Of a stretch of DNA of 64,000 nucleotides, positions 1 to 64,000 are shown one piece after another. The position numbers and the translations under genes were made by a program. The notes under the pieces were generated by a model that did no database searches, had not been told where the DNA came from, and was given only the letters and a program-made list of their open reading frames with translations. Position 1 is the stretch's first letter. Each line of letters begins with the position of its first letter. This DNA comes from Oligoflexales bacterium (GTDB taxonomy: Bacteria; Bdellovibrionota_B; Oligoflexia; Oligoflexales; JAPPIL01), in assembly GCA_965215515.1 (NCBI GenBank), contig OZ244057.1, positions 2,082,472-2,146,471 of the forward strand. The letters are read 5' to 3'.

Positions 1-1
1 T

Positions 2-229
2 GCCCATCCCGACGTGCAGGAAGTGCGCGGCACTGGTCTATTGCTGGCGGTCGTTTTTCGCCACGCACGGCAAGGGGTGCAGGTTGCTCACCGTCTCGCC
101 ACACAGGGGGTTATTGCCGTTCCCGCAGGCGCACGCGGTGAGTGTTTAAGTATTACCCCCGCGCTCAACATTCCTGCCGACCTATTGTGGCAAGCGATAA
201 CGACACTGACAGAGGTGTGTGAGTATTAA
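2..229 (+). CDS. Class III aminotransferase, C-terminal end (5'-truncated by window)
   Basis: Frame open from window start; HPDVQEVRGTGLLLAV...LSITPALNI matches the VRGxGLL...lr.tPpL C-terminus of ArgD-like class III aminotransferases. Confidence 0.75.
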   Translation, partial: AHPDVQEVRGTGLLLAVVFRHARQGVQVAHRLATQGVIAVPAGARGECLSITPALNIPADLLWQAITTLTEVCEY

Positions 230-241
230 GTCAAGGAAGAG

Positions 242-266
242 GGCGGGGCTTGCCTCACACCCCGCC
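242..266. terminator. GC-rich hairpin between convergent genes
   Basis: ggcgggg-N11-ccccgcc perfect 7-bp stem between the aminotransferase stop (229) and the PBP stop (276). Confidence 0.5.
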
Positions 267-275
267 AACTTTGGT

Positions 276-2042
276 TTACAGTGGTACGGGTAATGAGAGG
301 TAGCGTTCTTGTCGAGAATCGTGCACTTGTAAGCTAACGAAAGCCATGTTCCTGTACGTGGAGGAGGGGATGTTGCCCTGAATCATATCGTGGAAAAGGT
401 GAGCGAACAGTTTGCTGGCTTGCCGTTGTCCTGCTGGCAAACGCATGCGACCGTACTCCGCTCCCAGCCAGATACCAGCACTGATGCGAGTGTTGTAGCC
501 GAGTACCCAGGCATTGTGTCGATCTGTGCTGTGTGTTGCATAGCTGCGTAGCTTACTGCCATGATGTTGTGCAAAGACACGCAGTGCTTCACCGACGATG
601 AAAGTTGCCTCGGCGGAAAATATTTGTGTTCCACGTGCCGATGTTGCGCTGAATAAGTTTTTGCCATCGCTGGCATCGATGCGCAAGACGTAGCGTGGCT
701 TGACTTGGTAACCGTGATTGGCAAACGCTGCGAAGGCTGCGGTCATCTGCTCTAGGGTAAAGTTGAGTGTAGGTATGGCAGGATCAAGTTCGATTGCGAA
801 AGGGGAGAGCATTTTATGCAACGAGCCCGCACCTACCTGCATCAGCAGTGCACCTACATCGACCTGTTGCGGTTGTAGGAAGGCACTATACAGGGTTGCG
901 AACGCAGGGTTGATGTCGTTGCTATCGTGTTGTGTTGCCGAGCCGTGGCTGAGTGCAGCAAGGATGAAGGGTAGTAGCAAGTGTTGCGCTTGTCGTCTCG
1001 TTTGCAGAGCGCGGTTGAACTGGGTATCGTGATAGGCCGAGCCACCCTGCACTGCGAGCACGTCACCATCGCGGGCGTGCAGGATGAAGAAAGCCGCTTG
1101 CAGTTCTTTGCCTTGTTTGCGGCGTAAGGCGGTAACGTGTTGACGAAAACGGCTGGCGGTGCGGCGTTGCAGTTTGCTGTCGAGGGCGGTGTGAATTTGG
1201 TAGCCGCGGTGGTTGAGTTCGTGCAGGCTGTACTTACGATGCAGTAGTTTGCGTACCGCGGCGTTGAAATATGGTGCGTGCGAGGTAAACTTTGGTGCGT
1301 GTGGGTAGACCTTTACGGTGGTTTTGCGCACGGTCTCGTAGTGCTGAGCTGAGATAATGTTGTCTGCCAGCATACGTTGCAGGACAAGTTGACTACGTTG
1401 TCGTGCCGCGGGGTAGTTGCGATGCGGGGCGAGGGCGCTCGGTGCTTTGGGTAGTGCTGCTAGTAAGGCAGCTTCGGGAAGGTTAAGTGCTCGGCTTGAT
1501 TTGCGAAAATAAATGCGACTGGCGGCTTCGACTCCATGTGCGCCGTTACCGAGATAGATGCTGTTTAAGTAGTAGGCAAGAATTTTTGTTTTGGGATATT
1601 TTTTTTCCAGCACTGCGGCAATCTGTGCCTCGCGGCTTTTGCGCAGCCAGGTTTTTTGGCGATTGAGAAACAGTATGCGTGCTAATTGCTGTGTGATGGT
1701 GCTTCCGCCCTGCTTGATCCTGCGTGTTCTGATGTTTGTCCACAGAGCACGCAGTGTCGCAAAATAATCTATGCCGCGGTGTGTAAAAAAATCTTTGTCT
1801 TCCGTGCTCAAGAATGCCTCTACCAAATAACGCGGCATTTCTTGCAGAGGCACGAAGTATCTTTTCTCTTGGGCAAATTCGCCGATCTTGATGCCGTGGC
1901 GGTCGTAAACTTCACTAGCAAGTGGTAGTTGGTTGCGCTCCAGTACAATTTGTGCAGGCACAACCGTCTCGATTTGCAGCAGTGAGTAGTATAGTGCAAA
2001 AACTGCGGGGATTGGTAATGTAATTTTTAGCAGTAGTTTCAT
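276..2042 (-). CDS. Class A penicillin-binding protein-like: intact transglycosylase, degenerate transpeptidase
   Basis: GT51 motifs EDKDFFTHRGID, GGSTITQQL, RKSRE, YLNSIYLG are present. The SxxK position reads RQAQHLLLPF, and no SxN or KTG is seen. Start taken at MKLLLKIT (2042). Confidence 0.85.
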   Translation of the reverse strand: MKLLLKITLPIPAVFALYYSLLQIETVVPAQIVLERNQLPLASEVYDRHGIKIGEFAQEKRYFVPLQEMPRYLVEAFLSTEDKDFFTHRGIDYFATLRALWTNIRTRRIKQGGSTITQQLARILFLNRQKTWLRKSREAQIAAVLEKKYPKTKILAYYLNSIYLGNGAHGVEAASRIYFRKSSRALNLPEAALLAALPKAPSALAPHRNYPAARQRSQLVLQRMLADNIISAQHYETVRKTTVKVYPHAPKFTSHAPYFNAAVRKLLHRKYSLHELNHRGYQIHTALDSKLQRRTASRFRQHVTALRRKQGKELQAAFFILHARDGDVLAVQGGSAYHDTQFNRALQTRRQAQHLLLPFILAALSHGSATQHDSNDINPAFATLYSAFLQPQQVDVGALLMQVGAGSLHKMLSPFAIELDPAIPTLNFTLEQMTAAFAAFANHGYQVKPRYVLRIDASDGKNLFSATSARGTQIFSAEATFIVGEALRVFAQHHGSKLRSYATHSTDRHNAWVLGYNTRISAGIWLGAEYGRMRLPAGQRQASKLFAHLFHDMIQGNIPSSTYRNMAFVSLQVHDSRQERYLSLPVPL

Positions 2043-2178
2043 GGGCGAACACGAGCAGTGGGAGGAAAGGCATCCTTCTAATAATAATTTTCGCACTATC
2101 TATATCGCTGTGCAATGCTACTTATTTTCCTCTCCCTTGCAACGTATTTCGTCATGTGTTAGCTTCGCTTCCCGCTAA

Positions 2179-2262
2179 GCTGCGGTGGCGGAATTGGTAG
2201 ACGCGGAGGGCTCAAAATCCTCTGGCAGCGATGCCGTGTGAGTTCGATTCTCACCCGCAGCA
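2179..2262 (+). tRNA. tRNA-Leu (anticodon CAA)
   Basis: Acceptor stem gctgcgg/ccgcagc, D-loop ggcggaattggtagacgc, anticodon arm gaggg-ctCAAaa-tcctc, long variable arm, T-loop gttcgatt. CCA is not encoded. Confidence 0.95.
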
Positions 2263-2278
2263 TGTTTTCCGCCTTACA

Positions 2279-3055
2279 TCAGGCCGAGGGTTTTTTCTTT
2301 TCGAGTGTTGTGAGCACGATGATGGACAGTTCGTACATGCCGTAGACTGGCAGGGCGAGGCCGACTTGGGAAATCGGGTCGGGTGGGGTGAGCAGTGCTG
2401 CGAGTACGACGATGCCGACGAGCACGAGTTTGCGGTGGGAACGCAGTGCCTGGCTGTCGGTAAGGCCGATAATGCCGAGTAGTACAAGAATGAGGGGGGT
2501 TTCGAAGATGAGGGCGAATGCGAAGATGAGGACGACGAGCAGCGAGATGTAATCGGCTACTGTGATGATGGGTGTACCGACTTTGAGGCCTATGGTGATG
2601 AGAAAATCGAGTGCCAGAGGCAGGATAGCGTAAAAACAGAATATAATACCGAGCAGGAACAGCGCGATCGAGCTGATCATGAAGGGAAAGACGTAGCGGC
2701 GTTCCTCGGGTAGCAGGCCTGGGGTGAGAAAACGCCAGAAGTGGAACAGCCACACGGGGCAGGCGCAGACGAGGGCGGCGAGGAATGCGACCTTGAGGTT
2801 GGCGAGGAACACTTCGAGTGGCGAGGTGAAGTGCAGGGCGTTGCTTGTTGCGGGTAGCGCTCGTGCGAGCGGGGCACGCAGAAAGGCCAGCAGTTGTTCG
2901 GAGAACAGCAGGAACAGTATAAACAGCGCAAGCACGGCGATGCACGAGGTGATGAGACGGGTGCGCAGTTCGGCAAGGTGGTCAAACAGCGGCATGATTT
3001 TTTCACTGCGATCGTCGTTGTTGGTGGAGGTAGGTAGGTTTTTGTTGTCGGTCAC
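2279..3055 (-). CDS. tatC: Twin-arginine translocase subunit TatC
   Basis: MPLFDHLAELRTRL, FTSPLEVF, FETP and LTPPDPISQ motifs; six TM segments. Confidence 0.95.
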   Translation of the reverse strand: MTDNKNLPTSTNNDDRSEKIMPLFDHLAELRTRLITSCIAVLALFILFLLFSEQLLAFLRAPLARALPATSNALHFTSPLEVFLANLKVAFLAALVCACPVWLFHFWRFLTPGLLPEERRYVFPFMISSIALFLLGIIFCFYAILPLALDFLITIGLKVGTPIITVADYISLLVVLIFAFALIFETPLILVLLGIIGLTDSQALRSHRKLVLVGIVVLAALLTPPDPISQVGLALPVYGMYELSIIVLTTLEKKKPSA

Positions 3056-3160
3056 GCTGATATTCTCCTCTGTCGTAGGGTATTATAGCAGGAATGTTTG
3101 CTAAATGTCTTTGTTTCTGGTAGCATGCCGCCTGTTTTTATTGATGGCGAGGGGTGTTGG

Positions 3161-4444
3161 GTGGAATTTGCAGAGTTGAGTGCAGGCGATCATAGGCTCA
3201 AGCTGCCGATCATGGAAGGGTCGGAGCGGGAGCGGGCGGTGGACATCAGGGAGTTGCGGGAGAAGACAGGTCTGATTACGCTTGATTCTGGTTATGGCAA
3301 CACGGGTGCTTGTCAGAGCTCCATCACTTACATCGATGGCGAGAAAGGTGTTCTCAACTATCGTGGCTACTCGATTGAGGATTTGGCTAACGGTGCGACT
3401 TTCGTTGAGGCTAGTTACTTATTGATTTATGGGCATTTGCCGACGGAAGTGGAGCTGGCTGATTTTCGTAGGTTGTTGATTCGCAACTCGTTGTTGCACG
3501 AGGACATGTTGCATTTCTATGATGGTTATCCCTCGACTGCGCATCCGATGGCAATTCTGTCGTCGATGATTTGCTCGCTTTCAAGTTATTATCCTGATTC
3601 GCTTGATCCGCAAGACCATGAGCAGGTTGAACGCCTCATCCCGCGGGTGCTATCTAAAATCAGAACTATCGCCGCGTTCGCCTACAAGAAGTCCATTGGG
3701 CAACCCGTAATTTATCCTGATAACAACCTCGACTACTGTTCTAACTTTTTGCACATGATGTTCGCGGTGCCTTCGGAAAAATACCTCATTGATCCTGACA
3801 TTGTAAGAGCTTTGAACATCTTGTTGATCCTGCATGCCGATCATGAGCAGAACTGCTCGACTTCAACCGTGCGGTTGGTGGGGTCAAGTGATGCTAATCT
3901 GTTCGCTTCGATTGCCGCGGGTATTTGCGCCTTGTGGGGGCCGAAGCACGGCGGGGCGAACCAAAAGGTAGTCGAGATGTTGCAGAGAATCGCCGACGAG
4001 GGCTTGGATGTCAAGGAAGTCGTGCGTATGGCAAAGGACAAAAGCAGTTCTTTCCGTTTGATGGGATTTGGGCATCGTGTCTACCGCAACTACGATCCGA
4101 GGGCACGAGTCATCAAGGAAGTATCGGATAAGTTGCTGGCCAAGCTCAATCGTTCCGACCCACTGCTTGACATCGCCAAAGAATTGGAGGAGCATGCCTT
4201 GAATGATGATTACTTCATCGAGCGCAAGCTCTACCCGAATGTTGATTTTTATTCGGGGATCACCTACCGTGCCATCGGTATTCCCCTCGATATGTTTACG
4301 GTGATGTTTGCCATTGGCAGAACCCCAGGCTGGATTGCTCACTGGAGAGAGATGCATCTTGAAGGTGACGGTCGTATTGGCAGACCGCGGCAGATTTACA
4401 CAGGGGAACGTAAGCGTGCCTTCACGGCGATTGCACAACGCTGA
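3161..4444 (+). CDS. gltA: Citrate synthase (type II)
   Basis: DSGYGNTGAC..SITYIDG, LHADHEQNCST, GPKHGGAN, GFGHRVY and YPNVDFYSG. The ORF is open from 3098; a GTG start at 3161 is preferred (gagggg RBS 6 nt upstream). Confidence 0.95.
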   Translation: MEFAELSAGDHRLKLPIMEGSERERAVDIRELREKTGLITLDSGYGNTGACQSSITYIDGEKGVLNYRGYSIEDLANGATFVEASYLLIYGHLPTEVELADFRRLLIRNSLLHEDMLHFYDGYPSTAHPMAILSSMICSLSSYYPDSLDPQDHEQVERLIPRVLSKIRTIAAFAYKKSIGQPVIYPDNNLDYCSNFLHMMFAVPSEKYLIDPDIVRALNILLILHADHEQNCSTSTVRLVGSSDANLFASIAAGICALWGPKHGGANQKVVEMLQRIADEGLDVKEVVRMAKDKSSSFRLMGFGHRVYRNYDPRARVIKEVSDKLLAKLNRSDPLLDIAKELEEHALNDDYFIERKLYPNVDFYSGITYRAIGIPLDMFTVMFAIGRTPGWIAHWREMHLEGDGRIGRPRQIYTGERKRAFTAIAQR

Positions 4445-4628
4445 AGGCAGGACAGTGACTGTGTGAGACTTTGTCGCTTTCTTCGACAATTCGCGCTGGC
4501 AACTCGTTGCTGTGCGAGTGTTTGTGTGTTGCTTTCTTGCTTCATGGATATGATAGAGGGGCGTATGCACAGGGGTTGTTATCGCTGTGTGTATGTGCCA
4601 TAGTGGTGGTACTGAGTTGGGGGAGATA

Positions 4629-5474
4629 ATGTCGGAGGGAGGCGATAGGGTGAGCGAGGGCGATAAGGGTGGTCGCGTGCCTACTGTGGCTGAGATAACG
4701 CAGCGTCTCGATCGTGTTGCTGCGCAGCAGGAGAAGACCGAGGCGCAGGTGGCTGAGAATTCTGTTGCACTGAAGGAGCTGATCGAGCAAAGCAAGCAGA
4801 ATGATAAAAAAACCAATGAGAAGATCGACAAGCTGGCTGAAAAAACCGACAGACAGATCGCAAAGACCAATGAGAAGATCGACAAGCTGGCTGAAAAAAC
4901 CGACAGACAGATCGCAAAGACCAATGAGAAGATCGACAAGCTGGCCGAAAAGACCAACGAAAAAATCGATAAGCTGGCCGAAAAGACCGACAGGCAAATC
5001 GCAAAGACAGAAAAGCTGGTGGGGAGATTGGCGAAGCAGATCGGGGGTGTGGACAAAATTTTCGGTGATATGGCGGAATACGTGTCTTTCACCAACTTGG
5101 AGCGGCTACTCCACGAGCAGGCTGGCATTGTCATCAAGGGTGTGACCAAGCGTTGGAGAATGACTCACGAGGGGCGTAGTTATGAGTTCGACTTGATAGC
5201 ACTTGGCACGGGTGTGGTGGTGGCGATTGAGGTCAAGACCACCCTACGTAGCGAGAACATCGACAGATTTTCCTCTTCTATGCTGGAGTTTCCTGCGATT
5301 TTTCCTGAATATAGGCGCAGCGACATCTACGGCGGCTTTGCCTACATGAAGGCTCAAGATGGTGCAGAGGACAGAGCGCACAAGCATGGCATACTGACTA
5401 TCCGTGCCATCGGCGGGTCGGCTTCGCAGTTAGTCGGCTTCGACGCGGATGCTCTGCGGAACTTCAAACACTGA
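4629..5474 (+). CDS. Coiled-coil repeat + PD-(D/E)XK nuclease-like protein (DUF3782-like)
   Basis: N-terminal coiled coil, then IGGVDKIFGDMAE and YEFDLIA...IEVKTTL (D...ExK). ATG 4629 follows ggggag. Confidence 0.75.
   Translation: MSEGGDRVSEGDKGGRVPTVAEITQRLDRVAAQQEKTEAQVAENSVALKELIEQSKQNDKKTNEKIDKLAEKTDRQIAKTNEKIDKLAEKTDRQIAKTNEKIDKLAEKTNEKIDKLAEKTDRQIAKTEKLVGRLAKQIGGVDKIFGDMAEYVSFTNLERLLHEQAGIVIKGVTKRWRMTHEGRSYEFDLIALGTGVVVAIEVKTTLRSENIDRFSSSMLEFPAIFPEYRRSDIYGGFAYMKAQDGAEDRAHKHGILTIRAIGGSASQLVGFDADALRNFKH
4812..5006 (+). repeat. Intragenic 54-bp (18-aa) tandem repeat with 33/21-bp submodules
   Basis: accaatgagaagatcgacaagctggctgaaaaaaccgacagacagatcgcaaag at 4812 and 4866; a 33-bp partial at 4920 is followed by a synonymous-variant copy. 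Confidence 0.95.
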
Positions 5475-5824
5475 ATCGCTCATCCTCTACTACATCAGCC
5501 ATAACTTTCTGGAGCAACTCCCTTATGCGTCGAAGCAGTCCTCCTCCAACATGTGCAAAAAATGAGCAGTGGGCAATATAGGGGTCTTTGACCGTCCATA
5601 AAACCCCCCCGAAATGCACACAATCCCTTTTTACCAACACCTATAGATGTTATGCACAGGTATTCATTTAACTAATGTTTTGTGAACGGCAATCTCATCT
5701 GTAGGGGGTGTAATAGCGGGAAATAGAGCTTTTGCGCGCTCTTGCATATTAATCAACGACAGCAGAAATAATGCTGCTGTTGATTAGACTACATAGCAGC
5801 AGCAAAATTACTGATGTTGTTTTT

Positions 5825-6067
5825 TTAAAGAAAAGACAGTCCCCGTATGGGGGCAGCAGTTGGAGCAGATTTTTTCATATTGCAAAGAAGTAGGTGGTAG
5901 GCTTGTGCCCCATCGTCTCTTTCGATCGGCACAGCTCCTAAAGTAAACTTGCCGTCACTGATTGCATGCAACCTCGCTGCTGGTTTCCTGGACATGACTA
6001 TGCAAGCAGTGTGTGCCATCACCATAAGCACGAGCATACCTGATAAGACTAAAGCCGGCCGTCCCAT
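5825..6067 (-). pseudogene. Short or truncated lipoprotein resembling the N-terminus of the 47.6-50.7 kb family
   Basis: Lipobox-like HTAC; AISDGKFTLG...YHLLLC aligns with AVHDGRRALG...YEFKLC. Stops after 80 aa. Confidence 0.45.
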
Positions 6068-6348
6068 AGCTACTCCTAGTTGTTTCTGCTCGATACCGAG
6101 CCGTTTACCCTGTCGATTCCATCGGCGTTTTTTTTTTCACTTTAGTTACAAAGAAAAAACATAATTCTCAGCCACCTGCGCCTCGGTCTTCTCCTGCTGC
6201 GCAGTGCTAAAACAAAGCAAAATTTTCCGCATGGCATGATCGGATGTCCGTTTTTTAGGAGGACACTTCTTACAGAGGCTTTGACAGGAGATCGTTGAAG
6301 GTGCTACAATCTAGTTGGGATGGATGTAAAAATCGAGGGGTAACAAAA

Positions 6349-7593
6349 ATGCGTTTTGTGCTAGCACTCGTCTGCCTCGTCTTGGCGTTAGGATGTGATA
6401 TGGCGGATAAGAAACAATCCGCACAAGAATACAACCCTCCGTCTTTCATGGTGGAGATGTTTGACTATGTCAATAAAAGTACTCCTGATAATACTACTGA
6501 CGAACACGGACTGACCAGCTACGCGGTTAGTGACCCTCCTTGTGAGGCCGAGATGACCGCGTATAACGACGCGACCGAAGCAACACAAGTAGAGTTTCAC
6601 GTCTGTATGACTAACATTAATGAAGAACACAAACAGTGCGAGACAGCAGAAGACGGCACAATTCACTTGCATAGCGAATTAGCGTTAATGATGACTAGAC
6701 ACAGCCATACCCAAGCACTATTTAGAAACTGCCTTATGCAAGAAGACAAGGACTATTATAATTTTTCCATTGTCACAAATGATGAGGAAAAAACAAGCTA
6801 CCGCGGTGGCAGTATAGGTGACCCACTGCTCGACAACACTCGTTTTATCGGTTGGCGCGAATACAAAAACGATAACGGTGTAATCGACAGAACAGACGGC
6901 GAAGCAGACATCGTGGACGGCGAGATGATCATGCTTCATCTACAAAAAGAAGATAAGCACAGAACACAGAATCGCATCGATCTCACTAAGCGCAATGCCC
7001 TGCGCCAAATATCTACCCTCGGATGGACACATAATCCAGGTGAGAATGGCGGATATGAGCTTCATGTAGCACATAATGCCCATATGGTTGAATTCGATGA
7101 CGGCAACAACAAAGAACAACTGCTCAGTCTGCGCTATTACGGCGGCCATATCGCGGAGACAACAATAGCCACTGACGGTACTGAGAACGAACAACCATCA
7201 AGCAAAGTATGGTTAGTACTAGCACACATGAAAGCTAGTGGAGCAACAATACTAACAGCAGTGTGCCAAATCAAAGATGAAGAAGACTACAATAAGGACT
7301 GCTCAGCAGATGTGCTCGATGGAGATTTCAGATTGCACTACGTCGATGCCGACGGCAACGAGCAAGAGAATGATAACCCAAACTTACCACCTGCTGGTTT
7401 CGATAGCTTCAAGCAAACAGTTGCTGATTTTGTCACCAATGAACAGATGAGCTGGGCACACGGTGACTATGATAAAGAGAAACTCGATCCCCGTCGTGTG
7501 CTCTTCGAAGGAAGTCAAAACGACGATCTAGACACCAAACGCGAAGCAGTCTTCACCAACGGTTTGCCAGAAGATGGCGACAGCAACACCTAA
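6349..7593 (+). CDS. Hypothetical acidic lipoprotein
   Basis: MRFVLALVCLVLALGC lipobox with gagggg RBS; 414-aa D/E-rich ORF; no family recognised. Confidence 0.75.
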   Translation: MRFVLALVCLVLALGCDMADKKQSAQEYNPPSFMVEMFDYVNKSTPDNTTDEHGLTSYAVSDPPCEAEMTAYNDATEATQVEFHVCMTNINEEHKQCETAEDGTIHLHSELALMMTRHSHTQALFRNCLMQEDKDYYNFSIVTNDEEKTSYRGGSIGDPLLDNTRFIGWREYKNDNGVIDRTDGEADIVDGEMIMLHLQKEDKHRTQNRIDLTKRNALRQISTLGWTHNPGENGGYELHVAHNAHMVEFDDGNNKEQLLSLRYYGGHIAETTIATDGTENEQPSSKVWLVLAHMKASGATILTAVCQIKDEEDYNKDCSADVLDGDFRLHYVDADGNEQENDNPNLPPAGFDSFKQTVADFVTNEQMSWAHGDYDKEKLDPRRVLFEGSQNDDLDTKREAVFTNGLPEDGDSNT

Positions 7594-7658
7594 ACAAAGC
7601 TAAAAAAGGGCGTGCCATCGTCACCCCTTACCGTCGTATCAACCACAGCTCACACCAT

Positions 7659-8372
7659 CTACAAGGTCAGCCCGACTTTTGTTGGGGGAACCGAGCTGTC
7701 ATCTTCTGCTGGAGAGACTTCTTGCTGCTCGCTCTCTTGGCCTGAAGATGAGGCTGTGTGTTCGTTATTGTTCTTGCGCAACGTAATTGGTGCTACAGAT
7801 GTGCGTTCTTCATTCGCAAATTCCTCCCCTTCCACTCCTTCTACGGGAGTAGCCACATGTTGAGCGACATCCTGAACTTTAGTCTCTTCGGTAACACCTT
7901 CCTCCTGTGGCAAAACAACATCCTGAACATCATCATAAAGCTGCGCAGCTGCCGCAGTGTTGGTTAACGAACCATCTATACCATCAGCTTCAGAACGTTG
8001 CGCTGACTGCATACCCTCAAATGCACCAAAAACTTTATTCTCTAAACGCTTGATACGTCTATTGACAGGGAACAAAGAAGTCTCAACAACATCATGAATC
8101 ATACGCTCATACCCACCGCTAGGTTTAAGAGCTGCATCGATGATACGCGTCTTCGCTTCAGCTTCACTATTGCTGTTGCTGGAACGTTCGACACCACTCA
8201 GCAAGGCACGTACCTTGACCGCGACCGCCACCGCAACTACTACAACCGCCAGTATCAACAAGGTAATAACTACAGACTTCACGAAATGCGTAGACTCAAT
8301 ACCAATAATGCCCGCAACAGTGACAACAATCCTATCTAGCCATAAAGGTATCTCCACCAATTCCCTCACCAC
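7659..8372 (-). CDS. Hypothetical membrane-anchored protein with acidic low-complexity tail
   Basis: 237-aa ORF with a hydrophobic V/I/A segment followed by an E/S/Q-rich C-terminus. Confidence 0.55.
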   Translation of the reverse strand: MVRELVEIPLWLDRIVVTVAGIIGIESTHFVKSVVITLLILAVVVVAVAVAVKVRALLSGVERSSNSNSEAEAKTRIIDAALKPSGGYERMIHDVVETSLFPVNRRIKRLENKVFGAFEGMQSAQRSEADGIDGSLTNTAAAAQLYDDVQDVVLPQEEGVTEETKVQDVAQHVATPVEGVEGEEFANEERTSVAPITLRKNNNEHTASSSGQESEQQEVSPAEDDSSVPPTKVGLTL

Positions 8373-8545
8373 ACTAGACTACCTAGCGTGACCTTTCCCA
8401 AAATTAACCACACACCCGCGTATCGCCAAACTATACACATTACCTTAGCATACACAGATAATAACAGTATCTTAAGTAAGCTATCTCACCACGAGAGTGT
8501 AGGGATAACTTGCTCCGTCCGCAGAAATTGACAAGAGGAAGGGAG

Positions 8546-9181
8546 CTAAGCCCTAGTAATGAGAAAAACCCCGTCCCGAATGTTAACAAGAACTTTGCGC
8601 ACATCCTGACGTGCTGCGATGTAGCCATTAAACTCCGCCATCGCCCGTACTCCTTCGCTTGCCGTATCGTTGTGCAATACCGCACCATCCATAAAGGTAT
8701 TATCTACCGCAATAACGCCATGCTCACTGAGCAACTTCAACGCACCCGTGAAATAAACCTTGACATTCTCCTTGTCGGCATCGATGAAAACTAAATCAAA
8801 CTCACCTGCCAACTCCCCCAACACCTCCAGCGCAGGCTTGACTACCGCCGTAATCTTCTTGCTCGCCGCACTCCTATCCCAAAAAGACCGCGCTAACCGC
8901 GTCGTCTCGGCATCGATATCAACCGTTACCAGCTCGCCATCCGCAGGTAAAACCTCCGCCATCGCTAACGCCGAATACCCCGTGAACGTGCCAATCTCCA
9001 ATACCCGCCGTGCCCGCGTTATCATGATCAAAAACTGCAAGAAACTCGCCTGCCAAGAACCGATAAGCATACGTGCCAACTCAAAATTCTGCTGCGTATG
9101 CCTAGCAACCTCCTCGCACAAAAGCGAAGGTGAAGAACTGTGCGCCTCACAATATTTCTCTAACTCGCCATGCTTGTACAT
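8546..9181 (-). CDS. SAM-dependent O-methyltransferase (caffeoyl-CoA OMT family)
   Basis: VLEIGTFTGYSAL, FDLVFIDADK, VDNTF and IRDGV motifs. Confidence 0.92.
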   Translation of the reverse strand: MYKHGELEKYCEAHSSSPSLLCEEVARHTQQNFELARMLIGSWQASFLQFLIMITRARRVLEIGTFTGYSALAMAEVLPADGELVTVDIDAETTRLARSFWDRSAASKKITAVVKPALEVLGELAGEFDLVFIDADKENVKVYFTGALKLLSEHGVIAVDNTFMDGAVLHNDTASEGVRAMAEFNGYIAARQDVRKVLVNIRDGVFLITRA

Positions 9182-9208
9182 ACGTGCACCCCAAAGATCG
9201 CCTGCCCC

Positions 9209-9526
9209 TTTCTCGCTTCGCTTCGCTCCGCCAGGCTTTTTTTTCGCTTTCTCGCTCCGCTTCTCATGTCCGATTGCAAGGAGCGAGCTAGCAAGCGAGC
9301 GTTACTAAAAGCCGCTTTGCTTGCTAGCTCCGCTTCGCTCCGCCAGGCCTGTTTGCCGCTTGCTAGCTCCGCTTCGCTCCGCCAGGCCTGTTTGCCGCTT
9401 GCTAGCTCCGCTTCGCTCCGCCAGGCCTGTTTGCCGCTTGCTAGCTCCGCTTCGCTCCGCCAGGCCTGTTTGCCGCTTGCTAGCTCCGCTTCGCTCCGCC
9501 AGGCCTGTTTGCCGCTTGCTAGCTCC
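9209..9526. repeat. Palindromic repeat element with five identical 39-bp tandem units
   Basis: gctagctccgcttcgctccgccaggcctgtttgccgctt at 9323, 9362, 9401, 9440 and 9479, plus a partial at 9518. A hairpin module lies at about 9279-9330 and a variant unit at about 9209-9262. The array begins immediately after the acrB stop. Confidence 0.97.
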
Positions 9527-12500
9527 TCAGGCAACGCTTGCCCTCCTTCTTCTAAAAATTTTCCAAAAAATACCTGCAATATCATCACTTATCCTAACCA
9601 CTGCAGGCAAGACCAATACGGTCAATAACGCGCCACCGAGAATCCCCCAACCCAATGCCAACGCAATCGGAACGACAAACGGGTCAAGACCCCCAAAACC
9701 ATACGCGGTCGGTAAAATCCCCGCCGATGTCGTGATCGTTGTCAAAAAAATCGGACGTAAACGTCGCTGTGCGGCATCTTTGACAGCAGCCACCTTCTCC
9801 AAACCACGCCGCCGTGCACTATTGATAAAATCAATGAACACAATAGCATTGTTGACCACCACACCAGCTAAGGCAATAATGCCGATCATCGCCAAAAAAC
9901 TCAGCGTCATGCCATGCACATAGAAAGCAAAAACAGTTGCGGCAATACCCAACGGAATGGTAGTTGCGATGATAAACGGCTGGTATAAATTCTTAAACAA
10001 CAATGTTAGAAGGAAGATAATGCCAAACAAGGCAAAAATAAAAGTTACCCGCAACGATGCCATGCTCTCTTTAGTATCGCTATCCTCACCGCCAAAATGA
10101 AAAGTGAGGGAAGGATGCTGTGCTGCCATCGCGGCAACCTTCTCGCGCATAAAACTATTCACTACGGCGGAAGTGGTCACCTTGTTGTCAACTTCCGCGG
10201 TAACCGTCACCTGTCGTTGATTGTCTTCATGCTCATAAACCGATACCCCACTGACAGTATCCCAACTTGCAGTCTTCCGTAACGGAATAAGCTGACCACG
10301 ACGATTAGGAATCTCAATATCAGCTAACGCCCGTGCTCCTTGCTGTGCTTCTTGCTGCAATGTGACACGTAAATCTATTTCTTCATCGAGACCACGAATA
10401 GTCGTTGCCACAATACCTTCAAACGCCGCACGCACCGCCAAGCCAATGTCCTGCAACGACAACAGCGCAGCCGCAGCTGCCTCTTGCTTGACTCGCACAC
10501 GCATCTCCTCTTTGCCAGTTACATGACTGTTCTCGACATCAGTCACACCTTCAACGGCACGCAACTGTTCCTCTAACTGCTGCACCGCAGGCAAAATATT
10601 CACATACTCATCGCCACGCACACCGATACTGACCGCCTTGCCCACAGGCGGCCCGCCCGCCACCTGCCTGAAACTTACCACCTCCAAACCTTCTGGCTGC
10701 ACAACATTACTGCGTACATCCTCAACGATAGTGGCCGTGTCACGTTCACGCGTCAAAGCATCCGTTAAATACACCATAATCTCCGCATACTCAGCCCCAC
10801 GTTTCATCCCACGCGGATTATGCATGCCTTGCCGACCAATAATACTAATAAAATCTTCCATCTCACTATCAGGCAAAGAAGCAATATACTCCTCATAAGG
10901 GCGCACCAAACGCTCGGTCTCGTCTAAGGATACCCCTGTCTCCGCTTGCAGACTTATCGAAAACATATAGACACCCCCAGGCGGAAACAACACAAAACCG
11001 ACCTTCTCCTTCGCCAAATAAACCATGCCGCTGAACAAAACAAGTGCCGCTAGAATCACTAAATAACGCAATTTCAACACACCGTTAAGCACATATAGAT
11101 AAGGTTGCTCTACCAGCGGTCGCCAAATTTTGGTATCGAAAAACGATCTGCCACTGCGCAACTTGCTAGTTCTTACCCAACTAGCAACATGATGAGGCAA
11201 AATGAAAAAACATTCCCATAAACTAACCAATAATGAGATAACTACCGCCACAGGAATAAAGTAAATAAATTTGCCAAAAATTCCCGTCATAAACATCATC
11301 GGGGCGAAAACAATAACCGTCGTCATCACCGACGCAGTCACAGGAGCCCAGATGCGTTGTGTGCCTTTAATGGCAGCCTCTGCAGGGCTGAGCCCGTCTT
11401 CGATAAAACGCTGCGCATTCTCCGTGATAACGATGGCATCATCGACCAACATGCCGACAACAATAATCAAGCCCATCATCGAGACAAGATTTAAACTTAT
11501 ACTGCCAAAATGAAAAATAGCCACCACCGCTAGGAACGCAAACGGAATACCAAACACCGTCACCAAAGCGATGGGCAAAGGTAAGATTAAGGCAAGAATA
11601 ACCAACACTAACATCAAGCCAATAACCATATTATTGGTCAGAACTTGCAAACGTCGCTTAACATAATAAGAAACATCGTTAATAAAACCTACCTCGATAG
11701 CAGGATTGATCTTATGTTTCTGCTCGTCAATCGTTTGCCGCACCTTGTCGACTAGAGTAATCGCATCACGATGCTCCTTGCGCAACACCCTGAGGTTCAA
11801 TGACCGTGAGCTGTTAGTTCTATAGCGATACTTTTCTTTGGCAAAAGTCATAGTCACGGTGCAAACATCTTTTATCCTGATACTGCGACCCAACGAATTG
11901 GCACGGATGACGGTATCTTCAACATCTTCAACACCCTGATACTCGCCGATGGTGCGAATAATTATCTCCTTGCTGCTGTCTGTTGCTGCCGAAGACACCC
12001 CACCAGGGATATTGATGTTGTTTTTTTGAATTGCATTTATCAGCTCTGGCAAAGAGAGGCGAAATTTTTTCAGCTTGTCAACATGTGCCTCTATTCTTAT
12101 CTCCAGGTCGCGCATACCGCTGAAGTTAACTTGCGCTACCTCGCTAATTTTTTCTAACTCCCGCTCCAAAAACTTTGCTGCCTTGCGCAACTCTGTCTCC
12201 GCAACATCACCGCTTAACGTCACATCGATGACGGGACGACGCTTGCTTTCCATCAACGTAACTTTGGGGTCTTCTGCTCCGTCAGGCAAAGTCGTGAGGT
12301 TGCTAACGACATCATCTATGTCTATCTTTGCCTCGTTGGCAGTCGCTTGGTCAGGGTCGAGCTGCAAAGCAATGACACTCTGCCCTTCTACCGAATACGA
12401 GGTCATTTTCTTGATACCATCAACCTCCCGCAGAGCTTGCTCCAGCGGGTTAGTGACCAGCCTTTCCAAAGATTCCGCAGCACCGCCAGGGTAAGCTGTC

Positions 12501-12646
12501 GTCACGGTGATCACATCAAACTGAATGTTGGGGAAAACCTCGCGATTGATGTTGAACAACGACCAACCGCCAGCTAGAAAAACCATCACCGTAACGATGT
12601 TGACAAACGCACCCTGCTTGACAAAATATTCGATCAGCTTGTTCAT
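9527..12646 (-). CDS. RND efflux permease (AcrB/AcrD/AcrF family)
   Basis: GMLVDDAIVITEN, VVVNNAIV and RLRPIFLTT motifs; about 1039 aa from MNKLIEYF; ATGA overlap with the OMF gene. Confidence 0.93.
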   Translation of the reverse strand: MNKLIEYFVKQGAFVNIVTVMVFLAGGWSLFNINREVFPNIQFDVITVTTAYPGGAAESLERLVTNPLEQALREVDGIKKMTSYSVEGQSVIALQLDPDQATANEAKIDIDDVVSNLTTLPDGAEDPKVTLMESKRRPVIDVTLSGDVAETELRKAAKFLERELEKISEVAQVNFSGMRDLEIRIEAHVDKLKKFRLSLPELINAIQKNNINIPGGVSSAATDSSKEIIIRTIGEYQGVEDVEDTVIRANSLGRSIRIKDVCTVTMTFAKEKYRYRTNSSRSLNLRVLRKEHRDAITLVDKVRQTIDEQKHKINPAIEVGFINDVSYYVKRRLQVLTNNMVIGLMLVLVILALILPLPIALVTVFGIPFAFLAVVAIFHFGSISLNLVSMMGLIIVVGMLVDDAIVITENAQRFIEDGLSPAEAAIKGTQRIWAPVTASVMTTVIVFAPMMFMTGIFGKFIYFIPVAVVISLLVSLWECFFILPHHVASWVRTSKLRSGRSFFDTKIWRPLVEQPYLYVLNGVLKLRYLVILAALVLFSGMVYLAKEKVGFVLFPPGGVYMFSISLQAETGVSLDETERLVRPYEEYIASLPDSEMEDFISIIGRQGMHNPRGMKRGAEYAEIMVYLTDALTRERDTATIVEDVRSNVVQPEGLEVVSFRQVAGGPPVGKAVSIGVRGDEYVNILPAVQQLEEQLRAVEGVTDVENSHVTGKEEMRVRVKQEAAAAALLSLQDIGLAVRAAFEGIVATTIRGLDEEIDLRVTLQQEAQQGARALADIEIPNRRGQLIPLRKTASWDTVSGVSVYEHEDNQRQVTVTAEVDNKVTTSAVVNSFMREKVAAMAAQHPSLTFHFGGEDSDTKESMASLRVTFIFALFGIIFLLTLLFKNLYQPFIIATTIPLGIAATVFAFYVHGMTLSFLAMIGIIALAGVVVNNAIVFIDFINSARRRGLEKVAAVKDAAQRRLRPIFLTTITTSAGILPTAYGFGGLDPFVVPIALALGWGILGGALLTVLVLPAVVRISDDIAGIFWKIFRRRRASVA

Positions 12647-14190
12647 TTTTTCATCATGCTCTGCAAATAATCCATTACCCCTCCTGCATTGCGGCGAATT
12701 TTCCACGCGCTGGTAGCCATATCTCGCACTGTCTCTTGCAGTTGTAGTTCAGTTTCAATCACACTTCCGCCCGCTTGAATGACACTTAATACATCAACCT
12801 GCCCTAAATTGAAACGCTCTTCCAGCAAAACAACCCGCCGCTTGCTACTACGCAATACTCGTTGCAAAACCTTGCGCTTTGCTGCCAAACGCTGCAAGCG
12901 CTCACATATCGTCAAAGCCGTAAGGCGCAAGCTATCTTGTGTCTGTTCAATGCTTAATTCAGTCATATGCTGTTGTTGCAAAGTGTTTTTGATGTCTACC
13001 CGTGCAGCATGATTGCCCAGCGTCATGTTAATACCCGCGGTGAGTGCCCAGGTCGGATTTACTGAGAGCAAGCTGCTGTTTACACTTTTGATGAGAGAAG
13101 CATCTGCACCGTTGTTGGCGAGACGCAGCGACACAAAAATATCGGGCAACATTTTGTCTTTGTGCATAAAAAGACGCTGGCGCAAGGCATCTTGGGAAGA
13201 ATATAAAAAATCTAACTGTGTCGAGTGCATGTTGTCGTAGTTATGTATCTGCCAGTCCCTGCACTTTGCCACCGCAAATTCAGTGTCATGTCCTAAAACA
13301 AGCGTGAGTTTTTCCATCTCAACATCGAGATATACACGTGGCAAACGCATCGGGATGACCAGCTGATACCAGATGTCTTTAAGCATTTTCTCCGTATCAC
13401 GCACCCGTTGGCGTGCGGTCGTCACCACATTCCTACTCTGTAACAAATCAGTCGTTTCTGCTGTGCCTAATTCATGCTTGGCATGCGTCACTTTGTACAA
13501 GCGACGCTGCAAGGACAACTGTCGCTGTGCAGCATTGAACTGCTCGTGCAAAAGCCACGCCCGATAATAAATATCAACAATGCCGAGCAGCATCTCTTCC
13601 ATCTTTACCGTCACCTGTTGTTCAGTCGCCTGCGCCTGTGTACGCGCTGCATCTAACTGTGCCGCAAAAGCTTTGCCAAAAAAATTACGCCCCAGACTTT
13701 GCTTGATAGTAACCGCAAGCTGCGACTGGTAATGATCGCTGTCGGGTATTTGCTCGGCACTGAACTCGCTGGCACGGTGTTCGAGCAGCCACTCGGCACT
13801 CAACGCCGTGCCCGTCTTGAACAGTTTGTGGTGAGTAAATTTGAGTTGGTAATGCTGGGTATGGTCGACGCTAAGCGGCCCAGCGGGTGTCTGTGCATTG
13901 CTGTTCAACAACGAGATGTTCGCTCCCACCTGTGCATCGAGCTGTGCCGCGATGCGCTCCCGTGCATTGTCCTTAACCAGCAGCTCGAGTTGCAATTTTT
14001 TGAACTGTGCGGTGTTGAGCACGCCCTTCAAAATCATCGGCAAGGTGAGTTGTAAACCGTCCTTGACAGAGGGAGGGGATGAAGGAACGTCGTGCGCAAA
14101 AATCGCACAACTGTGCACAAGGCAGCAAAATAACGACAGTAGGGTTGTCACGGTACCGAGCATACTATAGTATGGTAGCAGGTATCTCAC
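12643..14190 (-). CDS. TolC-like outer membrane efflux factor
   Basis: Signal peptide, long helical repeats and RFNLGQVDVLSVIQA; translationally coupled to the RND gene. Confidence 0.8.
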   Translation of the reverse strand: MRYLLPYYSMLGTVTTLLSLFCCLVHSCAIFAHDVPSSPPSVKDGLQLTLPMILKGVLNTAQFKKLQLELLVKDNARERIAAQLDAQVGANISLLNSNAQTPAGPLSVDHTQHYQLKFTHHKLFKTGTALSAEWLLEHRASEFSAEQIPDSDHYQSQLAVTIKQSLGRNFFGKAFAAQLDAARTQAQATEQQVTVKMEEMLLGIVDIYYRAWLLHEQFNAAQRQLSLQRRLYKVTHAKHELGTAETTDLLQSRNVVTTARQRVRDTEKMLKDIWYQLVIPMRLPRVYLDVEMEKLTLVLGHDTEFAVAKCRDWQIHNYDNMHSTQLDFLYSSQDALRQRLFMHKDKMLPDIFVSLRLANNGADASLIKSVNSSLLSVNPTWALTAGINMTLGNHAARVDIKNTLQQQHMTELSIEQTQDSLRLTALTICERLQRLAAKRKVLQRVLRSSKRRVVLLEERFNLGQVDVLSVIQAGGSVIETELQLQETVRDMATSAWKIRRNAGGVMDYLQSMMKK

Positions 14191-14227
14191 TCAGATTGAA
14201 CCAAAAATCGCCGTGGGTCAGCGACTA

Positions 14228-15406
14228 ATGACAGCAGCGGCCAGCACTACACCACAGACAGTTCGACCGCGAGTGATTACCAGTCGTTATCTTGATTTTT
14301 GGCTGTTGGGCGGAGCAAGTCTCGTCCTCTGGGCGTTGTTGATGCTACTCACGCCTTTTCGTGAGGACTCCGCTACTGTTAACAATTATCTCAACAGCAT
14401 CTCAGGCTTCTTCGTTACTTGCTTTTTGCTGGTCAACTACCCTCACTTCATGGCCTCGTACAAACTCGCCTACGGGATGGGGATGCGTTTCATTGGACGC
14501 AATTGGTTGCAACTGCTGCTTGTGCCGTTATTGCTGATCAGTTTGATTGTGCATGCTTTTTTCTATGCAGACATGTCTCCGTTTTGGACAGAACTGCTTA
14601 ATGAAGCGCTCCGCATCGTCGGCATTGAGGCTTCGTTTCAAGCTCCGTCCGACAACTACGGCACAGAAAGCATGGCGGTGTTATTGGCACTGATGTATGT
14701 CAGCGTCGGCTGGCACTACAGCAAACAAGCTTATGGTTGTATGATGGTATACAGCCACTACGATGGCTACCGTCTCGATGCTTGGCAACGGCGTTTTGTC
14801 AAATGGAGTCTGTTCAGCGTCTGGTTTGCCAACTACTTTGCCTATAACCGCGGCTACCAGCCTGGGGATCTCTACGGTATCAGCCAGTACCCGCTGGACT
14901 TCACTTCCTATGGCACTTACTTCGGCTATGGGTCATTCGTGGCCAGCCTAGCGGCACTGCTCGGTCTGGTAATTTTTAGGAACTATCGTACCTACAGGCA
15001 GCTACCCACCGCTAACTTTCTCATTCCTTACATCTCGTTGGTTGTCTGGTGGCTGCCACCCTTCAACCAACCCTTCTTCTACATGACAGCTGTGCCCTTT
15101 TTTCATTCATTGCAATATTTACCCTTCGTCTATCGGCTTGAAACACGCCAAACACCCGCTCATTATAGCGCCCTACGACGCAATGTCCACTACGCGGCAA
15201 TCATCGCTGCGTTGGTTGCTACAGGGTGGCTGAGCTTCAACCTCGTGCCCGAACAACTCGACCTCAGCTTTAATACCATCGGATTGATGAATGTTTGGTA
15301 TTTTACCGCTGCCTTTCATATTTTTATCAACATTCATCATTATTTTATCGATAACGTCATTTGGCGTTTTAATAACCCGAACATCAAGAGATACTTATTA
15401 ACTTAA
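14228..15406 (+). CDS. Polytopic membrane protein with conserved His motifs
   Basis: About 9 TM segments; PHFMASY, WHYSKQAYG, FHSLQYL and HHYFIDNVIW. Confidence 0.7.
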   Translation: MTAAASTTPQTVRPRVITSRYLDFWLLGGASLVLWALLMLLTPFREDSATVNNYLNSISGFFVTCFLLVNYPHFMASYKLAYGMGMRFIGRNWLQLLLVPLLLISLIVHAFFYADMSPFWTELLNEALRIVGIEASFQAPSDNYGTESMAVLLALMYVSVGWHYSKQAYGCMMVYSHYDGYRLDAWQRRFVKWSLFSVWFANYFAYNRGYQPGDLYGISQYPLDFTSYGTYFGYGSFVASLAALLGLVIFRNYRTYRQLPTANFLIPYISLVVWWLPPFNQPFFYMTAVPFFHSLQYLPFVYRLETRQTPAHYSALRRNVHYAAIIAALVATGWLSFNLVPEQLDLSFNTIGLMNVWYFTAAFHIFINIHHYFIDNVIWRFNNPNIKRYLLT

Positions 15407-15421
15407 ATCTGTGGAAATTTT

Positions 15422-17821
15422 ATGAATAAAACTCAGCTTAGGTGGTTGTTATTTTTTGTATTTATTGCTGCGGCGGCAGCTTTCTTTGTATTTGATGTGC
15501 AGCAGTTTTTAAGTTTTGCTTATTTGAAGGCACGGCATCTTGAGTTTAGAGAGTATTATGTCCAGCACACGTTGTTAACTGCGTTGTTTTATTTTTGTGT
15601 TTATGTGTTGGTCACGTCTTTGTCGGTGCCTGGGGCGTTGGTGATGACGATTGCGGGCGGGGCGATTTTTGGGGTGGTGTATGGCACGATAATTGTGTCG
15701 TTTGCTTCGACGATAGGGGCAACGCTGGCGTTTTTGGCGGCGCGCTTTATTTTGCGGGATTTTGTGCAGAATAAATTCGCGACGAAGTTGCGGACTATCA
15801 ACGCTGGGATGGAGAAAAACGGTGTATTTTATTTGTTTACTTTGCGTTTAGTGCCTATCTTTCCGTTTTTTATGATTAATATGGTGATGGGCTTGACAAG
15901 AATTAAAACATGGCATTTTTTCTTTGTCAGTCAGGTCGCGATGTTGCTCGGCACGGTGTTGTATGTTAATGCAGGAGCACAGTTGAGCAAGTTGCAGTCG
16001 CCCGCGGATATTTTATCGTGGCAGTTGTTGTTGTCGTTCGCGCTTCTGGGTATTTTTCCTCTGCTCGCGAAAAAAATAGTTGACGTTGTGAAAGCGAGGC
16101 GTGTGTATCGTGGTTTTACGCGCCCGCGTCATTATGATTACAATCTAGTCGTCATTGGGGCGGGAGCGGCAGGCTTGGTCAGTGCTTATATCGGAGCGAC
16201 GGTGAAGGCGAAGACGCTGTTGATTGAGAGGCACAAGATGGGAGGTGATTGTCTCAATACGGGGTGTGTACCGAGCAAGGCACTGCTAAAGTCGGCACAA
16301 ATTGCCGCTTTACAGCACAAGGCACGACGGTATGGGTTTGCTAAAATCGAGTTGTCGTATCTCTTCAGTGAGGTGATGGAGCGGGTGCAGAGGGTGATTG
16401 CGAAGGTTGAGCCGCACGATTCAGTAGCAAGATACAGTGCCCTAGGAGTTGAGTGTCGGCAAGGTGAAGCAAGAATTATCTCGCCGTATGAGGTGCAGGT
16501 AAAGGAGCGAGAAAGCAAAGCTGCTTTTAGTAACGCTCGCTTGCTAGCTCGCTCCTCACACTCAGATGTGGAGAGCGAAGCGGAGCGAGAAAGCGGCAAA
16601 AAAGCCTGGCGGAGCGAAGCGGAGCGAGAAAGCGGCAAAAAAGCCTGGCGGAGCGAAGCGGAGCGAGAAAGCGGCAAAAAAGCCTGGCGGAGCGAAGCGG
16701 AGCGAGAAAGCGGCAAAAAAGCCTGGCGGAGCGAAGCGGAGCGAGTGGTCACGGCGCGCAACATCATTATTGCTAGCGGTGCAACTCCGTTTGTGCCACC
16801 GTTGGCGGGGTTGGAGCAGGTTGACTACTACACTGCCGACACGATTTGGAGTTTGCGTGAGAGACCGTCGTGTATGTTGGTGCTTGGTGGCGGGCCGATC
16901 GGTTGTGAGTTAGCGCAAGCTTTTACGCGGCTCAGCGTAAAGGTGGTGCAATTGGAGCAGGGAACACGGCTGTTGCCGCGTGAAGATGTGGAAGTGTCTG
17001 ATTTTATGATGCAGGTGTTTCGTGACGAAGGTATTGAGGTGCTAACGGAGCATCGGGCGTTAAGTTTTGGCAAAGAGGAGGGCGGGAGTTTTGTTGTTTG
17101 TCGGCATAAGGAGCAGGAGAAAAAGATAAAGTTTGATGTGGTGTTGCTAGCGTTGGGACGCAGAGCGACGGTAACTGGTTTTTGTGGCGAGGCTATGCAG
17201 TTAGATTTAACCGAGCGGGGTACGTTGCAGGTTAATGATTATTTGCAGACCAATTATCCTAACATTTATGCTTGTGGTGATGTTGTTGGGCCGTATCAGT
17301 TCACGCACATGGCTGCGCATCAAGCGTGGTATTGTGCCGTCAATGCTTTGTTCTCGCCTGTGAGTTTCAAAGTCAACTACAGGGTTGTTCCTTGGTGCAC
17401 CTTTACTGATCCAGAGGTGGCACATGTGGGGCTGAGTGTTGCTGAGGCAGAGCGACGTGGTATTGCTTATGAGGTGACGATGTATGGTCTGGATGATCTT
17501 GACCGTGCCATTGCTGATAGCGACGATCGTGGTTTTGTCAAGGTATTGACTGCACCGAAGAGGGACAGGGTGCTCGGTGCAACGATTGTTGGCGCACGTG
17601 CGGGTGAGTTGATTACTGAGTTCGTCAGTGCGATGCAGCATGGCATTGGTCTGAACAAAATCCTCGCCACGATTCATATCTATCCGACCTTTGCCGAAGC
17701 CAACAAGTACGCGGCAGGCAACTGGAAGAAGACGCATGCTTCTGCCCGTGTGCTTGCTTATCTTGAGAAGTTGCATAGCTTGCGGCGGGGGGCAAACGAA
17801 AGGCGAGCACATGGAAGATAA
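15422..17821 (+). CDS. TVP38/VTT-domain + pyridine nucleotide-disulfide oxidoreductase (LpdA/MerA-like) fusion
   Basis: N-terminal LRLVPIFPFFMIN (VTT), GAGAAG, redox CLNTGC, GGGPIG, YACGD and HIYPTFAE. No C-terminal Cys pair, so not MerA. Carries a 78-aa repeat insertion. Confidence 0.9.
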   Translation: MNKTQLRWLLFFVFIAAAAAFFVFDVQQFLSFAYLKARHLEFREYYVQHTLLTALFYFCVYVLVTSLSVPGALVMTIAGGAIFGVVYGTIIVSFASTIGATLAFLAARFILRDFVQNKFATKLRTINAGMEKNGVFYLFTLRLVPIFPFFMINMVMGLTRIKTWHFFFVSQVAMLLGTVLYVNAGAQLSKLQSPADILSWQLLLSFALLGIFPLLAKKIVDVVKARRVYRGFTRPRHYDYNLVVIGAGAAGLVSAYIGATVKAKTLLIERHKMGGDCLNTGCVPSKALLKSAQIAALQHKARRYGFAKIELSYLFSEVMERVQRVIAKVEPHDSVARYSALGVECRQGEARIISPYEVQVKERESKAAFSNARLLARSSHSDVESEAERESGKKAWRSEAERESGKKAWRSEAERESGKKAWRSEAERESGKKAWRSEAERVVTARNIIIASGATPFVPPLAGLEQVDYYTADTIWSLRERPSCMLVLGGGPIGCELAQAFTRLSVKVVQLEQGTRLLPREDVEVSDFMMQVFRDEGIEVLTEHRALSFGKEEGGSFVVCRHKEQEKKIKFDVVLLALGRRATVTGFCGEAMQLDLTERGTLQVNDYLQTNYPNIYACGDVVGPYQFTHMAAHQAWYCAVNALFSPVSFKVNYRVVPWCTFTDPEVAHVGLSVAEAERRGIAYEVTMYGLDDLDRAIADSDDRGFVKVLTAPKRDRVLGATIVGARAGELITEFVSAMQHGIGLNKILATIHIYPTFAEANKYAAGNWKKTHASARVLAYLEKLHSLRRGANERRAHGR
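16504..16745 (+). repeat. In-frame 234-bp palindromic/39-bp-unit insertion bounded by ggagcgag
   Basis: ggagcgag at 16504, 16582, 16621, 16660, 16699 and 16738; four identical units ggagcgagaaagcggcaaaaaagcctggcggagcgaagc (13 aa per unit, SEAERESGKKAWR). Confidence 0.97.
17724..17794 (+). repeat. 71-bp direct repeat, left copy (3' end of oxidoreductase gene)
   Basis: ggaagaagacgcatgcttctgcccgtg...cttgcggcggggggca is repeated at 18772-18844. Confidence 0.95.
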
Positions 17822-18743
17822 TTGGCGCACGTCACCTAATGCCCACAATGATTTTATGGCCGCTTTGCTGGAGACAGCCGACGATTGTCGCGGCCTGCTA
17901 GCCTTAGCCGTCGCCAAAAACAAAGTGGACGACGTACGAGAGAAGAGGGTGACGCGTTTGCCAGCTGATCATCCTGATTTTAGGCAGGTAGTACGCCATC
18001 TCGATGCGGTGCTTGGGATGAACGCAGGCGAGGCCACTGGTGGCGAGGAAGCTTATGAACATATCTACCTGCTCGAATTCAAGAGTAGTCTGAGCAAACA
18101 CTCGCTGTTGCGGCAGTTGCTGGGTTATATCTTGATTTTACTGCGTTTTTGTACATTAGTGACCCCTATCGTCATCTACACAGGTAAACGTCCGCTGCCC
18201 GCAGTTCGTAAACGGATACGTCCCCATGCCTGGTTACAAACACTCATCGCCAATCGGTGTGGTGTTAGCCTCACCTGTGTCGTAGTGAACATAGCTGAGG
18301 TCAAACGCACCACCCTGCTGCGCTATGCTCCCACAATTGCAGCGGGACTGTACCTCGCCAAACATATCTACCACTTGACTGAAGCACACATTGCCCAGTT
18401 CTTTCAGCTGGCCAACACTATGCCCAAGGTTTGGCGAGAGAAGATGGTTGAAAAGGGTTGCGTATATATCATAAAATGCGTGGAGGGCTACGATTGGCGG
18501 CGTTTGGAACGCATCGAACGCGAGGTAGTACCAGAGAGGAGGCGTGTAGTGGCACGGGTAGCTTATAGCCGCGAGGCGGCCGTAGCCGAGGGTAAAGCCG
18601 AGGGTAAAGCCGAGGGTAGAGCCGAGGGACTGGCAGAAGTTGCTCAGCGCATGCTTGTGGAAGGCATGGATATCGAGATCATCTGCCGCACAACTGGTCT
18701 CACGCGCAGAGAGCTGACACGACTCAAGAAAAAACGCGCCTAG
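17811..18743 (+). CDS. Rpn family PD-(D/E)XK nuclease (recombination-promoting nuclease/putative transposase)
   Basis: AHNDF N-terminus, HLDAV...LLEFKSS, RQLLGY, IVIYTG, AEGKAEGKAEGRAEG repeat and a MLVEGMDIEIICRTTGL tail. Confidence 0.85.
   Translation: MEDNWRTSPNAHNDFMAALLETADDCRGLLALAVAKNKVDDVREKRVTRLPADHPDFRQVVRHLDAVLGMNAGEATGGEEAYEHIYLLEFKSSLSKHSLLRQLLGYILILLRFCTLVTPIVIYTGKRPLPAVRKRIRPHAWLQTLIANRCGVSLTCVVVNIAEVKRTTLLRYAPTIAAGLYLAKHIYHLTEAHIAQFFQLANTMPKVWREKMVEKGCVYIIKCVEGYDWRRLERIEREVVPERRRVVARVAYSREAAVAEGKAEGKAEGRAEGLAEVAQRMLVEGMDIEIICRTTGLTRRELTRLKKKRA
18549..18743 (+). CDS. Putative intragenic small protein (RpnS-like antitoxin)
   Basis: aggagg at 18537-18542, 6 nt before an in-frame GTG at 18549; 64 aa covering the EG repeat and C-terminal helices. 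Confidence 0.55.
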   Translation: MARVAYSREAAVAEGKAEGKAEGRAEGLAEVAQRMLVEGMDIEIICRTTGLTRRELTRLKKKRA

Positions 18744-18771
18744 CAACCATTCTCACGTGTGCGGGGGCATG

Positions 18772-18844
18772 GGAAGAAGACGCATGCTTCTGCCCGTGTG
18801 CTTGCTTTTATCTTGAGAAGTTGCATAGCTTGCGGCGAGGGGCA
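18772..18844 (+). repeat. Direct repeat, right copy, retaining the ancestral stop (...GAD*)
   Basis: Copy of 17724-17794 with 2 extra T and 1 substitution. It is followed by gattag, whose stop overlaps the convergent DUF4340 stop. Confidence 0.93.
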
Positions 18845-18846
18845 GA

Positions 18847-20385
18847 TTAGCCCCCCTGTGGATCGGGGCTGGTGTCGCTGAGGGCAGAATCTTTACTCTT
18901 CTCATTGTCCACAGTGTAAGCTTCAAGTAGACTGCGCGCGGCGACGTATACTTGCTCGCTGTTATTGTGTGTTACGTAGTATTGTTCTTCGCTCTCAGCA
19001 TGGGCGTGGAAAGAGATTTCTAGTTTGTTAATTTTTTGTTGATGTCTATCTTCCGTTGCTTCGTCGCTGCCGTCTGCCGTTTCCTTGTCATCAAAGTTTT
19101 CTTTGTCTTCCAGCCATAAAGTTATACGGCGGGCAGGCGGTTTAGCGAGGGTTTCTGTCACTTCCTTACGACCGACAAACTCGATTGCTTCTGCGGTTTC
19201 TAGACTGTCGAGCAGCAGATCGACCGAGTCGTTAGGCATAGGCTTGTTTTCTTCGGGTAGTTTGCCTTCTTTATCAAGTGCGGCACTACGATACCAATCA
19301 TTATCAACGCGTTGATAAGTTTCGCCATCGATATCAAGCTCGATAACCTCTGCGGTAGTGAAGGTGAAGATGCTGTGGTCGCGAAAATTTTCGCTCAGAT
19401 CGCGCACCTTTTCTTCAAAACTAGCGGGTAAACCGAACACTAGCTTGTCAGGTGCAAACGCGGCCAGCAGCTCACCCCGATCACGTACGAAGGTCAATTC
19501 CTTGCTTTCACCAGAGCTGAACTCAAATACGGCACTCATGACAATCTTGTTTGCGGTATTGAATTTTTTGGTTAGTTCCGCTGCGGGTGTGTCGATAAAT
19601 TTCTCCGCTCGTACTTGATCGAATGCCTCGATATACTCGCGGACTTTCTGTTGTGCTGTTTTAAAAGGTTCAGGCTTGAGCAGCTGAAATTTTCCTCCCT
19701 GCCGTGCCACCTCGTATACTTGTGATTCACGATGCCAGAAGGTCACCCGTGACAACTTTTCCGCATCGAGGACGAGCAGCTGTTTGTCGCGAAAATTAAA
19801 CAGGCCTTTTTCGGTTGAGTTCAGTACATATTGGCTGCCGAGATACACTTGCTGTTGCTTTTGTTGTTTTGTTGATCCCTTTACTTGAAAATAAGTGCTA
19901 TAGCCCACGGGGGCATTGTTGCCCAAGCGCAGTTCGTAACTGCTACCATCCTCTGCCTGCAGGGTAATTACCCGCCGTGGCTCTTGCAAGCCAAACTCCT
20001 GTAACTCGATGTTCTCTGTCTCAGTCTTAACAACTTCTTCTTCGTATTTGTAATCGAGTACTGTCTTAATAAAATCGCTCACCTCACGCTCATCGGCAGC
20101 TGTCTCCAGCGGGGCGACGATGCGCCATACACCGTCGATCATCTCCAGTATTACTTGTTTTGGTATGTTTGCCACTTCCGTTTCAGCGACATCGTCTGTC
20201 TGGTCATCAGTATCCTTCTGGGCATGATCGAGCAGGGTAATTTTACGTATTTGCTTTTCGTCAAGTGTGGTGAGCTTGCTTGCCTCTTCCTTCTCTTTTT
20301 GTTCTGTTTTTGTTTGCCATTCGTCCCACGTAGCCAGACCACCGAGTGCGAGCAGCACTGCGGCAAGAATTAGTGGTGTGCGCAT
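18847..20385 (-). CDS. DUF4340-domain periplasmic protein
   Basis: N-terminal TM, W.IVAP...AD, FGLQEP, LRLGNNAPVG..TY and repeated FRDK/FRDH motifs; last gene of the ABC cluster. Confidence 0.75.
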   Translation of the reverse strand: MRTPLILAAVLLALGGLATWDEWQTKTEQKEKEEASKLTTLDEKQIRKITLLDHAQKDTDDQTDDVAETEVANIPKQVILEMIDGVWRIVAPLETAADEREVSDFIKTVLDYKYEEEVVKTETENIELQEFGLQEPRRVITLQAEDGSSYELRLGNNAPVGYSTYFQVKGSTKQQKQQQVYLGSQYVLNSTEKGLFNFRDKQLLVLDAEKLSRVTFWHRESQVYEVARQGGKFQLLKPEPFKTAQQKVREYIEAFDQVRAEKFIDTPAAELTKKFNTANKIVMSAVFEFSSGESKELTFVRDRGELLAAFAPDKLVFGLPASFEEKVRDLSENFRDHSIFTFTTAEVIELDIDGETYQRVDNDWYRSAALDKEGKLPEENKPMPNDSVDLLLDSLETAEAIEFVGRKEVTETLAKPPARRITLWLEDKENFDDKETADGSDEATEDRHQQKINKLEISFHAHAESEEQYYVTHNNSEQVYVAARSLLEAYTVDNEKSKDSALSDTSPDPQGG

Positions 20386-20390
20386 AAACT

Positions 20391-22034
20391 TCACAACGAC
20401 CTCCGTCTCAGCCAACTAACCACACCGCTGCCCATAAAAACGATGGGATAGAAGAAGCAGATCAGCTTTAGTATCAATTGGCTCATGCTTGAAGTTAGGG
20501 CAATCGAGCTTTTCTGCACGTCTTTGGGACGCAGTGAGATAAAATCTTCGTCTTTCAGGAGGAAGTTGGTCATGTTGACAAACATGTCGCGATGTTCGAC
20601 TGCTGCTTGTACTCCCTGGTTACGAGCAAAGTGGGATGAGCCAGTGACAATTAGGCGCACTTGCCTTTCCTCCGCGGTCGGTAGCGCTTTGTTGTCCACG
20701 TCTTTTGCCTCTTCTTTTTTGCTTTGTTCTGTACCTGCATCAGCCAGTTGTGGTGTCTTGGTTTTGCCTGTTGCCACGGCAATCACGGCGAATTGGCCTG
20801 CGGTCACTCGATCTTGTGTAATCTCACCGAGATCGGATTTGTCGGTAACGTTATCGACCTTGACGATTGTTGTGGAGGTCTTGGCCACTAATTCGACGTT
20901 CATCTTATGTTTGTTATCTTCTACCTTTGCTAGTGAGCGCACGTTAGGCATTAGCAGGGTCGCGGCACTTTGTCGTGCAAAGTCTTTGGTCACGCTATGA
21001 AAATCATCGAAGTCGGTCACCAGAGCGTTGTTTTGCCCTAGCAGCAGGGCGCGTGGATCATCGGGAGGCAGCAGTAGCAGGTCGTTGTTGATTTTAACGC
21101 CAAATTCTTCGGTGAATGCTGCAAGGTTATTCATTTTCGTTACCGCATCGAACATCACCAACAGCGCTCCACCGCGTTGCAAATAATTACGCAAAAAATT
21201 AATTTCTTCTTTGCGCAGATCGTAACGAGGCCCTGCCACCACCACTAAATCTGCATCAGCTGGCACTTTACCTGTCTCTAGCAACATCAGTGCTTCGGTG
21301 CTGTATTTGTTGTTTTCCATCTCCTGCACGACAAAGTCGTAGCCTAGGGGACTTTTTGCTCCCAGTTCACCCTCACCGTGCCCACGGGTGAAATAAACTT
21401 TCTTTGATTTGTCCTTCAGCACCTTGACCAGGGCGTTGGTAAGTTTTTCCTCTGTGAAGGTGGCGATACGTGTTTCCAGCTTGCCGCGTCGAAAAATTAC
21501 CGTGTTACCAGAGGTCAACTTGTCCGCCATCGCTTGTGTCGGTTTCTGGCGCGGGTCAAGCCAACTGACATTAAACTCTGCACCTTCTATCTCATATAGG
21601 GAGAGCAAATTCTTGAAATTATCTTTTGTTCCTTGGTCTTGAAACCAAGCTGTAATCCTGAGCGGTTCTGTGCTCTCCTTGACCTTGGCGATAACTTTCA
21701 ACGACTGGTCAGACAGGGTGTTGGTTTGCGAACGGGTCACGTCAAAGCTCTTGTTGAATCGTGCTCGGGATGACAACAGTGCCACTGCTACGATAATGGC
21801 GATGCCCAGCACTACTGTCAAACTTGAGCTTGCGCCAAACTTCGAGCCTTTACGCCGCAAGAATTTCTTGAAATTTTCGATATCCCACGAAATCCAGAAA
21901 ACTACTAGCGCCACCGCTAGCACTAGACTAGAACTACCCACCCAGACCAGCCCAGGGTAGGAAGACTTGACCGCGGCACCGATTGCCGCTACCAGCACGG
22001 CTAAAAAAGGCAAAATAAAAAGTCCTGACCTCAT
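20391..22034 (-). CDS. GldG-like ABC auxiliary component
   Basis: FDVTRSQTNTLS, VYFTRGHGE, VVAGPRYD, IVTGSSHF and N-terminal TMs. Confidence 0.85.
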   Translation of the reverse strand: MRSGLFILPFLAVLVAAIGAAVKSSYPGLVWVGSSSLVLAVALVVFWISWDIENFKKFLRRKGSKFGASSSLTVVLGIAIIVAVALLSSRARFNKSFDVTRSQTNTLSDQSLKVIAKVKESTEPLRITAWFQDQGTKDNFKNLLSLYEIEGAEFNVSWLDPRQKPTQAMADKLTSGNTVIFRRGKLETRIATFTEEKLTNALVKVLKDKSKKVYFTRGHGEGELGAKSPLGYDFVVQEMENNKYSTEALMLLETGKVPADADLVVVAGPRYDLRKEEINFLRNYLQRGGALLVMFDAVTKMNNLAAFTEEFGVKINNDLLLLPPDDPRALLLGQNNALVTDFDDFHSVTKDFARQSAATLLMPNVRSLAKVEDNKHKMNVELVAKTSTTIVKVDNVTDKSDLGEITQDRVTAGQFAVIAVATGKTKTPQLADAGTEQSKKEEAKDVDNKALPTAEERQVRLIVTGSSHFARNQGVQAAVEHRDMFVNMTNFLLKDEDFISLRPKDVQKSSIALTSSMSQLILKLICFFYPIVFMGSGVVSWLRRRSL

Positions 22035-22040
22035 AGTTTG

Positions 22041-22817
22041 TTATCTCCAGCGTTGCGAGTCCAAAACCACATTTGTAAAAAATAAAAACAAAGACGTGAA
22101 ACACATAAAATAGAAAATGTCTTTGATGGTAATCATGCCTTTCATCATGTTCTCGAGGTGTTGCATTGAGGCGAGGTATTTGAGTGTTTCTTCTGCCCAG
22201 CCGCCACCTGAGAGGTTAGGGGCGAGCCAGTTCAGTATCAGCAGCATGAACAGTCCGAACATGGTGAATAGGAAGGCGAGGAACTGGTTTTTGGTCATGG
22301 AGGAGATCCAAATGCCCAGTGCTAACTGCGAGCTGATGAGCAGAAACAGGCCGAGGTAGGCACTCAGGATAACGCCGACATCGGGGTTCCCGTATTTGAC
22401 AGTGAACAGCGGGAAGATAGTCGAAGCCAGCAACACCAGCGTCATCATCAGCAGTGCGGCGAGGTATTTACCCAAGACGATGTGTAGTGGTCTGATGGGT
22501 GCGGTGTGTAGCAAGCGAATCGAATGATTTTTGATTTCTTCCGAGAAAGAGGCCATTGTTACTGCGGGTACGATCAGAATCAAAATGAAGTGCAGGTTAT
22601 GGAACAGTGCGGTCAGCAGTTGTTCGAGGGTGGGTGCTTGCCCGCCCATTGCGGGGGCGCGTTGCTGCATTTCGAAGAAGGTTTGCATGAAGCTGTTAAA
22701 GAACACTCCCATAAAGGCGAGAAAGAAGAAGAAGATTGCCATGCCCTTCGGTGAAGCGAAGAAGGCTGCCAGATCACGGCGGGCAATTGTCCAGGTAACG
22801 CCAAAGCTGGGTCGCAT
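22041..22817 (-). CDS. ABC-2 type permease (GldF-like)
   Basis: IARRDL..FF.SP, SEEIKNHSIRLLHTAP and IVLGKY; multiple TMs. Confidence 0.88.
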   Translation of the reverse strand: MRPSFGVTWTIARRDLAAFFASPKGMAIFFFFLAFMGVFFNSFMQTFFEMQQRAPAMGGQAPTLEQLLTALFHNLHFILILIVPAVTMASFSEEIKNHSIRLLHTAPIRPLHIVLGKYLAALLMMTLVLLASTIFPLFTVKYGNPDVGVILSAYLGLFLLISSQLALGIWISSMTKNQFLAFLFTMFGLFMLLILNWLAPNLSGGGWAEETLKYLASMQHLENMMKGMITIKDIFYFMCFTSLFLFFTNVVLDSQRWR

Positions 22818-22832
22818 TTTTCCTCCCTAAAA

Positions 22833-23756
22833 TCAGTGTGTGACCTGGAAAAACACGTCTTCCAGGCTTTTGGTTTTGACATTCAGCTCGCGCAGACCGT
22901 AACCACCCTTGACTGCTTGCATAGCCACCTTATCTATGGTGTCATCGGGTGCGTCTTTGCGCAGGGCAAATTCGATCACGTCGGTGGAAGCGGCGCGTGG
23001 CTGGGTCAGGGCAGGGAGTGTCGTCAGTTCGTTAGCGAGCTGTTCCGCTTTTTCTCCCACTCGTAGGGTATAGACGCGGTCAGCGTCGAGCCGTTCAAGC
23101 AGTTCCTCGTATGTGCCTTCTTCGACAATCTTGCCCTTGTCGATGATGATGATTTTTTCGCACATCTGCTCTACTTCCGAGAGGATATGTGAGCTTAAGA
23201 TGATCGTGTGTTGTCCTGCCAATGATTTGATTAGCTCACGAATGTGCACGATTTGGTTGGGGTCAAGTCCTTCGGTTGGCTCGTCGAGCACCAGCACTTT
23301 TGGGTCATGTATTAGTGCTTGTGCTAGTGCCACTCGCTGTCGATAGCCTTTGGACAAGTTGCCTATGATTCGTCCGCCGACCTCGTGCAGTTCGAGTTTG
23401 GTAAACACCTCGTTCATCCGTCCTTGGATACGTTCTTTTGGCACACCTCGCAAGCATGCGGCGAAAACAACGTAGTCAGCCACTCGCATCTCGGCGTGTA
23501 GCGGCGGCACGTCAGGCAGGTAACCTAGCATGCTTTTTGCTTCCAGCGGAGCATCGGTGATATCGCAACCAAAAATGCGTGCATTGCCACTGTCTGCTCC
23601 GATACAGCCACAGAGAATGTCCATCGTTGTCGTCTTGCCAGCACCGTTAGCACCGAGAAAACCGACTATCTGCCCCTCTTCTACCTTGAAGCTGATGTCG
23701 GCCAATACCTGTACGCTACCGTAGGATTTCGACAACCCGTTGATTTCAATCATCAT
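22833..23756 (-). CDS. ABC transporter ATP-binding protein (GldA-like)
   Basis: GANGAGKTT, LSKGYRQRV, LVLDEPT and SSH. Confidence 0.93.
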   Translation of the reverse strand: MMIEINGLSKSYGSVQVLADISFKVEEGQIVGFLGANGAGKTTTMDILCGCIGADSGNARIFGCDITDAPLEAKSMLGYLPDVPPLHAEMRVADYVVFAACLRGVPKERIQGRMNEVFTKLELHEVGGRIIGNLSKGYRQRVALAQALIHDPKVLVLDEPTEGLDPNQIVHIRELIKSLAGQHTIILSSHILSEVEQMCEKIIIIDKGKIVEEGTYEELLERLDADRVYTLRVGEKAEQLANELTTLPALTQPRAASTDVIEFALRKDAPDDTIDKVAMQAVKGGYGLRELNVKTKSLEDVFFQVTH

Positions 23757-23904
23757 CACTCCCACCTGTCCCTGAAACGTCACTGAATAAGCAACAAGCG
23801 ACATTTTGACAAAACTTAACGTGCTTGTCTACCCCTTTATGCACATCCACCCTCCTGCCTTCGCGGTGAGCGTGTGCGGTTGGTGTATGTCACTGATGAT
23901 CTAC

Positions 23905-24462
23905 TTAGGGATGGAAGTCGCGCAGCTTGAACCCTTGCGGGAAGGAGACGAGTTCTTTGCTGGTTTCGGTTGGATGGATGAGCAGTAGTCCTTGTTGTTG
24001 TGCGTAGGCTTGCACTGCAGCGCTGGCACTGAGAAAACCGATTGCGCCGTAAATTTTCTTGCCCTTAAAGGTCGGTGCAAGCTCAGTGAATATTTTGAGT
24101 TTTCCCGCGACGAAGTTTTTGACATCCGTCTCCTTCAGAGTAGACTTGGCTTCGATGACGACCACCACGCCATCACCGTCCGCGATGCCATCGATTTCCC
24201 ACTCCTTGCCGTTATAATCTTTGCGAAGGTTGGTGTACAGAGTGTGCACCTCGATGCCATCGGCAGAGTTGAGGACGGCAATGGACTCGCCGACCGTCAT
24301 GGCCTCACCGAGATCACCCCACTTGTTGCTCAATCCACCGATATTCTTCGCCAGCTTGTCAACTCTCGCATCCGTCTGCTTGAACCTAATCGCGACCTCA
24401 CGGAATAGTGCCCAAACATCCTCAAGAGTCGGCCTTTTCTTCTTCTTACTCTTGCCTGCCAT
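23905..24462 (-). CDS. DUF3782-like PD-(D/E)XK protein, tandem copy 1
   Basis: MAGKSKKKK start, IGGLSNKWGDLGE and EIDGIA...IEAK. Confidence 0.75.
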   Translation of the reverse strand: MAGKSKKKKRPTLEDVWALFREVAIRFKQTDARVDKLAKNIGGLSNKWGDLGEAMTVGESIAVLNSADGIEVHTLYTNLRKDYNGKEWEIDGIADGDGVVVVIEAKSTLKETDVKNFVAGKLKIFTELAPTFKGKKIYGAIGFLSASAAVQAYAQQQGLLLIHPTETSKELVSFPQGFKLRDFHP

Positions 24463-24563
24463 GCGCTGTCTATCCTCACCAAAATGCCCGCATCGCCAGT
24501 CTAACACAACGCAGCACTGTGTGCTGCACAAAAAGCATCCATCGCTACCTCCATCACAAACTT
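24463..24563. repeat. Conserved ~101-bp inter-cassette spacer with palindrome gcagcac-N3-gtgctgc
   Basis: Near-identical to 25152-25252. Confidence 0.9.
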
Positions 24564-25151
24564 TCAGGGATGGAAGTCGCGCAGCTTGAAACCTTGCGGG
24601 AAGGAGACGAGTTCTTTGCTGGTTTCGGTTGGATGGATGAGCAGTAGTCCTTGTTGTTGTGCGTAGGCTTGTACTGCAGCGCTGGCACTGAGAAAACCGA
24701 TTGCGCCGTAAATTTTCTTGTTCTCAAAGGATGGCTCAAGCTCAGTGAATATTTTGAGTTTTCCCGCGACGAAGTTTTTGACATCCGTCTCCTTCAGTGT
24801 AGCCTTGGCTTCGATGACGATCACCAGTTCTTTGCCAATGGCAATTCCGTCTATTTCCCACTCCTTGCCCTTGTAGTTAGTGATGATGTTTGAATGCAGG
24901 CTGTAGACCTCGACACCGTCGATGGTGTTGAAGACAGCAATGGACTCGCCGACCGTCATGGCCTCACCGAGATCACCCCACTTGTTGCTCAATCCACCGA
25001 TATTCTTTGACAGCTTGTCAATTCTCACGTCACTTGCCTTAGCATTGACGGTCAGTGCCTCGATATCGGCTCTAGCTGCCCTCAGGCCAGCCACAACTTC
25101 ACGTAACGATTCCAGCAATTCTCCGAAAGCTAGGATCTCTTTGCCTGCCAT
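24564..25151 (-). CDS. DUF3782-like PD-(D/E)XK protein, tandem copy 2
   Basis: Same motifs as copy 1; the C-terminal part is almost identical. Confidence 0.75.
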   Translation of the reverse strand: MAGKEILAFGELLESLREVVAGLRAARADIEALTVNAKASDVRIDKLSKNIGGLSNKWGDLGEAMTVGESIAVFNTIDGVEVYSLHSNIITNYKGKEWEIDGIAIGKELVIVIEAKATLKETDVKNFVAGKLKIFTELEPSFENKKIYGAIGFLSASAAVQAYAQQQGLLLIHPTETSKELVSFPQGFKLRDFHP

Positions 25152-25252
25152 GCGCTATCCATCTCCACCAAAATGCCCGCATCGCTAGTCTAACACAACG
25201 CAGCACTGTGTGCTGCACAAAAAACATCCATCGCTACCTCCATCACAAACTC
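25152..25252. repeat. Second copy of the inter-cassette spacer
   Basis: caccaaaatgcccgcatcgc.agtctaacacaacgcagcactgtgtgctgcacaaaaa.catccatcgctacctccatcacaaact is shared with 24463-24563. Confidence 0.9.
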
Positions 25253-25347
25253 TCAGGGATGGAAGTCGCGCAGCTTGAACCCTTGCGGGAAGGAGACGAG
25301 TTCTTTTCAATCTCAAGAGTCGGCCTTTTCTTCTTCTTGCCTGCCAT
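25253..25347 (-). pseudogene. Internally deleted third DUF3782-like copy
   Basis: The family 5' end (MAGKKKKRPTLE) is joined out of frame to the 3' end (KELVSFPQGFKLRDFHP*); about 0.5 kb is missing. Confidence 0.9.
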
Positions 25348-25495
25348 GCGTCACCTGCCTCACCGAAGCAAGGTACATACCCAGCCTACCACAGGAGAAC
25401 GCACCGCAACCAAGCCCGTCCTCACAAACCCCTGCAGCGGCAAGCATCGGTGTGGTAGCGAATCGGTTTTTACGTGCTGGTATGTATCGGTTAGA

Positions 25496-26170
25496 TTAGC
25501 CTGTGCAGCCCGTGACAATATCATAATAGTTATCCATTCTTCTGTTATTGTCAATGCACCATCCATCACCGCCACCACTGCCTACTTGGTTCCCACCATC
25601 AACACCGCCATGAAGCTGCGTAGCAGGTGCCAGGCAGGGCTCGGAGACAGCTGCGCCACCCGTACTATCTACAGCAGAACCTGCATTGACAGTAATAGCA
25701 GTCCTGGCATTGTTTGTGCCATCACAACCGGGAAAAATCCGCTTTTCAGAAGTATCCGAAGCAGCAAAGGCAATTGTCAAGAACTCAGTCTCGTTAGCAC
25801 CAGCCATCCAATAGCCGTAACGCGCTTTGTCACAGTTGGCCAAGCGAAAACCGAGCTTGTTAGCCTCGCAAACTGTTGTACCACCATCGCGATACCCGTC
25901 TCGTGAAGCGCGGGCATTCATGGGAGTCCCGCCCCAATGAGCATTATCGCCGTTGTAATATTCTTGATTATCGATAGCGAACGCTTCCTGTAGGGTGAAG
26001 ATAACGCCAAGGTTGCTTTTTGCCTCTGACTGACGGGCACGGGCGCGGAAGATGTTGAACCGCGGCACGGCCACCGTTGCCAAGACACCGAGTATTGCCA
26101 CCACAACCATCAACTCCAACAAAGAAAAGCCAGCAAGTTTTTTCCTTGCCCAAAAAACCACCCTGTTCAC
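25496..26170 (-). CDS. Type IV pilin (class III signal peptide)
   Basis: KKLAG|FSLLELMVVVAILGVLATVAVP, RARQSEAKSNL and six Cys in the globular domain. Confidence 0.92.
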   Translation of the reverse strand: MNRVVFWARKKLAGFSLLELMVVVAILGVLATVAVPRFNIFRARARQSEAKSNLGVIFTLQEAFAIDNQEYYNGDNAHWGGTPMNARASRDGYRDGGTTVCEANKLGFRLANCDKARYGYWMAGANETEFLTIAFAASDTSEKRIFPGCDGTNNARTAITVNAGSAVDSTGGAAVSEPCLAPATQLHGGVDGGNQVGSGGGDGWCIDNNRRMDNYYDIVTGCTG

Positions 26171-26517
26171 GTTCCCCTCCTACCTTGTAAAAGAAACCGC
26201 GTCTGCCTGCTGTTTCGCCAAATTAGCCGATAAGTTTAGTTTCTTACATAATTGATTGATATTACAGCAAAAATTAGAAGTCAATTGCCATCAGGCGGTG
26301 TGCCGACGACAGCAGCCTACCCGCACGGCAAACACAACCTCTACTGACCATTCTACCACACTCACCTGACCAAAACACATCATGTCGCCCAGTTTTTTCA
26401 GCTGACTAACACCCTGCCCGCAGTTTGGCAGAGAAGGCAAGGCTGAGGGGATGATGCTGGTAGATCAGAGCCTGAAGAGACCGCGCATGCCACACGAACC
26501 TACGCTGTCCGCAAATT

Positions 26518-26957
26518 TCAATCTGCCCCTCGCCGCAAGCTATGCAACTTCTCAAGATAAGCAAGCACACGGGCAGGAGCATGCGTCTTCTTCCAGTTGC
26601 CTGCCGCGTACTTGTTGGCTTCGGCAAAGGTCGGATAGATATGAATCGTGGCGAGGATTTTGTTCAGACCAATGCCATGCTGCATCGCACTGACGAACTC
26701 AGTAATCAACTCACCAGCACGTGCGCCAACAATCGTTGCACCGAACACCCTGTCCCTCTTCGGTGCAGTCAATACTTTGACAAAACCACGATCGTCGCTA
26801 TCAGCAATGGCACGGTCAAGATCATCCAGACCATAAAGCAATACCACGTCGCTCTGCCTCAGCAACACTCAGCCCCACATGTGCCACCTCTGGGTCAGTA
26901 AACGTACACCAAGGGACAACCCTGTAGTTGACTTTGAAACTCACAGGCGAAAACAAA
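26518..26957 (-). pseudogene. Inverted duplicate of the oxidoreductase 3' end (about 17347-17794)
   Basis: Near-identical, with several SNPs and a 14-bp frameshifting deletion; ends LRRGAD*. Confidence 0.92.
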
Positions 26958-27170
26958 AAAGTCTACCGCAAATTCACAGATGTTGAGTCCTGCGTGCCCG
27001 TAGTTCTGGCTATCGGTTATGCTGTTGCTATAGTTCTTTCGTTGCTGTGGTGTTTTTTGTAGGTAAATGATTACATACCCACTCTCTATTTTGTGATTTT
27101 CATTTTGTTACCTTGATTGTTAAGCTTCTCTCTAACATCACTCTTGTCCCTACCCATTTACCATTCGTCG

Positions 27171-28490
27171 CTATGTTTCTTTGCCACGTAGCTTCTCGAT
27201 CAAACACACCGTCTCCACGGCAACAGTGATGGTGCTGAGTAGCAAGCGTAAGATATAGGGTGCGTCGTCGCTATAGTTGTTGGGGTCGTCGAGCAGGTCG
27301 GTTTTGGGGTCAATTTTGCGATAGTAGCGTTCTACTATCCACTTCACTGGTGCATAGCCGCTGACTTGATATTGCCAAGTTTCAGCGGGAATGCCTGTGA
27401 CAGTGATGTCATCATTGTATTTGATACTTTGTTGATCTTTAGCTATCTTCATTTTAGTTACCAATAGGCTTGCAGGTGGTATGCGCTCTAAACGTGTCTC
27501 CTGGCCACGATACAAAATCTTCACCCCCGCGAGCTGTGGTTGCTGCTCATAACCGATATGCAACTCGTTGAACATAGTGCAGTAGTAGAGATGTTTTTTA
27601 ATAAAGGGACGATAGCTGGACAGTTTTATTTTATCAGAAGTAAAAGTTGCTTCTTTGCCTTTAATCAGCGATTGTTTGAGGCTACGACTCCATTTGATCT
27701 TTTTTTCGTTAAGCTCAATATGTTGATCGATATTTTTTACATTCAGCTGCTCACCTGCTAGTCGGTCGCGCTCACAGTTGTAAACACCGATCATCTCTGC
27801 CATGTTTGCCGCTACCATGCTGTGATCATAATTGTAAGCCCAGCCATCCCTATTTGTCTTCACACCACAGCTATACAGTGCAAAAATTCCCCCACCCCGC
27901 TTCTTATCGCCGAGCACGGGCAACTGCTCATAGTCACTATCGCGTTGATCGAGCCAATCACCATGCTTGTCAGGTGTAATTGTTTGCCAGTTGATGTTTG
28001 TGATTGAACTGTAAGCGGATATTTTTTGTAGTTTCTGTTCGCGACTGAGATAGTCACCGATATCATGGTAGTAAATTTCTGCCTCTTTAGTTAGTCTTCT
28101 GGGGCCTTTGACTAAAAAGCTGATCGCTACTGGTGTTCTGCTGTTTTGTCCGAATATTTTTCCACCCTCCTTGCGCGCTAACTCTCCTTTAGTACGTTGG
28201 TTACCGCGCAGATGAAAAGAATAGATGGCATCGAATTCTTCAACTAAGCATCGCCTTAGCCCTTGTGTGCTACGTTCATCAAGCATAGAGGCATTATGGA
28301 CAAAGCCTATAATACCGCCGCTGTCTCCAATTCTATCGCTCGCCCAGCGAATGGCTTTAATGTAGGAGTCGAGCAAAGCGCGCTTAAGTGTGGCATTTAA
28401 CTTAGCCATGTAGCTCTCTTGCACTCGCTTTCGTAAATGTGGATACACCGTGTTTTTGTTAGCATCGTTTTCTGATTTTTGCCCCACTGA
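27171..28490 (-). pseudogene. Type ISP restriction-modification enzyme remnant (C-terminal MTase/TRD part)
   Basis: SVGQKSENDAN, SYIKAIRWASDRI, LRGNQRT.GE..RKEGGKIFG..SRTP, YRPF, LHIGYE and WIVERY. Truncated just after the expected NPPY motif by acrB-derived DNA. Confidence 0.8.
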
Positions 28491-29591
28491 GGAAGATTTT
28501 ATTAGTATTATTGGTCGGCAAGGCATGCATAATCCGCGTGGGATGAAACGTGGGGCTGAGTATGCGGAGATTATGGTGTATTTAACGGATGCTTTGACGC
28601 GTGAACGTGACACGGCCACTATCGTTGAGGATGTACGCAGTAATGTTGTGCAGCCAGAAGGTTTGGAGGTGGTAAGTTTCAGGCAGGTGGCGGGCGGGCC
28701 GCCTGTGGGCAAGGCGGTCAGTATCGGTGTGCGTGGCGATGAGTATGTGAATATTTTGCCTGCGGTGCAGCAGTTAGAGGAACAGTTGCGTGCCGTTGAA
28801 GGTGTGACTGATGTCGAGAACAGTCATGTAACTGGCAAAGAGGAGATGCGTGTGCGAGTCAAGCAAGAGGCAGCTGCGGCTGCGCTGTTGTCGTTGCAGG
28901 ACATTGGCTTGGCGGTGCGTGCGGCGTTTGAAGGTATTGTGGCAACGACTATTCGTGGTCTCGATGAAGAAATAGATTTACGTGTCACATTGCAGCAAGA
29001 AGCACAGCAAGGAGCACAGGCGTTAGCTGATATTGAGATTCCTAATCGTCGTGGTCAGCTTATTCCGTTACGGAAGACTGCAAGTTGGGATACTGTCAGT
29101 GGGGTATCGGTTTATGAGCATGAAGACAATCAACGACAGGTGACGGTTACCGCGGAAGTTGACAACAAGGTGACCACTTCCGCCGTAGTGAATAGTTTTA
29201 TGCGCGAGAAGGTTGCCGCGATGGCAGCACAGCATCCTTCCCTCACTTTTCATTTTGGCGGTGAGGATAGCGATACTAAAGAGAGCATGGCATCGTTGCG
29301 GGTAACTTTTATTTTTGCCTTGTTTGGCATTATCTTCCTTCTAACATTGTTGTTTAAGAATTTATACCAGCCGTTTATCATCGCAACTACCATTCCGTTG
29401 GGTATTGCCGCAACTGTTTTTGCTTTCTATGTGCATGGCATGACGCTGAGTTTTTTGGCGATGATCGGCATTATTGCCTTAGCTGGTGTGGTGGTCAACA
29501 ATGCTATTGTGTTCATTGATTTTATCAATAGTGCACGGCGGCGTGGTTTGGAGAAGGTGGCTGCTGTCAAAGATGCCGCACAGCGACGTTT
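28491..29591 (+). pseudogene. 1,101-bp inverted duplicate of an internal acrB segment (9759-10859)
   Basis: The translation is identical to acrB from EDFISII to AAQRR except GARALAD to GAQALAD; no own start. Confidence 0.95.
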
Positions 29592-29737
29592 CCTCGTCTA
29601 ATCCACCTATTAACATTAGGTTCTTTATACAACTAGCTGAAACTACAGTAAAAAAAAACGAGAAAATTATCCCAACCAGGTATTATATCTGTTCATCATC
29701 GTATCATATTTATCTTACAGATTAAGAGCTTGCCTAA

Positions 29738-29761
29738 GGTTATGGTAAGTTTGACTGTGGT
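29738..29761 (+). repeat. 24-bp direct repeat left of the Rpn array
   Basis: ggttatggtaagtttgactgtggt; 23/24 match to 33616-33639. Confidence 0.8.
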
Positions 29762-29844
29762 TATGTTGGGAAATTTGGCCGCATTTGTTAGCCAAGTACA
29801 CCAGCCTCGTGTTAAAATATCGAGCACAGCATGACAGGGTGAAC

Positions 29845-30927
29845 ATGATTGGGCGACGAAGACGCATAGGGCAGAAAAGACAGCGCCACAAGGCTGCCAA
29901 AGCCCGTCACTCCCACCCTCATGACAGCGTCTTCAAGACAATCTTCAAGCGTCCCGAACACTGCCGTGCCTTGCTGCAGGTCTTGCTTTCCCCTAGCTTC
30001 TACGCCATCTTCAATTGGCCCGCGCTGCAGATCACCGAAAGCACCGCAGCGGGAAGGAAGGGACAGGAACGCAGAGCTGACATCGTACTGGAAGTGCCGT
30101 TGTGGCCTTCCAAAGCCCGTGTCATCATCACTATCATCTTGGAGCACAAGAGTTATCGTGACAACGACACCATCCTGCAGATGCTGGGCTATTACAACGA
30201 GATCGCCCAACAGACGGGCGGCATCATCCTCCCCATCATCGTCACCTGTGGCAAGGACAAGAGAGCAGTTATCCCCTCCGATTACCTTAGTTGGGCACTG
30301 CAAAGGCAGGGTGCACCCGAAGAGTTGAGGCGGCAACTGAAGAAAATTGCCAATTTTGCTTGTCCTTTAGTGAACTTACACGATTTATCCTACCGTCGCA
30401 TGCGCCGCGGAGGCGAGGTGGTGAGCTTGGCGTTGTTCGGCATACGTAACTACTGGGATATGGACGAAGAGGTAGTGGTCAAGATTCTCAAGAAGGCACG
30501 CCTGTTGCCACAACAGGAGCGAGAGTTTATGCTCAATGTGTTAATGGACTATTACGAATGTGCCGATAAGGGGTACGACGTGAGGGGGTTTGCGGAGATT
30601 GAACGTAAGCGTTTTCCACACCTGAAGGAGGAAGAGAGACTGATGCCAGAGATGGAATTTGGCCTTGATAGAGCGAGACAAGAGGGCATACGGCAGGGTA
30701 TGCGCAAGGGCAAGCGGCAAGGTATCGAGCAGGGTATCGAGCAGGGTATCGAGCAGGGTATCGAGCAGGGTATCGAGCAGGGTATGCGCAAGGGCGTAGA
30801 GCAAAAGCAGCGGGATGTTGTCGCGCGGATGTTGGCGAGAGGTCTGCCTGACAAGCAGATCTGTGACGTTACACAGGTTAGCACAAAAGAGCTAGCTGAC
30901 ATTAAGCGCGAGCTGCAAAAAAGCTGA
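29845..30927 (+). CDS. Rpn family nuclease, tandem copy 1 (5 GIEQ units)
   Basis: HPHDSVFK, RRADIV...ILEHKS, QMLGYY, EG/GIEQ repeats and a MLARGLPDKQICDVTQVS tail. Confidence 0.9.
   Translation: MIGRRRRIGQKRQRHKAAKARHSHPHDSVFKTIFKRPEHCRALLQVLLSPSFYAIFNWPALQITESTAAGRKGQERRADIVLEVPLWPSKARVIITIILEHKSYRDNDTILQMLGYYNEIAQQTGGIILPIIVTCGKDKRAVIPSDYLSWALQRQGAPEELRRQLKKIANFACPLVNLHDLSYRRMRRGGEVVSLALFGIRNYWDMDEEVVVKILKKARLLPQQEREFMLNVLMDYYECADKGYDVRGFAEIERKRFPHLKEEERLMPEMEFGLDRARQEGIRQGMRKGKRQGIEQGIEQGIEQGIEQGIEQGMRKGVEQKQRDVVARMLARGLPDKQICDVTQVSTKELADIKRELQKS
30643..30927 (+). CDS. Putative intragenic RpnS-like protein, copy 1
   Basis: aaggagg at 30625-30631 upstream of the in-frame ATG 30643 (MPEMEFGLDRARQEG...). 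Equivalent starts lie at 31901 and 33135. Confidence 0.55.
   Translation: MPEMEFGLDRARQEGIRQGMRKGKRQGIEQGIEQGIEQGIEQGIEQGMRKGVEQKQRDVVARMLARGLPDKQICDVTQVSTKELADIKRELQKS
30721..30780 (+). repeat. 12-bp VNTR (ggtatcgagcag, GIEQ) x5; x3 at 31979-32014; x6 at 33213-33284
   Basis: Direct count in the sequence. Confidence 0.97.
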
Positions 30928-31102
30928 TCGTCAAGTAGCTCACAAATTTGCCCATCAAGTATGATACACAGTGATTCCTGAGTTCCGTGAGCAAAGCGAA
31001 TACTTATCGCGGCTGCCTGAGTGAGGTAGTCCGCGAGTGCATTTGTTAGCCAAGTACACCAGCCTCGTGTTAAAATATCGAACACAGCATGACAAGGTGA
31101 AC

Positions 31103-32161
31103 ATGACTGGGCGACGAAGACGCATAGGGCGGAAGAGACAGCGCCGCAAGGCTGCCAAAGCCCGTCACTCCCACCCTCATGACAGCGTCTTCAAGACAAT
31201 CTTCAAGCGTCCCGAACACTGCCGTGCCTTGCTACAGGTCTTGCTTTCCCCTAGCTTCTACGCCATCTTCAATTGGCCCGCGCTGCAGATCACCGAAAGC
31301 ACCGCAGCGGGAAGGAAGGGACAGGAACGCAGAGCTGACATCGTACTGGAAGTGCCGTTGTGGCCTTCCAAAGCCCGTGTCATCATCACTATCATCTTGG
31401 AGCACAAGAGTTACCGTGACAACGACACCATCCTGCAGATGCTGGGCTATTACAACGAGATCGCCCAACAGACAGGCGGCATCATCCTCCCCATCATCGT
31501 CACCTGTGGCAAGGACAAGAGAGCAGTTATCCCCTCCGATTACCTTAGTTGGGCACTGCAAAGGCAGGGTGCACCCGAAGAGTTGAGGCGGCAACTGAAG
31601 AAAATTGCCAATTTTGCTTGTCCTTTAGTGAACTTACACGATTTATCCTACCGTCGCATGCGCCGCGGAGGCGAGGTGGTGAGCTTGGCGTTGTTCGGCA
31701 TACGTAACTACTGGGATATGGACGAGGAGGTAGTGGTCAAGATTCTCAAGAAGGCACGCCTGTTGCCACAACAGGAGCGAGAGTTTATGCTCAATGTGTT
31801 AATGGACTACTACGAATGTGCCGATAAGGGGTACGACGTGAGGGGGTTTGCGGAGATTGAACGTAAGCGTTTTCCACACCTGAAGGAGGAAGAAAGACTG
31901 ATGCCAGAGATGGAATTTGGCCTTGATAGAGCGAGACAAGAGGGCATACGGCAGGGTATGCGCAAAGGCAAGCGGCAAGGTATCGAGCAAGGTATCGAGC
32001 AAGGTATCGAGCAGGGTATGCGCAAGGGCGTAGAGCAAAAGCAGCGGGATGTTGTCGCGCGGATGTTGGCGAGAGGTCTGCCTGACAAGCAGATCTGTGA
32101 CGTTACACAGGTTAGCACAAAAGAGCTAGCTGACATTAAGCGCGAGCTGCAAAAAAGCTGA
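31103..32161 (+). CDS. Rpn family nuclease, tandem copy 2 (3 GIEQ units)
   Basis: Near-identical to copy 1; the stops are 1,234 bp apart. Confidence 0.9.
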   Translation: MTGRRRRIGRKRQRRKAAKARHSHPHDSVFKTIFKRPEHCRALLQVLLSPSFYAIFNWPALQITESTAAGRKGQERRADIVLEVPLWPSKARVIITIILEHKSYRDNDTILQMLGYYNEIAQQTGGIILPIIVTCGKDKRAVIPSDYLSWALQRQGAPEELRRQLKKIANFACPLVNLHDLSYRRMRRGGEVVSLALFGIRNYWDMDEEVVVKILKKARLLPQQEREFMLNVLMDYYECADKGYDVRGFAEIERKRFPHLKEEERLMPEMEFGLDRARQEGIRQGMRKGKRQGIEQGIEQGIEQGMRKGVEQKQRDVVARMLARGLPDKQICDVTQVSTKELADIKRELQKS

Positions 32162-32336
32162 TCGTCAAGTAGCTCACAAATTTGCCCATCAAGTATGATA
32201 CACAGTGATTCCTGAGTTCCGTGAGCAAAGCGAATACTTATCGCGGCTGCCTGAGTGAGGTAGTCCGCGAGTGCATTTGTTAGCCAAGTACACCAGCCTC
32301 GTGTTAAAATATCGAACACAGCATGACAAGGTGAAC

Positions 32337-33431
32337 ATGACTGGGCGACGAAGACGCATAGGGCGGAAGAGACAGCGCCGCAAGGCTGCCAAAGCCCGTC
32401 ACTCCCACCCTCATGACAGCGTCTTCAAGACAATCTTCAAGCGTCCCGAACACTGCCGTGCCTTGCTACAGGTCTTGCTTTCCCCTAGCTTCTACACCAT
32501 CTTCAATTGGCCCGCGCTGCAGATCACCGAAAGCACCGCAGCGGGAAGGAAGGGACAGGAACGCAGAGCTGACATCGTACTGGAAGTGCCGTTGTGGCCT
32601 TCCAAAGCCCGTGTCATCATCACTATCATCTTGGAGCACAAGAGTTACCGTGACAACGACACCATCCTGCAGATGCTGGGCTATTACAACGAGATCGCCC
32701 AACAGACAGGCGGTATAATCCTTCCCATCATCGTCACCTGTGGCAAGGACAAGAGAGCAGTTATCCCCTCCGATTACCTTAGTTGGGCACTGCAAAGGCA
32801 GGGTGCACCCGAAGAGTTGAGGCGGCAACTGAAGAAAATTGCCAATTTTGCTTGTCCTTTAGTGAACTTACACGATTTATCCTACCGTCGCATGCGCCGC
32901 GGAGGCGAGGTGGTGAGCTTGGCGTTGTTCGGCATACGTAACTACTGGGATATGGACGAAGAGGTAGTGGTCAAGATTCTCAAGAAGGCACGCCTGTTGC
33001 CACAACAGGAGCGAGAGTTTATGCTCAATGTGTTAATGGACTACTACGAATGTGCCGATAAGGGGTACGACGTGAGGGGGTTTGCGGAGATTGAACGTAA
33101 GCGTTTTCCACACCTGAAGGAGGAAGAGAGACTGATGCCAGAGATGGAATTTGGCCTTGATAGAGCGAGACAAGAGGGCATACGGCAGGGTATGCGCAAA
33201 GGCAAGCGGCAAGGTATCGAGCAGGGTATCGAGCAGGGTATCGAGCAGGGTATCGAGCAGGGTATCGAGCAAGGTATCGAGCAGGGTATGCGCAAGGGCG
33301 TAGAGCAAAAGCAGCGGGATGTCGTCGCGCGGATGTTGGCGAGAGGTATGCCTGACAAGCAGATCTGTGACGTTACACAGGTTAGCACAAAAGAGCTAGC
33401 TGACATTAAGCATGAGCTGCAAAAAAGCTGA
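32337..33431 (+). CDS. Rpn family nuclease, tandem copy 3 (6 GIEQ units)
   Basis: Near-identical; differs at FYTIF, GMPD and KHELQ. Confidence 0.9.
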   Translation: MTGRRRRIGRKRQRRKAAKARHSHPHDSVFKTIFKRPEHCRALLQVLLSPSFYTIFNWPALQITESTAAGRKGQERRADIVLEVPLWPSKARVIITIILEHKSYRDNDTILQMLGYYNEIAQQTGGIILPIIVTCGKDKRAVIPSDYLSWALQRQGAPEELRRQLKKIANFACPLVNLHDLSYRRMRRGGEVVSLALFGIRNYWDMDEEVVVKILKKARLLPQQEREFMLNVLMDYYECADKGYDVRGFAEIERKRFPHLKEEERLMPEMEFGLDRARQEGIRQGMRKGKRQGIEQGIEQGIEQGIEQGIEQGIEQGMRKGVEQKQRDVVARMLARGMPDKQICDVTQVSTKELADIKHELQKS

Positions 33432-33615
33432 TCGTCAGGTAGCTCACAAATTTGCCCATCAAGTATGATACACAGTGATTCCTGAGTTCCGTGGGCAGGG
33501 CGCTTAATTTAATTTTTTGAGCGACAGAAAGCCTGATTTTGCGGTGTTTTGTCTGTCTTCCCGAAAGCCTCCCCGCGTGCCAAAAACCTCTACCATCGAA
33601 TTGATACTGACTTAT

Positions 33616-33639
33616 GGTTATGGTAAGTTTGACAGTGGT
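33616..33639 (+). repeat. 24-bp direct repeat right of the Rpn array
   Basis: ggttatggtaagtttgacagtggt. Confidence 0.8.
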
Positions 33640-33655
33640 ACAGAAGGCAACGCAC

Positions 33656-34444
33656 CTAGTGACCGCCCGTACAGAAATCGAGCACACGTGCACACAGCTC
33701 GGCTGTCTTCTCCAACAACAGCAGGTGCCCCGCCTGAGGCAGCAAACATAACTCAGCATTAGGAATTGCCTGGACAAATACTTCCGCCGCCCGCGGGTCG
33801 ATCACCCGATCCTCCGCACCATGTACAATCAATACAGGACAACTAAACTGGGCAAGACGAGCACGAGTGCTGAAACCTAGCATGGCCTTATCCTGACCTG
33901 CTCCCCCTGAACCTACACCCTGCTGCTCCCACATCTGCTTCGCCATCGCCATTAACAAAGGACGATTACGACGAAAAAAATCCGCCGCAACATAATGCCG
34001 CAACATTTCCTGCCCCGCGGCAAGACTACCCCACCCCCGCTTACCACGCAACAAAGCAAAACTACTGTCACAAAAACTAGAAACAAGCACGAGCCTAACA
34101 ACACGCTCAGGAAAATTCAACGCCAACAACTGTGCAATAGCACCACCCATCGAAATACCAAGCAGCGCGGAGGACTCAATACCCAGATAATCCCAAAGGG
34201 CAACAACATCAGATACCATATCCTGCAAAGTGAAAGGATTGCTAACCCGCGAACGACCAGCCGCACGATTATCAAGTACAACCACCCTGCAAGATGCCTG
34301 CACCAGTGCCTTGCCAAGATGACGAAAGTCCGTGCACGGCCGCGCATAACCGTTAACCAGCGTCAGTGTGCGCCGTATCACAGGATACGACCAACACTCA
34401 TAGTAGATGCGCTCACCTTTGTTAACAAGGTACGGCATCGACAC
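33656..34444 (-). CDS. Alpha/beta hydrolase
   Basis: Nucleophile elbow GISMGG, HGAEDRVI and AGHLL. Confidence 0.9.
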   Translation of the reverse strand: MSMPYLVNKGERIYYECWSYPVIRRTLTLVNGYARPCTDFRHLGKALVQASCRVVVLDNRAAGRSRVSNPFTLQDMVSDVVALWDYLGIESSALLGISMGGAIAQLLALNFPERVVRLVLVSSFCDSSFALLRGKRGWGSLAAGQEMLRHYVAADFFRRNRPLLMAMAKQMWEQQGVGSGGAGQDKAMLGFSTRARLAQFSCPVLIVHGAEDRVIDPRAAEVFVQAIPNAELCLLPQAGHLLLLEKTAELCARVLDFCTGGH

Positions 34445-34455
34445 ACATCAGAAAA

Positions 34456-37400
34456 TTAAGAGCCGTTGTTGACAGTTTTTTCCTGCGACAACTTAACCCG
34501 CGTGAAAGGATCAAAACGACGTTTTGAATACCGTGCACGACGCTTAACACCAGCAGGAATATACATTAACGAACGCACACTACTGCCTAACTCAAATTCA
34601 CTGCGGTAAGTTTCACCCGTACGAGCAATGTCCGTCGTATCATAACGCTCAATATCACCCTTGCGGGCCGAACGTAAAATCAAACCACGCGGCAAATCAA
34701 CCTTCACCGCCACAAGCTTTCTGTTGCGTACATAAGGCCACTCCTTCTTGGCTAAAATATCGAGATCAAGTCGGTCGAGATAACCACGGTAGTTTTTCTT
34801 AGCAATGATGCCCTTAGCAAAATCCGTCCACAACGGCAACGCCCCCACCCCACCATACACCCTAATACGCCCCCGCCGCATCGTCTCATTGAGATCATAG
34901 CCAAGATAAGCCGAAATAACATAACTATTGGCTGGGTCGAGCGGCTTGTGCTGTCGCGTAGGATAAGGAAAAAATCCCGCGAAATAACTGGTGGTGAAAT
35001 CATTCGTCGTGCCCGTTTTGCCAAATGCTGGTACTCGCACGTAAAGTTTGCGCTTTTTAGAGCTCGCTTCAGCACCCCCCTCTTCCTCACGATCAAGAAG
35101 CAAATATAACTCACCACGCGCCCGCCGTCCCGTACCATGCGTAACAACTTTGCTCAAAATTTCCCGCATTTGATCAGAGTTCGAACGCGAAGAAATCATC
35201 GTCACCGTCGGCTCTGCCTCATACAACACCGTCCCCGTACGATCTTCAATACGCTGAATGAAATTCAACTGATTATCAGGGCCGTTTTCGTAAAAACGAT
35301 ATGTCCTGCCTTCAATAAAAGTTTGGTAAATCTTGGAGACCTCCGCCGTTGTCACATCGTTAGTACCTAGCGGATACGACAACACTGGTTCAAGCGGCGA
35401 AACCACCCCCATACTCTTGCTCAATGCCAACAAATAGTTTAACCCCACAGCAATACGAAAATCACGGTGTTGGTAGTAGCGATACAAGTCGTAACGACTC
35501 TCCTGCGCCATCACCTTTTGGTAATTGTTTTCCACCGCGGCGTTGAGCTTTTCCAGCCAATGCCGCGCGAGATAACCATCGAGACGCACATCACGCAACG
35601 TAATGCCCGCGGGACTACGTGTCGGATCGCCACCCCCCCAAATTGCCAACACATCCTGCCGCTGCAAACGTCGCCCATCAACCCGCCGATAGTACTCCAA
35701 CTCTTCCGCAGTAGTTTCATCATGAGCGTAGTTTTCAATGTGCAATGGCAAGTAATAGCCTAGATTAGGCCTTGCTCCCCGTGAGGACAACACCCGAAAA
35801 CGTGCCAAACGCTCTCGAAAAGCAGCTGCATCACGCACTGCACCGCCACCAGCAGCGGCAACAGCACTAGTTATCTCCTGCCAATCTTCTCGTAAAGCTT
35901 CAGCTGCTTCGTTGAAACGCGTCAAGTTATTGGCCAGCAAATCGATACGGCGCTTGCGTTCACGCACACTCATTGCTTCGTTCTCTTCCGAAAAAAGCTC
36001 TGCCCAACCGCGCTGATAGTCTTCCCCCCACCAGATCTTTTGCAAGCGTCGCCGCACTCCCTCCTGTTCCGCAAAAACAAGGTCAGGAGCGAGATCACGG
36101 ATCGCGTTATCCAGCTGAAACATTTTGATACCGTTCGGTTCTAACCGCACGCCCAGAGCTTTCATCACCCGTCGATGGTACGTTTTCATCGGCTCGCCAG
36201 GCTCTGGCATGAGGTCCAGGAAAGTCATCAACTGCTTGAACTGCTTGAAGTTTAGCTTCGACACGAGGTTATAGACAAGAGATACCGAAGCGAGATTCTC
36301 CGACATAATACCCGCCCACAACATCGATACATCTTGGTAGGGACTAGGATGATCAGGACGCGGAGCATAGAATCCACCCTGATAAGGAAATATCTGCCGT
36401 TCGTTGTCCAGCTGATCGAGCACCCGCCATCCCAGCTGCAAGGCGGCATAGTAGACCACCGCCTTGAACACCGAACCAGGCTGGCGCTTGGCCGCCAAGG
36501 CACGATTGAAACCGATGGTGTTGAAACCCGACACCACGGCACGTACATTACCCCTATCGATGGCAATCAAACCGCCGTTGATACGCGGATACTTGTGCAG
36601 CTCAACCACCGCCTCATGGGTGTCATCATCATAAGACTTCACCTCGACAAACAACACATCGCCTTGCTGCACCGTCCGCAACAACTGTCGCAGATAAAAA
36701 TGGTAGCCTTCCTTATGCCCCTCTGGCAAATCAAGCAACCGTGCATAACGCACCAGAGATGCACGTGGAATTGTGCCTTTCGCCAAACCAAAATCAAGCC
36801 GAACCTCTTCCTCGTCTTTTTTGTTAACAACCTCAACCACCCTACCATAACAAAACTGCTCCACTTCCAGACGACGCAGCGGCTTGAAACGTGATTTATC
36901 CTCCGCCCGAAACCCCTGCAGAATTGTTTCCACACGCGATAAATTGCGGCGCATCGCAAGCTGTGCCGTCTCCTGCAGAGTACTATCGATAGTCGTAACG
37001 ATACGTAAACCCGCATGGCTCAACTGCGAGGCATTGTCAAGACCAAGCGCATCGAGCAACTCACGATGTCGAAACTGCTTGCGAATAGTCGATACCAACG
37101 ACACCTCACCGCTGCGAAACTTACCGCGACGATAGGGTATCGGCTTGCGCAACGCTTCCTCAAACTCCTGTTGTGCAATCCAGCCTTGCTCATACATACG
37201 CCGTAACACGTAGTTTTTGCGCTCAAAAGCATGCGTACGTGCCTGCTGCCGTGCCTCCTTCGTATACTTGATGAAAGGGTTATACTTGCTGGGGCCTTTG
37301 ACTGAACCAGCAATGAATGCTGCCTCGATTAAATTCAGCTCTTGCACCTCCTTGTTGAAGTAGTAACGTGCTGCAATACCTATGCCATTACCATTAGCCG

Positions 37401-37953
37401 CGACGTGAAATTGGTTGAGATAAAACTCCATAATCTGTCGTTTGTCATACATACGTTCAAGCTGCAGGGCGGCGATAATCTCACGAAACTTGCGGGCAAA
37501 AGAACGCTCCCAACGACCGAGAATGTTTTTCACCGTCTGCTGAGTAATGGTCGAACCACCCCGCCGAAACCGCCCCTGCTCTACTCCTTCAACAAAAGCC
37601 TTAACAATAGCAATAGGATCAACACCGCGGTGATGGTAAAAATTTTTGTCCTCGGAGGCAATGATCGAGTTGATAACGTAAGCAGGCACATCACTGATCG
37701 ACACATAACGACGATGCAGACCTGCAAAAAAACTACCGATAGGACGCTTGCCATCAGCAAAGTAAATAGTGGTCTCTTCGTTCATGCGTGCCAGAATAGT
37801 GGACTTCTGCAACTCACCAGTATCGCCGACCCGCACCTGCACCCAGATGACCACACCCATACCAACGACGGCGAAAAAACCCGCTACCCCGAGAAGAAAA
37901 ATCGCCACACAGAGTTTAGTTAAAACACGCCCCAGAGCAGCAACCACAACCAC
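34456..37953 (-). CDS. Large bifunctional class A PBP (PBP1A-like)
   Basis: SEDKNFYHHRGVD, GGSTITQQT, RQPGSVFK (SxxK), SEN (SxN) and GKTGTT. Confidence 0.92.
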   Translation of the reverse strand: MVVVAALGRVLTKLCVAIFLLGVAGFFAVVGMGVVIWVQVRVGDTGELQKSTILARMNEETTIYFADGKRPIGSFFAGLHRRYVSISDVPAYVINSIIASEDKNFYHHRGVDPIAIVKAFVEGVEQGRFRRGGSTITQQTVKNILGRWERSFARKFREIIAALQLERMYDKRQIMEFYLNQFHVAANGNGIGIAARYYFNKEVQELNLIEAAFIAGSVKGPSKYNPFIKYTKEARQQARTHAFERKNYVLRRMYEQGWIAQQEFEEALRKPIPYRRGKFRSGEVSLVSTIRKQFRHRELLDALGLDNASQLSHAGLRIVTTIDSTLQETAQLAMRRNLSRVETILQGFRAEDKSRFKPLRRLEVEQFCYGRVVEVVNKKDEEEVRLDFGLAKGTIPRASLVRYARLLDLPEGHKEGYHFYLRQLLRTVQQGDVLFVEVKSYDDDTHEAVVELHKYPRINGGLIAIDRGNVRAVVSGFNTIGFNRALAAKRQPGSVFKAVVYYAALQLGWRVLDQLDNERQIFPYQGGFYAPRPDHPSPYQDVSMLWAGIMSENLASVSLVYNLVSKLNFKQFKQLMTFLDLMPEPGEPMKTYHRRVMKALGVRLEPNGIKMFQLDNAIRDLAPDLVFAEQEGVRRRLQKIWWGEDYQRGWAELFSEENEAMSVRERKRRIDLLANNLTRFNEAAEALREDWQEITSAVAAAGGGAVRDAAAFRERLARFRVLSSRGARPNLGYYLPLHIENYAHDETTAEELEYYRRVDGRRLQRQDVLAIWGGGDPTRSPAGITLRDVRLDGYLARHWLEKLNAAVENNYQKVMAQESRYDLYRYYQHRDFRIAVGLNYLLALSKSMGVVSPLEPVLSYPLGTNDVTTAEVSKIYQTFIEGRTYRFYENGPDNQLNFIQRIEDRTGTVLYEAEPTVTMISSRSNSDQMREILSKVVTHGTGRRARGELYLLLDREEEGGAEASSKKRKLYVRVPAFGKTGTTNDFTTSYFAGFFPYPTRQHKPLDPANSYVISAYLGYDLNETMRRGRIRVYGGVGALPLWTDFAKGIIAKKNYRGYLDRLDLDILAKKEWPYVRNRKLVAVKVDLPRGLILRSARKGDIERYDTTDIARTGETYRSEFELGSSVRSLMYIPAGVKRRARYSKRRFDPFTRVKLSQEKTVNNGS

Positions 37954-37959
37954 AAACCA

Positions 37960-38379
37960 CTAGGAAGAAGGTTGGCGGTGATCCCCCTCACGAGGTGGGG
38001 GATTATCCTGCTCGTGGTGGTCGCGAGACGGCGGCGGGGTGGCTCGTTTCTTGCGTAAACCCGCCCGCTTCAAATCATCAGGAAAACTGGATTGGAACGA
38101 GTACTCCCGCACCGTTTTGTCTTTGTTCCAAAAAAACTTAAGCTCTTTGACATAACTACGCCCTACGATACGGTAGTGGTAAAGACCATAACTCCAAGCC
38201 TGCACACCGCTGGAACTGCCTACCATAAAAGGCGTGCCTAGCACCATGAGTACATCCTGCTGGCTAGTCTCCCCCTTCTTAACCCAGCTGAGATCGGCAG
38301 GAAAGTTGCGTCCCTTGGTGACACAGGCCACAGCAACGACCAGCAACGATATCAACAGTGAGACACTAGGCTTGCCCAT
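37960..38379 (-). CDS. BamE/SmpA-like lipoprotein
   Basis: Lipobox AVAC; VKKGETSQQDVLMVLGTP...WSY fold signature. Confidence 0.65.
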   Translation of the reverse strand: MGKPSVSLLISLLVVAVACVTKGRNFPADLSWVKKGETSQQDVLMVLGTPFMVGSSSGVQAWSYGLYHYRIVGRSYVKELKFFWNKDKTVREYSFQSSFPDDLKRAGLRKKRATPPPSRDHHEQDNPPPREGDHRQPSS

Positions 38380-38428
38380 CACTATCCCCAAGCGTCAAGT
38401 ACACCACACGAGACTAGCCACCTACCGA

Positions 38429-39319
38429 CTACAGGTGTAGCTGCCGAATAGTCGGTCCCGCCTCAGGTGCTGCTTCCTGCACCTCCCCCCGCGGCCGCGT
38501 GCGCAGAGTATCCTGCAATTGGAAACCGATCAAGGCCTTAGGTACCCAAAACAGTGCGGCCAGCTCGGTAATCATGTTGCGCCGCGCATCCAGCTCGCTC
38601 AACTCTCGCCGCAGCATGTGACGTGGGGCGAGCATTTCCAATGCAAACAAACACTGCTCAAACTTGGCCAAATCATCATCGATGCTGCCCAGCTCAGGAA
38701 AACGTCCCCGCTCACTCTGCAACAACACCCTCGCCAAATCCGCCACCACACTCATGCGTGTCTGTGCTTTAAGATCTCCTTTCTTAAACTGGATGCAGTA
38801 TTGGCCTGGCTTGGTACGCAAAATACGGCTCAAGCGATCGACGACACCCGCTGACTGTGCACTGACAAAAGAAAAAAAACGCAGTACCTCTGGCAAATAT
38901 AGCGGCGGCACAACAAAGCCACACTGCTTATGCAAAGCCGCCACGAAAGCACTGCAACGCTGGCGCACCTCCTGAACACGCGGCTCAGCGATAGCCGCCA
39001 CCTCTTGGAAACAATCACGATAGCTACGCGCCTGATTGTATTCATAAATCGCCTCATCAAGGCCGACACTGCCACTCACAATGTCATATACCAAGGCAAC
39101 CTCAATCTTCAGCGTCGCGGCCAACTTCTCCAATGCGAACACCGAACGCACGTTTTTCTTGCCACGCTTCCAGTGACTACAATCAGAAGGATTAAAGCCA
39201 AGAATCGCTCCTACCTCTTGATCATGCACCTTGTACTGCTTTCTTTGTCCGAGCACCTTCTGACAGAACTTGAACAGCTGTGCAGAGTGTGTAAACTTGG
39301 CAACTTTGGCAATCTTCAT
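38429..39319 (-). CDS. XRE-type HTH + ImmA/IrrE-like domain protein lacking HExxH
   Basis: N-terminal DQEVGAILGFNPSDCSHWKRGKK HTH; the C-terminal part has RMSVVADLARVLL, LFALEMLAP and LAALFWVP. Confidence 0.55.
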   Translation of the reverse strand: MKIAKVAKFTHSAQLFKFCQKVLGQRKQYKVHDQEVGAILGFNPSDCSHWKRGKKNVRSVFALEKLAATLKIEVALVYDIVSGSVGLDEAIYEYNQARSYRDCFQEVAAIAEPRVQEVRQRCSAFVAALHKQCGFVVPPLYLPEVLRFFSFVSAQSAGVVDRLSRILRTKPGQYCIQFKKGDLKAQTRMSVVADLARVLLQSERGRFPELGSIDDDLAKFEQCLFALEMLAPRHMLRRELSELDARRNMITELAALFWVPKALIGFQLQDTLRTRPRGEVQEAAPEAGPTIRQLHL

Positions 39320-39404
39320 CTCCCTCCCCCATACCAAGGCGGATCAGGCACAGAAAAACAAAAAGCCCCCGCCCTCACCAGATAAACACATGCCATTTAC
39401 TTCA

Positions 39405-39451
39405 ATTTTAACTTCACCAAAAACTAGCGTCAAGTTATCACGCTAGTTTTT
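39405..39451 (-). promoter_or_regulatory. Sigma70-like promoter with -35 inside a perfect 12-bp inverted repeat
   Basis: Minus strand TTGACG (39428-39433), 17 nt, TAAAAT (39405-39410); palindrome aaaaactagcgt-N9-acgctagttttt (39419-39451). Confidence 0.7.
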
Positions 39452-39535
39452 TTAAACATAACTACCGTTTTAGAAATTTTTGAAAAAATGATATTAGTTT
39501 CGGAAGGCTACGCTGCTTTTTTAAAAAAATAAAAA

Positions 39536-40012
39536 TTATCTTCGCTTTGCTCCCAGCATCGCTTCACCGAGTGTGAAGCCAGTGAGTAGTTTGAAGAGAA
39601 TAAAGTAAGCACTCATCAGTACGGCACTGACGAGGGCGACCTCATGGGCTGCGAAGCGTTCGCTGAGGGCAAACAAGACATCAGCAGGCACTGGCAGAGT
39701 GCTGGTTGTTGCATAGTGTGCGGCAGTAGTGGCCATCAGCAGTGAGGCGATGATAATCAGCAGGTCGCAGCACCATGCGAGTACGCTGCGCACGAAGCCA
39801 AAACGCACCTTGGGCACAGTGGGTTTGGGCATTGTCTTGGTGGTGAGGGTGGGTTGTGGCGCAGGGGAAGGACGAGAAGTGCGCCCTTGTTTTTTGTTGT
39901 TAACAAGGCGACCGAGACCGATACCCGCGGACAGAGCTTCGATGGCACTTGCATCAAGCCTGTGGCTTTGTACTTCAGCTTGGGTGATGTTGTTATTTGT
40001 TTCTGTCTCCAC
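39536..40012 (-). CDS. RDD-like membrane protein (short)
   Basis: RSVLAWCCDLLII ... YFILF...GFTLGE; Pro/Thr-rich N-terminus. Confidence 0.6.
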   Translation of the reverse strand: METETNNNITQAEVQSHRLDASAIEALSAGIGLGRLVNNKKQGRTSRPSPAPQPTLTTKTMPKPTVPKVRFGFVRSVLAWCCDLLIIIASLLMATTAAHYATTSTLPVPADVLFALSERFAAHEVALVSAVLMSAYFILFKLLTGFTLGEAMLGAKRR

Positions 40013-40076
40013 GTTTGCTATTATAGTGGCATGCGACCAATGGAAGCAAGTATGCTTTTCTTGTTAAAAAGCAAAT

Positions 40077-41018
40077 TCAGATTTTGTTCTGCCAGGTATG
40101 TTTGAGTTTTAGCAGCGCTTTGTTACGCAGGTCATGCGGTTTGATACGGGTTATTTCCTGTCGCAATGTGGCGGGGAAGTTGCCGAGAAATTCCATTTCA
40201 TACTGCAACCAGACTGCAAATTTTTGGTACACCGCCTCCCGCATTTTGAGGCTGAGTGCGATTATATCTGTGCTCGTCCCGCCGACATTGAAGATAAAGT
40301 TAGCGTGCTGCGGACTGATAAACACGTGCTTTTGGTTTAGTTGTTGTACTTTTGCTGCATCGAGCAACAATCCGCTGGGCACACCTGCTTCGTAGTTATT
40401 TTTAAACACACAGCCACACGAGGGGTGTAGGAATTGCCCCTTGCGCATGCGGTCACTTTCTATTGCAATCATTTGTGCCGCGATTTTGTCTCTATCGCCT
40501 TTGTGTAGCTGCAATGTCACTGTGGCCACAACTTCTTTGTTGTACATAAAAAGTGTGTCTTTGTAGCCGCGAAAAATTTCTTGTGGTTTTGTATAGATGT
40601 GCATTCTTCCAGTGTGTGTAACGGTGGTCACACTGTGTACCAGTTGGCTGATTTCACCTCCGTAGCAGCGGGCGTTCATGCGCACTGTCGCACCGATTTG
40701 GCCAGGCAGGGCGGTCATCCACTCTGCTCCTGTCAGGCTATGTGCATGGCAGTAGGCAACAAAGACACGGTTTTCGACTCCCGCATGGCAGGTGACCAGT
40801 GTATTTTGGTGTTTTATGTTATTCATGGCATGCATGGCAAGCACCGTTCCTGGCCAGTGTTCGTCGCTGAGCAGTGAGTTTGTGCCGCTTCCCAAGACGA
40901 AGTAGGGTGCGTGTTTTACTGCGCACAGTGCGTCTTGCAGTGCGGGAAGCGAGGCGGGTGTAAGCAGGGCATCGCAGGTGCCGCCTGTTTTGAAGTAGGT
41001 GAGCGTGTTGAGTTGCAA
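40077..41018 (-). CDS. murB: UDP-N-acetylenolpyruvoylglucosamine reductase
   Basis: FKTGG, VLGSGTNSL, PGQIGATVRMNA, PSCGCVFKN, HANFIFN and LQYE. Confidence 0.93.
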   Translation of the reverse strand: MQLNTLTYFKTGGTCDALLTPASLPALQDALCAVKHAPYFVLGSGTNSLLSDEHWPGTVLAMHAMNNIKHQNTLVTCHAGVENRVFVAYCHAHSLTGAEWMTALPGQIGATVRMNARCYGGEISQLVHSVTTVTHTGRMHIYTKPQEIFRGYKDTLFMYNKEVVATVTLQLHKGDRDKIAAQMIAIESDRMRKGQFLHPSCGCVFKNNYEAGVPSGLLLDAAKVQQLNQKHVFISPQHANFIFNVGGTSTDIIALSLKMREAVYQKFAVWLQYEMEFLGNFPATLRQEITRIKPHDLRNKALLKLKHTWQNKI

Positions 41019-41052
41019 GGTCGTGTGACTCTCCCTCTGCCCTCTCTCCCCT

Positions 41053-41937
41053 CTAGTCCCTTACTGTCGTAGCAATTGTTGCTCCGATAGCGGCGGGCGA
41101 AGCTGCAACTTTCACCCCCGCGGCTTGCAGTGCGTCTATTTTTTCCGCAGCACTGCCTTTACCTCCCGCGACGATCGCTCCCGCGTGCCCCATCACCTTA
41201 CCTCTAGGGGCGGTACGTCCTGCGATGAAGGCTGCAACGGGCTTGGTGATGTTTTCCTTGATGAAGTCTGCCGCGGCGATTTCAGCATCGCCGCCGATCT
41301 CGCCGATCAAGACGATGCCGTCAGTATCGGTATCTCGTTCGAACATCGTTAACAAATCGATAAATCCCGTGCCGATAATCGGGTCACCCCCGATGCCGAT
41401 GCAGGTCGATTGGCCGAGACCACAGTTACTCGTTTGCCACACCGCTTCGTAAGTAAGCGTGCCTGATTTGGAAATAATACCGATCTTGCCTTCCTTGTGT
41501 ACATGGCCAGGCATGATGCCCACCTTACACTTGCCTGGGGTAATGACTCCAGGGCAGTTGGGGCCGATCAGACGCGAGTTGCTCGCTTTAAGTGCGGCAC
41601 TGACCTTGAGCATATCGTGCACGGGGATGCCTTCCGTGATGCAGACAATCAGGCTGATTTCACTCGCGATCGCTTCCAAAATAGCGTCGGCAGCCAATGG
41701 CGGAGGGACGAAGACCAGCGAAACGTCAGCCGCGGTCGCCTCCTTCGCAGCGGCTACCGTGCCGAAAACAGGCAGTTCAGTGTCACCCACCTGCACTTTC
41801 TCACCGTGTTTAAAAGGGTTAACTCCCCCCACAAAACGCGGCGCATACTCGTGTGACAGGCGGGTGTGGAACAAACCCGATTTCCCCGTGATCCCCTGGG
41901 TAATAACCCTGCTGTGCTCATCGATCAGTATTGCCAT
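41053..41937 (-). CDS. sucD: Succinyl-CoA synthetase alpha subunit
   Basis: [33 protein letters not shown] and MGHAGA. Confidence 0.96.
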
Positions 41938-42024
41938 GCGTACTCCTTGCTTCTTGGTTGGGGGACACCGTCCGTCTCAGCTCCTGACTATAATCACACA
42001 AAAAGCCGCGTTTAGCCACATTTC

Positions 42025-42933
42025 TTACGCGTGCAGGCGCACCAAGTCTTGGCAGATAACTCTGGGAATGCCGAGACTCCACAGCGAATCCAGTGCGACA
42101 TTGGCGATCGAAGCTCGCAGATCGAATTCCACGCGCCCACCCTTATGCTTTTTGTAGACAGGCTGGTGCGCATCGATAAGGGCTGTCTTGCCCGCACCGA
42201 TTTCTTTTTTCATAAAGTCAACGCTAGGTTGCACATTTTCAACATAGAAGAGGTAACGAGAACGCAGTGCTTCGCCTTCGTCGTCCTCGCGGCTACGTTG
42301 TTTCGCCCGTGACAACATCTCTTGTTTGCTGATGCTGAGATGCAGGAGTTTGATGATGGGGATGTTAGCTTTGGCGAAGTAGGACAGGAGGTGACGGGCG
42401 GCAGCCACTGTACGCGGATAGCCGTCCAGGATAAAGGTGCTGCTACGTATTTTTTCTGAAATTTCCAAGCGCGCTTCGATAAAGCACTGTGTCCAACGAT
42501 CTGGCACGAGCAAGCCGTTGAGGGTGCAGAACTCCAGCCAGTCGAGTTGTGAGATGCCGCGTGCTGCTCGTTTTTTGCCAAAATGCTCGATGAGGCCTGG
42601 CATGAAACGTTTCACCTTGTTGTTCAGAGAGCGGGAGGAATCGACACAGGCGAAGATGTCGGAATCGCCAGAAATCTGGTGGCGTTCCGCCAGTAGCTGT
42701 TCGTAATCACGATCTTGACGAGCATGATGGAAGGAGTAGCGCAGAATTTCCCCCATCGACAGGTGGTGTGAGATGGACAGCGCTTTGCTGAGGAAATCAG
42801 ACACCTCGCCTTTACCGCAGCTGGAGGGGCCTGTGAGGATCAGTGCACCTCTGTCCCTAAGCTTTATCTGCTCGACAACCACCGAAGATTTTTCCAACAG
42901 GAAACCATCCATCGTAAGGTTAAGGTAATGCAA
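42025..42933 (-). CDS. Nucleoside monophosphate kinase (adenylate kinase family), atypical
   Basis: P-loop GPSSCGKG, HLSMGEILR, GLLVPD, ILDGYPRT and a short LID REDD. Confidence 0.8.
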   Translation of the reverse strand: MHYLNLTMDGFLLEKSSVVVEQIKLRDRGALILTGPSSCGKGEVSDFLSKALSISHHLSMGEILRYSFHHARQDRDYEQLLAERHQISGDSDIFACVDSSRSLNNKVKRFMPGLIEHFGKKRAARGISQLDWLEFCTLNGLLVPDRWTQCFIEARLEISEKIRSSTFILDGYPRTVAAARHLLSYFAKANIPIIKLLHLSISKQEMLSRAKQRSREDDEGEALRSRYLFYVENVQPSVDFMKKEIGAGKTALIDAHQPVYKKHKGGRVEFDLRASIANVALDSLWSLGIPRVICQDLVRLHA

Positions 42934-42969
42934 ATGTAGCGCTCATTCAACCTCAGACTCGTGCAAGGG

Positions 42970-44019
42970 TTAGTTGTCCGCGGTGATAGCGGGTAATCCT
43001 TTATTGTCTAGTGTCATTTTCGCCCATCGGCTGACGCGGTGATCTGCATCTAGCGATGCGGCGCGCAGGTAGAGATCGCTCGTCTCGTCATTCCCCGCGA
43101 CCAGTGCCTCGATGATATGCAAACGTGCTCGTGGTGCTACGGTATGCAGTGCGTAGCGCATGACAAAACGTTCTGAGGGTTTGCTCCTGACGGTGAAACG
43201 CTTGAAGTAGTTGGCTACCAGAGAAGGAGACGCATCGCCCAGTGCTCTTATCACCGCGTCAACATCGACCTTCGTACCGAACATGACCAGCCCTGTCACC
43301 GCTTTCATGCGTGTCCACAGACGAGGATTGTTCAGTGCTTCCCACAAAATCGCATCGCTACCTGCTAGCCGCATAGAGGTGATGTCTTGCACCGTCTTGT
43401 ATTGTTGCCAAGCGAACTGATGGGTGATCCCGCTACGCCATACTTCCTCCTCTTGCTGCGACCAAGCACGTCCGAACTGCACTTCGCTTTCTGGCCGAGG
43501 GTTGGGTAAATACAGATAGGGGTTATCCGAAGCGATACTCGGCAGTTTCACCTTTTGTTCCACCTCTCCTTCGGGGGGAAAATCGCTGATAGCTGGCATT
43601 TCCGATTCTGGTGAATCTGCTGCTACTGGGTCGGTGGCAGAAACAGGAGGAGGAACAGGGACAGGAGGAGCAGGCGCGGTCGCGACGGGTGGTGCAACGA
43701 CAATCTCTTGTCCTCCCGCGGGGGGAGGAGGGGTGCTCTCATCTTCGCCCAAAGCGAGTGCTATTAGCTCTTGACCTTTGTCCTGCAGGAAGGCTAGTAT
43801 CTGGGCGGGGCTTTTGTTGTTGACGAACATCTCGTAGGCGAAATAACCACCGCCAGTCAGGGCTACAATGACAACCAGCGGTACGATGGCTTTACGGGCG
43901 CTAGAGCCGCCAGCCTCGTGCTGCATGGTGTTATAGGAGGAATCTGGAATAGCCGTTCCTGATGTCCCTGTTCCTGATGTCCCGTTGTCGAGTGTTCGTT
44001 CTTGGCGCGTGGTCTCCAT
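42970..44019 (-). CDS. Hypothetical membrane-anchored protein, Pro-rich linker, helical-repeat C-terminus
   Basis: One TM, PPPPAGG/PVPVPPP linker and HEAT-like helices. Confidence 0.6.
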   Translation of the reverse strand: METTRQERTLDNGTSGTGTSGTAIPDSSYNTMQHEAGGSSARKAIVPLVVIVALTGGGYFAYEMFVNNKSPAQILAFLQDKGQELIALALGEDESTPPPPAGGQEIVVAPPVATAPAPPVPVPPPVSATDPVAADSPESEMPAISDFPPEGEVEQKVKLPSIASDNPYLYLPNPRPESEVQFGRAWSQQEEEVWRSGITHQFAWQQYKTVQDITSMRLAGSDAILWEALNNPRLWTRMKAVTGLVMFGTKVDVDAVIRALGDASPSLVANYFKRFTVRSKPSERFVMRYALHTVAPRARLHIIEALVAGNDETSDLYLRAASLDADHRVSRWAKMTLDNKGLPAITADN

Positions 44020-44169
44020 AATCGACTCCGAAGCTCCCCAAGTGTGTTTTCGTGTTTTTTTTAAAATTGTTTAGTGAAAACACCCCTAGTGGGTTCGTAC
44101 TGGGCATTCGGGGGATACTAGAGGGTGTTAAAACGTCAGTTTCATCACTAGGTTAGGAAGGGTTAGACT

Positions 44170-46275
44170 ATGGCGGCGGACAGTTTGGCGCGGGTCAGGA
44201 ACATCGGTATTTCTGCTCATATCGACTCTGGGAAGACGACCTTGACGGAGCGGGTGCTCTACTACACTGGCATCATTCACAAGATTCAGGAGGTGCGAGG
44301 GGAGGGTAGTGGAGCGACGATGGATCATATGGAGTTGGAGAAGGAGCGAGGGATTACGATTACCTCCGCAGCCACGACGGTCGGTTGGAAGGATTGTGTC
44401 ATCAACATTATCGACACGCCAGGGCATGTCGATTTTACCATCGAGGTGGAGCGTTCTTTGCGGGTGTTAGACGGTGCGGTGTTGGTTTTGTGCGGGGTTT
44501 CGGGGGTGCAGAGCCAGTCTTTCACCGTCGATCGGCAGATGCGGCGTTATGGTGTGCCTTGTCTGGCCTTCATCAACAAACTCGATCGCTCGGGGGCTGA
44601 CCCGCGGCGAGTGATGGCGCAGTTACGGGAAAAACTCGGTCACAATGCTGTAGCGATGCAGATTCCTATCGGGCTTGAGGCTGACCACAAGGGTGAGGTT
44701 GACCTGATCGCCATGCGTGCCTACTACTTTGATGGCGAGCGGGGCGAGACGGTACGGGAGGAGGATATTCCCGCGGCATTGCATGACGAGGCACAGGCAG
44801 CTCGTGCTGCGCTGCTCGATGTGGTGTCGATGTTCAGCGACGAAATGACCGAGCTATTGCTGGAAGAGAAGGCAGTGCCTACCGAGCTTATCCACCGCAC
44901 GATTCGTGCTGCGGTGTTGGAACGCAAGCTTACCCCTGTGTTCGTGGGATCGGCCTACAAAAACAAAGGCGTGCAGTTGTTGCTCGACGCAGTCGATCGC
45001 TATTTGCCGAGTCCACATGATCGCCGCTACATCGCTACCGACAACGAGAAACGGGAGAAAGTCGAGATTTTCCCCGATGCGACCAAGCCGTTAGTAGCGA
45101 TGGCTTTCAAAATTACCGATGATTCCTACGGGCAACTCACCTATACACGGGTGTATCAGGGCACGCTCAAGCGTGGGGATACACATTTCAACCCGCGCCT
45201 AAACAAGAAGCAGCGCATCGGACGCTTGGTACGCATGCATTCCAACGAACGGCGGGAAATCGAGAAGGCCGAGGCAGGCGATATCGTGGCGATGGTCGGG
45301 GTGGATTGTGCTTCAGGTGATACTTACTGTGATCCCAACATCAATATTTCGATGGAAAAGATATATATCGCTGATCCTGTCATTGAATTAGCCATCAAAC
45401 CAGAGAAACAGGACGATCTGGTCAAGGTATCGAAGGCACTAAATCGCTTCATGAAAGAAGACCCTACCTTTCGGGTGACGATCGACAACGAATCGAACGA
45501 GACGATTATCAGGGGTATGGGCGAGTTGCATTTGGAGATTTACGTGCAGCGCATTCAACGCGAGTACAAGGCCGAGGTAATCGTAGGACAACCGAAGGTT
45601 AATTACCGCGAAGCTCCGACTGCAAGTGCCACGTTTGACTACAAACACAAAAAGCAAACGGGCGGGGCGGGACAATATGCTCATGTCGTCGGCAAGCTAC
45701 AAGTTCAGACTGCTGAACAGAAGGCAGAACACGGCGATAATCTCCTCTTCAACAACAACATCGTCGGCGGTCGTATTCCCAAAGAGTACATCCCTGGGGT
45801 GGAGAAGGGTTTCCGTGAATCGCTGGAGAAGGGGCCTCTGGCTGGGTTTCAGGTCATCGACGTGCAAGTCGATCTCGACGACGGTTCGTTCCACAACGTT
45901 GACTCTTCCGAGCTGGCTTTCAAAATTGCCGCACGTGCTGCCTTCAAGGAGGCGTTTATGCAGGCACGACCAGTGTTGCTTGAACCGATTATGAAGGTAG
46001 AAGTAGAGACCCCGACCGATTTTCAGGGGCCTGTACAGGGTGACCTCTCGTCGCGGCGTGGTATTTTGATGGGCAGCAACATGCGCGATGACTTCACCGT
46101 TATCGAAGCAGAAGTGCCGCTGGCAGAGATGTTCGGCTACTCGACGGACTTGCGCTCCAAAACACAGGGGAAAGCATCGTTCAGTATGGAGTTCAGCTGC
46201 TACAAGGCCGTTCCCCACGCAATTCAAGAACAATTAGCTAGCAAGTATCGGGAAGAACAGGCGAAAGGCAAGTAA
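44170..46275 (+). CDS. fusA: Elongation factor G (stand-alone)
   Basis: [30 protein letters not shown] and [10 protein letters not shown]; not next to rpsL/rpsG/tuf. Confidence 0.97.
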
Positions 46276-46435
46276 GTCGGGATGATGTTGCACGCTAAAA
46301 ACAATCGAGGTTAGAAACATTGCGATTGTACCACGAAATAAAAACTTATCAAGAAGCTTCCTTGATCCGTTCTGGTGGTTGGTAAGTGCAAAAAACAATG
46401 GAGAAGAAAAAGTAGATCACGCTCCTGTATCTCCT

Positions 46436-46472
46436 AGAAGAACTTACTGGTCGGCACGGAGCTGGTATAATG
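46436..46472 (+). promoter_or_regulatory. 37-bp dispersed repeat with promoter signature, copy 1
   Basis: agaagaacttactggtcggcacggagctggtataatg; 35/37 identical to 58233-58269; contains TG-n-TATAAT. Confidence 0.6.
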
Positions 46473-46675
46473 TCAAACCACCCCAATCCTCCGAACCCAC
46501 GGCAATAGGCACGCGTTTTTTGTTTGTATCCGAGAAGCGTTCCTCCTCTTGCTTTTCTCATCACACCGTGCTACCATGCCCGTTTAACAGTGATTGGCGG
46601 GGCATGTATAGGTAGGTTATTCAGGCTGGGGACAGCCTGGGGGTGGTCTTTGTTCTGATTCTGGGGGAGACGGTT

Positions 46676-47488
46676 ATGCTGGCGAGACTGGTGTTGACGA
46701 CGGTGGTGTTGGGAGCGGTGTCTCTTCCCGTTGCAGAGTTGGTAGCGGCGGACAACAAGCGCAGAAACATTCGCCCACGGGGTTTGCGCAGTCTCTTCAC
46801 CAAATTTGCCCGCAAAAAACTGGAACTGCAAGGTCGGCTGCGCGCTGAGAGTATGCGTCCTCTCGTCGGTGTCTCTGTCTATGCCGATGCCTCCCGCTGT
46901 TCACTAGCGCTGCCTCTCGGTGCTAACCGCCTGCGGGAAGCCTGTGACGATCTGCGGGTTGTAACCTCCTCCGATCAGCACGGTCGTTATCGTGTACCGC
47001 TGCGAGTCAGCGGTAACCACAGATACCTGCATGTGCGTTTCAGTATTAGAGAACGCGACGCACAAGCGGCTGTCGTTATCCCGCTGTCGAGTGTCGATCA
47101 CATCCTGGGGAAGATTCCCGCGTGGTCTTACTACCGTCTCGATCGTGATGCGCAGCTTGCCTTGTTGCGCACCCCTCGTGATCTCGTCTATGCTCGTCGC
47201 CGCGTTGCCGTACACTCCTCGCAGGCGCAGCTGCATAAGAGCAGACATCTGATCGCCCGTGCCCTGCTACGTTCGTTGCCTCACGGCGATAGACACGGGG
47301 AACGTGAGGTCATCACCGTCTCTTCTTGCGGGCGCGATCGCCTTTACCGACAGGACGACGAGCAACTGCCGCGACAGGTGCTCGATTTTCGTTTCTTGCT
47401 TCCCGCGGCTGGTCTCGATACCCCATATTTTACGGAAGGTAACGATTGCGTGCCTGACCGCGAGCCGTCAGATCGTGCTACCATCTGA
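46676..47488 (+). CDS. Hypothetical exported, Arg-rich protein
   Basis: gggggag RBS, signal peptide MLARLVLTTVVLGAVSLPVA; no family recognised. Confidence 0.6.
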   Translation: MLARLVLTTVVLGAVSLPVAELVAADNKRRNIRPRGLRSLFTKFARKKLELQGRLRAESMRPLVGVSVYADASRCSLALPLGANRLREACDDLRVVTSSDQHGRYRVPLRVSGNHRYLHVRFSIRERDAQAAVVIPLSSVDHILGKIPAWSYYRLDRDAQLALLRTPRDLVYARRRVAVHSSQAQLHKSRHLIARALLRSLPHGDRHGEREVITVSSCGRDRLYRQDDEQLPRQVLDFRFLLPAAGLDTPYFTEGNDCVPDREPSDRATI

Positions 47489-47589
47489 CACCGTTCGTTA
47501 ACCAGAGCTTATTCATCAACGGGGTGTAGATAGATGCCCCCGTAAAAAGCGAACACCCTATCGGCTTCTAACAAATCACGTAGAGGAGT

Positions 47590-48831
47590 TCAGTTATGGT
47601 TAGTGATCGCTTCCCATGCTACCTTGGCATCGGTCGCCTGTGCGATGCCGTCGAGGATGGTCAGCACGTCGTCGATACGCTTTGCTTCAGTATATCCAGC
47701 CGTGATCGCCGTCCAGTTTTTTTCGGCTGTGAGCAGTGCGTGCCCAGGCAGGTAGCGAGACCAAGCCGTGAGTGGTAAGGATAAGAGAGCACCGATACCC
47801 ACCGCCTGTGCTACGAGTTTCTCCGCACCAGCTTGCACTTCGATATTCTCCACCCTTTTATCGCTAGCAAGCTTTGTAACAACATCGTCCTCGTCTGTAA
47901 TGGTAATTTTGTTGAGCTTGTCGCTATATTTGAGCGTCTTCTCATCGAACCAAGGGAAATCACGCATAAATTTTGCACGTCTCTTGATGGCATCACTGCT
48001 CTTGCCCAAGAAGTCCGCCAAGTAGCCACCATCTTCGATCTCTCTCCTTAGCGTGTTTTCCTCAGGATCGAACTTAATAGCGCTGTCTATTTTTTCCCCT
48101 AAATCACTGATTTCCCCGTCTCTATGCATGCGATTGTAGGACTTAACGCGCCCTTCCAGCTCCGCCTTGGCTTTGCTCTTGTCGCCGTCTACTTTTTTTA
48201 TTGCGTCTTCGACGCGTAACAGTTTCTCTGCCAGTTCGTTACTAGCATCCTTGGATTTGAGAAAATAATCTTTCATCTCACTGTTGTCATTAAGCAAGCT
48301 GAGCTCTCCCATCAACTCAGATTCTTCTCCATATCCAAGCTCTTTTGCTTTTTGCTGTGCCTCTCTTACTTTTGTCTCGTGTCTCTTCAGCCTCGTCTTA
48401 CCGATAAGACGATCCTTGGCTTTACCCTTGACGTAGAAACGACCTATCTTGTAGAGGAAGGTCCCTGCAATTGCCCCTGCCAGCCCCGCGGTAACCCAGT
48501 TGCGAAGTCTAGCCAGTGCTGTGCCAGGCTTGGCAGGTACATCGTTGAAAATTTTCGCACTGCCATCTTCATTGACTAGTGGATTGATGCACGCCTCAGC
48601 GAGTATTTGTGTAGTATAGGTCTCGTGTAGACGACAGAGACGAAACTGATATGTGCCGTCACTCATCAGAGCCAAGCCGAGCACACGAACACGATCACGC
48701 ACCGCCTTGCTCTGTGCAGTTTCCGTACGGTGAGCAACACCACATGCCAATGTGGCTGACAACAATGCTGTCAACAACAGCCGACCCGTAATCAGCTGCA
48801 GAAACACTTTAATAATAGAAGAACCTAGCAT
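47590..48831 (-). CDS. Hypothetical lipoprotein, paralog A
   Basis: Lipobox TLAC; N- and C-terminal blocks shared with the adjacent paralog; two hydrophobic helices. Confidence 0.75.
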   Translation of the reverse strand: MLGSSIIKVFLQLITGRLLLTALLSATLACGVAHRTETAQSKAVRDRVRVLGLALMSDGTYQFRLCRLHETYTTQILAEACINPLVNEDGSAKIFNDVPAKPGTALARLRNWVTAGLAGAIAGTFLYKIGRFYVKGKAKDRLIGKTRLKRHETKVREAQQKAKELGYGEESELMGELSLLNDNSEMKDYFLKSKDASNELAEKLLRVEDAIKKVDGDKSKAKAELEGRVKSYNRMHRDGEISDLGEKIDSAIKFDPEENTLRREIEDGGYLADFLGKSSDAIKRRAKFMRDFPWFDEKTLKYSDKLNKITITDEDDVVTKLASDKRVENIEVQAGAEKLVAQAVGIGALLSLPLTAWSRYLPGHALLTAEKNWTAITAGYTEAKRIDDVLTILDGIAQATDAKVAWEAITNHN

Positions 48832-48869
48832 GGCGATACCCCCTGTCTAACTAAAAGCATCCGTGTACA

Positions 48870-50708
48870 TCAACGTTCGCTCCGCAAACCGCTGCGTAAC
48901 ATGAAATAGAAGACCTCGTCAGAAACCTCCCCTCCCGTCACTGCGGCGATGCCTTTGATAATGGTGTGCATGTCTGCAACGCGTCCTTCCGTAGTCAGCT
49001 CATAAAAATCACCTGTTAATGCATCCCAGCGCTCGGTAGCGCTGAGCTTAGCGTGTCCTGGAAGTTTCTTCCGTAATGCTGTCGTGGAAATGATAACGAC
49101 AGCAGCACCCGCAGCCTGGCCGATAAATTTTTCAATCCCTCTCTCCACCTGTACTTCACCGACTTCCTTATTATTGGCAATGTAGCTAACCACTTTTTTC
49201 CTGTTTACAACTCTCACCGCGGGATCACCAGTCGTCTCCATATAACTAGGTAACTTGCTCTTGTCTTCGTCCCAGTAGGTGAACCACTTGCTAGGCTTAA
49301 AACCACCTGAGAAACCACCCCTCTTGGCTGTGGGCGCGTTCTTTACGGTCTCGGTAATTATTTTTTTCAGATCTTTGTGAGACTCCCCTACCACCTCAGT
49401 CAGTCCTTCTTGCAAATCTTCAAGGTTGCCTGCTTTCCTAACTTGCTCCTCTAAGCGAGCGATTAAATCATAGTTCTGTCCATCAAGCTGTCCAGCTATT
49501 TTTGCTACTATTTTCTCGCCCGTCTCCGCAACTATAGGACTAACACGCTCCTTACTATAGATAGCTTTCCTAGCAATCTCCTCATAACCTTGAGCACGAG
49601 TTTTGTAGAGTGGAGTTTTGCTGCCGAGAGCCTCTTTATCTATCAACTCTTCGAGTTTCCGTAGCGTCTTCTCCTCGGAAGACTTTGTATCTACCTCACC
49701 CTTTCGCAAGGCATCCTTGATAGTGTCGCTAAGGACAAGACTGCGTCTTTTGCCACTCACAATACCATCCATTTCGTCATTGCCCTTTATGAGCTTAGCT
49801 ATCTTTTTGGAGTTCTCTGCCAAACCACGTTCAAGCCTGTTTATGCGAGCCTCTCGACTCACCAGCTCGTCAAGTGCCTGCAGCGCCTCGTGAGATTGTT
49901 CGTCTAGTGGACGATTCTTGCGTAAGGACTCCACAACACCATCATCGAGAACTAATTTTACCAGTCTGCCATTTTCGTCCGTTTCTGTCTTTATCAGACT
50001 ATTTTCGCTCAGGGCCTTCGCTATGCCACCATCGGGCTGCCCGTTTATTTTTGTAATCGCCTGTGTGAGACTGTCTGCGTATGCTGTTCCGCTCTTGAGG
50101 GAGTTTTCCAAGTTGAGCAACAACACGCCGAGCTCCAGTTTTTCTTTCTTGCTCAATTTCTTTTGCAGTTTTTTATTTTCCAGCAGTGCACGCAGATTGT
50201 ACTCCTTACCACCGAGTTTTACCTTCTCTACGAGAGCACCGTTGCTGGATACGAGCGTGTTGCCATCGATGGACTTTGAACGCTTCAGTGACTCCACCAG
50301 CTGATCATAGTAAGCCTCCCTGCCCAGCTGTGCCCCCGCCTTCATCTTGACGATGTGACGACCGAGAGCGAAGACCACCAATCCCGCCACTGCAGCCGCA
50401 CCTACCGTGACACCCATCTGCCAGAACTTTGTGGCCAACGTACCTGGTGGCACAGGCACCTCGCTGAGGACAAGCGGTAAACCATCCGCGGTGAGCAACG
50501 GATTGATACACCTCTCCTCTAACACCTCTGGGGTGTAGGCCTCTGTTACCTCACATAGCTTGAATTCATATGTCCCCCCAGGCATCTGCACCAGCCCCAG
50601 GGCACGCCTGCCGTCATGCACTGCACTGGGACGCGCATAATCACCACTCCCACCGCACGCACTACATAGCAACAACACCGAGCCCAGCCTCATTGCCTTT
50701 TTCAGCAT
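48870..50708 (-). CDS. Hypothetical lipoprotein, paralog B
   Basis: ggaggag RBS, MLKKAMRLGSVLLLCSAC lipobox; longer K/E-rich core. Confidence 0.75.
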   Translation of the reverse strand: MLKKAMRLGSVLLLCSACGGSGDYARPSAVHDGRRALGLVQMPGGTYEFKLCEVTEAYTPEVLEERCINPLLTADGLPLVLSEVPVPPGTLATKFWQMGVTVGAAAVAGLVVFALGRHIVKMKAGAQLGREAYYDQLVESLKRSKSIDGNTLVSSNGALVEKVKLGGKEYNLRALLENKKLQKKLSKKEKLELGVLLLNLENSLKSGTAYADSLTQAITKINGQPDGGIAKALSENSLIKTETDENGRLVKLVLDDGVVESLRKNRPLDEQSHEALQALDELVSREARINRLERGLAENSKKIAKLIKGNDEMDGIVSGKRRSLVLSDTIKDALRKGEVDTKSSEEKTLRKLEELIDKEALGSKTPLYKTRAQGYEEIARKAIYSKERVSPIVAETGEKIVAKIAGQLDGQNYDLIARLEEQVRKAGNLEDLQEGLTEVVGESHKDLKKIITETVKNAPTAKRGGFSGGFKPSKWFTYWDEDKSKLPSYMETTGDPAVRVVNRKKVVSYIANNKEVGEVQVERGIEKFIGQAAGAAVVIISTTALRKKLPGHAKLSATERWDALTGDFYELTTEGRVADMHTIIKGIAAVTGGEVSDEVFYFMLRSGLRSER

Positions 50709-51030
50709 AACCACCTCTCCTCCACCATGAAAAATTAAGCCCGTGCGACCACGGGGATGAGTTACTAGCACACCTTTCATAGAAAGTAAATATAAAAATT
50801 AAAATTTCTTAAAATAAACAAAATTCTATCCCCGACCTTCCTAGCAGTCACTCAGCCAGCACATGTGCCGCGGGCGTAACTTGAGCGCATCGACTGCCTG
50901 AGCTATCCAAGGTAGCTATGCTTCTTCACTATGGTTGTCGACCGCTTTCTCGTTCTTTACTCAGACGAACAACACATGGTTGTTTAACAGAGGCAAAGAG
51001 TGTGCTAAAACTTGTAGCAGGTGGTGGGTG

Positions 51031-52188
51031 ATGGCGTATCAGTTTTACGAAACAGAGGAGATGCGGCTGCTGCGCCAAACGGTGCGGGAGTTCGCCGCAC
51101 GGGAAATCGCCCCGCAGGCCTTCGTACTTGATCGTGACGAGCGATTTTCCGTGTCTTTAACCCGTAAGATGGGCGAGCTAGGCTTGTTCGGTATGGTCGT
51201 GCCGCGAGAGGCACACGGGCAAGGGTTGGATTATTTCTCCTTCATTATCGCAGTTGAGGAGTTGGCACGGGTAGATGGCTCGCAGGCCGCGACGGTTGCG
51301 GCACACAACAGTCTCGGGGTTGCACCACTTTACTACTACGGCAGCCCCGCACAGCGAGGGAAGTGGCTGCCTCTCCTGTGCTGTGGCGACTACTTGTGGG
51401 CATTTGGCTTGACAGAAGCGAGTGCGGGTAGCGATGCCCAATCGAGTCGCACAACAGCACGTTACGACAGTAAGAACAAGCGCTGGACAATTAACGGCTC
51501 GAAGCTGTGGATCACTAACAGTGCGGCAGAGAACACCCTCGGCATTACCGTGCAGGCGGTGACGGGGGAAGAGGATGGCAAGCCACAGCTGACCTGCTTT
51601 CTTGTCCCCGCCGATAGTAAGGGTTTGCGGCGGATAGCGATGAAGGACAAAATGATGTGGCGTGCCTCTAACACAGGTGAGCTGTACTTCGATGCCGTGC
51701 GAGTAGCCGACCATGCACGACTCGGCGAGATCGGACAAGGGTTCAAGATTATGATGGAAACCCTCGACAACGGACGTTTGTCGATCGCCGCAATGGGTTT
51801 AGGGCTGGCAAAAGGTGCGTTATCGATGGCACTTGCTTACGCCAAACAACGCCAGGCCTTCGGCATGCCCATCATCGAACATCAGGCGATCGCTTTCAAG
51901 CTGGCAGACATGGCCACCCGTATCGAAGCTGCCGAAAATCTGCTTTACAAAGCCTGCTGGCTGCGGCAGGAAAACAAACCCTTCCAAAAGCTAGCCGCTA
52001 TGGCGAAACTGTACTGCTCGGAGGTGGCGGAGTTCGCTGCACGTGAAGGACAACAGATCTTCGGCGGCTACGGCTTGATGAAGGAATACCCGATCGAACG
52101 CTTCTACCGTGACGCGGCTCTGCTCCGTATCGGGGAAGGTACGAGTGAAGTGCAACGTATCGTCATCTCCCGCCATCTGAAGGGCTGA
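51031..52188 (+). CDS. Acyl-CoA dehydrogenase
   Basis: FGLTEASAGSDA, NGSKLWITN, IIEHQAIAFKLADM, FGGYG, YRDA and IGEGTSEVQR. Confidence 0.95.
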   Translation: MAYQFYETEEMRLLRQTVREFAAREIAPQAFVLDRDERFSVSLTRKMGELGLFGMVVPREAHGQGLDYFSFIIAVEELARVDGSQAATVAAHNSLGVAPLYYYGSPAQRGKWLPLLCCGDYLWAFGLTEASAGSDAQSSRTTARYDSKNKRWTINGSKLWITNSAAENTLGITVQAVTGEEDGKPQLTCFLVPADSKGLRRIAMKDKMMWRASNTGELYFDAVRVADHARLGEIGQGFKIMMETLDNGRLSIAAMGLGLAKGALSMALAYAKQRQAFGMPIIEHQAIAFKLADMATRIEAAENLLYKACWLRQENKPFQKLAAMAKLYCSEVAEFAAREGQQIFGGYGLMKEYPIERFYRDAALLRIGEGTSEVQRIVISRHLKG

Positions 52189-52252
52189 GTTTGCACCCGC
52201 AGACAACATGTAGTAGAATCATCAGCAGGTGATAACAATCAACAGGTGAGAC

Positions 52253-52753
52253 GTGATGCGTATGTTTCTTCTCGGTGCAGTTTTTTTCACCCTCGGCAAT
52301 ACACCTGCCTCACCCACGCCGAGATACCCCGAGATAATGCGCTTGCTAGTCAGCGGTGTCGGAGACAAGGGCGCTGACTTCGTCGTGTTTGCCCAGACAC
52401 CCGCCGCGGCGGTGGAACTACTGCGACGACAGAGCGCTCATCTCTACTGTCTACGTCTTACCAAAGACAAGCAGAGCTGGCGTTTTTTCCTGCCCTGCGG
52501 CAGAGTAACCCCCATGTTCGGCAACACATTGCAAGTCTCAGCCTTCCCCGCTATCGGCAAGATCGAAGAGGTGCTCTCTGGTCGCCCGTTGCGTTTCCGT
52601 AAAGCAGTCACCCTCGTCGTCAGCAACATCGACCCCAGCACCATGCCGCAGGCAAACCCCAGCTCCGTCAGGGATTACGTCGAAAACCGCCTTAACGAGA
52701 ACAATGAAGACATCTTCATCGGTGTCGAAGTTCTGCGCCACGGTCACCTCTGA
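52253..52753 (+). CDS. Hypothetical exported protein
   Basis: 166-aa ORF with an N-terminal signal-like segment. Confidence 0.5.
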   Translation: MMRMFLLGAVFFTLGNTPASPTPRYPEIMRLLVSGVGDKGADFVVFAQTPAAAVELLRRQSAHLYCLRLTKDKQSWRFFLPCGRVTPMFGNTLQVSAFPAIGKIEEVLSGRPLRFRKAVTLVVSNIDPSTMPQANPSSVRDYVENRLNENNEDIFIGVEVLRHGHL

Positions 52754-52767
52754 ACAGCTGCACCGTG

Positions 52768-53589
52768 TCAACCCGCCCCCAGTGCTTGCAACTTTTCCGT
52801 CGCCTTGTGCGCTTCCTCCGAACCTGCGTAAGCGTCGACCACATCTTGATAAAACAAACGTGCCGTCTTCTTGTCGCCTAAAAAACGAAAACAATCCCCG
52901 AGTCTGAGTTTCGCCAGCCGCAAATATTTTTCGTCGTCACCTCCTGCCTCGACAAGATCGTTGAAATACAGCGCGGCATCACGTATCTTGCCAAGCTTAA
53001 AAGTGCTCTCCGCCAACAGATACATGGCCTCAAAACGGGTGGACTTACCGCGCAAGCGCTTGATAACCGTCGGGGCATCCTCAAACACATAACGATAACG
53101 CTGGCGCTCGAAGGCAGTCTTCAGCCCTGCAAGATTGGTAATTTTTTTGCGTTTCTTGCTGCGTTTGACGTGTTTTTTTTTGTCGTAAAGTGCCAACAGT
53201 GCTTTGAATTCTTTCAACAACGTCGCTTGCGTAGCACTGAGCTCGGCGGTGCGAGTTTGTAGTTTACTGAGCGTGCTTGCCACCGACTCGTGCTCGGAGC
53301 TGAGCCCTGGGTAACGCCCCGTAATTACCCCTACCTTCAAGGCATCGAGTTGTCCCGTGATTTTTTGTAATTTGTTTTCGAAAGCATCAAGACGGCCTTG
53401 CACACCCGCAATTTTCCTGTTGCCAGCTGTGCTCTTGCTATCCTGCTCTTGGCGTGTTGCTGTAATACCGTGCTCGATATCAAGCATGCGCTTTTTCAAC
53501 ACAAAGATATCTCCCTCCAGCACGGCATGTTTGGCACGGGTGGCACAAGCGCTGGTCAGGATTAAAAAAAACAACCACGAGTACAGCAT
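52768..53589 (-). CDS. CpoB/YbgF-like coiled-coil + TPR lipoprotein
   Basis: Lipobox TSAC, coiled coil, and TPRs AMYLLAES, AKLRLGDCF and YAGSEEA. Confidence 0.75.
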   Translation of the reverse strand: MLYSWLFFLILTSACATRAKHAVLEGDIFVLKKRMLDIEHGITATRQEQDSKSTAGNRKIAGVQGRLDAFENKLQKITGQLDALKVGVITGRYPGLSSEHESVASTLSKLQTRTAELSATQATLLKEFKALLALYDKKKHVKRSKKRKKITNLAGLKTAFERQRYRYVFEDAPTVIKRLRGKSTRFEAMYLLAESTFKLGKIRDAALYFNDLVEAGGDDEKYLRLAKLRLGDCFRFLGDKKTARLFYQDVVDAYAGSEEAHKATEKLQALGAG

Positions 53590-53619
53590 GCGTTCCTCCT
53601 GTCAGAAAAAATTACTTTT

Positions 53620-54168
53620 TCAAAAAAAATCGTGCACCTGCTGTAAAAATTCCGCCGAAATCGCCCCGATATTACGTCGTTGCACTATTCCTTGAGCATC
53701 GATAATGAAGGTTTCTGGCACACCTGTTACCCCATAATCGATCGCGGTGCTCCCGTTGCGGTCGAGTCCCAGCGGGTAGGTTTTGTTGAATTGGTGGGCG
53801 AAACGGCGTGCCTCGTGCACTTTATCGTGCACAGCCACACCGAGTACCAGCACTCGTGCACGTTCCCTGTCCCACAGGTTTTGCAACAGATGTGCCTCTT
53901 GGCGGCAGCTCAAACACCAGCTCGCCCAAAAATTCAGCACCAACACCTTGTCTTGTGCCGCAGCGGAAAAACTACCCTCCCGTAACCCGCTTAACAGGCT
54001 TTCGCCCTGTAACCAGTCTAACACAAAAGGCGGGGCGGATTTGCCTGCCAGTACAGGACGTGGCTTGCTCTGATCGATGGTCAGGCCACGTGCCAACACG
54101 TAGACCAGCAGTGCTGCCAGCATTAGCAAGGTGATGCTGAGCAAGACGTGGGCACGGCGCACTCGCAT
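53620..54168 (-). CDS. ccmG: CcmG/DsbE-type thiol:disulfide oxidoreductase
   Basis: LNFWASWCLSC and YGVTGVPETFIID; in the ccm operon. Confidence 0.85.
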   Translation of the reverse strand: MRVRRAHVLLSITLLMLAALLVYVLARGLTIDQSKPRPVLAGKSAPPFVLDWLQGESLLSGLREGSFSAAAQDKVLVLNFWASWCLSCRQEAHLLQNLWDRERARVLVLGVAVHDKVHEARRFAHQFNKTYPLGLDRNGSTAIDYGVTGVPETFIIDAQGIVQRRNIGAISAEFLQQVHDFF

Positions 54169-54170
54169 TG

Positions 54171-54614
54171 TTAATCGCCAAGAATTGATTTGATCAACAA
54201 GTCTTTGTTCTGCAATTCAGCATCGTGCGGTACGCGGTATTCCTCCGAGTGCTTAACCATCAACGTATGTGATTGCAGCGTCTTTTTCTGCACATCGAAG
54301 TATCCTTCCGCCACAACCCCTTGCCCTTCCTTGAAAAGATCGGGCGGCGTGCCGCGGTGTTGCACGACGATGTCATGACCTTTGAAGTCCGTCATCATGA
54401 AGGTGAGTCGCATGTTTGCCATGTCTTTCTGCACACTACCCACTTTGACCATGCCGCCGATTTTTATATTTTTGCCGCGCACGTCGAGAGCGGCGGCGAA
54501 AACCTCTTGCGGTGTGTAGAAGTAGACGATGCTGTCGCCGAGCTTAAGTAGTGACAGTGTTATGACGACAGCGACGATTATCAGCGAACCGACAATCCAT
54601 TTAGTTTTTTTCAT
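54171..54614 (-). CDS. ccmE: Heme chaperone CcmE
   Basis: YFYTPQE, PDLFKEGQGVVAEG and KHSEEY (HxxxY). Confidence 0.93.
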   Translation of the reverse strand: MKKTKWIVGSLIIVAVVITLSLLKLGDSIVYFYTPQEVFAAALDVRGKNIKIGGMVKVGSVQKDMANMRLTFMMTDFKGHDIVVQHRGTPPDLFKEGQGVVAEGYFDVQKKTLQSHTLMVKHSEEYRVPHDAELQNKDLLIKSILGD

Positions 54615-54756
54615 GCTGTTCTGCCGTCAGTGTTCGTTCCAAAGCACGCAATTTGCGTCGCTCTCCGTAAAGGTACAGCAGCGCCAGTAGCAGTACCAGC
54701 ACTACGACCGCGTAAGCACCAGCCAAAGCCCAGCCTTGTGCAGTTGTCAGCGTCAT
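54601..54756 (-). CDS. ccmD: CcmD-like small membrane protein
   Basis: Single TM with AY plus a charged tail, between ccmC and ccmE. Confidence 0.6.
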   Translation of the reverse strand: MTLTTAQGWALAGAYAVVVLVLLLALLYLYGERRKLRALERTLTAEQHEKN

Positions 54757-54769
54757 ATTACCCTCCGTT

Positions 54770-55486
54770 TCAATCGAAATCACTCACCAATTCAGCAATT
54801 TTTTGCTGTAAACGCAAATTTTTCACCCGTGCAAACAACATCCAAGTCGCCAACAACAGCGAGAACAGAGTCGCGGTAGCGAGCAGAGCGAGAATTTCGC
54901 TACTCATCGTGCCCATCCCGATACTCGGTGGTTGATGTAGCGTGCGCCACCAGGTAACACTCTTGTAGACGATCGGCACATCGATGAAAATTAAAATCCC
55001 CAATGCTGCACTTGCTTTGACTTTGTTCGTGCCACGCGGCAAAGCGCTTTGTAGCAACAGGTAGGCCGCGAACAACACACCGAGAATAAGCGTCGTCAAT
55101 AACCGTGCGTCCCACGTCCACCACACCCCCCAGGTCACTCGTCCCCACATCGACCCTGTTAACAAGCCTAGTACGGTGAACAACAGACCCAGTTCAGCAC
55201 ATGCCTGTCCCCAGAGTATGCAGGCTTCGGTTTTTTTGCCCAGGGCGTAGATACTGCATAGGAACAGGTAGAAGGCACAGACGAAAGCCGTCAGACAAGT
55301 GGGCACGTGTACGTAGAGGATGCGATAAACATCACCTTGATGCACGTCAGTGCCTACCCCGTAGAGTCCCCAGCCCCAGCAGAGCAGTTGCACAACGAAC
55401 AGCACGATACCCCAGCGAAAGGTGGCGAATTCAGTTTTCAATCTGTTCTCCAAACAGCAGCAAACCCAGAGTGAGGTAGACGACAT
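54770..55486 (-). CDS. ccmC: Heme exporter CcmC
   Basis: YVHVP, WGRVTWGVWWTWDARL (WWD) and LHQP. Confidence 0.93.
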   Translation of the reverse strand: MSSTSLWVCCCLENRLKTEFATFRWGIVLFVVQLLCWGWGLYGVGTDVHQGDVYRILYVHVPTCLTAFVCAFYLFLCSIYALGKKTEACILWGQACAELGLLFTVLGLLTGSMWGRVTWGVWWTWDARLLTTLILGVLFAAYLLLQSALPRGTNKVKASAALGILIFIDVPIVYKSVTWWRTLHQPPSIGMGTMSSEILALLATATLFSLLLATWMLFARVKNLRLQQKIAELVSDFD

Positions 55487-56126
55487 CCATGCCGATTAAC
55501 AGTGTAATCCACTTGACCTGTGATTCATCCATCCCGCCTTTCTCAAGGTAGGCGTATGATGTTTCCGCGGCACCGATCAGCAGGGGTATCGTGAGCGGAA
55601 AATAGATCAGGGGGTAAAGGATGTTGCGTCCCTTCGCACGCAAGACGATGGTGGTTAGCAACACCCCTAAGGCTGCCTGTCCTACCAATGCCAGTGCGGC
55701 AACACCTCCCACGAAGAAGAATGCCTGGCGATTGTGCTGCGCATTGAAAACAAAAGCGAGCAGCAGCAGCGGCAATAGAAACAGCATACTGCTGATGATG
55801 AAGACCAGCAGTTTACTCATGTACCAAATTTCCCCGCTGAGCGGGTAAGTGCGCAGTAAGTCGTAGACACCATCGTGTTGTTCGAATTCAAAAATGCGCA
55901 GTGCGGAGATTTGCACCGCGAAGAAGAAGGCGAGGTAAATCTCTGCGATCAGCACTCGTGTCGTGCCCATCCCAGGCGTGGCGAAGCACACTGCGGTGAT
56001 GATTAGCACGGTGATGGCGAATAGGAACGACGAGCACAGGCGTTCTTTGTTGCTGAGTTCCAATCGCAAACCGCAGGTGATGAAGATCTGCAACTGTTGC
56101 CAGAGTGAGGCATGTGCTTTAGTCAT
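55431..56126 (-). CDS. ccmB: Heme exporter permease CcmB
   Basis: FEFEQHDG, KL and LIYFPLTIPLLI; six TMs. Confidence 0.85.
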   Translation of the reverse strand: MTKAHASLWQQLQIFITCGLRLELSNKERLCSSFLFAITVLIITAVCFATPGMGTTRVLIAEIYLAFFFAVQISALRIFEFEQHDGVYDLLRTYPLSGEIWYMSKLLVFIISSMLFLLPLLLLAFVFNAQHNRQAFFFVGGVAALALVGQAALGVLLTTIVLRAKGRNILYPLIYFPLTIPLLIGAAETSYAYLEKGGMDESQVKWITLLIGMDVVYLTLGLLLFGEQIEN

Positions 56127-56721
56127 TTGTTAGCTCCAGCCGCTGGGTACGTAGTGCTGCAAAGGCGGTATCGTCATGGCTGACGATAATGGCAGCTCCT
56201 CCGTCGTGCACATGTTGCGCCAGCAGCTCGCGGAATGTTTGCGTCCCCTCGCTATCGAGAACGGCGAGCGGCTCGTCGAGTATCCACAGCGGCGAGGGTG
56301 ACAGCAGCAATCGGGCCATGCTCAGGCGGCGTTTCATGCCTGAGGAGAAGAGGCCGACGGCAAGATTGCGGGGGAAACAGATGCCGCAGCGTTGTAAGGC
56401 GGGGAGAATTTTGTTTTCGTCGAGGGTGCGGTTTTTTAGTTTTGCCCACCAGCGAAGATTGTCCCAAGCTGACAACTGGGCAAAAAAACCGTCGCTAGCG
56501 GCGGGCAGATGTTCGCACAATCTGCGTCCCGACCCACCTTTGAAGATGATCTCACCGCGGGTGTAGGGCAGCAGCCCTACGATAATTTTCAGCAGGGTGG
56601 TCTTCCCTGCCCCGTTGCGTCCTTCCAGGTGCAGCACCTCGCCTGCATCGAGCTTGAAGCTGATGTCCCTGAAGATGACGCGGGGGGGAAAACTTTTGGA
56701 GAGACCGTTGATCTGTAACAT
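56119..56721 (-). CDS. ccmA: Heme exporter ATPase CcmA
   Basis: MLQING start, GRNGAGKTT, FSSGMKRR, WILDEP and SH. Confidence 0.9.
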   Translation of the reverse strand: MLQINGLSKSFPPRVIFRDISFKLDAGEVLHLEGRNGAGKTTLLKIIVGLLPYTRGEIIFKGGSGRRLCEHLPAASDGFFAQLSAWDNLRWWAKLKNRTLDENKILPALQRCGICFPRNLAVGLFSSGMKRRLSMARLLLSPSPLWILDEPLAVLDSEGTQTFRELLAQHVHDGGAAIIVSHDDTAFAALRTQRLELTND

Positions 56722-56749
56722 GTTTGCCCCATTGCTGTCGCTACCATCG

Positions 56750-57733
56750 TCAACGCTGCCTGCTCTCCTGCGTGCGTTTCGCGACATGCGCAGGCGGGGG
56801 AGGCTGTAGGTGCAGGGCGAATATATCCATCGTTTTTTCTCTGGTAAAGAGAATTTGCTGCCCTTTTCTTGTCCACACGGGCCAACGTTCACGGGCGGCA
56901 CGGGTGCTGGTGAGGACACGTTCTTGGCCGCGGTAGTCGCGCAGACGCAGATCGTAATCGACCAGCTTACGACCGACGAAGATTGCCTTGGCATAGACGA
57001 AGTGTTGCCCCTGCGGATGCCAGCTTGGGTCGCGGCCACGGGCGATAAAGCCCGCCTCTTCGCCTTCCTGCTGTAGGTACACTCTGCCACCTTGTGTGCT
57101 CCACAGGACTGCCTCGCCGCGCGGTGAGATGGCGAAGGAAGCGAGGCCTGTGTCGTCATCAGCCAGTTTGGTGTAGGAACGACCATCGCTAGCGACCAGC
57201 AGCATGCCTTTCTGAGTTGCCAACCACTTGCCGCCTTGTGTGCGTTGCCCGACTTGCCACTTTGCCAAACGGTTAGAGGGGTAGTATATTTTGCTGACCT
57301 TGATTCCTTTGTCGTGCATTATCTGGAAGGTCAAATCCCGCGGATCGAAAGTCGGCGGACCGCTGCTCGAAGGCAAGCTCGATAGCTGGTGTGACTTGCC
57401 CTGTGCTACATCAAACACTTTGATATAGCTGGTGATTTTGGGTTTTTTGTCTTTACGCAAGTGCAATTCGCGGTAGAACAGACGATGCCCCCCTGGTGCC
57501 CAGAAAAACGCTCCACCTACATAGTTGTTTGTTACCGTAAAAATAAATTTGTTTTGTAAATTTAAGACTTTGAGTTTGTTTTTGCCTGTTTCTTGGTAAG
57601 CCAGATAACGACCGTGTGGGTCGATTTGCAAATATTCCACCGCTGTTTGCAATCGTAGCCACAGTTGTGCTCGGGGTAGCACTGCGGCTAGCTGTGGCAG
57701 AACGACGAGAGCGATGACGAGCATGCGTGGCAT
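56750..57733 (-). CDS. TolB-like beta-propeller (PD40 repeat) exported protein
   Basis: Signal peptide; DPHGRYLAY, FWAPGG, ISPRG, PSWHPQG and PVWTRKG repeats. Confidence 0.7.
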   Translation of the reverse strand: MPRMLVIALVVLPQLAAVLPRAQLWLRLQTAVEYLQIDPHGRYLAYQETGKNKLKVLNLQNKFIFTVTNNYVGGAFFWAPGGHRLFYRELHLRKDKKPKITSYIKVFDVAQGKSHQLSSLPSSSGPPTFDPRDLTFQIMHDKGIKVSKIYYPSNRLAKWQVGQRTQGGKWLATQKGMLLVASDGRSYTKLADDDTGLASFAISPRGEAVLWSTQGGRVYLQQEGEEAGFIARGRDPSWHPQGQHFVYAKAIFVGRKLVDYDLRLRDYRGQERVLTSTRAARERWPVWTRKGQQILFTREKTMDIFALHLQPPPPAHVAKRTQESRQR

Positions 57734-57867
57734 AAATACTGCTATAATTGTAGTTAGAGACGACGTATCAGCTGGTCGGTACGTGCCGTAGGCAAAAATC
57801 TGCTCAAGGAAAACGCACCGTCCGCCGATGCTTATAGTATAACCCCCTAACTGCCAGGAAAGGAACT

Positions 57868-58167
57868 ATGAGTGTCTTTATCAAGCTAGCCATCACGGTG
57901 TCGCTCCTGTTCATTTTGCCGACCGAGCTGGTGGCGAAGAAGAAACGCCGTGTCGCCCCTGGCAGGGACAATCTCGTCATGGAAGCGGAGATCCGCAAGG
58001 ACAGGAAGAGCTATGACTTCGATTCGATGACCATCGATGGCCAACGCCGTGTGCCGCTCGGTAATCTAATCAACCAGAAACAGGCCAACAAGGAGTACGA
58101 GTTCGTCAAAATTCGACTGCGCTGGCGCAAGGAAATGATCCAGTCGGCCTCCAATCTCAACCTCTAG
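57868..58167 (+). CDS. Small exported CglF/GltF-like protein
   Basis: Signal peptide; YDFDSMTIDG..P.G.....VKIR..W..EM..SA.NL resembles the CglF pattern (recognised from memory, not searched). Confidence 0.5.
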   Translation: MSVFIKLAITVSLLFILPTELVAKKKRRVAPGRDNLVMEAEIRKDRKSYDFDSMTIDGQRRVPLGNLINQKQANKEYEFVKIRLRWRKEMIQSASNLNL

Positions 58168-58232
58168 GAGGGATCTACAACTCCCTCCCCCTCCCGAACC
58201 CACAACTTTCTGGAGTGACTCCCACGCAGGCC

Positions 58233-58269
58233 AGAAGAACTTGCTGGTCGGCGCGGAGCTGGTATAATG
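58233..58269 (+). promoter_or_regulatory. 37-bp dispersed repeat / promoter, copy 2
   Basis: TTGCTG, 16 nt, TATAAT with extended TG, about 40 nt upstream of ATG 58308. Confidence 0.65.
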
Positions 58270-58307
58270 ACTGGAGTGATGTTTATTATTAGCAAGGATA
58301 CCCGCTG

Positions 58308-59078
58308 ATGAGCACGGACAAAGAGCCCTCGTACATCGACAAAAAGTTGGCACAGTTCACCGCGCGTTTCGAGGCTGCCTTGGAGAAGGAACGCAAGGAG
58401 CGTATCGCGGCGCGCAAGGAATACGATGCCAAGCTGGAGAAGGAACGCAAGGAGCGTATCGCGGCGCGCAAGGAATACGATGCCAAGCTGGAGAAGGAAC
58501 GCAAGGAATACGATGCCCAGCGTGTCAAAGATCGGGAGGAGCACCGCCGCGTGGTAGCGGTAGAAACGGGCAAGTTGTACGACATGTGGGGCAAGCTAGC
58601 CGAGTTTGTCATCGAGTCGGGCATCGTTACCACCCTCAACCGCCATCACGATCTCCACGTCGACGATGCCTTACCTAGTGTCGGCGTGCGTTGTCAGGAT
58701 GAGGACGGCAAACCTGAAGACGGACAGATCGACATCATCGTTTCAGGGGAGCGGGACATAGTCATCGTCGAGACCAAGACAACGTTGACGGTGGGTGACG
58801 TTAAGTATTTTCTGGGCAAATATCTGCGCAGTTATACGCGTTGGCAGGCTTCGTCACCGCATATCAATCTGCCGAGCTGTGCGGGCATGCGTCTGTTCGG
58901 TTGTCTGGCTTACATGAAGGCAGAGCCGCGTGCCGAAGAAGTAGCCGTGCGGGAGGGTTTGCTTACCGTGCATGCTTTCGGCGACAGCAGCGATCTCGCT
59001 CACCCCGATACCGCCTTGATCGACTATCATCCCGACCGCTATCATCGCCGCGCACAACAGCACCCGAACAGCCGCTGA
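58308..59078 (+). CDS. Coiled-coil repeat + PD-(D/E)XK protein (DUF3782-like)
   Basis: TGKLYDMWGKLAE and GQIDII...VETKTTL; N-terminal 18-aa repeats. Confidence 0.75.
   Translation: MSTDKEPSYIDKKLAQFTARFEAALEKERKERIAARKEYDAKLEKERKERIAARKEYDAKLEKERKEYDAQRVKDREEHRRVVAVETGKLYDMWGKLAEFVIESGIVTTLNRHHDLHVDDALPSVGVRCQDEDGKPEDGQIDIIVSGERDIVIVETKTTLTVGDVKYFLGKYLRSYTRWQASSPHINLPSCAGMRLFGCLAYMKAEPRAEEVAVREGLLTVHAFGDSSDLAHPDTALIDYHPDRYHRRAQQHPNSR
58381..58517 (+). repeat. Intragenic 54-bp tandem repeat (18 aa)
   Basis: tggagaaggaacgcaaggagcgtatcgcggcgcgcaaggaatacgatgccaagc at 58381 and 58435; a shortened third copy at 58489. Confidence 0.95.
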
Positions 59079-59243
59079 AGTATCTCGCTTCTTTGTCATT
59101 TACATATCTCAGTAAAAGCAGAATTACTCAGTAAAATCAGGTATCTATAAAAAAATTTAAGCAAAAAAAAAACACCCGATGTCAGCACTGAAGGTTGTCG
59201 TTGATGTTTTGTAAATTCATGGCGAGGGGGGCAGCAGATATCG

Positions 59244-62200
59244 CTAGATCGGGATGCTTCTCGGCTGGAAGGATTCGTATACCTTGATGGAGAGCTTGTT
59301 GAGTTCGTTGAGCATGCTTGCTAGGTCTCCGCCTTTACCTAGCAAATTGTCTCTCAGATGCTCGTTGCCTGCGGAAAAAATCTTACGCCACTTACGGTTG
59401 TCAGCAACTTGCTCGACGGCATCTTTTCTTAGGCGAAATATGCGGAGCAAACGGCTGGGGGAGCGGGGGACGAAAGCACCTTCCACCGCTATTTCCTCTC
59501 CCGTGTCAGACGTAACCTTAACAGCTTTCTTTTTGAACTCAGCTATTTTCCCCAGCATCCGAGTGAAGTGCACTCGCAAGACACTCAGGCGTTCGCTGTT
59601 TTTATATTCGGCGATGAAGTCACTGGCATCGCTTAGATTTATCGTCCCCTTTGCATGTTCTGTTCTTTGTTCTTCTAGCCATTTTTTTACGGCTTTTCTG
59701 TCTATTTTTTTGCCAGGCGGTGGGTTCATTATTTCTGCTAGTTTTTCTTTTCGAGTCTTTTTATCTTTGCCCAGAAGCTGGGCTAGCAAATCTTTATCCT
59801 TCCATTGCAGGCCGAGTTTTTTACCCAACAACCTACGTTGCGATTTTGCGTTACGAGTAAAGAAGAAAAATCTTTTACGATATTTTCTGCCGTACACTAA
59901 GGTGGAAAAAAGATCGGCAACTTGGCCATTATTCATTTTTTCTACCATTTTTTTGTCAAGTAGCTGAGACATCGCTACTCTCTTAACTTCAGGTATACCT
60001 CGCGATCTAGGTAAAACAAATGGTATGCGGATGTCTGATATTGGTATTCTGATGTCGGTGAGCGGGAGAAAGCGGGTACGTATAACATCGTCGATGAACT
60101 CCATTTTGATCACTTTATCGAATGCACCCTTGACATTGTTATTCATCCAAAGGTTTTTCAGTGCCTTTTTGAATGTTTTTATATCGCCCGTATGCTTTGC
60201 TAAGTATTCCAAGACTTCTGTCAGGTCGTCAACGTTAGCTCCTTTAGCGGTCAGGATGGGCACTGAGTGGACAAATTTACGACAGTAGGGGGAGGAGCAG
60301 TATTTTAGCCTCTTGTAGACTTTGTGGTATTTCGTTACCACTTTCTCATTACCTAGAATTTTCGTTATAGCCTTTATCTGCCGTGCTGATTTGCCCCAAC
60401 GATAGGCAAATTTCACAAAGGCACCCGCATCGAATGCCGTCAGTGCCAGCTCAGCGTAAAGAGCTCGCCGTGCGGCATGGTATTCTCGGCGGGCACGATA
60501 ATACTCCTCGAAGTTCGCTCCGAAATTGTCGGCAAACAGCGAGCTCTCAGCTCGTTGTTGCACCACTCTACTATGCTGAAAATGGGCGGCACTAGCTAGC
60601 AAACCTGCCGCGGTAGCTACCCCATACAAGAGGCCAGGCAGAAAGGCAGGTAAAGCAGCACCTAGAGTGGGGATAGAAAGAACCACCGCGGCTATCGTTA
60701 GCGCGATAACTATGCCAGGCAGCCCCTGGGTGCGTAAAAAATGATCAGCACGAAAGCGGGTGTGTTTTTTGAAAACCGCGTTCATACGAAAAGCATAGTC
60801 AGGTCTTATCAGCAAGGCTTTAGCGAGAGGGACAATTTGATAGTATGCTGCAAACTCGGCAGTTAGTTTTACCTGCTGTTCAGCTTCAGGTGTGTGGCGA
60901 TGAATTTTCTGCGCCAGCTTGTGTAGTTCTTCCGCTTGCCGATAGATACCCTTCCACATCTCACGAATAGCGGGGTCGATAGTGTGATACTGTGCATAGG
61001 AATGCATTTTCCAATCGTATTGCAGTTGACCGTTGATCTTGGAGATATGTACGTCTTCGGGTTTTCTTTTCTCGCCCATCTGCTGCATGAAGGCTTTTGT
61101 CGCCATCAGCAAGCCATGTGGCTCGGCAAAGACGAGGTTGTAGCGGCGCGCATAACTTTGATAAGCGGCTTGGTATGCGGAACTGCTGTTTTCATAATCA
61201 ATCGTGTTGCCTAATATAGCAACGTATTTTTTCTTAAAATCTGCGTCAGCACCCTCCTGGGCATCAGGATAGACTTTATTGAGTGCATTGACATAGGTCA
61301 TCCATGCCTTGTACACCGCGTCGCGTGTAAAGGGCCGCAAATCCGCATGCTCTCTTTGTGCCTTAGCGGTCATCTCCAGTACCTGTGAGCCATCTATGCT
61401 GGAGCAATGATCGACACACGCAACCCTAATATCATCCGTACTGTCTATCCAGCTGTACAGCTTACGACTGCTTACCCACTGACGGGCGGTGGAGGCGATG
61501 GCTATGTGATAGAGAAGATGGTTGAAATGTTTTTGCGAGGTAGTGCTGAAAAAAATGTCTTTCTCCACCTGGTCATCCACCGTCCCCGCAGGGTTGTGGT
61601 GCAGCGCAGCGATATAATCAGCAGCACTGCGATAGTTGGTCAGGTTTTTTGTCATCGGCAACATGTCTCTTACATCTGCCATTTCCAACGAGGTAAGAAT
61701 AGCGGCGCGTAACTGTTCTGCTTTGTGCTTAGGCTGTTTTCCCATGTGCTCAAGAATCGTACGAATTGCCAACCATTTGCGTTGTGCTAATAGCAACACT
61801 TGCCAATCAGCATCGTGGTGGTCACGATTGCGGTTGTCATATAGATAGCGTTGCACTTTATCGGTGCTCTCAACGATAGTGCTAAGATCGACAGTACTGT
61901 TTTGTTGCAACAGTTCTTGCAACTCTAGCACCTTAGGAACAACGTCGTAGTTGAGATTGACGACGGTGGCCGCGGCTGAGAAAGCATCGCGATAGTCTGC
62001 GGAGGAAACAAAACTAGCGAGTGCTGAGATCGTTTCATGATACTGAGAGTCGAGGTCGGCAAACAGACTATCGGCACTGAGGGGGTCGTCGTAAAGTTCA
62101 TCGATGTAGTTGGCATTGGGTGCGGACAAACTTACCCGTGTGTAGTAAAAATAACGCCCCGCATAGGGGCCGTGGATCTCTCTAGCTTTACAAAAAGTTA

Positions 62201-62783
62201 CAGTGCGTGCTGCCCGTGCAGTCCAATTGGGTGTGCCGAGCGAGGGAGTACCGTTGTCATCAGCTTTAATCTCGACACTCTCCTGCCCCGCGGGGCAGGA
62301 GAAATGGGGAGGGAAAAAGCCGCGATGGAGATACACTTCCGTGGGTAGCGGGGCGATGTCGTCGCCTACAACCATGATTTTAAGGTAATAACCGTCGAAG
62401 TGGTAGGGATCTTGGGGCGAACGGGCTCTGGCTTTTTCTAGCGCAGCACTGCTTTTAAAGCCCTCGAAGGGGTGTTTGCCCGTAATGACATCCGCCGCGA
62501 AGCCTTTGAACTCACCTTCTGCAAGTTGCGCGACATCTTCGTCATAGAGCTCGAAAGGAAAAAAATCCCCCCCGACGACGGAAGGGTAGCGGTTCATAAA
62601 AATACCGACAACGACCGTCGCATTCCCGTCAGCGTCGTGTCGCAGGGAAGTCAGATGGCGCGCTCGCACGTCAGCCGCGGGCGGGGCAAGCAATCGTCCC
62701 GTCTCTCGCTCGTTTCTTTCGAAGGTACAGCTAGGAGGAGTTGCCAATGATATTGTGAGGATAAGCGCGATAAGTCTTGTCAT
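59244..62783 (-). CDS. Large hypothetical exported protein with hydrophobic hairpin and basic C-terminus
   Basis: About 1179 aa from MTRLIALILTISLA; a G/A-rich hydrophobic stretch; K/R-rich tail. Confidence 0.7.
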   Translation of the reverse strand: MTRLIALILTISLATPPSCTFERNERETGRLLAPPAADVRARHLTSLRHDADGNATVVVGIFMNRYPSVVGGDFFPFELYDEDVAQLAEGEFKGFAADVITGKHPFEGFKSSAALEKARARSPQDPYHFDGYYLKIMVVGDDIAPLPTEVYLHRGFFPPHFSCPAGQESVEIKADDNGTPSLGTPNWTARAARTVTFCKAREIHGPYAGRYFYYTRVSLSAPNANYIDELYDDPLSADSLFADLDSQYHETISALASFVSSADYRDAFSAAATVVNLNYDVVPKVLELQELLQQNSTVDLSTIVESTDKVQRYLYDNRNRDHHDADWQVLLLAQRKWLAIRTILEHMGKQPKHKAEQLRAAILTSLEMADVRDMLPMTKNLTNYRSAADYIAALHHNPAGTVDDQVEKDIFFSTTSQKHFNHLLYHIAIASTARQWVSSRKLYSWIDSTDDIRVACVDHCSSIDGSQVLEMTAKAQREHADLRPFTRDAVYKAWMTYVNALNKVYPDAQEGADADFKKKYVAILGNTIDYENSSSAYQAAYQSYARRYNLVFAEPHGLLMATKAFMQQMGEKRKPEDVHISKINGQLQYDWKMHSYAQYHTIDPAIREMWKGIYRQAEELHKLAQKIHRHTPEAEQQVKLTAEFAAYYQIVPLAKALLIRPDYAFRMNAVFKKHTRFRADHFLRTQGLPGIVIALTIAAVVLSIPTLGAALPAFLPGLLYGVATAAGLLASAAHFQHSRVVQQRAESSLFADNFGANFEEYYRARREYHAARRALYAELALTAFDAGAFVKFAYRWGKSARQIKAITKILGNEKVVTKYHKVYKRLKYCSSPYCRKFVHSVPILTAKGANVDDLTEVLEYLAKHTGDIKTFKKALKNLWMNNNVKGAFDKVIKMEFIDDVIRTRFLPLTDIRIPISDIRIPFVLPRSRGIPEVKRVAMSQLLDKKMVEKMNNGQVADLFSTLVYGRKYRKRFFFFTRNAKSQRRLLGKKLGLQWKDKDLLAQLLGKDKKTRKEKLAEIMNPPPGKKIDRKAVKKWLEEQRTEHAKGTINLSDASDFIAEYKNSERLSVLRVHFTRMLGKIAEFKKKAVKVTSDTGEEIAVEGAFVPRSPSRLLRIFRLRKDAVEQVADNRKWRKIFSAGNEHLRDNLLGKGGDLASMLNELNKLSIKVYESFQPRSIPI

Positions 62784-62882
62784 GCTGCAACCCCGTTCTC
62801 CTTGCTGGATAACACAACCGTCTGTGTATATTATATAATATTTAAAAACATTGTCAATATACAAATTTTAATAAAATGTCGC

Positions 62883-63560
62883 TCAGCGTCGCACTCGCCA
62901 GGTCTCAAGATCACGCAGGGTGAGGGTGTTGAGGTCAAGCATGTGGGCGAAGACTTGTGCCGTCACTTCTGCGTCGCCGATGGAACGGTGACGGGAGGAG
63001 AACGACAGTTTGTAGTGTGCTGCTAACGCGTCAAGTGTGCGTCGTTCCAAGTCAGGCAGTAGTTCTCGGGCCATTTTCAAAGTACAGTAGATGGGGCATT
63101 GGAAATCCCAATCATGTTTGGCACAGGCGGCTCGCAGGAAGGAAGCATCGAAGTCAGCATTGTGTGCAATCAACACCGCACCGCGGATGAACTGCAAGAA
63201 GCTGTCGATCACTGTGCCGAGCCGCGGCTGGCCTTGCAAATCCTCCGCCGTCAAGCCTGTGACACGGGTGGCGGCCCACGTCACACCGTTGTCAGGATTG
63301 ATGAGTTGGTTATATTGTGCACCCCGCTGATTGCCGCTATACCTGATCGCCCCGATCTCGACAATCTCATGCTTGGCTGCCTTCAATCCCGTGGTCTCAA
63401 AATCGAACACCACCCACGGCACTTCCGCCAAACGTCGGTTGAGATCGGGCCTGTAGTGCAAAGTCTGACGCAAACGTAAGTTTCCTGTCGGCGGTGTTTG
63501 TTTCACCTCAGGAGGAAAAAGCACCTCGTAAAACATGGAATGCTTGAGCTGGTCATTCAT
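62883..63560 (-). CDS. DEDDh 3'-5' exonuclease (DNA pol III epsilon-like)
   Basis: VVFDFETTG, AHNADFD and HRSIGDA. Confidence 0.92.
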   Translation of the reverse strand: MNDQLKHSMFYEVLFPPEVKQTPPTGNLRLRQTLHYRPDLNRRLAEVPWVVFDFETTGLKAAKHEIVEIGAIRYSGNQRGAQYNQLINPDNGVTWAATRVTGLTAEDLQGQPRLGTVIDSFLQFIRGAVLIAHNADFDASFLRAACAKHDWDFQCPIYCTLKMARELLPDLERRTLDALAAHYKLSFSSRHRSIGDAEVTAQVFAHMLDLNTLTLRDLETWRVRR

Positions 63561-63626
63561 ACCTGCCCTCCCTGCACATCAGGCGCGGACCAGGGTAGCA
63601 AATTATGGCAATGCTGTCGCTTGCTT

Positions 63627-64000
63627 TTAGCGTTTTTGTTCGGTACGACGTGCCACCACACGCTTACGCTTGCTTTCCTGAGTGAAGCCCATCACCACCC
63701 GCAGGCGTGGATTGCCGTCAGCATCCTTGAAGGTTTTTCTCTGAAAATTCTGCAGAATATAAAGGTCGCGGTAAGCTTTCAAGGTGCCCGCAGCGACTAG
63801 ACTGCCGATCTTCTCCTCCACCTTGCGATCTTTGCCCAATCGTTGAAAAATCGTCAACCGTGTTTTATACTGCCGTGCCTGTCGTGACCAAAACACGGGT
63901 TGGGTAACGAAATGCCAGTCACCGACATAGAAATGACTGGGGCGGTCGAGTGCGGCACGCAAGGTGAGTTTGCGTTCTTTGGTGCGGCGGTAGGTCGGCT
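63627..64000 (-). CDS. Hypothetical protein, 5'-truncated by window
   Basis: The frame stays open from the window end (PTYRRTKERKLTLRAALDRP...). Confidence 0.5.
   Translation of the reverse strand, partial: PTYRRTKERKLTLRAALDRPSHFYVGDWHFVTQPVFWSRQARQYKTRLTIFQRLGKDRKVEEKIGSLVAAGTLKAYRDLYILQNFQRKTFKDADGNPRLRVVMGFTQESKRKRVVARRTEQKR

Follow-up and report, generated by a model that had tools for sequence, protein, structure and literature searches.

The window analysed here, a stretch of 64,000 nucleotides from an Oligoflexales bacterium, contains on its forward strand an open reading frame (15422..17821, +) for a 799-aa protein in which an N-terminal VTT/DedA (TVP38/TMEM64) membrane domain is joined to a class I pyridine nucleotide-disulfide oxidoreductase. 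Pfam lists PF09335, PF07992 and PF02852 in this protein, the oxidoreductase part being made up of Pyr_redox_2 plus Pyr_redox_dim, and the nearest solved structures are E3/LpdA and MerA. Orthologs of the protein are 709-750 aa long. The host gene carries a repeat insert at 16504..16745 (+), corresponding to protein residues about 362-441. As had been stated in the original prediction, the insert is bounded by the octamer GGAGCGAG (16504-16511 and 16738-16745); these coordinates include both octamers, and their spacing gives a net gain of 234 bp, or 78 codons. Again as predicted, removal of one such interval restores a normal sequence, YEVQVKERVVTARNIII, which is equal in length to the empty-site orthologs (YEVQVDGKKVTARNIII), the length of the empty site being that of the host gene minus the insert.

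The insert is built from several modules. It begins with a 52-nt head (16504..16555, +), an imperfect hairpin running from GGAGCGAG to CTCGCTCC and read as the peptide ERESKAAFSNARLLARS, for which a DNA fold of -14.1 kcal/mol was calculated (z = -2.7, or z = -3.25 with the linker). The linker TCACACTCAGATGTGG (16556..16571, +; peptide SHSDVE) lies between head and array and is kept beside the head in the NuoCD, UvrD-like and 9.3-kb copies. Four tandem 39-bp units GGAGCGAAGCGGAGCGAGAAAGCGGCAAAAAAGCCTGGC follow (16572..16727, +), each encoding SEAERESGKKAWR, and the array ends in a partial unit of 18 bp, GGAGCGAAGCGGAGCGAG (16728..16745, +), the right-hand GGAGCGAG end of which joins TGGTC (ER/VV); the same junction of GGAGCGAG with TG is also present in the ortholog P0001. 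Tandem Repeats Finder (TRF) reported a period of 39 bp, 4.4 copies and 100% matches (16573-16745), and a pattern search placed units at 16572 (1 mismatch), 16611, 16650 and 16689, where none would be expected by chance. Compared with shuffled sequence, the units are poor in self-structure (z = +2 to +4.6). The proposed composition of a hairpin, a linker and four 39-bp units stands, with the corrections that head plus linker (68 bp) are not two canonical units and that the array consists of four full units and the 18-bp partial one. An intergenic sister copy of the composite element lies at 9203..9530 on the reverse strand (-) and consists of 5.3 GCTAGC-variant units, then head, linker and one unit; its head folds with -16 kcal/mol (z = -3.2). 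The octamer GGAGCGAG belongs to the element itself, being found in the unit core as well as in the head's left arm; a target origin is unnecessary, and the octamer is a candidate target duplication at most. A CRISPR array was ruled out, as the units are contiguous and identical and have no unique spacers. An Rfam scan of the insert gave no match to any RNA family, and the sole Rfam match in the region was a sub-threshold microRNA at 9280-9336 (E = 0.21), so that a known RNA family was also rejected.

In the AlphaFold model of the host protein, residues 365-438 have a pLDDT below 50 and lie between two strands (357-362 and 440-450) with a pLDDT of about 94-95, in agreement with the loop location that had been expected. 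According to the model, the insert sits at the surface where a beta-hairpin of the FAD domain makes its turn, and it leaves the fold and the catalytic residues intact. The redox motifs CLNTGC and HIYPTFAE are intact, as had been noted, and C277, C282, H752 and E759 are invariant across 95 homologs. The dN/dS of the host gene is 0.08-0.12, and from these sequence comparisons the enzyme is under purifying selection and apparently working. We confirmed that the insert is real sequence and no assembly artefact, the concern being that raw reads might lack it: both the flank-head and the unit-flank junctions are crossed by contigs of four other runs (RNA or DNA), and the empty-site joint was not found in the contigs of these four runs. 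This check of public runs used short Logan contigs, which break inside the array, and the array/flank depth ratios of 2.2 to 3.6 obtained from them are too noisy for copy-number use. A protein-cluster look-up for length variants returned only this genome's own records.

The 39-bp unit has the composition A14 C8 G16 T1 and, as had been pointed out from its single T, is free of stops in all six frames, whereas the GCTAGC variant at 9.3 kb has stops in one frame per strand. The further suggestion that the stop-free unit is a special coding form was not borne out: GCTAGC variants are also found within genes (ComEC-like and DnaJ-domain), with the TAG out of frame, and 6.7% of random genomic 39-mers are stop-free in six frames too. 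Only one sense frame is open over the whole insert, since the other two are interrupted by stops in the head. Orientation bias seems to be more important than stop content. In 13 of the 14 copies that lie in intact genes, the purine-rich strand is the sense strand and the peptides are hydrophilic, with E, R, S, G, K and A residues. The repeat DNA is read in three frames in different proteins, and the resulting peptides are unrelated.

The units belong to a family of short, purine-rich repeats that share the core GGAGCGAGAAAGCGGCAAA and recur with a period of 18-57 bp, a head being attached in some cases. Core copies with up to two mismatches number 77 in the present genome (G000), 435 in G001 and 348 in G002; the count is 0-1 in 38 other relatives and about 0 in the control. 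In a search of about 185,000 species genomes, the exact 21-mer turned up in the two sister MAGs only. Judged by these searches, the family is confined to one genus. Arrays contain 1-13 units, with an identity of 98-100% within an array and 85-95% between loci, and the insert content across loci ranges from 15 bp to 400 bp. Most copies are intergenic, and arrays within genes always have a period of 39, periods 29 and 41 being seen only between genes. An array of 27-bp x 13 is located between gyrB and gyrA (genome position 993 kb), and a 654-aa ORF over this array is an antisense artefact. Heads are far fewer than arrays: there are five head copies in G000 as against 31 repeat loci, and none in G002 despite its 348 cores. 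Heads are 97% identical between loci, and the three intragenic ones are all read in one shared frame. In G001, the repeat units have a mosaic arrangement.

As regards the repeat in other proteins, for which a proteome search had been proposed, the family is present in frame in nine genes of G000, the oxidoreductase and at least eight further housekeeping genes. All eight copies are in sense orientation and are found in NuoCD (in the NuoC-D linker, with head and linker present), DapD (10 units, 134 aa), a ComEC-like protein (7 units), a UvrD-like helicase (head only), BioDA (BioD-BioA), LptF/G, a thioesterase and a DnaJ-domain protein. G001, G002 and G003 lack the insert at the NuoCD, DapD and ComEC sites, and the reverse case is also seen, with G002-specific inserts for which G000 has clean empty sites. 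This presence and absence between sister species is a sign of recent activity of the family. Antisense copies were also found in serine recombinase genes (586, 619 and 1758 kb); these genes have a disrupted appearance, and nothing obvious marks them as a driver of the repeat.

Concerning the oxidoreductase site itself, it had been asked whether all orthologs carry a related segment there. This is the case for most genus orthologs, the same codon being occupied in 8 of 10, but not for two genus-level orthologs (P0006 and P0009) and all distant ones, in which the site is empty. Same-genus orthologs often have repeat-derived segments of 3-14 aa at this codon, and the segment length at this site, from 3 to 78 aa, is unconserved. 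In G002 the occupant is a single unit, which belongs to another subfamily (38/45 identity, z about 12) and is read in frame c; the occupants of P0001 and P0007 are likewise unit-derived, and the cores of all three are perfect although dS between the species is about 1. The empty sites GATGGGAAAAAG and GGTGCGCGTAAG match the repeat core only loosely; the native turn GARK of P0006 corresponds to the frame-c reading of the core, with 9/12 nt identical. As the occupants in the 8 orthologs are of differing subfamilies and frames, the site is either a hotspot or an old one that has seen turnover; the genus tree, a polytomy, leaves an ancestral insertion followed by turnover inseparable from repeated hits.

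Two clean filled/empty junction pairs, L055 and L048, show GGAGC microhomology. L055 reads TTGCAG/GAGCGAG...CACAGC/GAGCAAGAG (slashes marking the junctions), as compared with TTGCAGGAGCAGGAG at the empty site, and L048 is similar. Three inserts, those of the oxidoreductase, NuoCD and DapD, have GGAGCGAG at both ends, and protein length is normal when a single octamer is retained. The microhomology rule is thus based on two clean pairs and three octamer-bounded cases, and an antisense AlaRS insert of G002 has no GGAGC at its target. A RAYT/IS200 driver was ruled out, as G000 has a single Y1/RAYT gene (PF01797) and the genomes rich in repeats, G001 and G002, have none. Rpn-type (Transposase_31) nuclease genes are expanded throughout this bacterial family (18, 63, 9 and 6 copies), but G003 has Rpn genes and no repeats, and these nucleases are a weak lead only. 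No fitting partner transposase or IS was found, although some other enzyme could still mobilise the family.

We consider it highly probable that the insert stems from a non-autonomous dispersed repeat specific to this genus, which spreads without a transposase, gains units in place and adds a peptide without selected function to its host. One copy has entered the beta-hairpin turn in the FAD domain of the oxidoreductase, and the four identical 39-bp units would have been born there by slipped-strand events or unequal recombination, each unit step adding or removing 13 residues with the frame unchanged. That the array is expandable we infer from the perfect identity of its units and from the 1-10 units seen at other loci. 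The insert probably persists because it has a whole number of codons, an open head frame, a purine-rich sense strand and a loop position; with the purine-rich strand as sense, a hydrophilic and probably disordered peptide would result, and this peptide is most likely without a selected function. The spread of the family likely proceeds without a dedicated transposase; copies would be made by template switching or by recombination, guided by microhomology or by the core, and would enter targets that resemble the GGAGC(GAG) end of the element. With such a mechanism a site once seeded would be expected to stay a hotspot, which would account for the differing family-derived segments at one codon in 8 of the 10 genus orthologs. 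The central claim of the original prediction, a selfish repeat in frame in a working enzyme, is thus supported by a dispersed-family copy in the predicted beta-turn of an intact enzyme under purifying selection. More tentatively, this may be a 'copy-in' minisatellite that needs no transposase: its GGAGC(GAG) core would prime template switching or recombination at loop sequences that are purine-rich and contain Glu codons, the same sites would be re-seeded repeatedly and the dispersed copies kept homogeneous, perhaps promoted by the expanded Rpn-type recombination nucleases; we regard this as possible but doubtful. If true, it would provide a proteome-wide source of in-frame, length-variable loop insertions in this host-associated genus.

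An alternative that we think unlikely is a MITE- or REP-type element, in which a transposase encoded at another place would act on the head as its cis site and the octamer would be a target-site duplication. Such an element would fit with a head that folds and has 8-bp inverted termini (GGAGCGAG/CTCGCTCC), with the 8-bp direct repeat flanking the insert, with dispersed copies whose presence varies by species, and with the single Y1 transposase gene and plentiful Rpn-type nuclease genes. However, most loci are headless, the octamer belongs to unit and head, the Y1 gene is missing in G001 and G002, Rpn genes occur in the repeat-free G003, and the insert content is as variable as 15 bp to 400 bp. 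Should the 13-aa charged repeats instead be a selected module, that is, a linker, docking or regulatory segment of the host proteins, the nearly uniform sense orientation and hydrophilic nature of intragenic copies, the filling of the site in most of the genus and the helix predicted by AlphaFold over part of the array would be explained. We hold this to be improbable, as three frames yielding unrelated peptides are used in different proteins, the majority of copies are intergenic, length and content at the site (3 to 78 aa) are unconserved, the insert has a pLDDT below 50 and empty-site orthologs are common.

It is also quite improbable, in our opinion, that the repeat was born locally, growing from ancestral loop sequence and being inherited vertically with no outside insertion, although extra residues are found at the exact codon in 8 of 10 genus orthologs, the GARK turn of P0006 shares 9/12 nt with the core and the units are perfectly homogeneous. 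Against this stand about 30 further loci at which the head, linker and unit sequence recurs, with heads 97% identical, the composite element seen in identical form at another place in the genome, an occupant of other subfamily and frame in G002, the empty sites of two genus orthologs and all distant ones, and cores that are perfect at a dS of about 1. Repeats often cause misassembly, and short contigs do break in the array; yet an assembly artefact, or an intron- or intein-like segment removed before the protein is made, is hardly credible, given that both junctions are seen in contigs of four runs, that sister-species genomes have related in-frame inserts and that the insert length divides exactly by three, with no stop in the host frame. 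In addition, the insert has no Rfam match, and no Pfam family, hence no intein domain, is listed over residues 365-446.

Returning to the dispersed repeat that we favour, the family is an RPE-like selfish repeat with MIRU-like amplification. Rickettsia palindromic elements (RPE) have been described by Ogata et al. (2000, 2002; summarised in PMC10969869) and are single, palindromic inserts of about 100-150 bp. The analogy to them drawn in the original prediction is apt. Like RPE and Wolbachia palindromic elements, the present family is a genus-restricted dispersed repeat found in frame in many unrelated housekeeping genes, where it fits with the fold and contributes peptides at the surface, and it has a hairpin-forming module, no known transposase and a species-variable presence. 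It is RPE-like in function, as a lineage-restricted family with in-frame copies in unrelated genes and a loop position, but not an RPE proper (RPE-1 to RPE-10), as its units are not self-complementary and only the 52-nt head folds. It is apparently unrelated to RPEs in sequence and is found in another phylum (Oligoflexales); its main part is a non-palindromic purine-rich unit (18-57 bp), tandem-amplified to up to 10 units/134 aa, all three sense frames are used and the hairpin is optional. MIRUs are essentially intergenic, whereas the arrays described here also lie within enzyme-coding sequence and are predicted to be part of the protein. Otherwise the two are alike in forming dispersed tandem arrays with unit lengths that are often multiples of three, and with copies in operon spacers in the sense of transcription, as in the gyrB/gyrA array; for MIRU minisatellites a unit of about 40-60 bp and a variable copy number have been reported (PMC3635867), and here too arrays have 1-13 units with higher identity within than between loci. 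REPINs are extragenic and dependent on a RAYT gene (PMC3116915). REP/REPIN sequences share with the present family that they are short, abundant, hairpin-containing, non-autonomous and evolving within one genome, but most units here have no hairpin and PF01797, found once in G000, is at zero in the repeat-rich sister genomes G001 and G002. With respect to MITEs, inverted ends of 8 bp are a feature of the head, the octamer on either side of the insert is intrinsic to the element, most copies are headless and a partner IS was not found. Very small mobile units, nested or mosaic as in G001 and with a mechanism that is not known, are also a property of the small dispersed repeats (SDR) reportedly described by Elhai and colleagues in 2008 (cited in PMC3116915) in heterocyst-forming cyanobacteria. 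SDRs differ in sequence and lineage and are not known for long tandem arrays lying in frame within enzymes.

In-frame selfish repeats of Rickettsia have been published as 'a unique but recurrent feature', and the same outcome is now seen in the unrelated, uncultured lineage Oligoflexales. The design is different, a non-palindromic minisatellite, read in three frames, that would multiply in 13-codon steps within the essential enzymes DapD and NuoCD and the oxidoreductase described here, likewise essential. Gene callers and the annotation of domains in MAGs can be led astray by arrays of this kind. Such arrays also provide a natural experiment on the protein sites that tolerate long disordered insertions, and on the filters that act on selfish repeats, namely a codon multiple, sense orientation and a hydrophilic reading, while the filled/empty pairs between sister genomes make the mechanism by which small repeats spread without a transposase open to testing.

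The repeat inside the oxidoreductase gene has the structure that the original prediction described. Its bounding octamer GGAGCGAG lies at 16504 and again at 16738, a spacing of 234 bp or 78 codons, and the 52-nt imperfect hairpin at its head (16504-16555) folds as DNA with -14.1 kcal/mol (z = -2.7; z = -3.25 for head plus linker). The four 39-bp units were recovered by a pattern search at 16572, 16611, 16650 and 16689, for which the chance expectation is none, and by Tandem Repeats Finder, which reports a period of 39 bp, 4.4 copies and 100% matches for 16573-16745; directly after the fourth unit there is an additional 18-bp partial unit. Because approximately 77% of one strand is purine, these units have a weaker fold than shuffled sequence (z = +2 to +4.6). 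The unit indeed contains only one T and no stop in any of the six frames, though about 6.7% of random 39-mers from the same genome share this property; two of the three sense frames of the head contain stops, which leaves the whole insert open only in the frame used. The insert is real sequence: independently assembled contigs of four public runs (one study, four samples) cover the junction of left flank and head as well as the one between the last units and the right flank. They break inside the array, and none of them joins the two flanks directly. Related in-frame segments in sister genomes also count against an artefact.

The host ORF (15422-17821) encodes a 799-aa protein in which a VTT/DedA membrane domain precedes Pyr_redox_2 and Pyr_redox_dim domains, and its nearest solved structures are dihydrolipoyl dehydrogenases and mercuric reductases. 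The redox motifs CLNTGC and HIYPTFAE are intact, as had been noted, and none of 95 homologs differs at the catalytic Cys, His and Glu positions. At the insert site, the sequence in orthologs of other families and orders is ...SPYEVEV-xGx-R..T.RNIIIATG, and the window protein reads ...SPYEVQVKER, then 78 aa minus 3, then VVTARNIIIASG; deletion of one 234-bp interval restores the ortholog length, in line with the earlier claim. In an AlphaFold2 model built with 95 homologs (mean pLDDT 77.5), strands 357-362 and 440-450 have a pLDDT of about 94-95 and the intervening residues 365-438 one of <50. The insert is thus predicted to sit in a beta-hairpin turn of the FAD domain, immediately before the IIIA(T/S)G strand, which agrees with the anticipated loop location. 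The dN/dS of 0.08-0.12 against five genus orthologs (dS 0.9-1.3) points to long-run purifying selection on the host gene. The proposal of a coding-compatible repeat lying in frame in a working enzyme is supported with refinements, present-day activity being putative. At its 3' end (window 17700-17821) the gene reads ...LRRGANERRAHGR, and orthologs terminate ...RRG; a 109-aa fragment (P0122; window 26518-26844, minus strand), about 9 kb downstream, is 94% identical to oxidoreductase residues 685-793.

The insert is a member of a dispersed, genus-specific repeat family. Its core GGAGCGAGAAAGCGGCAAA (up to 2 mismatches) is present in 77 copies in the genome under study, a single contig (C1) of 2.18 Mb with 52.6% G+C, and in 435 and 348 copies in two sister genomes (G001 and G002, public MAGs of the same genus labelled uncultured Oligoflexales). 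Each of 38 other relatives, the neighbouring genus included, has 0-1 copies, and the reversed pattern, used as a control, gave approximately 0 matches. The core matches in C1 group into 31 loci with array periods of 18, 27, 29, 39, 41 and 57 bp, and units are 98-100% homogeneous within an array and only 85-95% similar between loci. The head module occurs 5 times in C1, 368 times in G001 and 0 times in G002; in G001 a head-like module (GCTGCTTTTTGTAACGCTCGCTT(C/G)C) forms mosaics and ~45-bp arrays with other small modules (e.g. loci L073-L102). One family array (27 bp x 13.3) occupies the gyrB-gyrA spacer in sense orientation (C1:993347-993706), and a 654-aa ORF over it was rejected as an antisense artefact; 95-bp tRNA-Gly-derived repeats at C1:2012515-2012851 contain the core variant GGAGCGAGGAAGCGGC as their foreign purine-rich insert.

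In-frame family copies also occur in eight other intact genes of C1, the purine-rich strand being the sense strand in each. They lie in the NuoC-NuoD linker (C1:1528506-1528760; three units, head and one unit), DapD (C1:350421-350821; 10 units or 134 aa, at the turn of a hairpin), a ComEC-like protein (C1:563459-563724; 7 units), a UvrD/AddA-like helicase (head only), a 1250-aa DnaJ-domain protein (one unit), a hotdog thioesterase (a short insert, AERESGKERESGG), BioD-BioA (7 aa, GARKRQG) and an LptF/G-like protein (8 aa, GASKRQTG). The copies are read in three sense frames, ERESGKQAWRSEA in the majority, SEKAANKPGEAEW in DapD and GARKRQ in BioDA and LptF/G. Intragenic arrays have a period of 39 in every case; the periods that three does not divide, 29 and 41, are confined to intergenic arrays. 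Antisense copies in C1 are restricted to intergenic positions and disrupted genes, namely two FtsK-like fragments and three copies of a large serine recombinase gene (C1:585944-587456, 619052-620479 and 1757857-1759085), in each of which an antisense, longer element variant splits the reading frame; at the end of one recombinase copy, a 41-bp x 7 array adjoins a tRNA gene. Of 24 sampled G002 loci, five are located within long ORFs, four in sense and one in antisense orientation. The latter, near position 76334 of G002 contig C1 (L060), is a 36-aa insert (SLPLSSSTSARRD...) in alanyl-tRNA synthetase (AlaRS) that is absent from AlaRS of the genome under study. The majority of family copies are intergenic despite a mostly coding genome, the pattern expected if selection removes all but harmless insertions.

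Among ten genus-level orthologs, the oxidoreductase site is empty in P0006 and P0009, holds GGAGCGAGAAAGCGG in P0007 (frame c of the alternative sense readings) and a 24-bp short-unit segment in P0001 (frame a, with the right junction of the window, GGAGCGAG/TG), a full 42-bp unit from a different subfamily in G002 (frame c; 38/45 identity to a C1 unit, z ~12), degenerate segments of 11-14 aa in G001 and P0003-5, and 78 aa in the window. A related segment in all orthologs, which would have spoken against the original prediction, was not found, but the genus comes nearer to it than had been expected. In the protein tree the genus is a polytomy in which the two empty orthologs form one clade, and both a single early insertion with subsequent turnover and repeated insertion are possible histories. 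Several lineages have perfect cores despite a synonymous divergence of about 1, which favours recent re-seeding, or conversion by other copies, over passive inheritance. Another hairpin loop of this enzyme (window protein residues ~562-566) carries family-derived inserts in P0007 (for example ELGSGKESCEAESGKERESGKEPSEACAAES), P0002 and P0008. Elsewhere, neither the two sister genomes nor the next genus has an insert at the NuoCD, DapD and ComEC sites, and three G002 inserts have clean empty sites in C1; gains have been recent and have occurred in both directions.

What we show is a dispersed, genus-specific repeat read through in frame within an intact gene, at a surface turn of the product, likewise in eight other genes, with filled sites that differ between species. 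The four identical units probably arose by in-place slippage or unequal exchange, which cannot shift the frame, and survival would depend on a codon multiple, no stops in the frame used, a hydrophilic peptide from the sense orientation and a loop position. Spread probably occurs without a dedicated transposase, because Y1/RAYT genes were not found in the two repeat-rich sister genomes, no regular target duplication was seen at family inserts and insert content ranges from 15 to 400 bp. The genome under study has one Y1 gene, of IS200/IS605 type (C1:239231-239590), and we regard a classical transposase as an unlikely driver. Copying primed at core-like targets, via template switching or short-homology recombination, has in our estimate a little under an even chance among possible mechanisms. 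It fits the octamer-bounded arrays, since GGAGCGAG flanks the insert in the oxidoreductase, in NuoCD and in DapD and retention of one octamer gives the normal protein length. It also fits the microhomology at two of the three clean filled/empty pairs between G002 and C1, where the empty site TTGCAGGAGCAGGAG becomes TTGCAG/GAGCGAGAAAGC...CACAGC/GAGCAAGAG: GGAGC, with which the unit begins, is already in the target and the insert lands between GAGC repeats. This junction pattern is absent in the antisense AlaRS insert of G002. This family of bacteria has an expanded set of Rpn-type (Transposase_31, PF04754) genes, with 18, 63 and 9 in the genome under study, G001 and G002 and 6 in the repeat-free neighbouring genus (G003), and 17 further relatives from the order have none; because the repeat-free genus has them too, these nucleases are only a lead.

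Rickettsia palindromic elements, which are reported to integrate in frame into many metabolic genes and to be compatible with protein structure (PMC10969869), were rightly named as a precedent and are the nearest match in behaviour. However, the Oligoflexales element is not one of them, as it lacks a whole-length palindrome, belongs to a different lineage and consists for the most part of a tandem unit that can be amplified. Mycobacterial MIRU minisatellites (PMC3635867) have a similar tandem unit, but the Oligoflexales units sit within coding sequence; a REP/REPIN-RAYT system (PMC3116915) was rejected on the absence of the RAYT gene from the repeat-rich sister genomes. For a MITE the observations are mixed: the head has 8-bp inverted ends, most copies lack the head, and no partner IS was found. 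The family is new, in a lineage new for such elements, and combines residence in coding sequence like that of the Rickettsia elements with minisatellite amplification and multi-frame reading.

What the first reader, a model, noticed from the sequence alone, without database searches (positions are those of the whole stretch)
17724..18850. Rpn nuclease gene sits between 71-bp direct repeats of the host gene end, an insertion footprint
Seen: 17724-17794 is repeated at 18772-18844. The right copy continues gattag (...LRRGAD*), with a stop overlapping the convergent DUF4340 stop. The independent gene fragment at 26.5 kb also ends LRRGAD*. The ancestral locus therefore ended GAD*, and about 1 kb carrying only the Rpn gene was added with a 71-bp duplication, changing the C-terminus to GANERRAHGR. 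Established: Rpn/YhgA-like proteins were long called transposases, but no ends or target duplications are known for them, and E. coli Rpns promote RecA-independent recombination. Inference: rare direct evidence of how a solitary rpn gene arrives (long duplication, no terminal inverted repeats), with an excision route by recombination between the repeats.
Basis: partly seen in the sequence, partly recalled or inferred. Interest (0 to 1): 0.75.

Follow-up and report, generated by a model that had tools for sequence, protein, structure and literature searches.

The report
Rpn gene inserted with long duplication
A single Rpn-family nuclease gene was pasted into the last codons of another gene along with a 71-base copy of the insertion site, and similar footprints of 27 to 309 bases surround other rpn genes in this and two related genomes, which is a concrete clue to how these so-called putative transposase genes spread.

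Summary
Window 17724-17794 recurs at 18772-18844, with one substitution and a TT indel. The repeats bracket a 977-bp insert that holds one ORF (17811-18743).

The ORF is a divergent Rpn/YhgA-like nuclease. It has no direct Pfam hit, but it aligns over its full length to the genome's other paralogs, which pass PF04754, and it keeps the D...ExK motif.

The right copy and a third copy at 26520-26957 keep the older end ...LRRGAD*. Same-genus orthologs end ...RRG* and have no rpn next to them.

A survey of all 31 rpn-family ORFs in this 2.18-Mb Oligoflexales genome found the same bracket at other loci. The direct repeats are 269, 309, 149 and 70 nt, and a 27-nt pair flanks a tandem array. Only 2 of 300 control genes have a comparable repeat. 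Two of these loci have empty sites in same-genus genomes, with the repeat present once. Two related genomes add further cases (about 45-85 nt and 45 nt).

The inserts have no terminal inverted repeats. Near-identical copies have ragged ends, and repeat length varies. This is not classical transposition. I read it as non-site-specific insertion with a long target duplication. Who makes the breaks is open. The W locus has no empty-site allele, and a few non-rpn genes show the same bracket.

The parts
15422..17821 (+). Host gene: a VTT/DedA-like membrane domain fused to an FAD pyridine-nucleotide-disulfide oxidoreductase (799 aa). Its last 9 residues (...ANERRAHGR*) come from the insert.
   Evidence: Pfam PF09335, PF07992 and PF02852. 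Orthologs in G001 and G002 are 84-86% identical and end ...RRG*.
17724..17794 (+). Left copy (A) of the duplicated target, 71 nt. It is still the coding 3' end of the host gene.
17795..17810 (+). 5' flank of the insert (16 nt, AACGAAAGGCGAGCAC). This is too short to hold a promoter, so the rpn gene is probably read through from the host gene.
   Evidence: Read from the sequence. No other copy exists in the genome.
17811..18743 (+). Divergent Rpn/YhgA-like nuclease gene (310 aa). It keeps the motifs HND..., RHLDAV and LLEFKS (D...ExK), an (AEGK)n four-residue repeat, and a C-terminal helix-turn-helix-like tail.
   Evidence: TIGR01784 matches only the C-terminus (37 bits, cut-off 52). There is no Pfam hit. 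It aligns over aa 8-309 to a profile of the other paralogs (E 4e-35), and those paralogs pass PF04754. A 65% identical ortholog sits at a different locus in G002.
18549..18743 (+). Possible internal RpnS-like small protein. GAGGAGG at 18536-18542 is followed by an in-frame GTG at 18549, just before the AEGK repeats.
   Evidence: Read from the sequence, by analogy with PMC10400941. Not tested.
18744..18771 (+). 3' flank of the insert (28 nt). It resembles the sequence downstream of the degraded rpn remnant at 26.4-26.5 kb and of the G002 ortholog, so it is probably part of the donor unit.
   Evidence: compared by eye. This is an inference.
18772..18850 (+). Right copy (B) of the duplicated target (18772-18844) plus the relic GATTAG, which is the old end ...GAD* of the host gene. 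B carries a frame-breaking TT insertion and is now non-coding.
18847..20415 (-). Convergent DUF4340 gene, the first gene of an ABC-transporter-associated operon. Its stop overlaps the relic stop of copy B.
   Evidence: Pfam PF14238.
26520..26957 (-). Third copy (C): a 435-nt pseudogene fragment of the host gene's 3' end. It has a 14-nt deletion and ends ...LRRGAD*(TGA). It is part of an inverted partial duplicate of 9759-17798.
26336..26519 (+). Degraded rpn remnant that abuts the GATT end of copy C.
   Evidence: aa 179-211, 52% identity, one internal stop. repeat D7. The rest is read by eye.
29755..33431 (+). Three tandem rpn genes of the recently active F1 subfamily. The array is bracketed by a 27-nt direct repeat (29735-29761 and 33613-33639).

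Best explanation
A 977-bp segment was inserted after codon 791 of the VTT-oxidoreductase gene. The segment carries one divergent Rpn-family nuclease gene with only 16 nt of 5' flank and 28 nt of 3' flank. The insertion event also duplicated the preceding 71 bp of target, so the insert lies between two copies of the gene's end. The left copy keeps the host gene open with a new 9-residue tail. The right copy is a decaying relic of the old ...GAD* end.

The process is not classical transposition. It is non-site-specific insertion of a gene-sized DNA copy at a break, with tens to hundreds of bases of target duplicated. Either of two routes would produce this: fill-in of widely staggered nicks, or a replication template switch that re-enters the target behind the point where it left.

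Shown: the insertion and duplication, the recurrence at other loci, empty sites at two other loci, ragged ends, and the absence of inverted repeats.

Inferred: the molecular route, whether Rpn nucleases make the initiating breaks, and that the flanking repeats later act as substrates for unequal crossing-over (amplification into arrays, or deletion).
For: The anatomy of A, B and C and the relic stop come. Same-genus orthologs end ...RRG* with no rpn adjacent, and the closest W-type rpn (65% identity) sits at another locus in G002.

The genome survey found 31 rpn-family ORFs. Solitary rpn genes are bracketed by unrelated direct repeats of 269 nt (98.5%), 309 nt (96%), 149 nt (93%), 70 nt (80%) and 71 nt, with inserts of 977-1242 nt. 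Only 2 of 300 control genes have such a repeat, giving Fisher p about 2e-5.

Empty sites exist for two loci. At locus a in G001, and at locus c (just upstream of an rpoD-like gene) in both G001 and G002, the flanking genes are adjacent, the repeat sequence occurs once, and there is no rpn-profile hit.

Two further cases come from relatives. In G002 an rpn gene sits after a duplicated last 45-85 nt of another rpn gene. In G003 a perfect 45-nt bracket surrounds an rpn gene.

Seven F1 copies at 94-99% identity have non-coincident ends on both sides. There are no terminal inverted repeats. A DR-rpn(deleted)-DR-rpn-DR array at 417 kb shows that the repeats do recombine. Both junctions appear in unitigs from three samples. 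The ragged ends match what PMC10400941 reports.
Against: No empty-site allele of this locus was found in reads, protein clusters or relatives. Gene order downstream of the host gene is not conserved in G001 or G002, where DUF4340 lies 13-33 kb away. The host-DUF4340 adjacency therefore cannot be shown to be ancestral.

The region is prone to rearrangement. Copy C belongs to an inverted partial duplicate, so B could in principle be a leftover of a separate duplication.

Junction microhomology is 0-3 nt, and the apparent homeology at the right junction is not significant. Break-joining and template switching therefore cannot be told apart.

A NYN-domain gene (71-nt DR), a DNA methylase pair (99-nt DR) and a radical-SAM cassette (52-nt DR) carry the same bracket, so the process may not be specific to rpn. 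One of the five loci (d) is part of a larger segmental duplication and is not independent. Locus b is weak at 80% identity.
Confidence: 0.75

Rival explanations
1. Rpn mobilises its own gene. The nuclease cuts out or copies the DNA that encodes it and makes widely staggered nicks at the target. Fill-in of those nicks gives long target-site duplications of variable length. This would be a transposase-independent, selfish nuclease-gene transposition.
For: The cargo is almost always exactly one rpn gene with minimal flanks. In an unbiased scan of direct-repeat pairs, roughly 7-9 of the repeat-bracketed segments hold rpn, although rpn genes make up about 1.4% of the genome. F1 has 7 copies at 94-99% identity, which indicates recent copying. 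The family has expanded only in this lineage: 6 of 61 genomes of the order carry it, with up to 58 or more copies in G001. RpnA is a low-specificity endonuclease that promotes RecA-independent recombination (PMC5350276).
Against: Non-rpn cargo shows the same bracket. Copy ends are ragged rather than defined. PMC10400941 found no evidence of autonomous transposition, and no autonomous PD-(D/E)XK transposase is known. Nothing here shows that Rpn catalyses the event.
Confidence: 0.2
2. The rpn gene was already next to the host gene, and copy B arose separately. For example, B could be the remnant of a segmental duplication like the inverted one that produced copy C. On this view the bracket is not an insertion footprint.
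For: The neighbourhood carries an inverted partial duplicate of 9.76-17.8 kb whose boundary (GATT) lies 4 nt from the A/insert junction. Downstream synteny is not conserved in relatives.
Against: Orthologs in two same-genus species have no rpn after the gene. The homologous rpn in G002 is at another locus. B keeps the native stop, which overlaps the DUF4340 stop. The identical architecture at loci a and c is shown to be insertion plus duplication by their empty sites.
Confidence: 0.07
3. Site-specific or Campbell-type integration. A circular element carrying a copy of the gene's end recombined with the chromosome, as integrative islands do at the 3' ends of tRNA genes. This would leave att-like direct repeats.
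For: Direct repeats of a gene's 3' end flanking an insert are the classic signature of integrase-mediated islands.
Against: The 977-bp insert holds one ORF and no integrase. The repeats at different loci are unrelated in sequence and range from 27 to 309 nt. Some repeats are intergenic or promoter DNA rather than gene ends. A circle would need locus-specific homology before its first arrival.
Confidence: 0.04
4. Assembly artefact: the repeat or the insert is a mis-join in a metagenome-assembled genome.
For: The genome is a MAG, and repeats are where assemblies tend to fail.
Against: Unitigs from three samples span A-end/insert/B-start (17758-18801) and B-end/DUF4340 (18819 onward) at depths matching the flanks. 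A low-depth run from another study also carries pieces of rpn and the B-DUF4340 junction. A and B differ by private changes.
Confidence: 0.02

Closest known systems
Rpn (YhgA-like, PF04754/COG5464) recombination-promoting nucleases of E. coli (RpnA-E), now viewed as toxin/intragenic-antitoxin phage-defence genes
   Same: The N-terminal PD-(D/E)XK-type motifs are the same. The C-terminal tail is variable and contains four-residue repeats (AEGK here). The genes are solitary single genes, occur in many copies in some genomes, form tandem arrays, have ragged region ends, and lack inverted repeats (PMC5350276, PMC10400941).
   Different: The published analyses report no target-site duplications. 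Here several rpn genes sit between long (27-309 nt) duplications of their target, and empty sites exist in relatives. The gene in the finding is too divergent to hit PF04754 directly.
Insertion sequences (DDE and other transposases) with target-site duplications
   Same: A single-gene unit is found at many sites and is flanked by duplicated target.
   Different: IS duplications are short (2-14 bp) and of fixed length for each element, and the ends are defined and usually inverted repeats. Here the duplications are 27-309 nt and variable, the ends differ between near-identical copies, and there are no inverted repeats.
Templated insertions with flanking duplication from replication template switching (FoSTeS/MMBIR) or from fill-in of paired offset nicks
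   Same: The outcome is copy-and-paste. Duplication length is variable and long. The inserts can be composite (a 127-nt repeated module plus rpn at locus a). An inverted duplication lies nearby.
   Different: Those processes are cargo-neutral. Here the cargo is mostly one gene family. Microhomology at the junctions is minimal (0-3 nt) and not significant.
Free-standing homing endonuclease genes
   Same: A nuclease gene spreads as a minimal single-gene unit, presumably through breaks and repair.
   Different: Homing targets one cognate site and copies the gene by homologous repair, without duplicating the target. Here the sites are unrelated and the target is duplicated.
Integrase-mediated islands at gene 3' ends (attL/attR repeats)
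   Same: A direct repeat of a gene's 3' end flanks the insert, and the host gene stays open.
   Different: There is no integrase and no common att core, and the repeat length and sequence differ at every locus.

Membership tests
Rpn / YhgA-like (PF04754, TIGR01784, COG5464) | Direct match of the protein to the curated family models above their cut-offs | tested here: not met
   Pfam gives no hit even at E<=10. TIGR01784 matches only aa 228-304 at 37 bits, against a cut-off of 52.1.
Rpn / YhgA-like (PF04754, TIGR01784, COG5464) | Full-length homology to proteins that do pass the family model | tested here: met
   A profile of the other full-length paralogs in the genome matches aa 8-309 at E 4e-35. 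Four of those paralogs pass PF04754 at 28-47 bits, against a cut-off of 21.
Rpn / YhgA-like (PF04754, TIGR01784, COG5464) | PD-(D/E)XK catalytic motif (D ... E-x-K/Q) and the N-terminal H-D/N-x-x-F motif | tested here: met
   In the profile alignment, AHNDF, RHLDAV and LLEFKS align with HDxxF, RRaDlv and lEhKs. These residues are conserved in the G002 ortholog.
Rpn / YhgA-like (PF04754, TIGR01784, COG5464) | Variable C-terminal tail with four-amino-acid repeats and an internally translated RpnS antitoxin | tested here: inconclusive
   AEGKAEGKAEGRAEG is present, and the repeat number differs in the G002 ortholog and in the 740-kb paralog. A Shine-Dalgarno-like GAGGAGG precedes an in-frame GTG at 18549. 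Translation was not tested. No PDB sequence match was found.
Rpn / YhgA-like (PF04754, TIGR01784, COG5464) | DNA endonuclease activity, toxicity, and phage defence | not testable with these tools
   These need expression and assay.
Classical insertion sequence / transposon | Terminal inverted repeats | tested here: not met
   For all five inserts, the best local inverted match between the 60-nt ends falls within the shuffled expectation. No inverted repeat lies at the insert ends.
Classical insertion sequence / transposon | Defined element ends shared by all copies | tested here: not met
   Seven F1 copies at 94-99% identity start and stop at different positions on both sides.
Classical insertion sequence / transposon | Short target-site duplication of fixed length | tested here: not met
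   The duplications are 27, 45, 70, 71, 149, 269 and 309 nt.
Integrase-mediated integrative element | Recombinase gene in the element and a common att core in the flanking repeats | tested here: not met
   The insert holds one ORF, and the repeats at different loci are unrelated in sequence.
Retroposed gene copy | Reverse transcriptase available in the genome | tested here: not met
   PF00078 has no match in the genome.
Ku/LigD end-joining capture of a DNA fragment | Ku present in the genome | tested here: not met
   PF02735 has no match in the genome. LigD was not searched.
Microhomology-mediated template switching (MMBIR/FoSTeS-like) | Microhomology at the junctions | tested here: inconclusive
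   Microhomology is 0-3 nt. The apparent 24-nt homeology at the right junction of W is matched by 11% of random 24-mers.

The most novel reading that the evidence does not exclude
Rpn nucleases drive a previously undescribed kind of gene mobility. The nuclease makes widely offset nicks, and a gene-sized copy of its own locus (occasionally of other genes) is captured there. This leaves long target duplications of variable length, with no defined ends, no inverted repeats and no transposase. It would explain the patchy, multi-copy distribution of rpn genes across bacteria. It would also explain how tandem rpn arrays arise, through recombination between the duplications.
Probability: 0.25. Interest if true: 0.85.

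Novelty: new variant of a known kind. Interest (0 to 1): 0.62.

Why it matters
Rpn/YhgA-like genes occur in dozens of phyla, often in many copies, and are still widely annotated as putative transposases. The current literature states that they lack inverted repeats and target duplications and are not autonomously mobile (PMC10400941), so how they multiply within a genome is an open question.

This Oligoflexales lineage offers natural before-and-after pairs. It has filled sites with long target duplications and empty sites in sister species. It also has a young subfamily of seven copies at 94-99% identity. These turn the question into something testable: which breaks, which repair route, and whether the nuclease itself is needed.

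There are two practical consequences. First, insertions of this kind preserve both neighbouring genes. One sits immediately upstream of an rpoD-like gene, and one alters only the last residues of an oxidoreductase. Second, the flanking repeats make the genes easy to amplify or lose.

Tried and rejected
(1) Looking for an empty-site allele of this locus. Unitigs from four runs show only the filled form and no joints. The 90% protein cluster of the host protein holds only the window's own two sequences. Same-genus genomes lack rpn after the gene, but their downstream gene order differs. The locus itself therefore has no clean empty site.

(2) Junctional homeology. By eye, the 3' flank of the insert looked 17/24 identical to the host sequence just upstream of copy A. 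Shuffling gives p about 0.03, and 11% of random 24-mers score as well, so I rejected it as evidence.

(3) Terminal inverted repeats. None were found.

(4) Retroposition and Ku-dependent end joining. No reverse transcriptase and no Ku are present in the genome.

(5) The same survey in G001, which has at least 58 rpn matches. The flanks there are full of other repeats and tandem arrays, so the brackets could not be read cleanly. I did not count them.

(6) Locus d (149-nt repeat) turned out to be part of a larger segmental duplication shared with the 417-kb locus, and its left flank is a four-copy block. It is not an independent insertion.

(7) The 2.26-kb insertion in G002 at the same intergenic spot as locus a is not an rpn gene.

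(8) A PDB sequence search with the protein found nothing. No structure prediction was run.


Full report
**The observation**

The window sequence and the repeat search show that 17724-17794 and 18772-18844 are direct repeats. A whole-genome BLAST finds only one further copy, at 26594-26520 on the minus strand.

A three-way alignment shows one private change in each copy:
- Copy A has G where B and C have A (GCGGGGGGCA against GCGAGGGGCA).
- Copy B has a TT insertion.
- Copy C has C where A and B have T.

After the shared GGGGCA the copies diverge:
- A runs into AACGAAAGGCGAGCACATGG..., giving the new tail ...GANERRAHGR*.
- B runs into GATTAG (...GAD*). Its stop overlaps the stop of the convergent DUF4340 gene (18847-20415).
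- C runs into GATTGA (...GAD*).

The 977 bp between A and B hold a single ORF, 17811-18743. Its ATG overlaps the new stop of the host gene.

Unitigs from three samples span both junctions (17758-18801, and 18819 onward) at depths like the flanks. A low-depth run from another study also carries parts of the structure.

**The genes**

The host gene (15422-17821) is a fusion of a VTT/DedA-type membrane domain with a pyridine-nucleotide-disulfide oxidoreductase.

The inserted ORF has no Pfam hit even at E<=10. It matches TIGR01784 (Rpn family) only in its last 77 residues and below the cut-off.

Even so, jackhmmer links it to 30 other ORFs in the same 2.18-Mb genome. Four of those that I tested pass PF04754. 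A profile built from the paralogs without this protein aligns to residues 8-309 at E 4e-35. In that alignment AHNDF, RHLDAV and LLEFKS fall on the family's HDxxF, D and ExK positions.

The C-terminal part has AEGK four-residue repeats. Their number differs in the 65%-identical ortholog of G002 and in a paralog. This is the hypervariable feature described for RpnS/RpnL (PMC10400941).

I therefore file the gene as a divergent member of the Rpn family. The direct-model test was not met, but the indirect homology and motif tests were.

**Was it inserted?**

Same-genus genomes G001 and G002 carry orthologs of the host gene (84-86% identity). G002 is an Oligoflexales MAG, OZ245333.1. The orthologs end ...WHSWRRG* and ...WHKFRRG* and have no rpn behind them.

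The closest relative of the inserted gene lies at another locus in G002. The B/C-type end (...RRGAD*) is therefore the older state, and the rpn-host adjacency is unique to this genome.

One check could not be made. Genes downstream of the host gene differ in all three genomes, and DUF4340 lies 13-33 kb away in the relatives. No clean empty site exists for this locus. Reads and protein clusters did not supply one either.

**The genome-wide survey**

For each of the 31 rpn-family ORFs I compared the left and right flanks.

Solitary rpn genes are bracketed by direct repeats at five loci:

| Locus | Position | Repeat | Identity |
|---|---|---|---|
| a | 229 kb | 269 nt | 98.5% |
| c | 1749 kb | 309 nt | 96% |
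| d | 1919 kb | 149 nt | 93% |
| b | 279 kb | 70 nt | 80% |
| W (this finding) | window 17.7 kb | 71 nt | 96% |

The three-gene array in the window (29755-33431) lies between 27-nt repeats. The inserts are 977-1242 nt, which is one gene with short flanks. The repeat sequences are unrelated from one locus to the next.

Among 300 random ORFs of similar size, only two have a flanking direct repeat of at least 50 nt, and both are below 83% identity. Fisher p is about 2e-5.

**Empty sites at loci a and c**

At locus a the flanks are the 3' end of a lipoprotein-like gene and the 5' end of an MBL-fold hydrolase gene. At locus c they are the 5' end and promoter region of an rpoD-like sigma-70 gene and of a divergent small gene.

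In G001 (locus a), and in both G001 and G002 (locus c), the same flanking genes are adjacent. The repeat sequence is present once, spacing is collinear, and no rpn-profile hit exists. These are direct before-and-after pairs. They show that an rpn gene arrived together with a 269-nt or 309-nt duplication of the target.

In both cases the duplication leaves both neighbouring genes intact.

**Further cases in relatives**

- In G002 a second rpn gene follows the W-type rpn gene and is itself followed by a second copy of that gene's last 45-85 nt (...LLKRGMKLNK*).
- In G003, a different genus of the same family, a perfect 45-nt repeat brackets a 1296-nt rpn insert.
- Within the order, PF04754 genes occur in only 6 of 61 sampled genomes. 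They are expanded in this family: 14 or more in G000, 58 or more in G001.

**What kind of mobility**

There are no terminal inverted repeats.

The young F1 subfamily has seven copies at 94-99% identity. One is solitary with a 269-nt bracket, one is solitary without a bracket, and the rest form arrays of two and three. The shared sequence starts and stops at different positions in different copies. The locus-a insert also carries a 127-nt module that is repeated six other times in the genome.

Repeat lengths range from 27 to 309 nt. None of this fits a transposase with defined ends, an integrase with an att core, or homing to a cognate site.

The genome has no reverse transcriptase and no Ku. 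That argues against retroposition and classical end joining.

Junction microhomology is 0-3 nt. A tempting 17/24 similarity at the right junction of W is not significant.

The features that remain are a copy-and-paste outcome, ragged ends, composite inserts and long variable duplications. Either fill-in of widely offset nicks followed by capture of a DNA copy, or replication template switching that re-enters the target behind the exit point, would explain them. The data do not separate the two.

The 417-kb locus is DR-rpn(deleted)-DR-rpn-DR. This shows that the brackets recombine, which is the route to arrays and, reciprocally, to loss. Loss itself was not observed.

**Limits on specificity**

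An unbiased scan for direct-repeat pairs (at least 50 nt, at least 88% identity, 0.4-4 kb apart) returns 30 pairs. Many hold rpn genes. Most of the rest are tandem paralogs.

Three look like the same kind of insertion with other cargo:
- a NYN-domain gene (71-nt repeat),
- a DNA methylase with a partner ORF (99-nt repeat),
- a radical-SAM/ASCH cassette (52-nt repeat).

The process may therefore be a general way in which accessory, possibly defence, genes enter this lineage's chromosome, with rpn genes as the commonest cargo. Alternatively Rpn nucleases may supply the breaks in trans. I cannot tell which.

**The third copy**

Copy C is not a free-standing fragment. 9759-10859 recurs inverted at 29591-28491 at 99.9% identity, and 17347-17798 recurs inverted at 26957-26520 at about 95%.

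The inverted partial duplicate is bounded by a degraded rpn remnant (26336-26519) on one side and by the F1 array on the other. Its GATT boundary lies 4 nt from the A/insert junction.

C still records the pre-insertion end of the gene. It also shows that this neighbourhood has been broken and rejoined more than once near rpn genes.

**Comparison with what is known**

Kingston et al. (PMC5350276) showed that RpnA is a low-specificity endonuclease that promotes RecA-independent recombination, and they left the genes' own mobility open.

Zhong et al. (PMC10400941) reported that rpn genes are gained and lost as single genes with variable region ends. They found no inverted repeats and no target-site duplications, attributed arrays to tandem duplication, and found no evidence of autonomous transposition.

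The ragged ends and arrays seen here agree with that account. The recurrent long target duplications, with matching empty sites, are new relative to it.

**Verdict**

The feature is a new variant of a known kind: a known gene family with a previously undescribed insertion footprint. My confidence is about 0.75 that this locus is an insertion with target duplication. It is about 0.25 that Rpn itself drives the process.

Noticed in passing
window 16573-16767: Four tandem 39-nt units (three of them identical) lie in frame inside the host gene, in the linker between the VTT domain and the oxidoreductase domain. Orthologs in G001 and G002 align only to aa 1-364 and 439-791, so this linker repeat appears specific to this genome.
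   Followed up: partly
window 26520-29591 versus 9759-17798: This is an inverted partial duplicate. 9759-10859 (an AcrB-like gene segment) recurs at 29591-28491 at 99.9% identity, and 17347-17798 recurs at 26957-26520 at about 95%. The interior is replaced by about 1.5 kb that includes a Type ISP C-terminal-domain ORF (27171-28712). Both ends of the duplicate abut rpn sequences. The two arms differ strongly in divergence, which a single event does not explain.
   Followed up: partly
window 26336-26519: A degraded rpn remnant lies here. It has about 33 codons matching aa 179-211 with an internal stop, then traces of the EGKAEG repeat and the C-terminal tail. Its 3' end is joined to the GATT end of the host-gene fragment in convergent orientation.
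   Followed up: partly
G000 229506-229632, with copies at 578978, 1164865, 1869579, 1930872, 304541 and a partial copy at 1845785: A roughly 127-nt repeated module (ATCGTCGGACTGAAATGC...GGGAAATTTACC) forms the left part of the locus-a insert. At other sites it follows conserved sequence that looks like the end of another repeated element. Its last 26 nt also precede the first gene of the window's rpn array.
   Followed up: partly
G000 321616-322745, 281344-283035 and 1168604-1171260: Three non-rpn segments are bracketed by long direct repeats: a NYN-domain gene (71 nt, 96%), a DNA methylase plus an unknown ORF (99 nt, 96%), and a radical-SAM/ASCH cassette (52 nt, 96%). The footprint is the same as for rpn genes. 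I did not look for empty sites.
   Followed up: partly
L074 3900-5330 (G002, OZ245333.1): A second rpn gene is inserted right after the W-type rpn gene. It is followed by a duplicate of that gene's last codons and stop (...LLKRGMKLNK*).
   Followed up: partly
L069 1270-3527 (G002): G002 carries an unrelated 2.26-kb insertion (a 563-aa ORF, with a 123-nt tandem repeat beside it) at almost the same intergenic position where G000 has the locus-a rpn insertion. This may be an insertion hotspot.
   Followed up: no
G000 415900-419411, 239986-241087, 1600343-1601055 and 1918435-1920986: A four-copy block consists of the 5' end and upstream region of a large (1211-aa type) gene plus an adjacent rpn gene or fragment. 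The 417-kb copy is a DR-rpn-DR-rpn-DR array.
   Followed up: partly
window 23900-25310: Direct repeats of 300 nt (91%) and 166 nt (95%) are spaced 659-689 nt apart among short paralogous ORFs between the ABC transporter operon and a pilin-like gene. I did not examine them.
   Followed up: no

Follow-up and report, generated by a model that had tools for sequence, protein, structure and literature searches.

Introduction

Work by Kugelberg, Roth and colleagues reportedly traces the tandem-inversion duplications of Salmonella to snap-back synthesis, which yields an inverted duplication that asymmetric deletions then simplify. An inverted duplication followed by simplification is also the idea behind a 'collapsed inverted duplicate', the term under which the locus described here was first recorded. 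However, the Salmonella structures consist of three tandem copies under dosage selection, whereas in our locus two distant arms of unequal age are separated by a foreign island.

In yeast and human, templated (filler) inverted insertions and fold-back inverted duplications have been described at double-strand breaks and stalled forks (PMC11724301, PMC7467729, PMC3907307). As in these products of the MMBIR/FoSTeS type, our locus contains inverted copies of cis-proximal DNA whose source is found on the same molecule at a distance of a few to tens of kb, with a spacer between the arms; they would have been sealed into a break or deletion, and the one joint that can be judged has little or no homology. 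The differences concern scale and host: our patches measure 0.44 and 1.1 kb, whereas those of the yeast amplicon data are mostly tens of bp long, and the organism is a bacterium in which the mechanism is deduced from the end product only.

Inversions accompanied by inverted duplications at staggered breakpoints are known from Drosophila (Ranz et al. 2007, PMC1885836). The geometry of our oxidoreductase pair resembles this model: one arm keeps the upstream continuity of the gene, the other has its gene-end side toward the inverted segment, the new junction marks the limit of homology, and an ABC-transporter block is inverted with respect to a sister genome. However, the duplication occurs at one breakpoint only, the ancestral adjacencies predicted by an inversion are absent from two further genomes of this very rearranged genus (G001 and G002), and the model does not explain an acrB piece with foreign DNA on both flanks.

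The biological role of the Rpn family is still debated: transposase, promoter of recombination, or toxin/antiphage factor. The recombination-promoting nuclease Rpn of E. coli (YhgA-like, PF04754) mediates RecA-independent recombination; RpnA is a non-specific endonuclease that nicks or cuts DNA, the resulting 3'-OH ends can prime a polymerase and allow joining by primer-template switching, and Kingston et al. proposed a role for Rpn in genome-island assembly by microhomology-mediated joining (PMC5350276). A toxin/antitoxin view of the family has also been put forward (PMC10400941). In our locus each outer junction adjoins or lies near an Rpn gene or remnant, and the published activity would give joints of this kind. 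The E. coli experiments, in contrast, involved overexpression and conjugal DNA, whereas here the association is positional and concerns cis-proximal inverted copying.

Structure of the locus

The window analyzed is a stretch of 64,000 nucleotides from an Oligoflexales bacterium (assembly GCA_965215515.1, contig OZ244057.1, positions 2,082,472 to 2,146,471 of the forward strand). A self-repeat search and BLAST of the window against its own genome bear out the two inverted pairs that the initial annotation had proposed, 9759-10859 with 28491-29591 and 17347-17794 with 26524-26957. The order and orientation it gave, the unequal ages, the Type ISP remnant in the middle and the sizes of the inner gaps (6487 bp at 10860-17346; 1533 bp at 26958-28490) are likewise as we find them. 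The features of the two loci are as follows.

9759-10859, minus strand: acrB source segment, about codons 617-982 within the intact 1059-aa AcrB-family gene (9527-12706, minus strand)
17347-17794, plus strand: oxidoreductase source, the 3' end (dimerisation domain) of the VTT-domain/pyridine-nucleotide-disulphide oxidoreductase gene (15422-17821)
26520-26957, minus strand: oxidoreductase fragment, inverted copy of this 3' end, a pseudogene piece of 438 bp
26958-27080, no strand: unassigned DNA, 123 bp, 43% GC
27081-27170, minus strand: island remnant, the Type ISP-OLD intergenic spacer and the first 8 OLD-family codons, with a premature TAG
27171-28490, minus strand: Type ISP restriction-modification remnant, 439 codons equal to residues 994-1304 and 1432-1563 of the G002 protein
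28491-29591, plus strand: acrB fragment, inverted copy of the internal acrB segment, with unrelated DNA on both flanks
29592-29761, no strand: AT-rich unique spacer, 33.5% GC, whose last 24 bp (29738-29761) are repeated at 33616-33639

Given their length and identity, these repeats cannot be due to chance: each pair consists of two reverse-complementary copies with identity far above chance, that is, a segmental inverted duplication within one genome. No further copy of the pieces at 26520-26957 and 28491-29591 was detected by BLAST in the 2.18-Mb genome. We used the two same-genus genomes G001 and G002 as outgroups. Each contains one acrB and one oxidoreductase copy in the arrangement of the left-hand locus, so that the pieces at 26.5-29.6 kb are, on this comparative evidence, the fragments. 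The acrB locus is syntenic with G002, and the oxidoreductase locus with both outgroups.

Both fragments are pseudogene scraps without function of their own and real rearrangement scars. Pfam identifies Pyr_redox_dim in the 116-aa ORF of the oxidoreductase fragment and ACR_tran in both acrB pieces; ORF 28450-29601 covers only positions 593-963 of the 1021 in the ACR_tran profile and thus falls short of a functional AcrB/RND transporter (full 12-TM protein, about 1000-1050 aa).

The two acrB copies differ at a single position out of 1101 nt (A at 29018 of the fragment; 10332 in the source). It accounts for the one amino-acid change noted initially, CGG (Arg) in the full gene and CAG (Gln) in the fragment (29017-29019). 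CAG matches both outgroups, which makes CGG the derived state of the full-length gene; because the sole mismatch arose there, the fragment carries no change of its own along 1101 nt. The mismatch lies in the middle of the fragment, away from the ends of the homologous stretch, where the outermost 100 nt on either side are identical. For comparison, the nearest other genomes are 77-79% identical.

The oxidoreductase pair (448 nt at 17347-17794 against 434 nt at 26524-26957) differs by 10 mismatches and one 14-bp deletion in the fragment, located between 26835 and 26836, which breaks the frame. At eight of the ten mismatches a third codon position has changed without effect on the amino acid (p = 0.009 against decay in place), and five cluster in the inner 64 bp (p = 0.009), where local divergence reaches about 8%. 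This synonymous pattern needs an extra assumption, either allelic import into the functional gene or a copy that was once still working. Oxidoreductase relatives in our related-locus search are 63% identical or less. The divergence of the two pairs, 1/1101 for acrB and 10/434 for the oxidoreductase, differs 25-fold (Fisher p = 2.5e-5), and the fragments do not behave as pieces of equal age from one continuous source; gene conversion could reconcile a single event with this unequal divergence.

Ends of the oxidoreductase fragment

Further features border the two loci.

17795-18771, plus strand: a single Rpn-like gene (ORF about 17811-18743), inserted later
18849-23841, minus strand: ABC-transporter/DUF4340 block, whose left end adjoins the oxidoreductase and at which the homology between source and fragment ends
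26303-26480, plus strand: decayed Rpn-like remnant, a nuclease-domain piece with an EGKAEG repeat and 'MMLVDQ', its 3' end toward the oxidoreductase fragment
29762-33615, plus strand: array of three near-identical Rpn (PF04754) genes, from the self-repeat search and Pfam

The single Rpn insertion is flanked by 73-bp direct repeats (17722-17794 and 18773-18845), and the original oxidoreductase end, GAD-TAG, is preserved at 18839-18850. The oxidoreductase fragment extends 4 nt beyond 26524, to 26520 ('GATT'). The initial annotation was right to call this a gene end that precedes the Rpn insertion, as GATT corresponds to the uninterrupted end at 18842-18848 and not to the interrupted one at 17794. 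At the site equivalent to 17741, both 73-bp repeats carry the T of the source lineage, and the fragment carries C, as do both outgroups. Judged by this site, the Rpn insertion at 17795 is younger than the fragment, which predates it.

The homology between source and fragment stops at GATT, precisely where the oxidoreductase stop codon TAG (18848-18850) and the DUF4340 stop codon TTA (18847-18849) overlap; the copy ends no more than 2 nt from where the oxidoreductase meets the ABC-transporter block. Because the homology stops exactly at this junction, the fragment probably arose together with it. The match of the ABC-transporter block to G001 and G002 begins exactly at 18849, and the DNA past this junction is different in all three genomes. 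A hairpin terminator at the junction was considered as a cause for copying to halt and rejected, the predicted fold being no better than that of shuffled sequences (z = 0.19); fold prediction at the other source ends gave nothing notable either.

A defence-island remnant between the fragments

The segment between the fragments (26958-28490) is, by comparison with G002, an internal fragment of a defence island and not mere filler. The intact island of G002 has the order Rpn-AAA-Type ISP (1570 aa)-OLD. Our Type ISP remnant, for which Pfam reports Type_ISP_C (ORF 27171-28712), has lost about 128 aa in frame and is cut directly after the NPPY methyltransferase motif. A functional Type ISP enzyme unites an Mrr-like nuclease, helicase, coupler, N6-methyltransferase and target recognition in a single polypeptide, and the remnant does not amount to one. 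The adjoining 27081-27170 is about 92% identical to G002 L011:11900-11979, where G002 has OLD-like_TOPRIM/AAA_15; the OLD-family remnant starts at 27104. No second copy of the Type ISP gene is present in the genome, and a search of a plasmid collection returned distant Type ISP genes only. With 43-44% GC against 49-52%, the island is compositionally distinct and mobile-looking.

The unassigned 26958-27080 is without significant match to the source block or to the genome; its first ~18 nt show a weak likeness to the next oxidoreductase bases (about 9/17). Positions 26958-27180 show no relationship to what lies downstream of DUF4340 in G001 and G002. We also sought remnants of the missing inner 6.5 kb in 26958-27170 and 29592-29784 and found no significant match. 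The one joint whose homology can be judged, between the Type ISP remnant and the acrB fragment, shows 0-1 nt of microhomology when compared with the Type ISP gene of G002; the source lies 7-18 kb away on the same replicon. At this one joint, a templated insertion may be the cause.

Gene order in related genomes

The orientation of the ABC-transporter block differs among the three genomes, and relative to the acrB-oxidoreductase block it is inverted here compared to G002. In G002 the ABC block is followed by the oxidoreductase (minus strand), acrB (plus strand) and, further on, the hydrolase. The order in our genome, i.e. ABC block, pilin cluster, oxidoreductase fragment, Type ISP remnant, acrB fragment and hydrolase, matches this, and relative to the ABC operon the intact block of G002 shares both side and orientation with our two fragments. 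Sequences that adjoin the pilin cluster in G001 or the hydrolase in G002 are scattered in this genome. GC skew was discarded as a marker of recent inversion, being weak, dominated by gene strand and uninformative.

Origin of the fragments

Two readings had been offered initially: an old inverted duplication with later gene conversion of the acrB part, or serial capture of nearby DNA beside the Rpn array. The evidence leans toward the second, a history of several events, because of the 25-fold gap in divergence, the acrB fragment free of own changes and its mismatch in mid-fragment. The same direction is indicated because both flanks of the acrB fragment are unrelated DNA, because the middle is an internal piece of an island that G002 has in full, and because the oxidoreductase fragment ends at a lineage-specific junction and predates the Rpn gene at 17795. 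'Beside the Rpn array' has to be corrected: the array, which begins 170 bp from the acrB fragment, has its own 24-bp target repeat, which brackets it and starts 146 bp past the acrB piece, and a decayed Rpn remnant adjoins the other end.

Our preferred reading, with a confidence close to even, is that an eroding island was patched twice with inverted copies of nearby DNA, in separate break-repair events that were independent of RecA. At the start, the pilin cluster and the hydrolase gene would have been separated by a Type ISP/OLD defence island, which was then worn away from both sides, with each break sealed by inverted DNA from 7-18 kb leftward. In the older event, the OLD side would have been deleted and 438 bp of the oxidoreductase 3' end left in its place. 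Because this copy comes to an end 2 nt or less from the point where oxidoreductase and ABC block join, the event is most simply identified with the rearrangement that made this junction: presumably the ABC-pilin segment was inverted locally, or duplicated in inverted orientation, with an inverted duplication of ~450 bp at one breakpoint, before the single Rpn gene inserted at 17795. In a second and very recent event, the Type ISP gene would have been cut after NPPY, its first ~993 codons and the upstream part removed, and the gap filled with 1101 bp copied from inside acrB. We infer that the patches were copied during break repair and that the many Rpn nucleases of the genome may have supplied the breaks; with 0-1 nt of homology at the judgeable joint, RecA-independent joining or primer-template switching at breaks would explain the joints better than homologous recombination. 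Several findings speak against two events: the fragments lie in line as one inverted copy of 9.76-17.8 kb would place them, for which the probability by chance is 1 in 2 to 8; the position and orientation of the G002 block are exactly those that a single block predicts; the synonymous pattern of the oxidoreductase differences needs the extra assumption given above; and the adjacencies expected before an inversion are absent from G001 and G002, whose genus is too rearranged.

The best surviving alternative, which we regard as possible but rather doubtful, is a single inverted duplication that took in the entire block (9.76-18.85 kb as a minimum, with a start perhaps at 7.66 kb), for example by fold-back break-induced replication, with subsequent collapse. 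The island would have inserted into the redundant copy, deletions would have left only 438 bp and 1101 bp, and the longer piece, that of acrB, would owe its identity with the working gene to RecA-dependent gene conversion. Order and orientation of the fragments are exactly as this model predicts. The agreement with G002 in the order from ABC block to hydrolase fits as well and would allow the collapsed copy to be the original location; with a new left copy, the junction of oxidoreductase and ABC block would be a novel joint, which would explain why homology stops there. Mostly synonymous differences suit an oxidoreductase copy that was functional for some time, and a clear collapsed inverted copy with an internal deletion exists elsewhere in this genome (236-244 kb). 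Remodelling by deletion is also said to be known from the Salmonella tandem-inversion duplications studied in the Roth laboratory. What this model demands, however, is a long series of steps: 8-11 kb had to be duplicated, the island had to insert, two or more deletions had to follow, and conversion had to act selectively. This conversion would have levelled all 1101 nt from edge to edge and spared the piece that is 2.3% diverged and lacks 14 bp; moreover, the ancestral allele of the acrB fragment implies no conversion from source to fragment since that change. No trace of the inner 6.5 kb is left in 26958-27080 or 29592-29761, and the shrinkage of this genome to 2.18 Mb, where relatives have about 3 Mb, makes a long-kept redundancy of 8-11 kb unlikely.

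It is improbable that the fragments came from another strain or species by horizontal transfer, either as flanks of the island or by transformation and illegitimate integration. The differences in the oxidoreductase fragment do look allelic (8 of 10 synonymous, about 8% in the inner 64 bp), the island looks mobile and is distinct in composition, and the acrB fragment holds the ancestral Gln allele. Yet this fragment equals the resident gene at 1100 of 1101 sites, far above the 77-79% of the nearest other genomes, and the stop-codon end of the oxidoreductase fragment faces away from the island, so that it was not carried as an island flank. No donor was found in the plasmid collection or by exact 25-mers in metagenome and genome contigs.

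An assembly artefact or strain chimera, in which the fragments are not physically located here in one genome, is very improbable. Exact-product look-ups of the two chimeric ORFs returned no independent assembly, and exact 25-mers from the Type ISP stump and the oxidoreductase piece had no match in metagenome and genome contigs, which counts in favour of this reading. But an assembler could not have invented the 14-bp deletion, ten SNPs and pre-insertion end of the oxidoreductase fragment, or the ancestral acrB allele, from reads of the source; both fragments have unique flanks on both sides, and in the genome, which forms one contig of 2.18 Mb, many repeats longer than these are resolved.

Least probable of all is that the nested inverted repeats form a working switch, the acrB arms flipping 17.6 kb to truncate or restore the pump or the 0.44-kb arms flipping the ABC-pilin segment: a 1.1-kb inverted pair with 99.9% identity is a good RecA substrate and the ABC block does vary in orientation among the three genomes, but the ORFs of 17.7-29.6 kb scanned with Pfam contain no recombinase domain and there is no site-specific core, an acrB flip would yield a pump without its last ~77 residues and an orphan tail, and the shorter pair is broken by its deletion and SNPs in a locus that is otherwise decaying.

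Rpn genes near the junctions

The genome contains about 23 PF04754 copies in 2.18 Mb. The decayed Rpn remnant at the end of the oxidoreductase fragment (26303-26480) had been missed in the initial annotation; blastn aligns it with 77% identity over 75 nt to 18372-18443 (E = 5e-10), and blastx matches the single Rpn-like protein (E = 1e-6).

Local low-copy duplicates occur in the flanks of 8 out of 20 Rpn loci, compared with 34 out of 400 random loci (p = 2.6e-4), and Rpn flanks are seven-fold enriched for local duplications in this genome. Three Rpn loci have inverted duplicates of at least 200 bp, two of which are part of the present finding. The second collapsed inverted copy, at genome positions 236166-237091, derives from 243180-244554 with an internal deletion of 442 bp and is situated 185 bp upstream of another Rpn gene; at this locus, htpG and a 372-aa gene are not adjacent in relatives. 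A closely spaced inverted pair at genome positions 874486-875914 was set aside as a fold-back example, since it consists of two divergent paralogous lipoprotein genes and is not comparable.

One could suppose, although we consider it unlikely, that Rpn nucleases cut near their own genes and that primer-template switching repairs the damage. Two kinds of footprint would result: Rpn genes would be surrounded by long direct 'target duplications' of 24-309 bp, and cis-proximal DNA would be found next to them in inverted patches of 0.4-1.4 kb. The case for Rpn as the maker of the breaks here is circumstantial, positional and partly post hoc.

Implications

The locus belongs to an ordinary kind of rearrangement scar built of pseudogene fragments, and its value is that of a dated and well-resolved example. 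A Type ISP and OLD island has been dismantled, inverted copies of nearby housekeeping genes have been pasted in, and all this lies next to Rpn nuclease genes in a genome with duplication-enriched Rpn flanks. If the link to Rpn is true, it would provide a concrete, testable footprint of in vivo activity for a widespread family. On the less likely reading of Rpn cuts near their own genes, the present locus and that at 236-244 kb would be natural records of RecA-independent joining, which Kingston et al. saw only under overexpression, and Rpn genes would be active agents in the erosion and assembly of defence islands.

For annotation, the ORFs of 116, 513 and 383 aa in this stretch should be marked as pseudogene fragments. 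The 1.1-kb inverted repeat is a likely source of inversion isomers and of assembly ambiguity.

Inverted fragment pairs and their source genes

A repeat search of the window and a self-BLAST against the bacterium's own genome, a single contig of 2.18 Mb in which the window occupies positions 2,082,472-2,146,471, confirm two inverted pairs whose coordinates and sizes match those proposed in the initial annotation. The relevant features are the following:

9759-10859 versus 28491-29591, inverted: acrB pair, 1101 nt with one mismatch
17347-17794 versus 26524-26957, inverted: oxidoreductase pair, 10 mismatches; the second copy also has a 14-bp deletion
9527-12706, minus strand: source gene of the AcrB family, intact, 1059 aa (Pfam)
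15422-17821: source gene, VTT-domain/pyridine-nucleotide-disulphide oxidoreductase, 799 aa (Pfam)
26303-26480, plus strand: decayed Rpn remnant adjoining the oxidoreductase fragment on its stop-codon side, between it and the pilin promoter region

According to Pfam, both second copies are fragments: the acrB copy spans only positions 593-963 of the ACR_tran profile, and the oxidoreductase copy only the final portion of the dimerisation domain. For neither fragment, nor for the Type ISP piece between them, was a further copy found by BLAST in the rest of the genome. Two arrays of a 39-bp repeat unit, inverted relative to each other, lie just past the acrB stop (9319-9526) and in frame within the oxidoreductase gene (16573-16745); neither falls inside the duplicated pieces.

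Both genes are single-copy in each of two genomes of the same genus, G001 and G002 (~77-79% nucleotide identity). G002 keeps the same 6.5-kb spacing between them and is syntenic with the window from ~7830 to 17794, and G001 has the oxidoreductase gene and its upstream neighbour in common with the window. This conserved context shows that the working genes are those at 9.5-17.8 kb, and that the pieces at 26.5-29.6 kb are derived from them.

Unequal ages of the two fragments

The pairs have diverged to very different degrees, with 1 difference in 1101 nt for acrB versus 10 in 434 nt for the oxidoreductase (Fisher p = 2.5e-5). The single amino-acid change previously noted in acrB is real: the fragment reads CAG (Gln) and the full gene CGG (Arg). 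Because both G001 and G002 have CAG, the change belongs to the lineage of the working gene, which leaves the neutral fragment with no changes of its own; this fragment is very young.

The oxidoreductase fragment does carry, as had been claimed, the gene end that predates the Rpn insertion, namely the uninterrupted form GGGGCAGATT as kept at 18839-18848. At the site equivalent to 17741, C is shared by the fragment and both outgroups; T is found in the working gene and also in both 73-bp repeats which bracket the single Rpn-like insertion (17795-18771). Together these observations show that the fragment was made first, followed by a Pro-to-Ser change in the working gene and only then by the Rpn insertion.

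Most of the divergence of this fragment resembles allelic difference more than in-place decay, to judge from two features of the pair: 8 of the 10 differences are synonymous third-position changes versus ~38% expected for a decaying fragment and a constrained gene (p = 0.009), and 5 of the 10, all synonymous third-position, fall within the inner 64 bp (17353-17410; p = 0.009). Possibly the working gene up to ~17410 was replaced from a diverged strain, or else the fragment stems from a copy that was functional for a time. The cluster at 17353-17410 may be where a tract of gene conversion, or a segment imported by recombination, has its edge.

A defence-island stump between the fragments

Of a Type ISP restriction-modification enzyme, 439 codons (Type_ISP_C, Pfam) survive in the 1533 bp that separate the fragments. 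An intact island is present in G002 (L011:3146-13978), where an Rpn gene, an 879-aa SMC/AAA_21 ATPase, a 1570-aa Type ISP enzyme with every domain present and a 673-aa OLD-family nuclease all lie on one strand. The stump corresponds to residues 994-1304 and 1432-1563 of the G002 enzyme (76-81% identity), with ~128 residues lost in frame. Beyond it follow the Type ISP-OLD spacer and the first eight OLD codons, with a stop codon (TAG) at codon 6; this stretch (27081-27170 versus L011:11900-11979) is ~92% identical, versus only 76-81% for the adjoining Type ISP coding DNA. Island DNA is also compositionally distinct, with a GC content of 43-44% versus 49-52% in the surroundings.

The Type ISP frame is cut directly after the NPPY methyltransferase motif, where the acrB fragment begins. 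Judged against the G002 sequence, this joint has at most 1 base of homology; it is the one of the four joints at which microhomology was scored. The acrB fragment would be no more than an internal gene piece inserted where the Type ISP gene was broken off.

The end point of the oxidoreductase homology

Homology between the oxidoreductase copies stops at GATT, which is the overlap of the oxidoreductase stop (TAG, 18848-18850) with the convergent DUF4340 stop (TTA, 18847-18849). The overlapping stops at 18847-18850 (ATTAG) leave no intergenic spacer when the oxidoreductase is taken in its pre-insertion form, and homology of the ABC-transporter/DUF4340 block to G001 and G002 starts exactly at 18849. 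Synteny with both relatives breaks exactly at 18847-18850, on both sides. Each of the three genomes has different DNA to the left and to the right of this point, which makes it a lineage-specific rearrangement joint. The simple reading is that this joint and the oxidoreductase fragment arose in one event, because a later copy ending at most 2 nt from the joint would be a coincidence. A hairpin stall as the cause of the end point was rejected on testing.

The ABC block is inverted relative to the acrB-oxidoreductase block in the window versus G002. This arrangement would fit a local inversion or an inverted duplication, with a ~450-bp inverted duplication at one breakpoint, of the type known from staggered-break inversions (PMC1885836). 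The ancestral adjacencies predicted by an inversion were not recovered in G001 or G002, because gene order in the genus is heavily scrambled. By its context, the acrB fragment cannot be such a footprint, since both its flanks are foreign DNA.

Origin of the fragments

We lean, at roughly even confidence, towards two serial break-repair events, which require the fewest steps. Such a history accounts for the difference in age, for the foreign DNA that flanks the acrB fragment on both sides and for where the oxidoreductase homology stops. The collinearity of the two pieces would then be a matter of chance, at odds of 1 in 2 if the mechanism forces inversion of both patches and 1 in 8 otherwise. 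That collinearity is accounted for by a single inverted duplication that later collapsed, as is the arrangement in G002, where the intact block lies between the ABC operon and a hydrolase and is oriented as the fragments are; but this history requires an 8-11 kb duplication, insertion of the island, two or more deletions, and conversion that homogenised every base in one piece and not in the other, and we consider it the less likely of the two. Horizontal import of the fragments is improbable. Still less probable is an assembly artefact, because each fragment is bordered left and right by unique DNA and has differences for which the source locus could not have provided the reads. Exact look-ups of the chimeric ORFs, and of exact 25-mers in metagenome and genome contigs, recovered no sister strain or independent assembly with the locus. 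A working inversion switch is the least credible explanation.

The feature is real and was correctly observed, and it is of an ordinary kind: pseudogene fragments that mark the scars of rearrangement within a defence island undergoing decay. Its modest interest lies in the dated two-step history that serial break repair would give it and in the consistent closeness to Rpn nuclease genes.

Proximity to Rpn genes

The genome contains ~23 PF04754-like copies, and several border the duplicated pieces. The source end of the oxidoreductase gene holds a single Rpn gene (17811-18743), to which the remnant at 26303-26480, with an EGKAEG repeat and an internal deletion, is closest (blastx E = 1e-6). The acrB fragment ends 170 bp short of the triple Rpn array, which is bracketed by its own 24-bp repeat (29738-29761 and 33616-33639).

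A second collapsed inverted duplicate lies elsewhere on the contig (C1:236166-237091 versus 243180-244554; L025:4166-5091 versus 11180-12554), with a 442-bp internal deletion in the first copy. It comprises the end of a 1050-aa pilin-like gene and a 372-aa gene, and is located 185 bp upstream of a further Rpn gene (237276-238283). The SNPs of this duplicate, 11 synonymous versus 12 non-synonymous as ordinary decay predicts, are clustered near the junctions.

Genome-wide, local low-copy duplicates occur in the flanks of 8 of 20 Rpn loci versus 34 of 400 random ones (p = 2.6e-4). Inverted duplicates of at least 200 bp are found at 3 of 20 versus 6 of 400, although two of the three are the present locus, leaving a single independent one. 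Direct repeats of 70-309 bp surround single Rpn genes at genome positions 229638, 280083, 1749482 and 2100540. In E. coli, the non-specific endonuclease RpnA increases recombination that does not depend on RecA, and its products can prime a polymerase, so that joining proceeds by primer-template switching (PMC5350276). Given this activity, Rpn proteins would be a plausible source of the breaks, and we claim nothing more.

The chromosome's cumulative GC skew reaches its minimum within the window (~47 kb; ~2.13 Mb on the genome), hinting at a replication origin nearby – only a hint, because the skew is weak overall. Elsewhere, a 550-bp inverted repeat with arms 325 bp apart (C1:874486-875914) is formed by a divergent pair of paralogous lipoprotein genes, 280 and 275 aa, whose 5' parts and upstream DNA are nearly identical.
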